A DNA stretch of 64,000 bases from Basidiobolus meristosporus CBS 931.73 (Eukaryota; Fungi; Basidiobolomycota), in assembly GCA_002104905.1 (NCBI GenBank), contig MCFE01000316.1, positions 1 to 64,000 of the forward strand, written 5' to 3'. Positions within the stretch are counted from its first letter, which is position 1. Each line of letters starts with the position of its first letter. This document shows positions 1 through 64,000 of this stretch, piece by piece. Both the position numbers and the translations under genes were made by a program. The notes below the pieces were generated by a model. That model saw nothing but the letters and a program-made list of their open reading frames with translations. It was not told the origin of the DNA and ran no database searches.

Positions 1-507
1 GGACTTCCAATTGTCTTATATGGCAAGAAAACTTGACGGTATTTTGACGGCCTCACAGCAAGACTCTAATGACTTTTTCTTGGCAGTATGATGGCCTGCT
101 GCTGGTTCTGTATAATGCTACTTTACCAATTTACCAAATTGTATTTCCTTTTTCTACCTCCCCTTGTGCAATTTATATATTCCGCTGTAGAATCACCTTT
201 CTTTATTTGGTTACCCACTACTACCTTGGGTATTCCACATATAGTTTAAATCAAAAAAACTATGGCCTCCTGCTTACTAACCTCTACAAATGTGCACACC
301 TGCCGCTATTGACCTACTTCTATTACATCAACTTTACAGCTTTTTAGTGTGATACTTGCAAAGTTGCCATATATCTTGTACTGCTGGTAGCATATACATC
401 TAGCAAACATATGCTTGGTTGTTGCCACTTCTGCCATGAATACCTCTTGAACATTGGCAAAGAACTTCTTGGTATTTAGCCAATATATTACTTCTCCCTA
501 CTGGATT

Positions 508-2918
508 CTAGTCCCCCTTATAGGTGTGCTCTGGCTTTTGTTTGTGTGAATTCTGTATTGAATGGTGTAGAAGTTGGCTTGTAACCACAAGAAATCCGGC
601 ATATCTTGGTGGAGTTTTCCTTATAAAAATTAGTTGCTTGTTGCACCCAACCCAATTTTGCATTACTTGACTGATTACCCGCACATTGGGGCTGCTTAGC
701 TTCTTAATGCCATAGGCAAAGGTGTCTCCATGTGCACATTTGTCCTTGGTATTTTCCAACTCTTTCTGGCTGTCCTCCATGTGCCAACTCATCACATCCA
801 TGACAGACTTGAAGGTAATATTCTTGATGAGATTGGGATATGGCAGTACCTGCAACTTGACTTGTCTTCCTATCTCCCCACACATCCACTCCATAGGAAG
901 CTCCCAAAAGGTGAAGCAAGGCCCAATATTCTCCACACACTGTGAAAGATAGAGTAGAGAATGGATACAGTAGCGGCAGTGATCTACGCATTCAGCTTTG
1001 TGTTTGTATTATAGCTGCTCAAATCCCATCACAAACTCCTCACACAACAGCTGTAGATGTGTCAAGTTGGCATTGGTGATCCGCTTCTGGAAAGATATTC
1101 CTACAATGTCCACATATGACTCCCAATGCTTCCAATGTACTCTTGGTAGGAATGGCTTCAGAACACCACTTGAATAAATACATATCCAGTTCATCTAGTT
1201 GTTGCATTTGTATTGTTGCATACGTGTATGAATATTAATTGGAGCTTATAAGAAGTACTTGGGTAGTGGATACTCTATAATATCTTGCCAATTTTTTCAA
1301 ATTTCTCCGGTATCTCAAAGGGCTTGTTTAGCTTGAAATGCCCCATATACAACTTGGTCATCAGTATAGGGATATTGTTGAAAAGCAAATGCATTGCTCT
1401 CAGTGGAAAGCTTTTGCTCCAACAGATACCCTCTATCTTAAGTATCTTGGTTTCCAATTGATTCCATATTCTGGCCTACAGCTTATAGCTTGCCAACTTT
1501 GCTGCAATTGCATGCTTACTTCTGTACATTCTCTCTGTGGAAAGATGATGTTCTTAGTGCTAGTGTTTGGGTAATAATAATGTGTGTGAGTTATGGAGTA
1601 AATCCCCTGGATCTCACACATCTGACAGCAACACCATCCATTGTGCCCAGAAAAACCTGCTATCTTGCTGATGGCTGGGGTATCTCCAATGCAGATAATA
1701 ATATGCGCTTTTGCATGACAGCCATTTACCATTATCCTGCTGGAAAGCATACAAAATTCATCCCGCAACTGATACAGGTAGCTATCCAAATTGGATGGTG
1801 ATTTAGGGCCAGATACCAGTGAGACTACCATTAGATTATTGCTCTGATACTGTAAGATGGGTGGCATATTTAGATTGATGATAATCAGTGGCCAGCAGGA
1901 TTTGCTGGTAGAGTACTTGTTTAATGAGAATCCATCAAGTGCTAAAGCAAAGATGTGGTCATACATACCTTCAAAGTAGCCCTTGCTTCTTAGCTGTTTG
2001 TAATGTTTGCCATCAAATATTTTGGATATGTTTGCACTTAATTGATACTGAGTGTGGTACTGTATAGCTTTGCAATATTTGTTGGACTGCATCAGCTTCC
2101 TCAGATGGGGTATGACTGGAATATATCCGGAGTGTGAACAATGTTTTCTCTAAATGGTGGTGGATTCCTGACAATTTGGACATGTTGCAATGGTAGCTTT
2201 GTTGGATGTGAATGCCATGCAACTGTTAAGACATGCTGGAATCAGGACAGTCTCTGGATCATATGTGGCCAGCCGCATGATGGTTTTCCACTTGTACCAT
2301 GTACCTGGTAAGTTGCATCCTGACATGATTTTGGCAAGAAGTAGTAATAAATCCTCAAAGCCCCCATTACTGATATTAGTGGAAATGTGCTACTTCTCTA
2401 GCCACAACATTATATCACTTACCAGTAGTTGAATCATTCACCAGTAGATGGATTACTGGGCTCACTTGGCTCCATAAAGTATCCTTGGCATTTGTTTCAA
2501 CAGGTGTTGTCTCATTGCATATTGGGATTTGACTGGGCTCATACGTGGTACTGTTGTTAGGGGAGATAGGTTCAAGATCCATCAGTGAACCTTCTTTGTC
2601 AGAGCTATCACTCTGCGTGCCATATTCAGAAGGCTGAGGTGAGCCTGAAGGCATCACAAACTCACCTGACTCAGTTTGCACAAGGTGACAAAGACAGCCA
2701 GGTGCCAATGTAGAAGTATCAACTGGCCAGCAAGATAATGTTGGTACAGTAGTAACCAATGAATGGTCAAATATGACTTGGGTGGCAAACCACTGGCCAT
2801 GATCCTTGTAATACTTCCTATGCTGTCTGCATGCTTCATGGCTGAGAGGCTTGCTACAACAGCCACATGGTCTTTTTTCTCTTCTCCTATGGTGTTGAGT
2901 CAAAGTAGTCTTGTCCAT
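508..2918 (-). pseudogene. CACTA/EnSpm (Transposase_21/Tnp2 plus DUF4218-like) transposase, decayed
   Basis: Motifs LALDG..S.WP...NLNMPP...GPKSPSNLDSYL, IGDTPAISKIAGFSGHNG..C..C, and H.LLHLAWCVENIGP..FWE.PME..CG. Starts MDKTT at 2918. Stops and a 19-bp frameshifting duplication at 2414-2451. A further C-terminal segment (FFANVQEVF..HMFARC) continues below 508 in a shifted frame. Confidence 0.88.
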
Positions 2919-3140
2919 GGGGCAAACAGTTTGACCTTCAACAGTGTAACGCTATTATAACACTTTTTAGTCAATACCCATGTGCACTTAAGACAGTCTT
3001 GTATTTGAGAAATTGCACCTACATGAATGTAAGATTCAATGATGACCCACCATAGTAAGCATTATAAATAAAGTTGTGGCACCACATACATATGTATATG
3101 TAACACTATTTCCCCTTTGGTTTGACTCACTTCCATATAT

Positions 3141-4949
3141 ATGCCACCAAAAAATAAAGCAAAGTTGTCTGGTTCTCAACCAAACCCCACCACTGATGGC
3201 AACAGAAGAATGGTTGGACAACAGCTTGATTTGACATTCAGTGCAACAAGTTGGGCTACATCCAAAAAAGGCCCTGTGGACAGTGTGCCCATTGAAGGTA
3301 ATAATGCAGACTCCTCAGACTCTCAGTCAAGTAGGCAATTGAGAACCTCTGCAGAGCCACAAGCTGACCATTATGCTCAGGCAGATAAGAATGTAGCAAA
3401 CGCAGTACCCTCTGCTGAAGATCAGCAAGTGGCCACAATAACATCACCACCACCCATATTAGCAAGTATGTTGTCAGCTCATACCAAAGCATTAATGAAG
3501 CAATTAGGTGCAGTAGCTGATAGGATAGATGCAATGGCCCAGAGAAATCAGGAAGTAGTCCATAAACAGGATGAGCGGATAATACTTGTGGAGCAATCAA
3601 TATCCCAGGTAGAGAAAGCAGTATCTTTGCTGCAAAGAAGGAACTCAAGTAGCTCAATGTCACAGCAAAGAATTGAGCCATTTCCCAATGTAACAGCAGA
3701 GGAACAACATACAGTCCTTGAAGCACAACAACAGTGCCCAAAGATAAAGCCCACAGAAAAACCTATCACAGCACGGGAGGGAGACAATGTGATGTTTATA
3801 CCAAAGCCTAAAAATCAAAAGACATTGAAGATCTGTGAAGCCATTGAGTGCAATAATGAAGAGTGGGCTAATATACAAGAGGCTGTCAGAAGTCTAGCAC
3901 ACCATCAACTTGAGGCCGGCATACTATGGGACCATCAGGAACTCAAGGCCAAGCAGAATGCACTTGACTTGTTCCATGAGCATTATCCTGGATTCAAATG
4001 GACAAACAGATTTTGGGCCAGCATTGGTATGCTAAGAAAGTATCTTAAGAATAGCAGAAACTATCAAAGGCAGAAGAACAAGGGTGCCATGGCTAAAAAC
4101 CAGTGGCTTCCTCAGGAGCCTGTTACAAGCAGGGCCAAAAGCTCCAGACAAGCATCAAAGAGACGTCAGGCAGCTGGAAGAGTGCCAATTAAGGACAAGC
4201 AAAGTAGTAGTGGAAGACCTGGCAGTGATAGAGGAAAATGTAAAGGGAAAAATGTCTACCCAAGCCTGAGACAGTGAGGTATGCAAAAAAAACTGCAGTT
4301 CTTGCCAATTACCACCGCAAGCCAGGAACAGACTGAATCCCATCATAGTCAAGAAGAATTACCAACAGGAAAACAGCTGTTCTCATAAGAGTTAGAAGTG
4401 CAGCCAGTTGAACTACACTCCAGCAAGGTAGATGAGTTTGCTGAAAAAGGCAATTTGTCTACCACAGCCTCCACAGCCTCCACAGCCTCCACAGCCTCCA
4501 TTGTTGACAGAGTGGAGATCCCACTGACAGACAAGGCTACAACATCAAGAGCTCAAAAGACTAACACAATGCCTTCAGTGGAGTTTTGGAACACTAATAG
4601 GCACACCAAGAGGTTGCAGCACTTCTTCAAGAGCAGTGCTCAAGAAAATGCACTGGTATATTGCAAAGATTTATTGCAAAAACTGGCAGATGAAGAGGTA
4701 GACCTTGCAGTGCCGGTTGAAGAACAGGATGTGTGGAAACCAGTGATTGAGCAGTGGCATAAAGCAGTTGGGTTCCCACCAAAGTTGTGGAACCAGAGCG
4801 TTACAGCAGAAATACTTATTGAGTGGTGGATTTTAATGGAGCTACTTATTGAGTGTGGGGTTGGGCTTAATGTTAGTGTAGGGTATAGAGACTTGTATAG
4901 GTCAATACAATTGGCAATTGAGGTACAACTGAAGTTTCAACGGAAATAA
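3141..4949 (+). pseudogene. CACTA-associated ORF2 (~602 codons), unknown function
   Basis: ORFs 3141-4277 and 4398-4949 are in the same frame, split only by TGA 4275 and TAA 4386 (copy E2 has CAA at the latter). Homologous starts and ends occur in four other copies. Confidence 0.8.
4464..4499 (+). repeat. (ACAGCCTCC)x4 tandem repeat encoding TAS x4 in ORF2
   Basis: Read directly. Homologous sites near 26190 and 41960 have only two units. Confidence 0.9.
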
Positions 4950-7900
4950 ATCAATTTGTACGCACAAAAAGTAAGAGAAATGGTTGAGTTAGGAAGTAAG
5001 GGGTGTGAAAAAGAGGCAATAGCCAATCAATTCACACAAATGTAGGAGGCAATAGAGTGTCCAGGATTGGAAAGTGAGCAAATTAGCAGGGAACCAATAA
5101 AAAGCCACTTATACATTGTTGTGATGAAAAATTTTGACAAAGTTTTTTGTGAAATCTGGGGTGCAATTATTTTTCAATGGTCTCTGGATGGTGTCCTAAC
5201 AAGATCAGTGCCTCTCAGCCATGGGACATTAACTTTGTGATTACCTCTTGACAGGATTATCTCAATAATTTTTCATAGAGATTATCTTGCTGGCCAGTTG
5301 ATACTGCTATATTGGCACCAGGCTGTCTTTGTCACCTTGCACAAACTGGGTCAGGTGAGTTTATGATGCCTTTAGGCTCACCTCAGCCTTCTGAATATGG
5401 CACGCAGAGTGATAGATCAGATGAAGAAGGTTCACTGATGGATTGTGAGCCTATCTCCCCTGACAGCAGTACCATTTATGAGCCTGGTCACATCCCAATA
5501 TTTAATAAGACATCAATCATTGAAACAAATGTCAAGGATACTTTATGGAGCCAAGTGAGCCCAGTAATTCAACTACTGGTAAGTGATATAATGTTGTGGC
5601 TAGAGAAGTAGCACATTTCCACTAATATCAGTAATGGGGGCTTTGAGGATTTATTACTACTTCTTGCCAAAATCATTCCAGGATGCAACTTGCCATGTAC
5701 ATGGTACAAGTGGGCAACTGTTATACAGCTGGCAACATATGATACAGAGACTGTCCTGATTCCAGCATGTGTTAACAGTTGCATGGCATTTGCATCCAAA
5801 AATACTACCATTGCAACATGTCCAAATTGTTACAAATCCACCACCATTGAGGGAAAACATCATTCACACTCCTGATATATTCCAGTAATTCCCCATCTAA
5901 GGAAGCTGATGCAGTCCAACAGTTATTGCAAAGCTATATAATACTACATTCAGTATCAATCAAGCACAAACATATCCAATACATTCAATGGCAAACATTA
6001 CAACCAACTGAGATGCAAGAGCTACTTTGAAGGTATGTATGACCATGCCTTTGCCTAAGCACTTGATGGATCCTCATTGAACAAGTACTCTACCAGCAAA
6101 TTCTACTAGTCACTGGTTCTCATCATTCTGAATCTGCTGCCCATCCTGCAGTATCAGAGCAATAATCTGATGGTAGTGTTGCTGGTATCTGAGCCTAAGT
6201 CACCATCCAACCAGAATAGCTACCTGTATCAGTTGCGGGATGAATCTTGTATGCTTTCCAGCAGGATAAAGGTAAATGGCCATCATGTAAAAGTGCATAT
6301 TACAATCTTCATTGGAGATACCCCAGCCATCAGTAAGAGAGCAGGTTTTTCCAAGCACAATGGATGGTATTACTGCCAAATGTGTGAGATCCAGGGGATT
6401 TACTCCATAACTCACACACATTATTATTACCCAAACACCAGCACTAAGAACATCATCTTTCCACAGAGAGAATGTACAGAAGTCAGCGTGCAGTTCCAGC
6501 AAAGTTGGCAAGTTATAAGCCATTGGGCAGAATATGGGATCAATTGGAAACTGGAGATACTGAAGATAGAGGGTATGTGTTGGAGCAAATGCCTTCCATT
6601 GGGAGCAATGCATTTGCTTTTCATCAATATCCAAATACTGATGACCAAGTTGTACATTGAGCATTTCAGGCTAAATGAGCCCTTCAAGATACTGGAAAAT
6701 TTGAAAGAATTGGCAAGATACTACAGAATATTTACTACCCTAAGTACTTCTCATGGACTCCAATCAATATTTATATGCATACACAACAATACAAACCCTA
6801 TGAAAATAATTTGGTCCCACAGGTGGATCCAATCTGGAATAGTTGTCAAGATCCTGTTTAGAGACCATCATAATAACAGCAGCTTGGAATTAGTGACCCT
6901 CCCAACAATCTTATGAAAAGATCATGAGGGTGTTTTGCTAACTTTACAACCAAATAAAGGGATAATACTTGACAATATTTGCATGGTATTGTTGGGGTCT
7001 TTCAGCGCTCTATAACTATTTTATGTGGATCCAGTTGGCCAGGACTTCCCATTGCCTTATATGGCAAGAAACTTGATAGTATTTTGATGGCCTCACAGCA
7101 CAACTCTGATGGCATTATATTGGCAGTATAATGGCCTACTGCTGGTTCTGTATACTGCTACTGTACCAATTTACCAAATGGTATTTTCTTTTTCTACCTC
7201 CCCTTGTGCAATTCATATATTCCACTGTAGAATCACCTTTCTTTATTTGCTTACCCACTACTACCTTGGGTATTCCACATAGAGTTTGAATCAAAAAAAC
7301 ATGGCCTCCTGCTTACTAACCTCTACAAATGCGCACACCTGCCACTATTGACCTACTTCTATCACCTCAACTTTACGGCTTTTTAGTGTGATACTTGCAA
7401 AGTTGCCATATACCTTGCACAGCTGGTAACATATATATCTTACAAATATATGCTTGGTTGTTGCCACTTCTGCCATGAATACCTCCTGAATATTTGCAAA
7501 GAACTTCTTGGTATTTAGCCAATGTATTACTTCTCCCTACTGGATTCTAGTCCCCCTTATAGGTGTGCTCTGGCTTTTGTTTGTGTGAATTCCATATTGA
7601 ATGGTGTAGATGTTGGCTTGTGGCTATGAAAAATCCAGTATATCTTGGTAGAGTTTTTCTGATAAAAATTAGTTGCTTGTTGCACCCAACCCAACTTTGC
7701 ATTACTTAACTGATTACCCATGCATTGGGGCTGCATAGCTTCTTAATGCCATAGGCATAGGTGTCTTCATGTGCACATTTGTCCTTGGTATTTTCCAACT
7801 CTTTCTGGCTGTCCTCCATGTGCCAACTCATCACATCCATGAAGGACTTGAAGGTAATATTCTTGATGAGATAGGGATATGGTAGTAACTGCAACTTGAC

Positions 7901-9317
7901 TTGTCTTCCTATCTCCCCACACATCTGCTCCATAGGAAACTCCCAAAAGGTGAAGCAAGGCCCAATATTCTCCACACACCATGCAAGATGGAGTAGAAAA
8001 TGGATACAGTAGTGGCAGAGATCTACACATTCAGCTTTATGTTTGTTATATAGCCGCTCCAATCTTGTCACAAACTCCTCACACAACAGCTGCAGATGTG
8101 TCAAGTTGGCATTGGTGATCCGCTTCTGGAAAAGTATTCTTACAATGTCCACATATGACCCTCAATGCTACTAATGTACTCTTGGTAGGAATGGCTTCAG
8201 AACACCTCCTGAATAAATACATATCCAGTTCATCCAGTGTTTGCATTTGTGTTGTTGCATATGCATATGAATGTTAATTGGAGCCCATGAGAAGTACTCA
8301 GGGTAGTGGATACTTGGTAGTTTATTGCCAATTCTTTCAAATTTCTCCAGTATCTCAAAGGGCTCATTTAGCTTGAAATGCCCCATGTACAACTTGGTTG
8401 TCAGTATAGGGATATTGTTGAAAAGCAAATGCATTGCTCCTAGTGGAAAGCTTTTGCTCCAACAGATACCCTCCATCTTAAGTATCTCCAGTTTCCAGTT
8501 GATTCCATATTCTGGCCAATGGCTTATAGCTTGCCAACTTTGCTGCAATTGCATGCTTGCTTCTGTACATTTTCTCTGTGGAAAGATGATGCTCTTAGTG
8601 CTGGTGTTTGGGTAATAATAATGTGTGTGAGTTATGGAGTAAATCCCCTGGATCTCACACATTTGACAGCAATACTGTCCATTGTGCCCAGAAAAACCTG
8701 CTATCTTGCTGATGGCTGGGGTATCTCCAATGAAGATAGTAATATGCGCTTTTACATGATGGCCATTTACCTTTATCCTGCTGGAAAGCATACAAAATTC
8801 ATCCCGCAACTGATACAGGTAGCTATCCTGGTTGGATGGTGACTCTGGCTCAGATACCAGCAACACTATCATCAGATTATATCTCTGATACTGTAGGATG
8901 GGTGGCAAACTCAGAATGATGAGAACCAGTGGCCAGTAGGATTTGCTGGTAGAGTACTTGTTTAATGAGAATTCATCAAGTGCTTAGGCAAAGGCATGGT
9001 CATACATACCTTCAAAGTAGCTCTTGCATCTTAGCTGTTTGTAATGTCTACCATTGAAAATATTGGATATGTTTGCGCTTGATTAATATTAAGTGCGGTA
9101 CTGTATAGCTTTGCAATATTTGTTGGACTGCATCAGCTTCCTTAGATGGGGAATTACCGGAATATATCAGGAGTGGTAATGATGTTGTCCCTCAATGGTG
9201 GTGGATTCCTAGCAATTTGGACATATTGCAATGGTAGTAATTTTGGATGTGAATGCCATGCAACTGTTAACACATGCTTGAATCAGGACAGTCTCTGGAT
9301 CATATGTTGCCAGTTGC

Positions 9318-10394
9318 TGTGGTGGTGTATAAGTCCAAGGGAGAGATACTTACAACACTTCTCTAGTGTTTTGTGAGTGGGGTGTTCACTGGGTGCAATA
9401 ACCTCTGGCAAAAGCATGCTAGGAATACTTGGGTTCTGTCTTTAATATAATGTGATGGGGAATAAAGCCACAAGCTTGTCAGGGGAAAACTAATGAGCTA
9501 CAATCCCCAACTTAGGTGGCATCTTAACAAAAGTATGTGCTGGGTTCAGCATCCTTTGAGATGACAGTGTACTAAAGCTTCCAGAGTCAAAACAACTGTA
9601 AACTCCACCAGCAGTGACTTGATAAGAATGCAGCATTGACCAATAGTTACAAAGACAGAAAAGTATCTTTGCCTGTACAAGAACAAACTTGGGAAACAAT
9701 CAAATATAACAAAAGATACCTACTCAGAGTAGATTAGTGAGATCACCGCTACCTATCACCACTACTTTCTGACTCAGACCTGACAATACTCCCAGGAAAC
9801 TGTGCTGACAGCCAATTGACCTTGGAGGCACTACTTGTGAGGAATACTCAGAGTAGGTATATTCTATTATATTTGATTGTTTTCCCAAGTTTGTTCTTGT
9901 ACAGGCAAAGATACTTTTCAGTCTTTGTAACTATTGGTCAAAGCTCCATTCTTATAAAGTCACTGTTGGTGGAGTTTACAGTTGTTTTGACTTTGGAAGC
10001 TTTAGTACATTGTCATCTCAAAGGATATTGAAGCCATTATAAACTTTTGTTAAGATGCCAACTAAGTTGCGGATTGTAGTTCAATAGTTTTCCCTTGACA
10101 AGCTTGAGGCTTTAGCACCCTTCACATTAGATTAGACAAAAGATCCAGTATTCCTAGCAAGCTCTTGTCAGAGGTCATTGTACACAGTGGACACCCCACA
10201 CACATTCACACTTGAGAAGTGTTGGCCATATTTTGCCCTTTGGACTTATACACCACCACACCGGCTTATGGGATAGTACTGATCAGGTAAGACAAATGGG
10301 ATAAAACTAAAATAAGTGTAGTAGAGAAAATAGGAAAATAGAAAATATAGGAATGAGCACATCTGTCAGTGGGTGTCACTGTGAACCCACTATA
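9318..10394 (-). mobile_element. Gypsy-type solo LTR whose middle is replaced by an inverted 3' half-LTR (~412 bp inverted arms)
   Basis: 10264-10394 and 9318-9729 are reverse-complement homologs of the two ends of LTR 15109-16169, and 9730-10260 is a forward copy of its 3' half. Degenerate 4-bp TSD TTGC/CCTC, where the uninserted site in copy A is CCGC. Confidence 0.7.
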
Positions 10395-10692
10395 CCTCAT
10401 GATGGTTATACACTTGTACCGTGTACATAGTAAGTTGCATCCTGGTATGATTTTGGCAAGAAGTAGTAATAAATCCTCAAAGCCCCCATTACTGGTATTA
10501 ATGGAAACACACCACCTCTCTAGCCACAACATTACATCATTCTCCAGTAGATGGACTACTGGGCTTGCTTGGCTCCATAAAGTATCCTTGGCATTATATC
10601 AACTGGTATTGTCTCATTGCATATAGGGACTTGACTGGGCACATACATGGTACTGTTGTTAGGGGAGATGGGCACAAAATCCATCAGTGAAC

Positions 10693-11063
10693 TGTTGCAA
10701 TTTAAGAAGTGATTTGGATATAAGGAACTTATCAAGAAATAGTGATAATAGTTGAACTGTTGTTTATTCATAAAGAAGCTCAGTATTTATACCTTTGTAG
10801 AAGTAATACAGCTGCAACACTAAGTAGGGAGGGTTTCTCAATATTCAGGAGCATTCTGTAACAGTTTCAGGGTTAGTACATAATGTTTGGTAATAGTGCT
10901 AATTTGATCCTGACTATAGGGGAATAATCATAAGATCATATATCTGGAGAAAGTGGCAAAGTTAAGGTGGTAAATGAGTCCTACAGTGTGACTAAGACTA
11001 GGCTAGAATTGTTAAGTAAATTTTTAGCTGCTGAATGATACCAAATAGTTCAATATTTCAACA
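10693..11063 (-). mobile_element. Ty1/Copia solo LTR (371 bp)
   Basis: TGTTG...CAACA termini and a perfect 5-bp TSD TGAAC (10688-92 / 11064-68), with the empty site seen in copy A near 2586. The same LTR flanks copia gag at 28381-28577 and 35744-36010. Confidence 0.93.
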
Positions 11064-11616
11064 TGAACCTTCTTTGTCAGTGCTATCACTCTGCATGCCA
11101 TATTCAGAAGGCTGAGGTGAGCCTGAAGGCATCACAAAATCACCTGACTCAGTTTGTGCAAGGTGACAAAGATGGCCAGGTGCTAATATAGAAATATCAA
11201 TTGCTGGCAAGATAGTGTTGGTACAGTAGTAACCAATGAATGGTCAAATATGACTTGAGTAATAAAACACTAGCCATGATCCTTGTAATACTTCCTATGC
11301 TGTCTTGTGCTTCATGACTGAGAGGCTTGCCACAATAGCCATATAGTCTTTGTTCTCTTCTCTCATGGCGTTGAGTCAAAGTAGTCTTGTCCATGGGGTA
11401 AACAGTTTGACCTTCAACAACATAGCTTTATTATATCAGTTTTTGGTCAATACTCATGTGAACTTAAGACAGTCTTGTATTTGAGACATTATGCCTACAT
11501 GAATGTAAGATTCAATGATGACCCTCCATAGTAAGCATTATAAATAAAGTTGTGGCACCACATATACACATATATGTAATACTATATCCCCTTTGGTTTG
11601 ACTCACTTCCATATAC

Positions 11617-13304
11617 ATGCCGCTAAAAAATAGAGCAAAGTTGTCTGGTTCTCAACCAAACCCCACCACTGACAGCAAATGAAGAATGGTTGGACAACAG
11701 CTTGCTTTGACATCCAGTGCAACATGCAGGGCTACATCCAAAAAAGGCCCTGTGGACAGTGTGCCCATTGAAGGTAATAATGCAGACTCCTCAGACTCTC
11801 AGTCAAGTAGGCAATTTAGAACCTCTGCAGAGCCACATTCTGACCATTATGCTCAGGCAGATGAGAATGTAGTAAGTACAGTACCCTCAGTTGAAGATCA
11901 GCAAGTGGCCATGATAACTTAACCACCACCCATATTAGCAAGTGTGTTGTCAGCTCACACCAAAGCATTAATGAAGCAATTAGGTGCAGTGGTTGATGGG
12001 ATAGATGAAATGGCCCAGAGAAATCAGAAAATAGTCCAGAAACAGGATGAGTGGACAATACATGTAGAGCAATCAATATCCCAGGTAGAGAAAGCAGTAT
12101 CTTTGCTGCAAAGTAGAAACTCAAGTAGCTCAATGTCACAGCAAAGAATTGACCCATTTCTTGATGTAACAGCAGAGGAACACTGTACAGTCTTTGAAGT
12201 ACAGCTACAGTGCCCAAAGATAAAGCCCAAAGAAAAACCTATCACAGCATGGGAGGGAGACAATGTGGTGTTTGTACCAAAGCCTAAATATCTAAAGACA
12301 TTGAAGATCCATGAAGCTGTTGAGTGCAATAATGAAGAGTGGGCTAATGTATAAGAGGCCATCAGAAGTCTAGCACACCATCACCTTGAGGCCGGTATAC
12401 CATGGGACCATCATGAACTCAAGGCCAAGCAGAATGCACTTGACTTGTTCTATGAGCATTATCCTGGATTCAAATGGACAAACAGATTTTGGGCCAGCAT
12501 TGGTATGCTAAGAAAGTATCTTAAGAATAGCAGAAACTATCAATGGCAGAAGAACAAGGGTGCCATGGCTAAAAGCCAGAGGCTTCCTCAAGAGCCTGTT
12601 ACAAGCAGGGCCAAACACTCTAGACAAGCTTCAAAGAGACTTCAGGCTGCTGGAAGAGTGCCAATTAGGATCAAGCAGGCAGACATAGATGCACCAGCAC
12701 AACATTTATCAAGGAAGAAGTGTAGTACCACTAAAGAAGCACCCAGTCAAAGTAGCAGTGAAGGACCTGGCAGTGATAGAAACCAGCCGCCTCTATAGGA
12801 GCCTGTCACAACTACGGTTAAGAGCTCAAAACAAGTAGAAAAGAAACATCAGGCTGCCAGAAGAGTGCCAGCAAGGGACAAGCAGACCAAAAACAAATGC
12901 TTCAGAGCAGAATTTACCCAAGAGAAAACGTAGTTCTTTACAAGAAGCAATCAGGGGAAGTAGCAGTGAAAGACCTGGCAGTGATAAAGGAAAGGTAAAG
13001 AAAACACACTGGAATATTGCAAGGATTTATTGCTAAGACAGGCAGATGAGGAGCTAGACCTTGCAATGCTGGCTGAAGACCAGGAGGTGTGGGAACTAGT
13101 GAATGAACAGTAGCAAAAAGCTGTTGGGTTCCCGCCAAAGTTGTGGGACCAGAACATTACAGCAAAAATACTGTAGAGTGGTGAATTTTAATGGAGTTAC
13201 TTGCTGAGTGTGGGGTTGGGCTTAATGTTAGTGTGGGGTATAGAGACTTGTATAGGTCAATACAATTGGCAATTGAGGTACAAGTGAAGTGTCAACAGAA
13301 ATAA
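11617..13304 (+). pseudogene. CACTA ORF2 of copy C/D
   Basis: ATGCCGCTAAAAAAT start homologous to 3141. Has internal stops, two ~210-bp internal repeats and one deletion relative to copy A. Confidence 0.8.
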
Positions 13305-15108
13305 ATCAATTAGTATGCATGAAAGGTAAGAGAAACGGTTGAGTCAGGAAGTAAGGAGTATGCAAACAAGGCAATAGCCAAGCAATGCACACAAATGTAG
13401 GAGGCAATAGAGTGTCCAGAATTAGAAAGTGAGCAAATTGGCAGGGAACCAACTAAAAGCCACTTATACATTGTTGTGATGAAAAACTTTGATCAAGTTT
13501 TTTGTGAAATCTGTGGTGCAAATATTTTCAATGGTCTCTGAACAGTGTCTCAACAAGATCAGTACCTCTTAGTCACAGGACTTTAATTTTTTGATGGCCT
13601 TTTGACAGAATCATCTCACTAATTTTTCATAGGGAAATGCAAAGACTGGATGAACTGGATATGTATTTATTTAAGTGACATTATGAATCCATTCCAAACA
13701 AGAGTACATTGGAAGCATTGGGAGGTACATGCAGACATTGTAGGAATATTTATCCAGAAGCTGATCACCAATGCCAACTTGATGCATCTACAGCTATTGT
13801 GCAAAGAGTTTGTGAAGAAATTTGGGTGGCTACACTACAAACATAAAGCTGAACACAGAGATCTCTGCTGCTACTATATCCATTCTCTACTCCATCTTGC
13901 ATGGTGTGTGGAGAATATTGGGCCTTGCTTCACCTTTTGGAAGCTTCCTATAGAGCAGGTGTGAGGGGAGATAGGAAGACAAGTCGAGTCACAGGTGCTA
14001 TCATATTCTAGTCTCAAAGATCATACCTTTGAGTCTATCATGGATGTGATGAGTTGGCACATGGAGGACAGCCAGGAAGAGTTGTAAAGTACTGAGAGTA
14101 GATGTCACATGGAGACACCTATACCTATAGCATTGAGAAGCTAAGCAGCCCCAATGCATGGGTAATCAGTTAAGTAATGCAATGTTAGATTGCATGCATC
14201 AAGCATCTAATTTTTATAAGGAAAACTCTACCAAGGTATGCAGCTTTCTTGTGGTCACAAGCCAACTTCTACACCATTCAATATAGAATTTACACAAACA
14301 AGAGCCAGAGCAGACCTATAAGGGGACTAGAATCCAGCAGGACAAAGGTATTCACTGGCTAAATACCAAGAAGTTCTTTTCAGATATTCAGGAGGTATTC
14401 ATGGCAGAAGTGGCAACAACAAGGCATATGTTTGCAAGATGTATATATTACCAGCAGTGCAAGGTATATGGCAACTTTGCAAATATCACACTAAAAAGCC
14501 GTAAAGTTGAGGTGATAGAAGTATGTCAATTGCAGCGGGTGTGCTTTTGCAAAGGTCAGTGAGCAGGAGGCCATAGTGTTTTTTGATTGAAACTATTTGT
14601 GGAGTACCTAAGAAAGTTGTGGGCAAGCAAATAAAGAGGGGTGATTCTACAATGGAATATATGAATTGCACAAGGGGAGGTAGAAAAAGGAAATACCATT
14701 GGGTAAATTAGTACCGTAGCATTATACAGAACTAGCTATAGGCTGCCATACTGCCGTTATAATGCCATTAGAGTCTTGCTGTGAGGCTGTTGAAATACTG
14801 TCGGATTTTTTGCCATATAAGGCAATTGGATGTCCAGGCCAGTTGAATTCATTTAAAAAAGTTGTAGAGCGCAATAAGACCGCAACAATGCTATGCAATT
14901 ATGGTCACAGCACCAATCAAATCTTGTCAAGCTTATAACTTTATTTGGCAATAAAGTTAGCAAAATGCCGTTGTGATTGTGTTATAAGATCATTAACAAG
15001 GTCACTAATTCCCAGTTGCTGGTACTCTGACAGTCTCTAATTGGGATCCTGATGGCTGATCTGGATTAGATCCACATGCAGGACCAAATTATTTTACATA
15101 GGGTATGG

Positions 15109-16169
15109 TGTAATGGGGTCATAGTGGCACCCACTGACAGATGTGCTCATTCCCATATTCTCTACTTACCTATAGTTCTACTGCACTTATTTTTGTTTTA
15201 TCCCATTTGTCTTACTTGGTCAGTACTATCCTGTAAGTCAATTGTCTATCACACCTGCCTACCTTATTGCATAAGTTATCCATCACTTTACGTATGATTA
15301 CTTGATGTAAGTGCTTCTATATTAGGCAGATACCTATGCCAGTACCTGTGACACATTTCTTGACCAAGTCACCATCCCTATCATTTTCATACCATATATG
15401 GTATCCCTATGCTACGCAGATTTCAGAAAACAGATTCATGATTGGTTGGGTGTGCTGTGCATCTTAGAACCTTCTTGCACCTACTTGGAACATTCTTAGC
15501 TCATTCTGATGTCATTTAGATTTCTATTTGACCTCCAGAACCTTCTGGAACAAAATGATTGGTAATCACTTAGCCAGTGAGAAAAGTACAAAAGGGAGGT
15601 AATCTTTCAACAATAAATCATTGTGCTTTTCATCAATATACCAACTTGTTAGTTAGTGTGATCACTGCTACCTGCTACAATCCAAACTCCAGCCTTTGAC
15701 CACAGGACATTCCCAGGAAACTGTGCTGACAGCCAATTGACATTGAATGAACTATTTGTCAGGAATACTCAGGGTAGGTATCTTTTATTATATTTGATTC
15801 TTTTGCAAGTTTGTTCTTTAACAGCAAAAGATACTTTTTGGCCTTTATAACTATTGACCATAGCTGCATTCTTATCAAGTCCCTGTTGGTTGAGTTTTAA
15901 GTTGTTTTGACCTTGGAAGCTTTGGTGCATTGCCATCTCTAAGGATGCTGAACCTGGCACATACTTATGTCAAGACACCAACTAAAATGGGGATTTGAGC
16001 TCAATCTTTCTCCCTTGACAATCTTATGGCTTTCTTCCCTTCAGCTTAAAGTAGAGACAAAAACCAAGTATTCCTAGCAAGCTTTTGCCATACATGATTG
16101 CACCAGGTGAGCACAAAACACTTAAGAAGTGTTGGATGTATCCCTCCCTTGGACCTGTACACCAGCACA
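15109..16169 (+). mobile_element. Probable Gypsy-type solo LTR (~1.06 kb)
   Basis: TGTAATGG...CCAGCACA termini, internal AATAAA near 15613, flanks ATGG/TTGG (one mismatch), and a rearranged homolog at 9318-10394. Confidence 0.6.
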
Positions 16170-18425
16170 TTGGTGATATGCCAAAGTTCTCAAATGTATG
16201 ATCTGCTGCATTTCCAGGTCAGGTTCCAATGTTTTTGCCATAAAGTTTGCGCCTCAGTTAGAAAAGATTTCCACAGGGCAGCCAACTTTCATCAGGATCT
16301 CATGAAAGATGAGACTGTAGCTTCTTATTCATTGGCTTTGGGTACTGCACTAGCCACTAGCCACTTACTAGTGTGGTTAACTGCAACTAGGATCCACAAG
16401 TTGCATTTTGTGGTAGTGGGTAGTCATCTAATAATGCCAATTCCTCATTTCTCAGAAGGTTTTAAGACTCCAAGAGAAAATGCTCAGGGATTCTCTGTGG
16501 TTTACATTGGTTAATTTAGCAACTTGGGCATGTTTTCACCAGCTTCTCAAAATCTTGTTTCATTTTGGGCCACCATGTTCAAGCTTTTAGAAGGGTGCAC
16601 ATTCCTTCAATTCCAAGATTTCCATATCCATGGTGTAGCTTGTGTATTATATCCAGGTGAGCAACATAAAGGCAATAGGCAATAGGGCTTCAATCCACAA
16701 TCTGGTAGTGTTTCATCCTGCACTGCCAATTTGCTGGCTTCATCTCACACAATATTCTTGATATCCTCATCCATGTCATTAGGAACAGCTTGGTCCTCCA
16801 AGTATCTTAGTAATAAGCTGGACCAATTTAATTCATGCACCATGTTGAGTTGTGCAACTTGTTTTAGTCTTGGGAAGGCATCAGCATCCATGCTTTTTTC
16901 ACAGAGTAGTAGACAATCTCCAAGCCAAGTTGCTGAATGAGCTCCCTTCATCTTCCCATTCCTCTGCATAGAACCCTCTCAGTAAATATAATCTTGAGTG
17001 AGTCATGATCAGGTCTTTTATATGATTTGTAGTATAATCCTTTTCCAATATGAATATATACAAAAATGAAGAAGAATGAAGCTACACTTGCATGTGTATA
17101 TTGAATTAGCCAACCAAAGTTTACATCTCTCATTGTATGTTCTACACTTATAAAAGCTAAATCTACATGACTTGTATAATGCATTGCTAAAGTTACTCCT
17201 GTAATTATTTGAATTCCTAGACATACGCCTAATAATGATCCATAATTCCATAAGTAACTTATATTTGATGGTGATGGTGAATCTATTACATAACTATTAA
17301 CTATACTTAATAAAGAGTGACTTTTTAATAATATCATCTCTTGTTTACTTACCTCCCTCCTGGATGTCTTTAAGCAGTATACTATGCAAGCATCTCTTTC
17401 TTACACATTGAAAAGTTTTGTCCCGGCAAGTTCAGTGTTGTGGATTTAAAAGTCACTGGGCATTCCTTTACTTCATGCTTTTGGCTCAATACTCTGCCAA
17501 TTGGATAATCTGAGGCATCTGCACAAAGTGTAAACTCTTTTTTGAAGTTAGGTATTTCTAAGCATGGCACCTGGGTAACTTCATTCTTGAGCATCTGAAA
17601 GGCAGTCCCATGGGCTATGTCACACTTCAAGGTGTTGTCATTCCTGAGGATACCTGTCAAAGTGGCTGCAATATTTGCAATGTACAAATCTGCAATAATA
17701 GGGACCATTCCAAGAAATGATTGGAGCTCTCAAATACTATGGTGTGGCTTAAGATTCTTGATAACTTCCACTTTCTTGGGGTCTTAGATCACTCCTGTGC
17801 TAGTCACTATATGTCCCAGATATCCAACCTGTTCCTAAGAGAAGTCACTCATTGCTAGCTTGCCATATTTCTTGTTCCCTCTTGACTTTTTCAAGAACCT
17901 TCAATAGGCACCAAGTAATCCTCTTCTGTGTTGCTGTATATCAATATGTTGTCTAAGAAGATTGCTACAAGCTTGTTTAAGTACTGCTGAGAGATGGTTT
18001 GCATCAAGGCCATGAATGATGATGGGGCATTGGTACAACCAAAGCTCTTGACCACTTACCTGTAATATCCATATCTGGTCTTGATTGTTGTCATAGGTAT
18101 AACTTCTGCTTTCATGCTGGTCAGGTTGTATCCTTACATGAGATCAATTTTGCTGAATATTGTGGATCCATTATGTGGGTCCATAGGCTCACCAATCCAA
18201 GGTATGGGGTGCTTATTCTTCACAGTTACTTAGTTCAGAGCTTTGTAATAGATACACATTCATAGTTGTCCTTTCCTCTTCTTTGCAAAAAGCACTGGAG
18301 CTCCCCAAGGAGCCTTGCTGGGCCTGATGTATCCTTGCTTCAATAATTGATCAGTTTGTCTCATGATTTCTTCTAACTTGAATGGACTCATTCTGTAAGA
18401 GTATTCAGCAACAGGTTCCATATCA
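16170..18425 (-). mobile_element. Ty3/Gypsy pol relic (RT, RNase H, integrase), interrupted by the cob fragment
   Basis: YRMSPFKLEE...GYIRPSKAPWGAPVLF, GYLGHIV, CADASDYPIG.VLSQ, KEMLA, DHDSLK, and GCPVEI..HLRTLAYH in degenerate frames. Confidence 0.88.
17011..17358 (-). pseudogene. cob: Nuclear copy of the mitochondrial cytochrome b 5' end (NUMT, ~109 codons)
   Basis: Translation ...[78 protein letters not shown] is the cob N-terminus. AT-rich mitochondrial codon usage. ATG at 17337. Confidence 0.95.
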
Positions 18426-18427
18426 GG

Positions 18428-19023
18428 AGTATTTTGGATACCTTCCCAATCAGGATCAACAGACCTTCTAGAGGGCAGAGGGACTTTTATTTTGGCAAGT
18501 GAAAGGCACACTGTGTAAAGTTTCAAGCACTGTCTGACATTGAGGGTAACATCATCTGGTTTAGTGGGCCATCTGCTGGTAGTAAGCATGACAAAGCAAT
18601 CTGGGTAGAGAATTATCCAGAACTCAGCAGAGGGCAGAAAAATATGGCAAATTTATATAGGAGAGGATTGTCAGAGATTTGGATCTATTACAGCATATAG
18701 GAAGCCAAGGAAGAGTGTGCTTAGCAGGAAGCAGAAGCTCTACAATGAGATATTTATACATTTCAGAGTGAGGGTAGAGCATACACTTGGATATCTAAAG
18801 AGATTCAGCATATTGGCTGATAAATACAGAGGAAAGTCATATAAAGCAAGGAAAGCACTATTCTGAGCAACATCACTAAGATTAAATAAAATTACCAGTA
18901 ACTATGCTGTACCACTGACATTATGATAGATATCATGGTGCCTGATAATGCTGTAGAACGCCAGATCAAACCAGCACTTTAAACACACTGGCACTATGTG
19001 GCACTATCCAACAAAACCAGTCT
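18428..19023 (+). mobile_element. Relic IS5/ISL2-like (DDE_Tnp_4, PIF/Harbinger-related) transposon 3' half with right terminal repeat
   Basis: Reconstructed translation ILDTFPIRINRP..GQRDFYFGK*KAHCVKFQ..D..GNIIWFSGP.AGSKHDKAI..AN(D)L..YIG..TAYRKPRK..LSRKQKLYN..FRVRVEHTLGYLKRFSILADKYR. One stop at 18500 and one frameshift near 18655. The end at 19023 matches the foldback TIR at 25/28 nt. Confidence 0.82.
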
Positions 19024-22000
19024 GCTATATAGATATGGCTTTTGGTTTGTTCTCAGCCAATTTTCTCACTTTCTGATCTTGGACACTCTATCACATCCTA
19101 CATTTGTGCGCCTTGACTGGCTATTGCCTCTTTCTCACACTCCTTGCTTTCTGACTCAACTGTTTCTCTTAATTTTCATGCATACAAATTAATTTTTTTC
19201 CATTGAAATCTCAGTTGTACCTCAATTGCCAATTGTGTTGACCTATATAGGTCCCTATACCCTACACTTGTATTAAACCCCACCTTACACTCAACAAGTA
19301 ACTTTATCAAAATCCACCACTCAATATGAATTTCTGCTGTAACCCTCTGTTTCCATGACAATGGCAGGAACCCTACAGCTTTATACCACTGCTCATTCAC
19401 TGGTTCCCATACATCCTGGTCTTCAGCAGCACTGTATGGTCTAGCACCTTATCTGCCAGTCTTTGCAACAAATTCTTGAGATATTCCAGTGCATTTACTT
19501 GAGCTCTGCTCTTGAAGAAGTGCTGCAACCTGCTGATGTGCTTATAAATGTTCCAAAATTTCACTGAAGGCATTGTGAGATTACCTTTTAAGTTCTTGAC
19601 ATTGTTGGCATATCTGTCAGTTATTCTTGTATTGAACTATGTTTTTCCCTTGATAAATGCTGCTCTGATGCATCTGTGTTGGCCTGCTTGTCCCTTGCTG
19701 GCACTCTAAAAGCTACCTGAGGCTTCTTTCTGGCTTATTTTGAGCCTTCAGCCCACGCTGTGATGGGCTCCTGAGGTAGCTGCTCATTTATACTACTGCC
19801 AGGTCATTCATTGCATCTTTGACTGCATGCTTTTTGAATAAAAGTAGGCTTTTTCCTTGTAAAACGTTGTTCTGGTGCATCTGTGTCTGGCTGCTTTTTG
19901 CTTAATGACACGCTTCCAGCTACCTGATGTCTCTTAGACACTTGTTTTGAGCTTTAGGCCCTGCTTGTAACATGCACTTGTGGAGGCTGCTGGTTTTTGG
20001 CCATTGCACCCTTGTTCTTCTGCCTTTGATAGCCTATGCTATTCTTGGGATACCTTCTTAGCCTACCAACACTGGCACAAACCTGTTTGCTTGATTGAAT
20101 TCTGGATAATGTCCATGGAACAAGTCAATCACATTCTGCTTGGCCTTAAGCTCTTGAAGGTCCCATAGTATGCTGGCCATAAGGTATTTGCATGCTAGAC
20201 TTCCAACACCCTCTTAAGTATTGGCCTACTCTTCTTCATTGCACTCAATGGCTTCATGTAACTTTGAAGTCTTTTGATTTTGAGGCTTTGCTATGAACCC
20301 TACATTTTCTCCCTCCCATGCAGAGATAGGTTTTTCCGTGAGCTTTATCTTTTGGAATGGCTCTTCTGCTTCAAAGATGGGACAGTATTCCTCTGCTATT
20401 ACATTGGGAGATGGTTCAATTCTTGGCTGTGACTTTGAGCTACCTTGGTTCCTTCTTTGCAGCAAAGATACTGCTTTTCTACCTGGAGTATTGATTGATC
20501 TACACCTTTTATCTGCTCACCCTGTTTCTGGACTATTTCTCAATTTCTCTGGGTCATTGCATCTATCCTATTAGCCATTGCACCTAAACACCTCAATAAT
20601 GCTGTGGTATGAGCTGACAACGTTTGTGCTAAAACTGGTGGTGGTGATATGGCAATGGCCACTTGCTGATCTTCAACTAAGGATTTAACTTTTGCCACAT
20701 TCTCATCTTCCTCAGCATTATGGTCAGCTTGCAGCTCTGCAGAGATTGCAAAGTGTCAACTTGACTGAGAGCTTGGGGAGTCCACATTATACTGTTATTG
20801 GGCAAACTGCTCACAGGGCCTTTATTTGTTATAGCCGTGCTTGTTGCACTGAATGTCAAAGCATGCTGTTGTCCAACTGTTCTTCTACTACTGTCAGCTG
20901 CAGGGTTTGGTTGCAAACCAGACTATTTACTTTATTTTTGGGGGCAAATACATAAAAGGGAGTCAAAACAAAGGGTTAATGACGTTACATATATGTGTAT
21001 ATATGGTGCCACAACTTTATTTACAATGCCTATTAATGCAAGTCATCATTCAATCTTACATCCATGTAGGTGCAATGTCTCAGTTACAAGACTGTCTTGA
21101 ATTCATAAAAGCACTGACAAAAAAGTAACATAATAATGTTATGTTGTTGAGCATTGAACTGTTGCCCCATCAACAAGACTACTTTGATTCAATGCTATAA
21201 AGGAAGAGAAAAAAGACCATGTGTCTACTGTAGCAAGCCTCTCAGCCATGAAGTATGCAGAGAGCATATAAAGTAATACAAGGATCACAACCAGTGCTTT
21301 GTCATGCTAGTCATATTTGACCATTTACTAGTCACTACTGTACTAGCAATATCTTGCCAGTCACTTGATACTTCTATAAAAGCACCTAGCTGCACTTGCC
21401 ACCCTGCACAAGCCAGGTCAGGTGAGTTTGTGATGCCTTTAGGCTCACCCCAGTCCTCTGAATATGGGAGGCAGAGTGATAGCTCTGAAGAAGCAGGCTC
21501 ACTGAGGGTTTGTGAGCCTATGCACCTAACAAGAGTAGCCTGTACAAGCCAGGCAAAATCCCATTGTGCAATGAGACAATACCAGTGGAAATAAATGTCA
21601 AGGATACTTTGTGGAGTCAAGTGAGCACAGTAGTCCATCTACAGGTAATATATGTGATGCTGTGGGTAGAGTAGTGGCTTGTTTCCAGTAATATCGGTAA
21701 TGTGGGCTTTGAAGATTTACTACTACATCTTGCTAAGATCATCCATGATGCAACTTACCATATATGTGCTATAAATGGACAAATATCCAGGGGCTGGCAA
21801 CATAGAACCCAGAGACCATCAGGGTACCAGCATGTGTCTACAGTTGCATAGCATTCACATCAGAAAATGCCTCCATTGCAAGGTACCCAACTTGTCAGTA
21901 ATCCACTACCATTGATGGAAAACATTGCTCACACTCTGGATATATTCTGACAGTACCCTATCTGAAGAAGCTCATGTAGCTCTACAAATATTGTGAGGCT
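19024..22000. mobile_element. CACTA copy E1 (ORF2 on - ~19190-20947; transposase N-terminal part on + ~21170-22000), truncated
   Basis: Reverse-orientation homology to copy A across ORF2, the intergenic region and the transposase 5' part. Heavily mutated. Confidence 0.8.
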
Positions 22001-25000
22001 ACGTGTGTATGAATGTTAATTGGAGCCTGTTAAAGTATTTAGCTTAGCTGATACTATGCAATATCCTGCCAATTCTTTCAATTTTCCTGGTATCTCAAAG
22101 GGCTCATTTACCTTGAAATACCCCATGTACAGCTTGTTTATCAGTATAGAGGTATTGCTGAAAAGCAAATGCTTTGCTCCCAGTTGAAAGCATTTGTTGC
22201 TGCATATACCCTCTATCTTAAGTATATCTGGTTTCTAATTAATTCTATATTCTGGCCAATGGCTTATAGCTTGCCGGCTTTGCAGCTATTACATGCTGAC
22301 TTTGGTACATTCTCTGGGTGGAAAGATGCTGTTCTTGGTGTTGGTGTTTGGGTAATACTGATGTGTTTGAGTTATGGAGTATGTCACAGTATCTCATACA
22401 TTTGACAGCAATACCATCAATATTGCCAGAAAAACTGGCTCTCTTGCTGATGGCAGTGGTATCTCCAATGCAGAAAATAATATGCACTTTGAAATGCTGC
22501 TCATTGACTGTTATTCTGCTGCAAAGCTTACAAAGTTCACCCAGCAATGGATACAGGCAGTTATCCAGGTTGGACAACAATTTGCACTCAGATACAAGTG
22601 AGACTACCATCAGATTTGAGCTATCAAACTCTAAGAGAGGCAGCAGATTCAGGCTGATGAGAGTCAGTGGTAAGCAGGATTTGCTAGTAGAGTACTTGTT
22701 AAATGAAAATCCATCAAGTGCCAAGCTAAAAACATGGTCATAAATGCCTTCTAAGTAGCCCTTTCTTCTGAGCAGTTTGTAGATTTGCCATCAGATGTAT
22801 TGGATATGCTTGCACTTCATTGAAACTGAGTGTTGTACTCCATAGCTTCACATATTTGTTGGACTGCATGAGCTACATTAGATGGGGTATTACCAAAATA
22901 AATCTGGAGTGTAAGCAATGTTTTCCTCCAATGGTGGTGGATTCCTGACAAGTTGGGCCCCTTGCAATGGTGGCATTTTTGGATGGTAATGCCATAAAAC
23001 TGTTGACACTTGCTGGTAACAGGACTGACAGTGGGTTATATATTAGACTTGTTCCGTTGGATAGTGCCACATTGAGCCATGAGTGCCAGATGATGCCATA
23101 GTGTGCCAGAGAGGCCAAGTGAACCTATACTTGGCCACAGAGTGTGAAACAAAGCTCTGCATCTTCATGCAAAGCAGCCCCTGTGTTTCACCCATTGCGC
23201 AGGAGAAAATCCATTTTTTGATGTTTTTTTGTGGATCAAAGTTGTGCAGGATGTGTAAGAGAACAGGAGAACTGAAGATATGCATCTGGTACTCAATACC
23301 CACGGCACTCTGAATCTAGCTCCTGTAGCTTGTATCATGTCACAAAAATGAATGGCACTATCTTGGTCCACTGGTACTATCTGGCACTATATTTGAATAT
23401 TAGCCCTAAAGTAAGATCTATACAAAGCACTTATAGTGCCAGATAGTACCAGTGGACCAAGATAGTGCCATTCATTTTTGTGACATGAAACAAGCTACAG
23501 GAGCTAGATTCAGAGTGCCGTGGGTATTGAGTACCAGATGCATATCTTCAGTTCTCCTGTGCTCTTACACATCCTGAGCTACATTGATCCAAAAAAAAAG
23601 GTCAAAAAATGGATTTTCTCCTGCGCAATGGGTGAAACACAGGGGCTGCTTCACTTGAAGATGCAGAGCTTTGTTTCACACTCTGTGGCCAAGTATAGGT
23701 TCACTTGGCCTCTCTGGCACACTATGGCATCATTTGGCACTCATGGCTCAATGTGGCACTATCCAACGGAACAAGTCTATTGCTTGCCACATTACTGTTG
23801 CTTATTTATACCATGTATATGGTAGGTTGCATCCTGGGATGATTTTTGCAAGAAGTAGTAGTATATCCTCAAAGCCCCCATTAATGATATTATTGGAATT
23901 GATCCACTTCTCTAGCCACAACATCACATATATCACCTGTAGGTGGATTACTGAGCACACTTGACTCCATAAAGTATCCTTGGCATTATTTCAACAGGTG
24001 TTGTCTCATTGCATAATTGGATTTTGCCAGGCTCAAGCAGGGTACTTTTGTCAGCAATGGTAGGCTCACAAAGCTATCACTCTGCATGCCATACTCAGAA
24101 GGCTGGGGTGAGCCTAAAGGCATCACAAACTCACCTGACTCAGTTTGTGCAAGGTGATAAGTGTGGCTTGGTGCTATTATAGAAGTCTCAGGAGGCCAGC
24201 AAGATATTGTTGATAAAGTGATAACTGGTGAATAGCCAAATATAACTTGAGTGGCAAAACACTGACTATGATTGTTATGGTACTTCCTATGCTGACTGAA
24301 TGCTGCATGGCTGAGAGGCTTACTATAATAGACACAAGGTCTTTTTTCTCTTCTCTTACGGAATTGATTCAAAGTAGTCTTATCCATGGGGCAAATTGTT
24401 TGACCCTCAATACAACGCTATTATACTACTTTTTTGTCAATGCTTATGTGAATTCAAGACAGTCTTGTAGTTGAGATATTGCATCTACATGAATGTAAGA
24501 TTCAATGATCTCCTTACATAATAAGCATTGTAAATAAAGTTGTGGCACTACATACACACATAACTGTATCACCATTTTCCCTTTGGTTTGATTCACTTCA
24601 ATATATATGCCACCAACAATAAAGCAAAGTTGTCTAGTACCCAACCAAACCCCACTGCTGACAGCAGCAGAAGAACAGTTGGACAACAGCTTGCTTTGAC
24701 ATTCAGTGCAACAAACAGGGCTACAACCAAACAAGGCCCTGTGGACAGTATGCCCACTGAAGGTCATAGTGCAGACTCCTTGGGCTCTCAGTCAGGTAGG
24801 TAATTGTGAGCTTTGGCAGTGCTACAAGCTGACCATACTGCTGAGGCAGATGGGAATATAGCAGAAGTAGTACCTGCACTTGAAAACCAGCAAGTGGCCA
24901 CCATAACATCACCACCACCTGTAATGATGTGTTTTCAGCTCATAGCAAAGCATCAATGAGGCATCTAGGTGCAATGGCTGACAGGATAGATGCAAAGACC

Positions 25001-26940
25001 CAGAGAAATCAGGAAATAGTCCAGAAACAGGATGAGCTAATAAAAGATCTACAGCAATCAATTCTCTAGATATATAAAGCAGTATCTTTATAGCAATTAT
25101 GGAGCTTAAGAAACTCAATGCCACAGCCAACAGTTGAGCCATTTTGTAATGTAACAGCAGTGAAACATTGTTCAGTCTTTGAAGCACTAAAGCAGTGCTC
25201 AAAGATAAAGCCCTCAGAGAACATATAACAGCATGTGAGGGAGAAATTTTAGTGTTGATACCAAAGTCTAAGAATTAAAAGACATCAAAGTTACATGAAG
25301 CTGCTGAGTATAATAATGAAGAGTGGGCTGCTACTCAAGAGGCCATTAGAAGTTGAGCATGCCAATACCTTAAGGCCAGTATACTATGGGACCTTCAAGA
25401 GCTCAAGGCCAAGCAGAAGGTGCTTGACTTATTCCATAAGCATTATCCATGATGCCAACAAGCACATGGTTTTAGGCCAGCATTGGTATGCCAAGAAAGT
25501 ATCTCAAGAATAGCAGAAACTATCAAAGGCAGAAGAAAAGGGTGCAATGGCTCAAAACTAGTGGCTTCCTCAAGAGCCTGTTATAAGCAGAGCAAAAAGC
25601 TCCAAATTAGCATCAAAGAGACATGAGGTAGCAGAAAGAGTGCCAATAAGGGAAAGCAGGCAGACACAGATGCACCAGCACATTATTTGCCAAGGAAAAG
25701 TGAGGCTCTACTCAAGAATCTCTCAGTCAAAGATGAAGTAAAGGACATAGTAGTGATAAAAACAAGCAGCTAGCCAAGGAGCCTGTTACAGCATGAGCTG
25801 AAGGCTCAAAACCAGTGAAAAAAAAGTATCAGGTTGCCAGCTGAGTGCCTGCAAGGAACAAGCTGGCTAAAACAGATGCATCAGAGCAGCATTTATCAAG
25901 GAGAAAACATAGTTCACTACAAGAAGAACTCAGACAAATTGAAAGTGAAAGACCTGGCAGTTTAAAGGAAAAGGAAAAGTGAAAAAATGTCTTCCCAAGC
26001 CTGTGGGAGGGAAGCATTCCAAAAAAACCGCTACTCTTGCTAATTAATGCCACAAGCCCACAACATACTGATTCCCATCATAGCCAAGAAGAATTACTAA
26101 CAAGAAAATAGCTATTTTCACAAGAGTTGGAAGGGCAGCCAAGTGAGCTACACTCCAGTGAGGTAGATGAGTTTGCAGAGAAAGCCAACTTATATACCAC
26201 AGCCTCCACATCCTCCATTGCTGACCAAATGGAGATCTCACTGACAGAAAAGTTAACAATGTCAAGAACTCAAAAGGTGATCTCACAATACCTTCAGTGA
26301 AATATTGGAACATCCATAGGCATACCAAGAGGTTGCAGCACTTCTTCAAGAGCAGTGCTCAAGAATATGCACTTAATATTGCAACAATTTATTGCAAATA
26401 TTGACAGATGAAGTGCTAGACCTTACAGTGCCATCTGAAGACAAGGACTAATGGGAACCAGTGAATGAATAGTTGTATAAGGCAGAAGGATTCCTGCCAA
26501 AGTCATGGAAGCAGAGCATTACAGCAGATATTCTTATTGAGTAGTAGATTATTATGAAGTTATTTGTTTGGTGAGGGGTTGGGCCTAATATTAGTATAGG
26601 GTATGGGGACTTGCATAAGTCAATATTATTAGCAATTGAGGTACAACTGTAGTTTCAATGAAAATAAATCACTTTTTATCCATCAGAAATATGAGAAATG
26701 ATTGAGTCAGGAAGTAAGCAGTGTGAAACAGTGGCAATAGCCAATCAATTCACACAAACATAGGAGGTGATAGAGTGTCTGGGATCAGAAAGTGAACAAA
26801 ATGTAGCCAATCAATGCACCCACACATAGGAGGTGATAGAGTGTTGTAATCAGGAAGTGAGAAAACTGGCAGAGAACCAATCCAAACCACTTTTGTAATG
26901 TTGTGATGAAAAATGTTGCTCAAGTTTTTTTGTGAAATGT
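22001..26940. mobile_element. CACTA copy E2 (transposase on - 22001-24387; ORF2 on + 24607-26667), truncated at both ends
   Basis: MDKTTLNQ start at 24387 and ATGCCACCAACAATAAAG at 24607. A foldback is inserted in the transposase. Confidence 0.82.
23045..23778. mobile_element. Foldback non-autonomous element, copy 1 (347-bp arms, 40-bp spacer, ATT TSD)
   Basis: AGACTTGTTCCGTTGG...CCAACGGAACAAGTCT. Arms 23045-23391 and 23432-23778, ATT at 23042-44 and 23779-81. Removing the element plus one ATT restores colinearity with copy A. Confidence 0.95.
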
Positions 26941-28577
26941 AATATGCCATTATTTTTTGCCAGTCTTTTTAATCTACACACAGTTTGTGCTTCTGCCATG
27001 TTCTTGAAGAATTTAAATTTCTCTAAAGCCTCAACCTTTGTTTTGAGGAAGTAAACCCATGTATATCTTGTCTTGTCATCAATAAACATCTTAAAGTATT
27101 TCTTAGCTCCAAAGGACAGTACTATCATGGGCCTACATACATCTTTGTGTAAAATAGCCAATATTTTGGCAGTTTTGATGCCACATAAGCTCCTGAAACA
27201 TTGCCTATCTTGTTTGCCATATGAAAATACCTTACAGACACTCAATTTGATTGGAATTGAGTAATTTAGGCCTGAAACAAGCTGATTTTCCATCAATTGG
27301 CTCTTTTCTGTTCTCCAATCTGTCCTAGCCTCCTAAGTCATGTCTCCCAGATAGTTTTATCAGTTTCAGCAATGTTGGCATACTCAGATACAATGATCTT
27401 GCATTGTTACTTGTATATACTGTGATCTCTGATTCCCAAAGCTAATTTTTGTCCATTTTCTCTTAATATTGAGGAGTTCAGGTTAGTAAAGCAAACTCTG
27501 GACCCTGAGCAGTTACTTCACTGACTGAAAGTAGGTTCTTAGCTATTCCAGGTATGTAGAGTATGTCAGTCAGTTTTGCTGCTGTAGCCCCTGAGATATC
27601 ACTGATATCTAGAAGTATAGACCCACTGGTGGTAGCTTCCAGTACAGAGTTATCCCCCAGATAAACCTTTCCTACAGGAATAGCCTTTAAGTTGCTGAGC
27701 CACTCCTTTATACCACAAACATGCTGTGATGCTTCATAGTCAATGCATCATGCATTACTCTAGTTACTTGCACTCTCTTGTACAGTCAGAGATAACTGTT
27801 CATCAGTAGTTTTGTGGTTTGCCAGCTCCAGCTTATGTTTTTTGTCTGCTTGTTTCTTCTTTTGTTGTCTTGCCCAGCATCCTGGCTTCTTACAGTAGTT
27901 ACAGTAACCAGGTTTTCTTTGGTTTTGTGGCTTTCCCTTCTTTTCTGTGTGCCTTTCTAAGCTGAACATAGTATTGTATTCAATTTTCTCTGCTTGATGA
28001 TTACATCTGAGTTCTTCATGGAGAAGTCTTCTTTTGACATAGTTTAGAGTAAAACCATCTTCTCTGCTTTCAACAAAAAGTATGAGTGGCTTGTATTTGT
28101 CTGGTAGGCTGCAAAGCAGAAAGAGTATCTTCTCTTCATCATCTACACCAGGATTAATACTGTAAAGTTCTTCTCCAAGTGTCTACAATCTGGTATTGAG
28201 TTGTAGCCTGTCATCATATGGCTTCTTCCTCATATTGAAGAACTTTTGTTTTCAATAAAGCTTGCTGGATACTGACTTTGCTCTAAAGATCTTCTCTAAG
28301 GATTCCCATGCTGCTTTGGGAGTATCTGAAGCATGGATTTGTCCAATGAAGGAATCTTGCACATTGATACATATAGCAGGTTTCAGGGTTAGTACATAAT
28401 ATGTGGTAAAAAGTGTTAATTTGATCTTCACTATAGGGTAATAACCATAGGATCATAGATATGAAGAAACAAGCAAAGTTGGGGCTGCAAATTAGTCCTA
28501 CAGTGACTAAGACTAGTCTAGAACTGTTAAGTAAATTTTAGCTGCTAAATGATACCAAATGGTGAAATATTTCAACA
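26941..28577 (-). mobile_element. Ty1/Copia relic: partial LTR (28381-28577), gag, Zn-knuckle, protease, GAG-pre-integrase and integrase N-terminus
   Basis: CNYCKKPG knuckle and LHKDVCRPM..YF.MFIDDKTRYTWVYFLKTK.EALEKFK rve core. Gene order gag-PR-IN. Confidence 0.9.
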
Positions 28578-28671
28578 GAGACGTCAGGTAGCTGCAAGAG
28601 TGTCAATAAGGAACAGGTAGGCAGACATGGGTGCATCAGCACATAATTTATTAAGGAAAAAGAGTAGGACC

Positions 28672-31190
28672 TGTTATGATCTGCTGCTTGAATGTTTAAG
28701 ATAGATCTGTTTTTGTCAGATCAGTTTACTTGAATGGAGAAATCAGTGGAGTACCTGCCACAATCATGATTGACTCAGGAGCACCACATGAGTACATGTT
28801 GGAGCAATTTGCTTTGAAAGCTGGAATCAACTCAGAACCCACCAAATCAACTGCAGCCTCAACAGCTAATGGGAACTCTCACATAATCAACCCTATCACT
28901 CAGCCAGTAAGGATGAAGATCAATGACTATGAAGAAGATCTACAGGCCTACATATTTAGGAACTGCAAGTTTGACCTTGTACTTCCAAAAACCTGGCTAT
29001 TTACTCATAGTCCATCAATCAACTGGAGAACCTATGCAACTCAGATCTAGAAGGACAACAATATCTATGAGCTATTACCTTCCAGACTGGATTTTAACTT
29101 AGTCAATTCCAGTGTGTGTGAAACAAGTGAACTTAGCAAACACAGCTTTGTAGAGCACTAAGAAAAGGCACCCAGTTGTTCCTCATGGCAGTATTACAGG
29201 GGGATACCTATACTCCAGAACCCCAGTGGGTCCAGACTCTTTTGAAGGAATATCCAGACGTATTTCTGGATGAGCTTGTAAGCCTAACACCAGTCAGAGA
29301 AGTGGATTATGTCAGTAAAACAGGAGATAGCCCTCCAGTGAGTAAGACACCAACAGAATGAGTCCATTGGAGTTGGAAGAGATGAAGAGACAATTAGATC
29401 AGTTACTGGAGCAAGGATATATCAGACCCAGCAAGTCACCTTGGAGAGCACCAGTACTATTTGTGAAGAAGAAGGATGGAAGACTTAGGATGTGCATTGA
29501 CTACAGAGCCCTCAGCTTGGTTACTGTGAAGAATAAGTACCCCATACCTTGGATTGATGAGCTTTTGGACCAACTCAATGGAGCCACTATTTTCAGCAAG
29601 ATTGACCTCATGTCAGGATACAACCAGATTAGGGTAAAGCCAGAAGACATCCCTAAGACAGCATTCAGGAACAGATATGGACATTACAAGTACTTGGTTG
29701 TGAGTTTTGGCCTCACCAATGCCCCTGCAACATTTATGACACTGATGCAGACCTTCTTCCAGGAGTACTTAGATAAGTTTGTGATAATCTACCTAGATTA
29801 TATATTGATATACAGCAAGACAGAAGAGGATCACTTGGTGCACATTAAAAAGGTCTTGAAGAAGCTAAGAGAGAACAAGCTTTATTGCAAGCTACTCAAG
29901 TGTGAATCCTTCAAGGAACACATTAGACTTGTTCCGTTGGATAGTGCCACATTGAGCCATGAGTGCCAAACAGTGCCATAGTATGCCTGAGAGTCATAGC
30001 AGACCTAAACTTGGCCACAGAGTGTGGCATATAGTTCTTCATATTCATGCAAAGCAGCCCTTGTGTTTCACCTATGGTGCAGGAGAAAATCAATTTTTTA
30101 ACCTTTTTTTTGGGATCAAAATTGTGCATGACGTAAAAGAGCACAGACAGACTGAAGATATGCATCTGGTACACAATACCCATGGCACTCTAAATCTAGC
30201 CCCACAGGCTTGTAGCATGTCACAAAAATGCATGGCACTATCTTGGTCCACTGGTACTATCTGGCACTATATTTAAATATTAGCCCTAAAGTAGAACCTA
30301 TACAAAGCACTTATAGTGCCAGATAGTACCAGTGGACCAAGATAGTGCCATGCATTTTTGTGACATGCTACAAGCCTATGGGGCTAGATTTAGAGTGCCA
30401 TGGGTATTATGTAACAGATGCATATCTTCAGTCTGTCTGTGCTCTTTTACGTCACGCACAATTTTGATCCCAAAAAAAATGTTAAAAAATTGATTTTTCC
30501 CGTACAGTAGGTGAAACACAGGGGCTGCTTTGCATGAATATGCAGAACTATATGTTGCACTCTGTGGCCAAGTTTAGGTCTGCTATGACTCTCAGGCACA
30601 CTATGGCACTATTTGGCACTCATGGCTCAATGTGGCACTATCCAACGGAACAAGTCTATTGAATATCTGGGACACATAGTGACTAGCACAGGAGTAACCT
30701 TAGATCTTAGGAAGGTTGAAGTTATCAAGAATCTGAAGCAGCCCCATAGCATATCAGAGCTCAGATCATTCCTTGGAATGGTTTCCTATTATTGGAGATT
30801 TGTCAAGTCCTTTGCAAGTATTGCAGCCCCTTTAACTAATATCCTCAAGAAAGACAATACCTACAAGTGGGACATAGCTTGTGAGACTGCCTTCCAGACG
30901 CTCAAGAATGAACTTGCTAAGCTACCAAGTCTAAGAATAAATAACTTCAGAAAAGAGTTTACTCTGTGCACAGATGCTTCAGATTATGCAATTGGTGGAG
31001 TGTTAAGCCAAGAACACAAGGGAAAGGACTACCCTGTTGCCTTTGAATCCAAGAAACTGAACTCAGCAGAACAAAAATATCCAGTGCATGAGAAGGAGAT
31101 GCTTACTATAATACACTGCTTGAAGACATTGAGATGCCATATTGAAGGAGTCAAATGCATTGTGAAGAAGGATCATGCCTCCCTCAAGTA
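28672..31190 (+). mobile_element. Ty3/Gypsy pol relic (aspartic protease, RT, RNase H), interrupted by foldback copy 2
   Basis: MIDSGA protease; [46 protein letters not shown] and YLDY (YLDD mutated) in RT; TDASDYAIGGVLSQ and YPVHEKEML in RNase H. Confidence 0.93.
29925..30657. mobile_element. Foldback non-autonomous element, copy 2 (347/346-bp arms, 40-bp spacer, ATT TSD)
   Basis: Same termini and spacer as copy 1, ATT at 29922-24 and 30658-60. Excision restores RT ...[16 protein letters not shown] with the same spacing as the homologs near 17810 and 38110. Confidence 0.95.
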
Positions 31191-34100
31191 TACCCAAAAT
31201 CTGTTTGCCCATTTGAATCTGGGAAAATGCTTATGGAACAAGTCAAGTACATTCTACTTGGCCTTGAGTTCCTTGTGGTCCCATGGTATGTGGCCTTAAG
31301 GTGAATTTTAGGCTTTGGTAACAACACCACATTGTCTCCCTCCTATGCTGTAATAGTTTTTTGTGGGCTTTATCCTTGGGCACTGTTGTTGTGCTTGAAA
31401 GACTGTATGGTGTCCCTCTGCTATTGCACTGGGAGATGGCTCAATTCGTGGTGGTGACATTGAGCTACTTGAGTTCCTTCTTTGCAGCACAGATACTGCT
31501 TTCTCTACCTGGGATATTGATCACTCTACATGTAATATTCACTCATCCTGCTTTGGGACTATTTCCAGATTTCTCTGGGCCATTGCATCTATCCTATCAG
31601 CAACTGCATCAAATTGCTTCATTATTGCTATAGTATAAGCTATCAACATACTTGCTAATATGGGTGGTGGTGATATTATGATGTCCACTTGCTGGTCTTC
31701 AATGGAAGGTACTATATTTGCTACACTCTCATCTGTCTGAGCATAATGGTCAGCTTGCAGCTTAGGATTATTACTTTCAGTAGGCACACTGTCAGCATGG
31801 CCTTTTTTGGATGTAGCCCTACTTGTTGCACTGAATGTCAAAGCAAGCTGTTGTCCTACTGTTCTTCTGCTGCTGTCAGTGGTGGGGTTGAGTTGGGAAC
31901 CAGACAACTTTGCTTTATTCTTGGTGGTATATATATGGAAGTGAGTCACACCAAAGGGGAAATGGTGTTACATATACATGTGTATGTGGTGCCACAACTT
32001 TATTTATAATGCTTACTATGGCAGGTCATCATTAAATCATACATTCATGTAGGTGCAATGTGTCAAATACAAGACTGTCTTAACCTCACATGAGTATTGA
32101 CCAAAAAATAATGTAATAATGTTACATTGTTGAAGGTGAAACTGCTTGTCTCATGGACAAGAATACTTTGATTCAATGCTGTAAGAGAAGAGAGAAAAAT
32201 TCATGAGGTTATTGTAGCAGTCTTCTCAGCCATGAAGCACAAAGGCAGCATTGGAAGTATTACAAGGATCATGGCCAGTGTATTACCACACAAGTCATAT
32301 TTGACCACTGATCCGTCATTACTGCACCAACATTATATTGCTGGGCGGTTAATACTTCTATACTGGCACCTGGCCATCTTTGTCACCTTATGCCAGCTGA
32401 GTCAGGTGATTTGTGACACCTTTAGGCTCCCCTCAGCCTTCTGAATATGGCATGCAAAGTGATAGCTCTGACAAAGAAGGCTCACTGATGGATTGTGAGC
32501 CTATCTCCCCTAACAACAGTACCATATAGGAGCCTGGTCAAATCCCAATTTGCAATGAGACATCACCTATTGAAACAAATCCCAAGGATACTTTATGGAG
32601 CCAAGAGAGCCTAGTAGTCCATCTACTGGTGAATGATGTAATGTTGTGGTTAGAGAAGTTGCATGTTTCCACCAATATTAGTAATGGAGGCTTTGAAAAT
32701 TAACTACTACTTCTTGCCTAAAGCATTCCAGGATGCAGCTTCTATGTACATTGTACAAATGGACAACAATCATGTGGCTGGCAACATATGACCCAGAGAC
32801 TGTCTTGATTCCAGTATGTGCTAACAGTTGTATGGCATTCACATCCAAAAGTGCAACCATTGCAGCTTGCCCAAATTATCCTGAATCCACTATCATTGAG
32901 GGAAAACATTGTTCACACTTCAGATATATTCCGGTAGTACCCTGTCTGAAGAAGCTCATGCAGTCCAACAAATTTTGCAAAGCTATAAAGTACCAAGCTA
33001 AGTGTCAATTAAGCATAAACATATCTGATATGTCTGATGGTAACATCACAAGCAGCTAAGAAGCAAGAGCTACTTTGAGGCTTTGTGTAACCATGCCTTT
33101 GCTTTTGCACTTGATGGATCCTCATTACTCAAGCACTTTGCCAGCAAATCCTGCTGTCCATTGATTCTTATCAACCTGAATCTGCTGCCTATCTTATGGT
33201 ATCAGAGCAATAATCTGATGGTAGTCTCACTGGTATCTGGGCCTAAATCACCGTCCAACCTGAATAGCTACCTGTATCCATTGCTGGATGACCTTTGTAT
33301 GCTTTCCAGCAGTATATTAGCAAAAGGCATTCATGTCAAAATGCATATTATTATCTGCATTGGAGATACCCAAGAAGTTGGCAAAATAGCCAGCTTTTTT
33401 GGGCACAATGAACAATATTGCTGTTGAATGTGTGAGATCCAGGGTACTTACTCCATAACTCAAGCACATTATTATTACTCAAACTCTAGCGCTAAGAGCA
33501 TCATCTTCTCACAGATAGATTGTACAGAGGTCAGCATGCAGTTGCAGCAAAGTTTGCAAGCTATAACCCATTGGCCAGAATATGGAATCAAATGGAAACC
33601 AGAGATAGTTAAGATAGAGGGTATCTGTTGGAGCAAAAGCATTTGCCTTGGAGCAATGCATTTGCTTTTCAACAGTATCCCTTTACTGATGACCTAGTTG
33701 TACATGGAACATTTGAAGCTAAATGGGCCCTTTGATATACCAGAGAAACTTGAAAGAATTGGCAAGATATTAAAGAGTGTCTGCTACCCTAAGTACTTTT
33801 CACAGGCTCCAATCAATATTCATACACACATGCCACAAAACAAATGCAAAGACTGGATGAGCTGGCTATGTATTTATTCAAGTGGCATTTGGATGCCATT
33901 CTCACAAAGAGTATATTGGAAGCATTGGGAGTCAATATGTGGACATTGTAGAAATATTTATCCAGATGCAGATCACCAATGCCAACTTGACACATCTACA
34001 GCTGTTATGCAAGGAGTGTGTAACAGGATTTGAGTGGCTATACTACAAACATAAATCTGAGTACATAGATCTCTGCCATTACTGTATCCATGCTCTACTC

Positions 34101-35315
34101 CATCTTGCTTGGTGTGTGGAGAATATTGGGACTTGCTTCACCTTTTTGGAGTTTCCTATGGAGCAGATGTGTGGGGAGATAGAAAGATAAGTCAAGTTGC
34201 AGGTACTACCATAACCCAACCTCATCAAGAATATTACCTTGAAGTCCATCATGGATGTGAAGAGTTGGCACATGGATGATAGCCAGGAAGAGTTGGAAAA
34301 TACTGAGGACAGATGTGCACATGAAGACACCTATGCCTATGACATTAAGAAGCTAAGCAGCCCCATGCGTGGGTAATCATTTAGGTAATGAAAAGTTGGG
34401 TTGGGTGCAACAAGCAACTAACTTTGATTAGGAGCACTTTACTAAGGTAAGCCAGATTTCTTTTGGTTGCAAGCTAACTTCTACATCATTCAATACAGAA
34501 TTCACACAAACCAAAGTCAGAGTGCACCTATAATGGGGGCTAGAACTGAGCAGGGAGAAGGAATATATAGGCTAAAGACCAAAAAGGTTTTCTGTGGATA
34601 TTTAGAAGGTAATTGTGGCAAAGGTGGTGGCCACTGAGCATATGTTTGCAAGATGTATATGTTACCAGCAGTACAAGGTATATGGCAACTTTGCAAGTAT
34701 CACACCAGAAAGCTGTAAGGTTGAGGTGATAGAAGCATGGTAATTGCAGCAGGTCTGCATGTTTGTAGAGGTTGGTAAGCTGGAGGCCATAGTTTTTATG
34801 ATATGAACTATGTGTTGAATACCCAAGGAAGTAGTAGGTAAGCAAATAAAGAGGGGTGATTCTACAGTGGAATATATAAATTGCTCAAGGAGTGGTTGAA
34901 AAAGGAAATACCATTTGGTAAATTGGTATGGTAGCATTGTACAGAACTAGCTGTAGGCTGCTACTCTGCTGTAGAAATGCCATCAGAGACTAACAATGAG
35001 GCTGTCAAACACTGTCAGGTTTTTGCCATATAAGGCAACTGGATGTACTAGCTAGCTAGATCCACTTAAAATAGTGAAGAGTGCATCAAGACCACAGCAA
35101 TGCCATGCAAATATTGCTACAGTATAAATAAAACCCTGTTAAGTTTTTAACTTTATTTGGCAGTAAAATTAGCCAAATGCCATTGTGATCCTGTTATAAG
35201 ATTACTAAGAGGGTCACCAATTCTAACCTGCTGGTATTATGACAGTTTCCAAACAAGATCCTGTTGGCTGATCTGGATTGGAGCCACCTGTGGGACCATA
35301 TTATTTTTCATAGGG
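31191..35315. mobile_element. CACTA copy F (partial ORF2 on - to ~31932; transposase on + from 32153; terminus ...TTTTTCATAGGG 35315)
   Basis: ATGGACAAGAAT at 32153, Tnp2 motifs in ORFs 33083-34190, and the same terminal segment as copies B and C. Confidence 0.85.
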
Positions 35316-35329
35316 ATTGAGTTTTAGCA

Positions 35330-36010
35330 TGTCATCATCTGGCTTCCTCTTCACATTGAAGAACTTTTGCTTTAAATACAGCTTGGTTGATACTGACTTT
35401 GCTCTGAATATCTTCTACATGGATCCCCATGCTGCTTTGGCTGTATTTGAAGCATGAATTTGTCCAATGAAGGAATCTTGCACATTAATGCATATGGTAT
35501 TAATGGCCTTTCTCTCCTTCTCTTGAAACTTCTCTGCTTTATCTGCTGTTCCTTTGGCTCAACTTCTTTTCCTGTGACTATATTTCAAAGCTTTGTCTCC
35601 TTAAGGTGGATCTGCATCTTGATTCTCCAAAGTCTGTAGTTCTTCCCATCAAGCCTCTCTTTTACAGGGAGGGTGTTTGTATTGTTCTGTTTGCTGGTAG
35701 ATATCATCTTTAGAATAGATTAAGGTAATCAAGGCTCATAACTTGTTGCAATTTAAGAAGTATTATAACTGTAACACTAAGTAAGGGGGTTTCTCAACAC
35801 TCAGGAGTGTTCTGCAACATTCTCAGAGTTAGTATATACTGTTTGGTAAAAGTGCTAATCTGATCTTAGGAAAACAATCATAGGATCATTGATCTGAGGA
35901 AAGTGGCAAAGTTAGAGCTGCAAGTTAGTCCTAAGTCACCAGGACTAGTTCAGAACTGTTGAGTAAGTTTTTAGCTGCTGAATGATACCAAATAGTCCAG
36001 TATTTCAGCA
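35330..36010 (-). mobile_element. Ty1/Copia 5' end: LTR 35744-36010, PBS 35732-35743, gag start at 35707
   Basis: On - the LTR ends TTGCAACA and is followed by AGTTATGAGCCT, then MISTSK..LDGKNYRLWRIKMQIHL..IVTG (copia gag N-terminus). Confidence 0.88.
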
Positions 36011-36029
36011 GAAGCAGACAAAGAGGGAT

Positions 36030-36883
36030 GATTATACAGTGAAATATATGAATGCCATAAGGGGAGGCAGAGCACCATCAGGTTTCTTGCCATATAAGAC
36101 AGTTGGATATATTGGCTGTCTTGGTCTGCCCAACTTTATGTAGAGTTCATGAAGACCATTGGAACGCTATGTAGTTCTTGTCAAAAGACCGCCACATACT
36201 CTCAGGTTTTGAACTTTATTTGGCAGTAAAATCAGCAAAGCACCATGATTAGACTGTCAGAAAACTGTGTGGAGGGTCAATAACTCTAACCTATTAGCAT
36301 TTTGACAAACTCATTGTGGGATCCTGATGGCTGAGCTGGATTGGATTCATGTGTATTACCAAATTATTTCTCATAGGCCATACATGGAATACCCACAGAA
36401 GTACTTGGTACATAAATAAACTGTAGTGATTCTACACTTCAATATATGAATGGCACAAGAGGAGGTAGCACAAGGAATTACCATTTGGTAGATTGGTACA
36501 ATTGCATTATACAGTACCATCTGTAGGCTGCTCTAGTGCCATTATAATGCAGACAGATATCTGCATCAAGGTTGTCAGGACATCTTCAAGTTTTTTCCAT
36601 TTAGGGTATATGCATGTATTGGCAGGTTGGGCTACTCAAATAAGAGTAGGCTGCTATAAGACTGTTAGAGTGCCCTTTAAGTCCCATTAGTGAACTACCA
36701 AAACACTATCAATAGTATCTACCTATTCTGTAGTAAAATCAGCAAACACCATCACAATTCCATCATAGGATTGTAATTAGGCTCAATAATTCCAATCTGC
36801 TTGCATTATGACAGCCTCATTGCAGGATTGTGAAGGTGGATCCAGATCTAATCCCCCTGCTGGACCAAATTAGCTTTCATAGG
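36030..36883 (+). repeat. Two tandem degenerate CACTA transposase-side terminal fragments (ends near 36377 and 36883)
   Basis: Homology to 14700-15103 and 34900-35315, each ending in ...TCATAGG. Confidence 0.7.
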
Positions 36884-37259
36884 ACTCCATAGCCCTGCTA
36901 GCATGTGACTTTGGTATGTGCCCTATAGCAATGGGCCACTCTATGTTTGCTAGCTCCCATCTATCCTGGTATTCAGCTGGCTCTGTCTAAAATGGTGCAT
37001 ATGGACATGGTGGTCAACAGGTTGCTTCTCTCTGCAAGCTCACTTACCTCACTAAATTGAAGCTGAACTAGCTTAACCTCCAGCTCTTATCAGAACTGCT
37101 ATAGTGTTGTTAGTAATTTTCTTGGCTATTACACGTATCAGTCTGCTTTAGGTCAATGCAGTTGAATGGTGAAGGTAACAGCTTTAACTGTGCAATCAGT
37201 GAAAAGTATTTGAATACTTGATCAGCATATTTTCAATTTATCCATTAAACTACTCATTG

Positions 37260-38800
37260 ACACTATTAGTTCTGGGGTGATATGCTACAGCTTGAATTGT
37301 TTAATCTGCTAGATTTCCAGGTAAGCTTCCAATATTTTTTCCATAAAGTATGCTGCTCAATCAGAGAAGATTTCCACAGGGCTTTCAACCTTTATCAGGA
37401 TCTCATGACAGCTGAAACTTGGTGCATCCAAACTCTGTCAGGATCCAATATTAGATGAACTTGTAACTTTGTGTTCACTGTCCACTGGTACAGCTTTAGC
37501 CACTGGCCATTTGGTGGCATGGTCAATTGCTACTAAAGTACACCAAACCTATCTTCTAATAGTGGGCAGTCTTTCAAGAGAGTTAACTCCCCAACTCTCA
37601 AATGGTCTTACTGGCTCCAAGGGAAAAGCTCAGCAATTCTTAATGGTTGACCTTGGTTGATTTAGCAACTTTAACAGGCATCTTTTTCTCATGCATTGGA
37701 TAGTTTTGTGTTGCTAAGTTCAATTTCTTAAGTTTGAAAGTGACTGGTCATTCTTTTACTTCATGCTGTTGGCTTAATTCTCTACTAATTACATAATCTG
37801 AAGCATTGGTGCAGAAAGTAAAGTCTTTTCTGAGGTTAGATATCTTTAATCTGGGCAGCTTGGCAGGTTCATTTTTCAGTGTCTGTAATGCAGCCAGACA
37901 GGCTATGTTTCACTTCAAGGTGATGTCTTTTGTGAGGAGATCAGTCAACAAGGCTGCAATACTTGCAACAGACTTGACAAATCTGCAATAATAGGAAATT
38001 ATTCCAAGATACTATCTGAGCTCTCAAATACTATGATACTGCTTCAAATTCTTGATAAATTCTACTTTCTTGGGGCCCAGGATCACTTTTGTGCTACTCA
38101 CTATGTGTCCCAGCTATTCAAATTTTTCCTAATATATCACACACTTTGCTAGCTTGTCATAGACTTAAAAGTTCATCTGGAAATATATTTGACTATCCCT
38201 TTGGAAAAATCTAAGCTGTTTGGGGAACTGGAGTAGTGTAATAATCCTGTTTCACCACTATGAGAAACATCCAGATACCTTTCCTAAGTGCTCCACAGAA
38301 CTGCATCTTGCCAAGCTCACTTGTGTCCAACACACAGGAATTGACCAAGTCAAAATCCAGTTTGGCAGGTGGTAGCTCATAAGTCTGGTTGCCATTTGGA
38401 TCTGAGTTGCATGGGTTCCCCAATGAATTGATGGACTATAGTGAAATACTCATGTTTTTCCAAGTACCAGGTCAAATTTGCAGTTTCCAAATATGTAGGG
38501 CTGTAGACCTTCTTCAAAGTCAGTGATCTTCATTTGTGCAGGTCAAGTAATATGGTTGACTAAGTGAGAGTTCCCATTGGTTGTTGAAGCTTAAGCTGAT
38601 TTGGCAGTTTCTAAGTCAAATCCAGCTTTCAATGCACATTGCTCTCACATATACTTGTGTGATGCTTCTGAGTGATTCATGCTCCTGGCTGGTACTTCAC
38701 TGATTACTCCATTCAAGTATAATATTTCTCCTGGGCTTGAGCTCACTTGGGACAAGTATTTTTCTGCATATGAAATGCAAGTTCCAAGTCTTATTCCTGT
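37260..38800 (-). mobile_element. Ty3/Gypsy pol relic, same family as 16170-18425 and 28672-31190
   Basis: Protease NGVISEVPA, KLAKC..E*LGHI, EASDYV..LSQQHE and integrase PLEPVRPFESWG, with internal deletions. Confidence 0.8.
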
Positions 38801-40739
38801 TCATCCTCAACCTCACTGTGTTCTTGGGCTTCAATTTGGCTGAAGGCTCTTATTAACTGGTGTTCATTTCTTCCCTGAGAGCAGTACTTTGAGATGAGCA
38901 CATGCTGGTGGCATTTGAAACAAAGTAATTTCTGTGGCAATATTCTAAGGAGTATTGGAAGTGATGTGGAGAACTAGAGGATTTAGATATTGGTTACTTG
39001 TGAATTTATTGATCAGAAGTGTGGTATTTATACCTTTGATAAATTAGAGCAAGCAAATATGTAGAGTCTGTTAAGGAAGGTCCCAAGAATATGTGTGCAA
39101 AGTTTGGGGCTTTTTTGAGAAAGATCATAATCTGGGTATCAGATCATTAGGTTAAAATACTCTAAGTAAATCCTGACAGGAAACTTGGTCAGGACAGAAT
39201 GCTAATCAAAGAATAAGATCTATGTGACTAAGTTAGCATGTATATTTTGGTGACAACTTAAAAATTACAACAGTCCCAAGAGCGTGTGTGCAAAGTTTGT
39301 TAGGTGACAACTTGATAATTAACTCTAAACATAGCTGAGTCATGGTCAATGGCAAGCTTGATGGCTTCTTCAAAAGTCCAGGGTATTTCAAAATTCACTT
39401 CCTTGCAAGTTTTTTCTTGCAACCCATCAACAGAGTAAGCAACTTGACCCTGGGGGTGCATTCTTTCAATCTGTGCAAGAAGACATCTATACTAGAGCTG
39501 AGCTTATGCAAAAACTGGAGCTTTAACATACACAACAATGTAATCCTGTGAACACTTGTTGTGCATCAACATTTAAAACTTAGCCTATTTAACTCTGTTA
39601 GAAAATCTAGTACCCTTACTGATTTTCCCTAACCCAAGCATAAATAATCCCAGTTATGGTTTATTTTTGTTACAAGTCTTGGTATAAGAGTTGTAGAGGA
39701 ATAGGGAGTTTAGTCAGTATTGTATTCACTTAAACTTGAACTGATTTCTATTGAGGTTCCAACAGCTTCTTGTATACATTTTGGGCAGATCAATTGCTGA
39801 CTAATTGCATATCCCAATGTAGGTTGTGGCTGATGACACATTTGATTGCATCATCATTACCCAATAAGATCCTACTTGATATATCTATTCTTGTCTGATA
39901 AGGATCTGCTGACTCATCTGCTGACTAATGCCTACTGATTTGATAGATAACACTGATATACTGATAGACTAAACATATAGCTAATTGATTTGACTATAAA
40001 CTGATTGTACTTAAGCATTCAAGCAGTAGATCATAACAATTTATCACTTCTCAGAGTCTATTTTTGGCTGTCACGCCTAATCATTTTTCATGTGGTCATT
40101 ACATCTGCAACTGATCTGCTAGGCCTTTCTAAGTAATTAGTCATCTGAGATCTATCCAACCACTTAGCAGTTGCCAATATATCAGCTGATTGATGATGCA
40201 ATGTCTCATTATCTATTGCACCTATGAACACCCCAACAGATTTTAATTAGTCCAGTCTCTTGTTGCTTACTAATTCAACTTGATCAGAAAAACATAAAAT
40301 AGAGATTACTGAACCTTTTAGTTTAGTGTGTGTCTTAACAAAATTAAGATTGTGCCTTAGCAAAATTAAGTACTCAACAACTCTGTTCTAGTTTCTGCCC
40401 AAGCCTAGCATATCTAGCATTCCAAAGAACACCAAGCCTAGCCTGCATAGCAAGCCAACTCTGTTGCCACTATAGCCCAATTCAGCTATATACAAGACCA
40501 ATATTAGACCAGAACCTCTCTGCCAATATATCTGTCACTCAGAACAACTCTAAGATTCTGCACTTAGTAGTCACTTATGTTCAATTAAGTCATTCAGGAG
40601 CTTATTACACTTTTCTCTTGAATACAACAATGCTACACTACTGGAATGGATAGTCTATTTTGCAACATCTAGAGATGTCAAGAAAACATACACCTTGATA
40701 TATGGTGATTTATGCAGAATTTTGATACAAAGAACTTTA

Positions 40740-41933
40740 TATGTGTAATGGCAATTGGATGTCCTGGCCAATTGGATTCACTTAAAGTAGTTATAGAGCA
40801 CTAAAAGACTGCAATAATACCATGCAAATATTGTCACAGCACCAATAAAATATTGTCAAGTTTTATCCCTTTATTTGGTTGTAAAATTAGCAAAACACTG
40901 TCATGATCCCACCAAAAGATTGTCAGGAGGGTCACTAATTCCAAGCTGGTGGTATTATGATGGTCTCTAAGCAGGATCCTGATGGCTGATCTGGATTGGA
41001 TCTACCTGCAGGACCAAGTTATTTTTCATAGGGTTTAATGAAAGCCATATATTCTACTTGTTCTCTCCACCACTTCTGATATCCCCAAAACTGATACAAC
41101 AGGTACAAGCCAATATCTACAGCATTCAATACAGAGTTTGCATAAACAAGTGCTGAATTACACCTTACAAGAGACTAGAATCCAGCTGGGACCAGGAACA
41201 CACTGGCTAAGTACCAAAAAGTATTTGTAGATATTCAAGAAGTACTGATGGCAAAAGTGGTGAAAACCAAGCTTATATTGGCAAGATGTATATATTACCA
41301 GCCACAAAGGTTATGTGGTAGCTTTGCAAGTATCACACCTAAAAGCCATAAAGCTGAGGTAATTTATGCATGTCAATTGCAGTGGGTATGCATATATGTA
41401 TAAAGGCTAGTGAGCAGGGGCCAGAGTTGTCTTGATTTAAGCTATATGTGGAATACCTATGGTAGTGGTGGGTGAGCAAATAAACAAAAGTGATTCTACA
41501 GTGGAATATATGCATGGCCTATGAGGAGGTAGAAAAAGAAATACCATTTAGTAAGTAGGTATGATAGCATCATATAGGACTAGCAATAAAGGGCTGCTTT
41601 ACTGCTGTGTTAAAGCCAACAGATGTATGTATTGAGGCCTTTAAAATATTGTCAGGTTCTTAACATAGTAGGCAACTGCATGTATTGGCTGGTTAGGTCT
41701 GCTCAGATAAATGCAAACTGCATAAAGAATGAGTGAATGATATGCAAGCCTGGCAAAAAGACTGTCAAGTTTATTACTTTATTTGGCAGTATGTTCAGCA
41801 AAACATCAACATAATCCTGCTATAAGAATGTAAAGCAGGTCAAGACTTCCAAGCTGCTGGCATGATAACAGCCTCATTGTGGGATCCTGATCCAGTTCAC
41901 ATCCACCTGCAGAATTAAATGATTTTCATAGTG
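40740..41933 (+). repeat. Two further CACTA transposase-side terminal fragments (ends 41033 and 41933)
   Basis: Homology to the element's 3' segment. Ends TTTTTCATAGGG and TTTTCATAGTG. Confidence 0.72.
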
Positions 41934-42230
41934 GGGCTTGCTGAAAAAGGCAATTTGTCTACCACAGCCTCCACATCCTACATTGGAGATTGTGTGGAGA
42001 TCCCACTGATAGGCAAAGCAACAACACCAAGAAGTCAGAGGACTATCACAATGCCCAAAGTAGAGTTTTGGAACAGTAACAGGCACACTAAGAGGTGCAG
42101 CACTTCTGCAGGAGCAGTACTCAAGAAATTCACTTCAATGTTGCAAGGATTTCTTGCCAAGTCTGGCAGATGAGGTGCTATACCTTGCAGTGCCAGCTGA
42201 AGACAAGAACATATGCAAACCAGGAAACAA
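41934..42230 (+). pseudogene. Fragment of the CACTA ORF2 C-terminal region
   Basis: AEKGNLSTTASTS..VEIPL..KATT..VEFWN.NRHTKR matches 4440-4620. Confidence 0.75.
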
Positions 42231-43031
42231 GTAGGTAATGAACCAAGTGACCAAGTTAGGTGAATATTCAGGTGTAATTACAAAATTTACCACAAGAAGC
42301 ACATAGATTGTGTCTAAGAGGATCCCAAGAGCTTCTATGCCAAGTTTTGAGCTTTACAAATTTTTCATCTCCTATGTACCTGATAGTTTAGTAAGGTGGT
42401 TAGTTGATCCTGACAAAAATTTGTGCCACATACTCTATGACTCATTTTCTTTGATCAAATAAGTGACCAAGTTAATGGAGTATTTAGATGAAAAAACCAA
42501 AATTGATAACAAGGCCCAATATATACATTCCTGAAAGCCTAAAGAAAGAAATTAACAAAAGGTCAGCAGAATACAATTGTAATGTCTGCAGAATTGCAAC
42601 TTTCCCAAAAGTGACAACACTTGTTATCTTAGGTACTAGCTTCTCAGCAGACAAGCAGGCATCCTTTCCAGGGGGAGACTAGGCTAATTAGCATCCATAC
42701 CAAATTTGGTAATCAGTTGCTTATTGCTTCCACCAAAAGTTGCAACTGAAAATTTGAAGCAGAAACACCAACTGAATACCAGTAAGATACCATCAGAATA
42801 CAAGGTGAATACTAGCTAAGAATCCAATGATTTCCAACTTTGAGATTTTTCACAGGGAAATCAAATATAGCTATAAGCAACTGCTTGTTTGGGCTGTATA
42901 CATTTATTTCTAGCAACACAAGCATTGGGGGGTTCAGATGTTTCCACTAACACCAAACTGCCTTCTATTAATGTGGTCTCTGCACAGCTTGACACCAGGC
43001 CGATTCTGTTCAAGAATATCAAGTGACTCTA

Positions 43032-45181
43032 CTAAGAAACAGGTGAAGGTGGTCTGGGGTTATGTTGAGGGCATCTAAACACTTTGATTTCCCCAGCATG
43101 ATTTCTTTGCTGCTCTGCTGGGGTCAAATTTGGCCACTGAACCTCTAACGCATCCAGTAGTCTGGTCTCATCTATGAAAGGGAGCAATGCAGGGGCCTCC
43201 CAGGATGCGTTGGTCCCTACCATATCTACGGGATGCTTCTTTGGGTAGAGATCAATGATAGGGGAAGCAGGATCCACCATGAGCTTTCGATAACTGAGAG
43301 GCAAAAGATCACATGAGCTAGCTGGGAGCACGCTCATCAGATGTTCTAGAGGCCGAAAGGGTGCACCAAGGCTAAACTTCATGTCAAACGGCGGGAAGGC
43401 TTGCAACTCGGAGACCAGTGGTGCGTAATGGTAGGGATAAAACCAACTCCAAGATACTACGCCACGATAATAGTAATGTAGAAGCCATTGAATCCCTTCA
43501 ATGTAATGCTGTACCACTCGGTTGATGCTAGATCTATCATTGAAGTCTAGATCAAATTTTGACTTGTAATAATGAGACTTCCACCGAAGATATCCGTCTG
43601 TCATTGATTAAGGTAAGCTATGGGGTTCAGTATCTGTCGTAAATTAACAATACCTGTCTCAACTGGCTTGGTGAACCGTCGGGGATCCTCCAAATAATCT
43701 CGTTGAGAACGACTTCTGAATTCCTCGTCTTCGTGGGAGGAAAGGCGGGCAACAAACGCCCTCAGACGGCAAAGGTCAACAGCCCCCTGGTGATTAATGT
43801 AGCCGTCGATCTCTACGAGGGTGAGACGTTAGCTCAGGTTGGCCAGCGATCTCATAGGAATAGAATTTACCTCCGTCCTGAACAAGAGACTTGTATGTGC
43901 TTAACACATATTCCAGAGGATCCCTGACCGTGTTCAGCATCGGCAGTCTAGGCAGGAAGTCATTTCCCACAAAAAAGGTCAACATCACGATATCATCTAT
44001 GATTTTCTCCAAGTCGTAGTCAAAATGCTCCAATGCCTGGAAAGAAGCGAACTCGTGTTCGAAATACTTCCTTAATGTAGAAAGTCGGAAGAGCGTGAAA
44101 TTTTGTGGGTTCAGGGGTTGGCTGGAAACCCAGGCGGTGAGTGTGGGAGTAAGAGATACGGGCCAGACTAGAGTTTACCTTCGGTTTTTGGAGCCAACCC
44201 TGCTCGGAGTGAGCTTCTCCTTCATCACCACAAAATTCGGCTCGTGACTGAGCAAGCCTAGGATAATCAAGTCGGAGTCGGAGCCATAGAGGCAGTGTCG
44301 ATGATCTGGGCTGTAATCAGACGATTCGCTGGCGTTCCTTAGGAATTCCAAAATTTTGTGCTCTCCCTCGCCTGGCACCTATGCTTAAGTTTGTGAATTG
44401 ATTCGCTCCATGTGCTAAGGCTGCATGTTGATGTACCTCGTGGTTTGACACCAGCACCTGGAGCTTTTGCCAATCGGCATCTTTAGATACCTGCCTGCGG
44501 ACAAAATCCTCGAGGTGAGAGGAAAGGTCGTTCATGAATTCGGTGCCTGGTTTATGAAGTTGGTTTAGCATGGTGTATAGATATACAAGTACGCGCGAGA
44601 CAGAAAAACTATACCTGGTGTGATACTATTGGTGTCAAAGGCTCTAGTGTTTTTCGAGTTTCTGGCCAAGCTTTGAACGCTACTAAAGCGCCTGGCTCTT
44701 TGCTGATTTAATTTTGCTCTAGGAGAAACCCCTAACTTGATGAACCAAGGCTCAGCCCGTGTTATCACTACCACACAGGCAAGTGAACTGACCGTCAATC
44801 GCAACGAACAAGAGCTTTTTCGGCTTTATCCTCTTCACCAGATATGCCAGATAGCTTGTTACTGCTCCGAAAACAGTTTCTTCCGAGAATTTCGTTTTTG
44901 GAGCAGCCAATCTTGCCTGACAAGAAGAATGGATAATCCCATTCAGATCCACATACAGGTTATCTATATTCTTTACTTTTGGACACGCATCAGCCAGGGT
45001 CTTTCCACATTCTCCCAAGGGACACTTACGGTAGTTGCAAACACGGTTTTCATTTACATGTTGAAAACATTGGGGGTACTTTTGGCTGTTTGTTTCGAAG
45101 AAAGCGGTTAGGATGTCTTTCGATAATGTGGAGTGAGTCATTCTTTAACCTCAACCACCGATAGAAGTTCGGGATGCCCAT
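43032..45181 (-). CDS. Compact XRN-family (Xrn1-like) 5'-3' exoribonuclease, ~560 aa, 9 exons
   Basis: Spliced model MGIPNFYRWLSQKYP..IDNLYVDLNGIIH..AIDGVSPRAKLNQQRARRF..FDTNSITPGTEFM..EVPGEGEHKI..HCLYGSDSDLI..FVGNDFLP..WFYPYHYAP..LPFIDE. Eight GT-AG introns (first 45149-45086), no frameshift or internal stop, TAG at 43032-34. Confidence 0.88.
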
Positions 45182-46048
45182 GTCGCTTTCAAGGCTGCCA
45201 CACTGGACCTGGAGAGAATCCGGATGCAATACAATTATGGCCTTGATAAATAGCTCAATAAATCTCATCAGCGATAGGCTCAAATCAGATGATTAATTAG
45301 CAGAAATCACAATCGTGACAATTTCTCTGGAACACTACCCACGATTCCTCTATCCCGTGAGAAGAACCAATGGTGCCCGTCTGCGGGATCTCTGTGAACT
45401 GAAGCTTGTTGCAAAGAAAAGGCATACCTGGGCATAATACGAGGCATACGCACTCTCACGAAACACTCTCCCTTGGCCTAATCTGTCGCTGTCCTCCACA
45501 CACAATCCAATGGTGCGAGCGATGGTTGGCAAATCAATGAAGGGGGGAAATCGATGCCTTAGCCATTGTTTATGAAGGTGTTCGAAGTGCCAACGAGGTG
45601 GTAGGGTTATCCAGATCCTGCCAACACATGCGGAGCAAACAAACTTGCTGCTACGTGATGTATGTCTCGAGGTGAGCGTGCCATAGATCGCTCCTGACTT
45701 GATCCATTGATTCAACTAAACGATTGGAACGGGTTCCCATATTTGACCAGGGTGCGTCATAGTGCCAAAATGGAACTCCTCACAAGGTCATCCACACAAT
45801 CGCTTCGAGCCTCATATTCGTAGCAGCTGGTATGACTCTGGATGGTATGGTCATTTTATGCGCATCATGCGTCATCTTCTGAACAATGGACAGTCTCACT
45901 AGGAGAATTGCACAATTCGCTCAAAATCCATTGAATAAATCGCAGGAGTGGCGGCTATTTGATTTCGGTCGGTCATTGATTCCTATATCTCTAAACCAGA
46001 CTCAACCTTAATCCACTAATCCACCGCCATATTTTGACCTTTTGAACC

Positions 46049-46720
46049 ATGTCGTTTAACGAGCCCTTCCCCGATTACTACAGTATCCTTCAAATCTCTG
46101 AGAACGCAACTGATGAGGAGATCCGTGAGGCATACAAACGAGAGGCGTTGAGAAACCACCCGGATAGAAATAGAGAAGATCCTGACGCCACAAGGAAGTT
46201 TCAGTTGATCTCCGACGCCTACTTTATCCTTAGCGATGCCACACGACGATCGCAGTACGACCAAGCAAGACGCAGCCAAAGCCACAGCAGCTGGGCTAGA
46301 CAGTCGCAAGATGCCCCTGCTGCGGATGAGACCTTTGGAAATGTCTTCGAGGAGATCTTAAAGCCCGAGGTTGAAAATCCAAAGTGGCTGTACACTCCTC
46401 TGGGCTCTGTGGCAGGCGGTATATTGGGGTTCATCTGCGGCAGTATACCTGGTGCATTGTTGGTAACAAACAGATCGTAATGCTCTATCGTAAATGTCGA
46501 GTCGGATACTAAAGCTAATGCTTAGGGATCTTTTGCCGGTGCCAAACTAGGTGCAGTTCGTGATAACAAAGGTAAGTGCCCTGTTCCAAGCAATAAATGT
46601 TGACCTTGACCTTATGTGGCCTTATCCACAGGGGTGTCCGTTTATGAAGCATTCATGAAATTGCCACAAACTCAGAAGTATGCCATTCTGCAAGCGTTGG
46701 CGGCCAAAATCCTCAAATAG
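46049..46720 (+). CDS. J-domain (DnaJ type III) protein with a C-terminal Gly-rich hydrophobic segment
   Basis: DYYSILQ..IREAYKREALRNHPDRN..KFQLISDAYFILSD..RSQYD. Exons 46049-46462, 46526-46571 and 46632-46720. Confidence 0.9.
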
Positions 46721-47434
46721 GTTTAGTGGGCTCCGAGACCTGACAACGATCGGCTGCCTTGATACAGAACGACTTATTAGCCTATTGTATGGAACGACAT
46801 CCCATGTTATCGATCCTCTAACTCTTTGTGATCTCTCGAGGTCCCGATCAAGTGTAATCTCAGTATTTGATTGTATAAGAATATAAATGTATCATTTGTT
46901 ATTTGATGGCTGTTTCTTGGCCACTCGTTGATTTTCCTTGAGCCGCCATTCACGTCCTGACCAGGCATCCATTCTTCATACTTTGATGGATCAGCAGGCC
47001 AGGGAGCACTGGGTTGTTTGAGGCGCACATATACCACCCTCCAACATTCGCCTCAATCCAGCATGGAAATCCATAGAGGAAATTGCAATTGTCACCCAGC
47101 TGTGGAAGGGCGTCACATTTGTGGAAGCGACTAAATCATGATGATGGGCCATCGTAATGCTAGTCGCTGGATTGCTTGGTTAAACCAAACCTAAATCCGA
47201 TTCGATCAGTTTGGAGGGTTCCTTGGTAAACGAAAATGCCAGAACAGAAATTAGAGGATTCCACCACTCATGTTAGAGAAAAAAAGGCAGCTCAGAAAAA
47301 AACAAATATCTGTGTGGCCCTGTGTAACCAACCTCCTGGCCTCAGACACTCCACCAAACCAAATTTTTCGGATTCCTGTGAAGGCTGTTGAGATTTCGTT
47401 AGCCACCTGCCCCTTGTAATCTAGAAGCGCCAAG

Positions 47435-49342
47435 ATGATGCAATCTCCCGTTATCGTTATGAGTCAGTTGATTCAGCTCTCAACCATATCTTCGTTGTTG
47501 ACTCCTCTCTAACGAAGGCAATTGCTGACTTACACTAGATACTAATACCCAAAGAGAGTCGGGTAGAAAAGCCCAGATCTCTAACATCACTGCGGCCAAG
47601 GTTCTTACACTTTATTCCTCTGATCCATTCGCTACCTTCTATCCTAACGCAATGCACTTTCCGTAGACCGTAGCTGACGTCATCAGGACCTGTCTCGGTC
47701 CCCGTTCTATGCTGAAGATGTTACTTGATCCCATGGGTGGCATTGTTTTGACCAACGATGGAAACGCTATCCTTCGCGAGGTTGAGGTTGCTCATCCCGC
47801 AGCCAAAAGTATGATCGAGCTTAGCCGCACTCAAGATGAAGAAGTCGGTGATGGCACCACCTCCGTAATCATCCTTGGTAAGATATAGCCCCCACCCTGA
47901 GAGAGTTTCCCGGTCTGTGGCTAAATCCTGTGTTCCACTAGCCGGAGAAGTCCTCGCAACCGCTGCTCCTTATTTGGAACGCAACATCCATCCTATCGTG
48001 ATTATTTCGGCATTGAAAAAGGCACTTGAAGACGCAATCAAGATTGTTGATGAGATCAGCCACCCAGTTGATATCAACGACAACAAAGAGATGTTGGATC
48101 TTATCAAGGCCTCGATCGGCACCAAGTTTGTTAGTCGCTGGAGCGAATTAATGTGCAAGCTAGCTCTTGATGCTGTCAAGTGTGTCGCCACCGACGATAA
48201 CGGAAGACGTGAGGTTGATATCAAAAGATACGCCAGAATCGAAAAGGTAAGATCGAAAGCACCATCTTCGTCCAAGTGCCCGCACGATTAACGCTCGGTT
48301 ACACCAACCACAGATCCCCGGTGGAGAAATCGAGGAATCTCGTGTGCTTGATGGTGTGATGGTGAATAAGGATGTTACTCATCCAAAGATGCGCCGTCGT
48401 ATCGAAAACCCTCGCGTGATTCTTCTCGACTGTCCCCTTGAATACAAAAAGGGGGAGTCCCAGACCAACATCGAAATCACCAAGGAGGAAGACTGGAATA
48501 GAATCCTTCAAATCGAAGAAGAACAGATCAAAGCGTTGTGCGATAAGATCATCGAACTCAAGCCGGACCTAGTCATCACTGAAAAGGGGGTTTCCGATCT
48601 TGCTCAACATTATCTTCTAAAGGCCAATATCACTGCTCTTCGTCGTGTTAGGAAGACCGACAACAACCGTATTGCTAAAGCTACTGGCGCAACCATCGTC
48701 AACCGTGTGGATGATTTGAAGGATGCTGATGTCGGTACCCAGTGCGGACTCTTCTCGGTTGAGAAGATCGGTGATGAATATTTCTCATTCATGACACAAT
48801 GCGAGGATCCTAAGGCTTGTACCGTACTTCTACGTGGTCCTTCGAAGGATGTGTTGAACGAAATCGAGCGTAACCTTCAGGACGCCATGTGCGTTGCCCG
48901 CAACGTATACTTCAACCCCAACCTGGCCCCTGGTGGTGGTGCCACTGAGATGGCTATTAGCGTCAAGTTGGCTCAAAAGGCAAAGACTCTCGAAGGTGTT
49001 GAGCAATGGCCCTACATGGCTGTTTCGGAAGCCATGGAGGTTATTCCCCGTACTCTTGTGCAGAACTGTGGAGGAAATGCTATCAAGGTCTTGACCCAGC
49101 TGAGAGCCAAGCATGCTAATGGAGATCATTCCTGGGGTATTGATGGCCATGCCGGCAAGATTGTGGACATGTTGGAGTACGGTGTCTGGGAACCCAACGC
49201 AGTGAAGGTTCAAACAATCAAGACTGCCATCGAGTCCGCGTGTCTTTTGCTTCGTGTCGACGATATAGTTTCTGGTGTTTCCAAGAAGCAAGCAGCTGGG
49301 CCCAGTGGCCCAGCCCCTACTCCTGAACAAATGGAGCAATAA
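47435..49342 (+). CDS. CCT3: T-complex protein 1 subunit gamma (CCT/TRiC chaperonin)
   Basis: PVIVMNTNTQRESGRKAQISNI.AAKTVADVIRTCLGPRSMLKM..GDGTTSV..VNKDVTHPKMRRRIENPR. Four GT-AG introns. Confidence 0.96.
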
Positions 49343-50271
49343 GCGCAATGATTGTACAACTCATATTTCATCGTCACCTGCAAATGTAATTTTCCTAGTT
49401 GATATCATCTCTTCCACACCCTTTATCCCATAGGCCACAACTAAATACACAGAAGCCGAATGCAGTAGTTTCATCAACTGGATAGCTCGGCCCGTCATTC
49501 CAAACCACTTGGTCATCAATAAAGGCTCGTTCCGGTACATATGGTACGGAAAGTCAATTATCAGTGGCAAGGATATTAGTTGCTTTTTATGTGCATCCGA
49601 CTGTTTGGTATTTCTAACAGATGAATGCCGCATATCGATAGGCCACCCCATATCGGACGAATTTCCCCGAAACAGAGTCGTCTGTTTAGTAATCAGTCAG
49701 AAAATCGACTCGCAGTAGCAGGAGCAACAGGTATAGCAAATAACCGTATGGTATCTCCCTTGAGTGCAGTGATCATGAGGGATACAGTGCGCTGCAATCA
49801 CAGGATAATGGACATGTGAGTGCGGGCTTTACCTCGCTACCTCTTCAATTATGTGGCAATTTGTCCGACTCTTGACCGGTGTACCTCACACGATGGCACT
49901 AACAACCCTTGTCCAGATCTAGGGAACCACGAAATAAAAGCAAACAAGCTCCCAACTATTACGCAGAGAAGAGAGCCATTGTAGCTTTGCCCCACCTGTT
50001 TCATCAACAGTCACTTCTGAAGAAACCTCTTGCGGAAGTGTTCCATTTTGAGGGCCGCTATTTATACGCTAGACTGCTATTTCAGGTTAGTAACTTGTCA
50101 AGCTTTCCGCTCCCTCACCCTTCGAGTTTCTCAATAGTTCCATTCCGTTCGGAAATTCCTACAGAATTCAATTTCCGGGTATTTGAACAGGCTAATTGAC
50201 CACCAAGCTTGGAATCGAATCCACAACTTGATCTTACACTTTCCCACCAGGTTGACTTCGGATCTCCAATC

Positions 50272-53200
50272 ATGACCAGTCTAAGGCGTGGCAAAACCCT
50301 TACTAGACCTGATCGAGTTCATGCTCCGGCACCTATGTTGAGAGGCCAGAATAGGCGTAAGACCTTAGACCCTTGGGTGCTGTTCTCCAAGTTGGTCACC
50401 TTCTGGGCGCCCGGGTTTATCCTATCGAAGATTGGAATGCCAGAGAAGGCCAGCCGTCAGGCGTGGAGAGAGAAGGTGGCTCTATGCTGGATAATTGCGT
50501 TGATCGGTGGAATGGTGGCATTTCTAACACTTGGGCTACCGTACGTGTTTTGCCCGCAAAGCGCAATGGCCAGCCTGGAGAACTTTGCCCAAATCAACAC
50601 CAATACCCCAGGTACTGTTCTTCCGAATTTTCCCTCAAGCCATTGAAATCATAACCATTCATTGTCTTTAGGGTTGGTTGGAATCAATGGCATGGTGTAT
50701 TCAGTAATGTCCGGAAAAAACAACCCAAGCTTCCCCTCGGGGCTAGACATCAGCAATCAATTCCAGCATGGCTCCAATGTTGATGCTTGTCGTAATCCAC
50801 TGATCAGTGGCTACCCGTCCGCTATGTATGGACCATGTGTCGCCAAAGGAGGAAATGAAGGCTGTCCGCTACCTCCGATTGAAGAGTCGGCCAGCAATTA
50901 TGGGCTGATCCCCACTGGCAGAAAATTGGGATACGACTGGGTCGACGTCCCAAACAACTTCTTCGTAATTGACGGGCATGTTCTGAACCTTACGCCGTAT
51001 CTCAAGGCTTTCCCTACTGCGAGCCCGGATGATGTCGTAGATCGAGCCATTAGAGAGGCCATTGACAACAGGATCATCGATGCCACAAGAATATTTCTTC
51101 GAAAGCCCGAACTGATCGCCTCGATTCCCTGTTTGGTTGGGAAGTATTTCGCCGGATATCTTAGCAAAGCTACGCCCGGTTGCTTCGGTGTGAAACTGTT
51201 CTTCGTCATCTCCATGGTGATCATCCTTGGGATTGTATTGACCCGCTTCTTCATGGCCGTCATATTCGATTGGTTCCTCTCTTTCAAGCTTGCTCGTCCC
51301 CCTCGACAACAGGCCAGACATATCATTGGATCGAAATCGGCACCGTGGGCGAATGCAGGCTATAATGCGGAAGTAAAGCAGATCCAACTCAATCCCAGCG
51401 ATCTATTTACCGTTCTTCTGGTAACCTGCTACTCCGAAGGGGAAAGCTCACTAAGATGCACTATTGAGAGCCTTGCGACTACAGACTACAGCGACGATCA
51501 CAAATTATTGTTCGTAATTGCCGATGGAATGATCACCGGAAGTGGCAATGACAGAAGCACACCGGACATTTGCGTAGATATGATCGAGCTGGATCCGCAG
51601 TTCGCTGATCCCCAACCACAAAGTTACATTGCGGTTGCGTCGGGAGCAAAACAGCACAATATGGCCAAGGTCTATGCTGGGCACTTCGTTCACGAAGGGC
51701 ATCGCGTCCCTACTGTTGTGGTCGTCAAGTGCGGGGCTCCTGAGGAGCAGACTAAACCTAAGGCGGGAAACCGCGGGAAACGAGACTCCCAATTGATCCT
51801 CATGAACTTCTTCAGTCGTGTCACCTTCAACGATCGTATGACTCCTCTAGACTACGATCTTTTTACTAAGATACACCACCTTACTGGAGTCACTCCGGAC
51901 TACTTCGAGATTGTGCTGATGGTAGATGCTGATACCAAAGTCTACCCTGATTCCTTGGGATTACTCACCAATTGCATGATAAACGATCCGATGATCATGG
52001 GGCTTTGCGGGGAGACTAAGATTGCCAACAAACGGGACTCGTGGGTAACCGCGATCCAAGTCTTTGAATACTACATCTCCCACCACCTGGGCAAGGGCTT
52101 TGAATCGGTATTTGGAGGTGTGACTTGTTTACCGGGCTGCTTTTGCATGTATCGGCTTAAGGCACGTAAAGGAGATAGCGATTGGGTTCCGATCATTACC
52201 AAACCAGAGATAGTACAGGAATATTCCCAAAATGATGTCGAAACACTGCACCAGAAGAACCTACTTCTACTTGGGGAGGATCGGTTCCTGACCACCCTGA
52301 TGTTAAGAAACTTCCCCAACCGAAAGATGATGTTCATGCCTCAAGCGATATGTAAAACCGTGGTTCCGGACGAATTCAACGTGCTGCTATCCCAACGTCG
52401 TCGTTGGATCAATTCCACCATTCATAATCTCATGGAGCTTGTGCTAGTCCGCAACCTGTGCGGTACATTTTGCTTCTCTATGCAATTCGTGGTGGTGATG
52501 GAGCTGATTGGCACAGTATCCTTGCCAGTAGCTATCATCATGACTTACGTATTGATATACTCCATTGCCACAACCACCTTTACTGATGCAGCTAGCTATT
52601 ATCCTTTGATCCTTTTGATTCTCATCCTTTTCCTGCCCGCAGTTCTGATCCTGCTTACCACCCGGAAATTAATCTATATCGCATGGATGTTGATTTACCT
52701 TGTGGCTTTGCCTGTTTGGAACTTCATCCTTCCAGTGTATGCGTACTGGCACTTTGACGATTTCTCGTGGGGCGAGACACGTAAAGTCGCGGGAGAGACG
52801 AAGGATGATGATCATGGGAAGAAGGATGGAGTGTTCGATTCAAGCAAGATAACCCTGCGTCGATGGGAAGACTATGAAAGACGTCGATTGCGCCAGGATA
52901 AAGTGGACGCACCAACTCATTGGAATTCTCCATTAACCGGTAATGCGGACAACTACCATCCTTACAACACTCACCGATCGCAGAGAGAGTTTGGAAACCA
53001 CCGCCCGGAGAAGAACCTTTTCTTTCAGCGGGATCATGCGCAGGAGCAAACTGCATCGTGGTATGTAGATGAAGATTGTATGACTTCCTACGGAGAGCAT
53101 ACGAGACATACCATGCACGACGAATTCGAACCTATTCCCCAACTTGATCATACAGCGCAAAGAGAGTTGAGCCGCCTCTATGGGCCTCACCTACATCAAC

Positions 53201-53304
53201 ACCAGCATATCTCGATGGCCAACCCCCCAAACCTTCAGCAATCACGTCCCCATGGCCCAAGACCGCAACCACCAAGAAAGAACCACGATTTCTCCCGTGA
53301 ATAG
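50272..53304 (+). CDS. Chitin synthase, class IV (Chs3-like, division 2), no myosin motor domain
   Basis: [51 protein letters not shown] and QRRRWINST. Intron 50612-50671. The start codon is uncertain because an upstream exon is possible. Confidence 0.93.
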
Positions 53305-53713
53305 ATACCCTGGATTCAATGTACTGCCCACACGATAGCCTTGTTTATCGACTGTTTTTATTCAAACTCCTCCATTTCCACCCTGGCCTGACCCAGCAGC
53401 AACCTGGCGAACTTTCCGTTTCTCATCGCTCATCTATCTAAGTAGCCCAATAAAACTCATCTCGAACTTCCCTCAAATAGTGTGTTGGGTTCGGCGACTT
53501 GAGGACTTGGAAGATCGAAACAACGAAAGATACCTCTAAACCATAACCACCCCTGCTGGGCTTTATTAAATTAGGAGCACCAGATATTATATCAAGTCAC
53601 GGACGAGGTGGAACGGGGTACTAATATGATATATAAACACGTGCAGATGCAACTTGTCAAAAAACAAACTTCAGTGAAGTGGGTTGGGGGATCTCTCCAG
53701 CTCGTGGATGCGA

Positions 53714-55507
<1,794 letters not shown>

Positions 55508-57691
55508 TTTAGAAGACTATCAGGATATACCACAAGTGAACTGAGGCGATTAAACATGGCCTCTGAAGGGGCTCGTGCTTATATAGTGGAGTCTTTCCAC
55601 TTGGAGTCTGTATTATTTCGAGAGGGCTACGATGCGACCAATAAACGTCATGATATCTCCATTGTACAACAGCCGTCACCACCAGTTCATCCTCTACGCC
55701 TATTTGCTCTTGGAGCTTCGTAAATGACCGATCCAATTAGGAAGGTTTCACTGAGTCCTACGTACACACATATTAATTATTACTTACAACATCACCGCCC
55801 AGAAAAGGATTTTCATATGAAAGCGAGGGGAGCTCTCAAAATAATCGAACCCGCTTCTGCTAAACATTCCAGAGAATGAACCTCGGAGTTATTCAGGGTG
55901 CCGCCAGACGACACTATTCGGATGCCACGAAGGTGGCTGTTGTTGCTCGCTGGGCCCTGTTCACCGACATCCCAACCCAACCGGTGTCTCCGCGAATAAG
56001 CTTATATTCAACACATGCAGTGTCCAACCAACTGGTTCAGTTTGCCCTGTTGGGCTTATCATTTCGATGCATTTCGTTCCATTGCTGCTCGCATATACCG
56101 GAACGATATTCCCGTAATACGCTAAATGGCCATTTCTATTTCTGGAAGGATTTCTCTCGCAAGCGGATTGCTCGCCCAACGGCTCGCGGACGAAGATACC
56201 TTGCCCTACCAGCCGCATATAGCCAGGTTGTACCTGGCGTCCGTCCGTGTAGGCGGAGTGCTTCTGCGCAGGAGTTGGTGTGAGGGTGGCTGGTGCTCCG
56301 AACAGGTTTGAGAGAAAGGCGACTTGGCTTCAGAGAGATGCATCCTGTGAAAGGGATGCGGTTCAAGAAATCTGATTGATTCCATCCAAGAAAGGGAGGA
56401 AAATTTGTCGTGGAAAATATGCACGAAAAATCCCATGACGGATTCGCCGCAGGAAGTGGATTGGCTTCCTTCCCTTTTCTATACGAAGCGATTGAACTCG
56501 TATTGGCACCGAATCACCACCTCGCTTTCCATATATATGGCCCATATTGCTGAATCAATCAACCCAGGTTGCCGTTATCACCAGGCTGATCGGGTTTCAC
56601 ACGCTCATCCCTAAGGTAACCCCGAGAATTCATATCCGTTTTGAGAAGGCGGCGCCTGGGGTTCTATATGGGCATGCTGAGGTAGCGCGCATTCGGTGAT
56701 TTCCTTCAATTTAATATCACCCATGGTTGACCAGGGCCAGTGGTATTTTTCCAAATTTCCCATCCGAAAAACCCGATTGTTTGAGTGTGATCAAGATTGG
56801 ATTCGAGCATGTGATGTTCAGCCACTCTGCAACTTCTTCAATATGTTCCTATTTGGATGATAACCATTGTGGGGTCGATGGCTGATTACCTCGGGTGGCA
56901 ACATTAGTCAGGAAATGCGGTGTTTAAATCGACCCGGCCATATGAGGAAAGCCAAGCGAGATAGCGAATGAATTCGTCGTAGAAGCAACTCCATCCATCC
57001 TGAAGCTGCACTTGCAGTTCCCGTGCTACTCTTTGACTGGAATCTTACCCCACTCTTTCGATTTCCATATTTATTGACGAGCATTAAGACGTGGTCAATG
57101 AATGAGGCCCAGATGGCTTCTCCAGTTTGAGATCAATCCGAGCAGTGTAACTTACGTCAATATTCCAAATGGAGAGCTGGTTCATGGTCAGATGAGAGCG
57201 TTAGCCAGGGAAAGCAGCTCGGCCATTGCAGCTGTGCACCACACACCCTGTGGGTGTCTCATGCAGCCAGACTGGTTCACCATTCGTCCAGCTGGAAATC
57301 GCAGAGCTTTGTTCCATTCAGCATGGCGACAACCAAATTACCACTTGAATTCCGTAAGTATGCAATGGCTCGCTGGAGTTCTATTTTGAGTCAGGCGATA
57401 TCCATAATTGACTTGATTAGCCAAATCTGTCCCTGTCTACGTTGTCAGCTTCTTCAAGGGTTAAAATCGAGCAGGCCTTCGAAAGCTGTGTACAAGCGTT
57501 CCTGCTTAATCGATAATATATCCATGTTGATGCTTTCCCACAGATAAGCAACGCTTTATTAACGCTTCAAAATTTCGGCATATTGATCAGATAAATGATT
57601 AAGAGTTATATTGAGCTATGGTGGATACTAAATTCGTGTGCTCTCAGAAATGCGTCTAGGGAGAATGCAGTAATTAAGGACGTATTCTGGA

Positions 57692-59191
57692 TTATAGATT
57701 ATAGTATATTTGCAAGAAATTGGCCTTCTTTTGCTTGAACGTGCCGTTGCCAATGCTTTCTCTGATCTGCTGGAAGAAACGCGAATAATGGTGGCAATTG
57801 TGGACCATCAGCAGAATAGATGCTAGCATCTCGTGGGTATTAATTAGATGATGGGTATAGCATCTGCTATGGTTTTGGCACGCAAAGCATCGGCAGCCCT
57901 CAAGAAGGGGCTGTTGATCGCTCTTGTTCTTGGGGTCGTTGAGATCGTAAGTAAGGTCCCCAGAACCAGCATCTTGATTGCCGAATTCGAATATTAGCGC
58001 AAGCCCTTTTTGAGTAGCATGATAAGGGAAGGAGGAATCAAACAGATCTATCCCCAAGGTGATTCCGGTCAAGATGTCATCTAACCAATTGTGTTAATTT
58101 AGTCACAATAATGCACCGCAAGTGGCACAGATACCTGGTGCACTAAAACCATAGCCAACTCTCGGCTTGTCTCTGGGTAGATGATCTAGGGAAATTTTAA
58201 GCAGCCTTTCTTTCTCCTCATTAGACACATCGAAGCTACGGGCTTCAAGGATATAGCCTAGGAACACAAATCTCAGTTATCGTATTCCTTGAGCGGTTCA
58301 CCATTCAACCAATACCATCGACATCTCTTTTCACCACCTCCTCAGCACACCTCTGACGCTCACGGTCATACTGAGAACCGACCAATACTCCAAATAAATT
58401 GATGCTTTCCTAAGGGTTGAGCAGGGTTCATCATTAGCTTCGATTTGTCTGCAGTCTGCTTGAACATTCACCTGTTTCTGCGCTATAATCGCATCCAACC
58501 ACCGCAAGGACCGGTCTACAGATTTGCGCGCACGTTTGGCGGTAGGGTTTTTGTCGACGACTATATCTGCCAGAGCTGCTGCAATATCGGGTTTGTATGC
58601 ATTGATGGTTCTTAGGTAATCTTCTGGAGTGATCTAAGCACCTGCTGAGTAAAAATTCTTGGCGCATCGATGGATAGCCGTTTACCTTACGCATACCGCC
58701 GTAGGTTTTTACAGAAATGTATTTCTCTCCGTTGAAGGGAGTTTCCTCGAGTTCAGAAGGATCCAACATATCAACAAATATAAGATAATCCTATAAAGAC
58801 ATAAATATCTACTTTTGGTGGGATTCTAGGTACGAAAGCCTCAGATGCAGTTGTTACCTCTAGGTTCAAGTATTTATGAATCCCAGGCTCAAAGGTAGCA
58901 GAAAGAGGTGGAAATTCATCAAACCTATGCAACGGGAACTACCTTTAGCAATAAATCTAAGGAACTAAACCCAACCCAAGCTTACAATTGGCAAAGTGCA
59001 ACCTGAATCCCGCGAATAGGTACCGAGCGGACCACGTCTGGGGTCAAATGAGGAGTAGTGCCGCGGTGGCTGTACATAAGGCAATTGGGAGTGTCCACTT
59101 GCAAATCTGAAACAGCCCTCGAGGTGTTAATACTGAGGATACCTTGGCGGATTCTTTCCTCCTCCTTCTCTACTTCAAAATGGAGAGGCAT
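57692..59191 (-). CDS. QTRT2: Queuine tRNA-ribosyltransferase accessory subunit (QTRT2/QTRTD1-like)
   Basis: TPNCLMYS.RGTTPHLT, GIDLFDSSFP and the Zn site GCRCFACQNHSR.YTHHL..HEMLA.ILL.VHN. The DSGGFQ motif of catalytic TGT was not seen. Multi-exon, internal boundaries not fully resolved. Confidence 0.8.
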
Positions 59192-59493
59192 ATCTCGGCA
59201 ACACGATATCAAAATCTACACAAGAGAGAACTCCCAAATGCATAGGTCTCTGCCATCAACCACGGTCGTGGAGTGCCATCATGCCCCCAATCTCAGATAG
59301 CTTGAATATCAAAAAAAATCCGATATTTATCTCCCATAATTTCCAATAATATATTTCTTTATTTCGCATCAGGCTTATGCCACCTTCCATAGGCGCCAAG
59401 TCATTGACTCAATGTAATGTTGGGCGGTTGAGTCAGTAAAGCTTTACAAGATATAAACACCATTTACAGCGCGCTTCTTCGCAGCAGAAGATA

Positions 59494-61008
59494 CTAAGCT
59501 TGAATCACTCGCATATTGTTGGTGTTCCCTATACCCTCCTTGAAGCCCTGGATGACTATTACGGATTGTCCTTTTTGGACGAGGCCGAGCTTTAAACCCT
59601 GTTCGATGGCGAAGTCCACCCTGTTATCAACGTCCGATTGCCACTCTCTAGGGTCGGACTCCTTGACCTGGGGCTTGTCGTAGACAAATGGATAGCAACC
59701 AGAATGTAGATGTATTTGGCGCGCCACAGTTGGGCTTCGGGTGACAGTAATGATTGGACAAACCGGGCGATATTTGGAAATCAACCGAGCGGTGTTGCCG
59801 GTCTGTGTCAGCACAATGATGGCACCAGCGTCGGCTTCTAGCGAGGCATTGACAGCGGATGATGCAACTGTCTCGGTAGTATCAGTTGGTCGTGCAGTCA
59901 ATGCACGGAGCTCATTGAAGAGTGGTGGATAGCAAATAACCGATTCAGCTAGCTGGCATGCCTGGGCCATGGTAGTGACCGCCTCGATGGGATAATCGCC
60001 CTTGGCAGTCTCACCAGACAACATCACGCAGTCAGCACCATCCAGAACGGCATTAGCAACATCACTCACTTCGGCACGCGTGGGCCTTGGGTTATAGGTC
60101 ATCGACTCGAGCATCTGAGTAGCACATACCACTGGCTTCCCAGCAAGATTGCACTGCGCAATGATTGATTTTTGAGCGATGAACACTCGCTCACACGGAA
60201 TTTCAATACCCAAATCACCACGAGCGACCATCACACCATCGGTTACTTTCAAAATCTCAGCGAAATTATAAACCCCTTGGTAGTTCTCAATCTTCACGAT
60301 GATCTTGATGTGCTTCCCTTTCTCCCCTAGCACGGCCCTGATGTCTTGAACATCCTTGGCGGAACGAATGAAGGAGGCAAATATCATGTCGACGCCTTGC
60401 TCAACACCAAACTGTAGATCGGCTTTGTCCTTCTCGGAGAGTGCAGGTAGATCCACGTCGGTTTTCGGTAAATTAACGCCCTTTCGGCTACATATTTTCC
60501 CGTTGTTTAATGCTCTGACTTTGACATCATCGCTGCCAACTTCAAGCACTTCGAACGAAAGAATACCATCGTCAACATATATAATCTTGCCTTTTTCGAT
60601 CACTTTCGGTAGGTTCTTATAATCCACGTACATCCTTTCCCCGTTACACTTCTCCTTGAATTTATCGTCGGTAGTGATAAGCATTTCATGACCAGCGTTG
60701 ATCGGAGTCTCGACATCGTTCTCACATAGCCCAGTTCGGATTTCAGGCCCTTTTGTATCCAGAGCGATGCCGACTGGACTGCTTCCTTTGCTTGCACGAG
60801 CATTGGCAATAACTGACCCGTGATACTCATAGGAACCATGGGAGAAATTCATACGTACGATATTCATGCCAGCTTCCCGAAGCTTGTTCATCATCTCGAC
60901 GCTGTTGGTTTTCGGGCCAATCGTACAGATTATCGATGTCTTTCTTTTGGCTTTTGGCTGGACATCGATGTTTAGTCTGGATATCCAAGAAAGACGACTG
61001 CTCTCCAT
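59494..61008 (-). CDS. PYK1: Pyruvate kinase (504 aa, single exon)
   Basis: [91 protein letters not shown]. Confidence 0.98.
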
Positions 61009-61100
61009 TTGTCTGAAAATGTGCGTAAAAGGCTTTGGTAAAGAGGGTTCAAGAGGTAGAAAGGTGACGTTTGGATGATGAACCGGCCAACAAGGGTTTA

Positions 61101-61107
61101 TTTTATA
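61101..61107 (-). promoter_or_regulatory. Candidate TATA box of the pyruvate kinase gene
   Basis: TATAAAA on -, ~93 nt upstream of the ATG, followed by a CT-rich leader. Sequence motif only. Confidence 0.35.
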
Positions 61108-62966
61108 TCTTGAGCGGGTTTAGCGGGCTCAGCTTCATAAGGTCCCATGAAAGAGGCTACTTCGAGCCGTCCAATCGCCATCACCAAAGCTTGATCTTTG
61201 ACTATCATATTGCTTCCTACCTACAGGTCACGCTTCAAGCATTATGATTGTAGACAATCGGAACTCACATCAAGTACATCTGTCAAGGGATGGGGTATCC
61301 AATCACCAGCACTGACGTTATTGAAATTCTGAACCGTCACTTTATCCATGATTACGGATCCTTCGTAGTGGGCGAATTCGCGATTTGAACCACTCATAAC
61401 CATACGTAATCATAGAGTCAACCAATATCCCCGGGGTTCGTTTACCGAGCCTCCGCAAATGACCCAATGGATAGGATGGATGATCAACCTGGTAAAAACA
61501 TTGCTCTCCATAGGTGCGAGAGAAAACCGAAACATCGCCTTCAGCTGGTTAATAACCGATGACTCCTCGGTGCATCGATTAATCTATTGGCGGCGGTCAA
61601 TCATCACCGATTGATCAGCGGGGCTGATCACTTGACAATGCAGCGAATCACGGGAGAGTGTTCCGGTGGTAACCTAACTATAGGGAGCTTTCGTATTAAT
61701 AGAAATGATGGGGAATAGTCCGTTGGAATAATAGGACCACTCTAACATTCTATCTAGAAGTCAATTAAGTCTTGGATTATGCTGCATACAGCGCAGTTGT
61801 TTCACTATGCAATGCTCACGAGCATCCAAATCACCTATCAGTTAAATAACAAGCAGCAGAGGCATAAATTGTACAATGCTGGGAACACCATAAACGACAT
61901 TGCATATTATGTGGCTACTCGGGTTTGCAAGGCTCAAATACTCGATTATCTCATCTACATGGAAGATGCTCATGCGCTGAAGAACCAATCATCAATTGCC
62001 TCGCGACTCACGAGAGGTGGTACGCTATCACCCACGGCTCTCGTTACATCGTTCCAGATAGAGTTGGCTGGTGCAACCGGTAGTGGCCCCAGTAGACAAC
62101 AGCAACAGGGATTTTCGTCAATAATTCGTTGATGGTAGTCATACAACGTATTTTTCGAATCCTGTGAAGCTCACAATCACCATGTGCCACATCTCTGCTT
62201 CTGACAGATACGGGGCTGAGCTGAGCTGTGTATTAGCCACTTAACGCTCTTACTAAGTTCTCACCAGTTTGCTCGTGAGGAGTGTGGCTCACTCCTCAAT
62301 CCACATCACAATCCAAATACCGCTTACCGAGTTGGAATTCCAGACTCGGTGGAGGATTTTCGGGGATCGCCACTGACTCGGTGAGAAATCCAGAGCTAAT
62401 TGTCAATAGGAATCGCCCACCAGTTCACCACTTGATGTAAGTATTTAGTCCCAATCCCATGGCAACTTATTTGGCACCATCCACGATATCAATCATATTC
62501 TTCGACAAATCTGTCTAGAAAACAAAGCTTGACTAGACCGGGCGGAGGAATTAATTGATATCATATGAAATAGGCCAGGATCTAGTTTCTGATAGGTAAT
62601 GGCCGTTGATAGGGATTTTTAGTATCTGTGGTCACCGTTGCCTATCACTTGAAAAGCCTCCTTCGCTGATTATCCTTGCAATCTGTTTCAATGTATCACT
62701 GACCTAGACCTAGGATTACCATTTATTAAGGTGTACAATTGGAGTAAATGTGAGTATTAAGTGTATGCGTTGTATGATTGGTATTGCGTGGATTCAATGT
62801 GCCTATTTCAGAAATAGCTGGGATTGCACGGAGATGGCTACCACCAGATACAGGTTCTGTGGAAGTCAGGAAGCAGAAGGAGGGGTGCCTGGAAGGCCGT
62901 GGGGTGTGTGCATCGGTGAGGTTCATGGCTGGAGGGCGCATCCGACATGCTGGCTACAGTAAATGC

Positions 62967-63806
62967 TCAGTTCTCTGTAAAATACTCCTTCCCCTTCATT
63001 CTCATCCACTTGTTGGCCACCCCACCGAGCGAAAATGCCGGAAGGATGCGAATCATGCGGATGGCAGTGGACGGCCCGGTTTCTTTTCTTAAGAATGCAA
63101 TTCGCTGAGCCGAACTTGCCTCTGGCCTGTTGTATAGATCCAGGCCGGTTAGGTGGAGTGGGGTGGAAAGAAACTGAACCCCAACAGGAGTGATGAGTTG
63201 TGCAGCTATCTCACAGTTATCTCGTGACCAGCCTACATGCCCTTGAATCCACGGGGCCAACGCCGGTGGAAGGTTGAAAGAGGCGGCGATAGTCAAACAA
63301 TCACGCGCAATAAAACATCCGTAGGAAAGTGGGGGGAGCGGCCTGGGTTTGGCGCTGGATCCGAACCATTGCGCCAACAGCTTATCTCTCAGCAAACTTA
63401 GACCAATATTTGCAACGGAGGAAGTAACGAATTTCGGAAACTGCCATGGCTTATCATAATAGTTACAAACAGTTTCGGTCCAGTTGGCAATGGCATAGGT
63501 GCCCGAGTATACCGCAAACATGATCATGAACGTTGGCTGCTTGACGAATTTATGCGGGGCAGTAAACAAATCCTTAAGCCCCGCTCGTAGGCCGTCGCTA
63601 AGACTCTGACGACCGCTGGCGTTCGAAACGACCGACTTATCGATGATTGCAACCAACGGCGCAACGAAGGCCGAGGAAACCAGAGCGGATGATAGGTCGG
63701 TCAGTAGCAATCCCCGGTAATTGTACTTGGGCTCCTCGTTTTTTTGGATTGCCGTATTGGTTGACTGCTTTACCAGCGAGCTTGTCTGAAGAAGCTTGGA
63801 ATCCAT
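62967..63806 (-). CDS. Conserved multi-pass membrane protein, possibly distantly related to mitochondrial carrier/sideroflexin-type proteins (~279 aa)
   Basis: Intronless ORF with alternating hydrophobic segments (APLVAIIDKSVVSNASG, YSGTY..AN, RDCLTIAASFNLP, AAQLITP..QFLSTPLHL.GLDLYNRP, RILPAFSLGGV.N). Likely start MDSKLL at 63806. The family assignment is from recollection only. Confidence 0.65.
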   Translation of the reverse strand: MDSKLLQTSSLVKQSTNTAIQKNEEPKYNYRGLLLTDLSSALVSSAFVAPLVAIIDKSVVSNASGRQSLSDGLRAGLKDLFTAPHKFVKQPTFMIMFAVYSGTYAIANWTETVCNYYDKPWQFPKFVTSSVANIGLSLLRDKLLAQWFGSSAKPRPLPPLSYGCFIARDCLTIAASFNLPPALAPWIQGHVGWSRDNCEIAAQLITPVGVQFLSTPLHLTGLDLYNRPEASSAQRIAFLRKETGPSTAIRMIRILPAFSLGGVANKWMRMKGKEYFTEN

Positions 63807-64000
63807 ACCGAAAATGCCAATGAACGAGGTAAATGATATTAGGGATTGAGTGTGCTCGATATGCTTGAATGGAGAGTTTAAATGGAAAAGTAGTAGGGAA
63901 CAGATTATGACGCCGTGTTCGGTCATCTTCCTATTTATATATTTTTCTTGAGGTTGCACTTTAGTCACCGTTATCGAATTGGGCAACACCCATATTTGGA

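Follow-up and report, generated by a model that had tools for sequence, protein, structure and literature searches.

A decayed, probably Pangu-type transposon in Basidiobolus meristosporus and its probable relationship to two foldback elements

The window, i.e., the whole stretch of 64,000 nucleotides of Basidiobolus meristosporus DNA analysed here, carries in its right third (44-64 kb, 47% GC) long exons of chitin synthase, pyruvate kinase, TCP-1 chaperonin and FGGY kinase; its pyruvate kinase is 91% identical to a Basidiobolus ranarum protein. The left two thirds have a GC content of 40% and form a mosaic of nested diverged repeats. The observed/expected ratio of CpG is 0.06 in this repeat field (positions 1-42000) versus 0.83 in the genic part (44000-64000), and GpC is normal in both. 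A loss of CpG that is limited to the repeats fits methylation-driven decay or a CpG-directed mutation process. The transposon relic described below has the GC content (40%) and the CpG loss of the fungal repeats that surround it.

Positions 18397-19023 are the dead right part of a cut-and-paste transposon. They start with the C-terminal two thirds of a small DDE transposase, continue through non-coding 3' sequence and end in the right-hand terminal inverted repeat (TIR). The transposase pseudogene fragment (18397..18866, plus strand) covers residues 109-263 when set against a Pangu-type DDE transposase of 294 aa; the first 108 residues are absent through 5' truncation. Its frame is preserved in three pieces, all on the plus strand. 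Piece 1 (18431-18499; ..ILDTFPIRINRP..YFGK) runs into an in-frame stop (18500-18502, plus strand) at a position where all relatives have Tyr. Piece 2 (18503-18655; KAHCVKFQ..GSKHD..MANL) and piece 3 (18654-18863; YIGEDC..YRKPR..LSRKQKLYN..RVRVEHTLGYLKRF) are set apart by a frameshift near 18650-18656, within the ADLAY motif, and a premature stop (18864-18866, plus strand) ends the coding part. The first catalytic D (in LDTF) and the catalytic E (in VEH) are retained, and the second catalytic D has become N. Owing to the stop, the frameshift, the exchange of the catalytic D and the 5' truncation, the relic itself cannot supply transposase. Neither a second ORF nor the left end of the element has left a trace within the window.

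The identity of the fragment is evident from its intact relatives. With two intact 294-aa proteins (P0174 and P0121) as queries, tblastn against the window returned an E value of 3e-52 and 59-64% identity over 18398-18857, in two blocks: residues 109-194 match 18398-18655, and residues 196-263 (P0174) or 196-258 (P0121) match 18654-18857 in the next frame. No second match to either protein was found by tblastn anywhere in the 64-kb window. At the DNA level, four short Logan contigs encoding the 294-aa protein (L001-L004) are 70% identical to the relic across 18397-18843 (blastn). When the 85-aa relic piece at 18609-18863 was used in an exhaustive HMMER search, one clearly closest representative emerged, again P0121 (294 aa, 62% identity, E 1.2e-21). 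Two of the relic pieces separately match Pfam DDE_Tnp_4 (E 6e-5 and 3e-5, each slightly below the gathering score), and intact P0121 matches this family at 8.6e-23; except for an overlapping DDE_Tnp_1, the intact relatives have no further Pfam domain. The catalytic triad D122, D193 and E237 is invariant in the alignment of the family (A1). The DDE_Tnp_4 core that the original prediction had pieced together from broken frames is thus present in three pieces, as borne out by the Pfam and tblastn matches, but its proposed boundaries have to be moved. Homology begins at 18397/18398 instead of 18428, the stop at 18864-18866 closes the coding remnant earlier than 18925, and the terminus, thought to lie about 100 bp downstream, is found 157 nt past the relic's stop (at 19023).

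On its left side, the cut 5' edge of the relic is abutted by a Gypsy-type reverse-transcriptase fragment (17364..18396, minus strand), which was recognized by blastn to a second Gypsy copy in the window (29353-29920 and 30659-31129). The ORF at 18260-18589 on the minus strand bears the reverse-transcriptase motif YIRPSKAPWGAPVLF. A reading of the reverse strand of 18431-18499 (..LPSRR..D..) as a continuation of the Gypsy polyprotein was rejected, since Gypsy DNA homology ends at 18396 and the transposase alignment is unbroken from 18398 onwards. One and the same junction, 18396/18397, truncates the Gypsy fragment on the minus strand and the relic on the plus strand, as would be expected from a deletion or illegitimate joining and less so from a simple nested insertion.

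On its right side, the coding remnant is followed by a subterminal non-coding region (18867..18988, plus strand) that bears no significant resemblance to either the foldback interior (see below) or the 3' sequence of intact relatives; a global alignment with the 3' region of L001, terminus excluded, gave z = 1.2, which is not significant. The right TIR (18989..19023, minus strand) consists of an 11-nt tip with three decay mutations, then two copies of ATAGTGCC 10 bp apart. It is adjoined by GCT (19024..19026), which is not of the form ANT; the left end for comparison is missing. From 19036 on, the sequence belongs to a different repeat family, with three further copies in the window (5107-4545, 13462-12998 and 26886-26261).

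When the terminal 28-mer of the relic (18996-19023, reverse-complemented) is aligned with the four foldback ends, it agrees with each of them at 25 of 28 positions. Of the three mismatches (positions 6, 10 and 11), two are C>T, exactly as had been predicted. We read the three differences, which fall in an otherwise conserved tip, as decay; a CpG is affected by one of the two C>T changes. The inner 17-mer is found without mismatch at only five ends in the window, namely that of the relic and the four of the foldbacks (chance expectation 0.01). The similarity of relic and foldbacks is confined to 18989-19023 (~35 nt). A separate motif, TGACTTGTTCC, which is one mismatch away from the Pangu tip, recurs at 3965, 20117 and 31235, each time within a copy of one other repeat family. 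These sites are not among the five matches to the inner 17-mer, and the recurrence of TGACTTGTTCC is probably due to a single chance match copied along with its repeat.

The foldbacks themselves are two elements located downstream of the relic. The first one, FB1 (23045..23778, 734 bp, arms 96% complementary), is flanked by ATT on both sides (23042-23044 and 23779-23781). The second one, FB2 (29925..30657, 733 bp, arms 95% complementary), lies inside a Gypsy copy and is likewise flanked by ATT (29922-29924 and 30658-30660). The two are 85% identical to each other and extend from AGACTTG to CAAGTCT. In paralogous repeats, the site corresponding to FB1 is empty and reads GTG (2265-2267) or GTT (9306-9308). 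For FB2, the empty site is found in the Gypsy fragment adjacent to the relic (17826-17828), where the plus strand reads AAC (GTT when turned to match the filled copy). Filled sites with ATT on either side, set against a single GTT or GTG in the diverged paralogues, indicate a target duplication of 3 bp, ATT. Being short and non-coding, with long inverted arms, TIRs, target duplications and two insertions in unrelated repeats, these elements are foldback MITEs. Their interior matches neither the relic nor the right end of L001 beyond the TIR. As only ~35 bp are common and the interiors are unrelated, relic and foldbacks are linked through their TIR, motif and target duplication, not through descent by deletion.

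FB1 and FB2 hold six CpG each (observed/expected 0.17-0.18), one of them inside the TIR, and therefore look younger than their surroundings. When the two are compared, 38 arm positions carry the same change in both arms of a copy, and 28 differences affect one arm alone. The palindrome has therefore stayed symmetric during the divergence of FB1 and FB2, possibly through distinct master copies or through homogenization between the arms.

The intact relatives provide the termini with which both kinds of element can be compared. Their contigs finish in AGACTTGTTC(C/T), followed by ATT or AAT (one-sided flanks). The element in L001 terminates with ..GGAACAAGTCT at 1736 (184 nt past the stop codon), and ATT adjoins it; that in L003 terminates with ..AGAACAAGTCT, followed by AAT in a flank that differs from that of L001. 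In the JGI metagenome contig L047, whose transposase (P0198) shares just 37% identity with P0121, the element again terminates with ..GGAACAAGTCT, followed by AAT, 430 nt past the stop. The relic terminus has the same orientation as these ends and lies 157 nt past its own stop. All ends compared begin with AGACT, and their common TIR is 28-35 nt long. The same tip and an A-N-T flank in relatives down to 37% identity imply that these are features of the whole transposase clade. If the predicted pairing were correct, copies of relic-like transposases should end like the foldbacks; the tips in L001, L003 and L047 do so, which favours the pairing.

Inward of the tip, the ATAGTGCC repeats provide a second link. 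In the window, 15 of the 16 occurrences of ATAGTGCC fall within the relic end and the two foldbacks (2.3 expected). L001 has three copies, all within its terminal 80 nt; two are direct and spaced 10 bp apart, in the orientation opposite to that of the relic pair and further inward from the tip. Counted from the tip, the first copy spans position 16/17-24 in the relic, in the foldbacks and in L001, and it is so placed in all lineages with an identity of 59% or more. In L047, the right subterminal region (1840-2040) is packed with GATTAATCG-like repeats in place of ATAGTGCC, its 11-nt tip and AAT flank being unchanged. Thus, across a divergence down to 37% transposase identity, the tip AGACTTGTTCC is constant, whereas the subterminal repeats differ (ATAGTGCC versus the GATTAATCG type). 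We infer that the ATAGTGCC repeats are putative, family-specific binding sites and that the tip reflects a requirement of the catalytic site. Besides, there are 42 single matches to the exact TIR 17-mer in metagenomes (two contigs are labelled as human-gut). The best of them has an adjoining tip matching at 7 of 11 positions; as none adjoins the AGACTTGTTCC tip, we dismissed them as chance matches.

A second ORF, on the opposite strand upstream of the transposase and without a match to any Pfam family, is present in L001, in L047 and in the 2984-nt contig encoding P0185. The second-ORF fragments of L001 and L047 have no similarity to each other, both being partial, so that they may not overlap. 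In L001, the 885 nt of the intact transposase coding sequence (668-1552) are free of CpG, and the region in front of it (1-667, promoter region and start of the partner ORF) has an observed/expected ratio of 0.96. Some transposases of this clade (the relatives P0128, P0130 and P0196) possess a conserved C-terminal extension of ~60 residues (..VEFYM..TWWA.K..Y.AR..G.LS.RLVG..) without a Pfam match, which might be a chromatin-reading or targeting module. Close relatives in the protein database number 11, and word searches with P0121 and with alignment A1 returned no annotated Basidiobolus protein.

Taken together, the relic is most probably a dead transposon of the Pangu type, and the gene-less foldbacks were moved in trans by intact members of the same clade residing elsewhere. 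The foldbacks share the tip, the inner module and ATT duplications but carry no gene, which suggests that they are non-autonomous elements moved in trans; with the copy in the window being dead, the intact copies moving them must be located elsewhere in the genome. The proposal that the family of the relic mobilizes the foldbacks thus holds in part. It is the clade that shares the terminus, the ANT flanks and the ATT duplications with them, but the relic itself is inactive and has only ~35 bp in common with them. The data support an ordinary pair of parent and parasite transposons, the pairing being supported at the level of the family.

The working of such a pair can be envisaged as follows. 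An autonomous element would encode a ~294-aa transposase with HTH and DDE parts and, upstream on the opposite strand, an ORF of no known motif. Its ends would be formed by the conserved 11-nt tip AGACTTGTTCC, followed in Basidiobolus-type families by ATAGTGCC repeats. Intact two-gene copies elsewhere in the genome would supply the DDE transposase and, by analogy with PIF/Harbinger, the partner protein. The two proteins would then recognize the common ends and cut the element out, and reinsertion would occur at A-N-T through a staggered cut that duplicates 3 bp. FB1 and FB2, possessing the ends without the genes, would ride on the machinery of the intact copies.

Two other readings of the locus have to be weighed against this one. 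The foldbacks may have been mobilized by another subfamily, e.g., one of the L001 type, the relic being a mere cousin with a conserved tip. The L001-type tip is identical to that of the foldbacks (11/11), the tip of the relic has three mismatches, and the tip is conserved even in a relative of 37% identity, so that sharing it does not single out one subfamily. At positions 12-28, however, the relic equals the foldbacks (17/17), whereas the L001 type has several differences and a gap of 1 nt; moreover, the tip differences of the relic (two C>T, one at a CpG) fit decay in a region where the observed/expected ratio of CpG is 0.06. We regard mobilization by another subfamily as rather unlikely, though worth keeping in mind. 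It is far harder to believe that the terminus at 18989-19023 is the leftover of a separate foldback or MITE merely abutting an unrelated transposase fragment, and we give this reading very little credence. The locus is indeed a mosaic of truncated elements, the similarity to the foldbacks is gone beyond ~35 bp, and the alignment of the 3' regions of the relic and its intact relative is not significant (z = 1.2). But the tip of the intact relatives has the same orientation (184 nt past the stop in L001 and 430 nt in L047, 157 nt in the relic), and the second ATAGTGCC of the relic stands 10 bp from the first, a spacing found also in L001, in opposite orientation and further in. In addition, the sequence inward of the relic 28-mer differs from the foldback arms, which means that it is not a foldback fragment.

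The origin of the family had been left open between an undescribed lineage and a bacterial (endosymbiont) source, as the protein looked closer to IS5/ISL2 than to canonical Harbinger. This impression was correct and is already explained by Pangu. In fact, a resemblance to IS5, an ANT target and a TIR that starts with AG have all been published for the eukaryotic Pangu group, which is already defined by the first two (PMC4482050). The intact relative does match the NCBIfam IS5 model NF033581 (E 8.6e-15), and the small number of close database relatives (the 11 proteins mentioned) might also speak for a foreign or novel lineage. However, the score of 54.8 bits is far from the cut-off of 140, which was reached by none of 10 further matches either. 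Scanning one genome for each of 185,579 species of bacteria and archaea with alignment A1 and two peptide patterns found no relative, though distant IS5 kin could be missed in this way. The relic is situated in a CpG-depleted fungal repeat field and has the same GC content of 40%, and the two-gene layout and the foldback MITEs are traits of eukaryotic PHIS elements. Since the IS5 score is below the cut-off, no prokaryotic relative was found, and composition and CpG loss are fungal, a bacterial origin is unsupported. We therefore consider it very improbable that the relic derives from a bacterial or endosymbiont IS5/ISL2 element, or that it stands for a hitherto undescribed eukaryotic lineage outside all PHIS groups. 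A doubtful but somewhat less remote idea is that the Basidiobolus family and its metagenomic relatives form a deep basal branch of Pangu, adjoining IS5 and so far uncatalogued, in which the tip AGACTTGTTCC has remained fixed and the subterminal repeats were replaced. If true, this branch would allow tip recognition (catalysis) and subterminal binding to be told apart in a natural PHIS transposition system. Most probably, the relic is just a further copy within the already described Pangu (Harbinger2) group, neither bacterial nor a new lineage.

The Pangu-type relic thus adds a decayed copy to such a family in an early-diverging fungus, fungal Pangu having so far been reported from ascomycetes and basidiomycetes only. 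Furthermore, the foldback MITEs of the window are now tied to a likely transposase clade, which aids the repeat annotation of this genome. The existing knowledge of how such elements work remains unchanged. Of wider use may be that transposases of very different sequence go with one strictly conserved 11-nt tip and ANT target.

Pangu was described as a group of the PHIS superfamily whose 5'-ANT-3' target duplication was verified on empty paralogous sites (Han et al. 2015, Mob DNA 6:12; PMC4482050), and it equals Harbinger2 of Repbase according to Kojima 2025 (PMC12730594). Its TIRs are 11-40 bp long and usually start with AG or GG, and its two ORFs encode a DDE-only transposase and a protein without known motif (PMC4482050). 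Pangu adjoins bacterial IS5, which has the same ANT target, and was found in animals, algae, two ascomycetes and three basidiomycetes (PMC4482050). Foldback MITE partners were not catalogued by Han et al. 2015, who noted that MITEs may have been missed (PMC4482050). The present family agrees with this description. A catalytic core alignable to DDE_Tnp_4, as is characteristic of PHIS, is found in the relic pieces and P0121. An ANT duplication surrounds FB1 and FB2, and the one-sided flanks of the relatives read ATT, AAT and AAT, the single flank of the relic being GCT. The TIR starts with AGACT and measures 28-35 nt, and two ORFs are found in L001, L047 and the P0185 contig, the relic being truncated. 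Based on these defining features rather than on phylogeny, we infer that the family of the relic belongs to Pangu/Harbinger2.

In common with canonical PIF/Harbinger and Tourist-like MITEs, the elements described here have the DDE_Tnp_4 fold, two genes, a 3-bp duplication and partners that share little beyond the TIR. They differ from canonical PIF/Harbinger in their target, which is ATT/AAT (ANT) here and TWA (TTA/TAA) there. Also unlike canonical PIF/Harbinger, the partner-ORF fragments of the relatives (partial as they are) have no match to Myb/SANT, and the plant PIF model is not matched. With bacterial IS5 (NF033581 type), the family shares a DDE core alignable over ~125 residues and the ANT preference reported for IS5 (PMC4482050). 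It is distinguished from it by a score far below the cut-off, the lack of any prokaryotic relative in the pattern-based scan, the two-gene layout and the eukaryotic host. ISL2EU elements make 2-bp duplications (Repbase classification), whereas the empty sites in the window show a duplication of 3 bp; the superfamily is the same. Spy, of the same superfamily as well, makes no target duplication according to the title of PMC4122938, in contrast to the 3 bp duplicated here. The published Pangu elements resemble the family of the relic in the ANT duplication, the AG start of the TIR, the small DDE-only transposase, the motif-less second ORF, the closeness to IS5 and the presence in fungi, and the difference lies in the host, which is the early-diverging fungus Basidiobolus rather than an ascomycete or basidiomycete.
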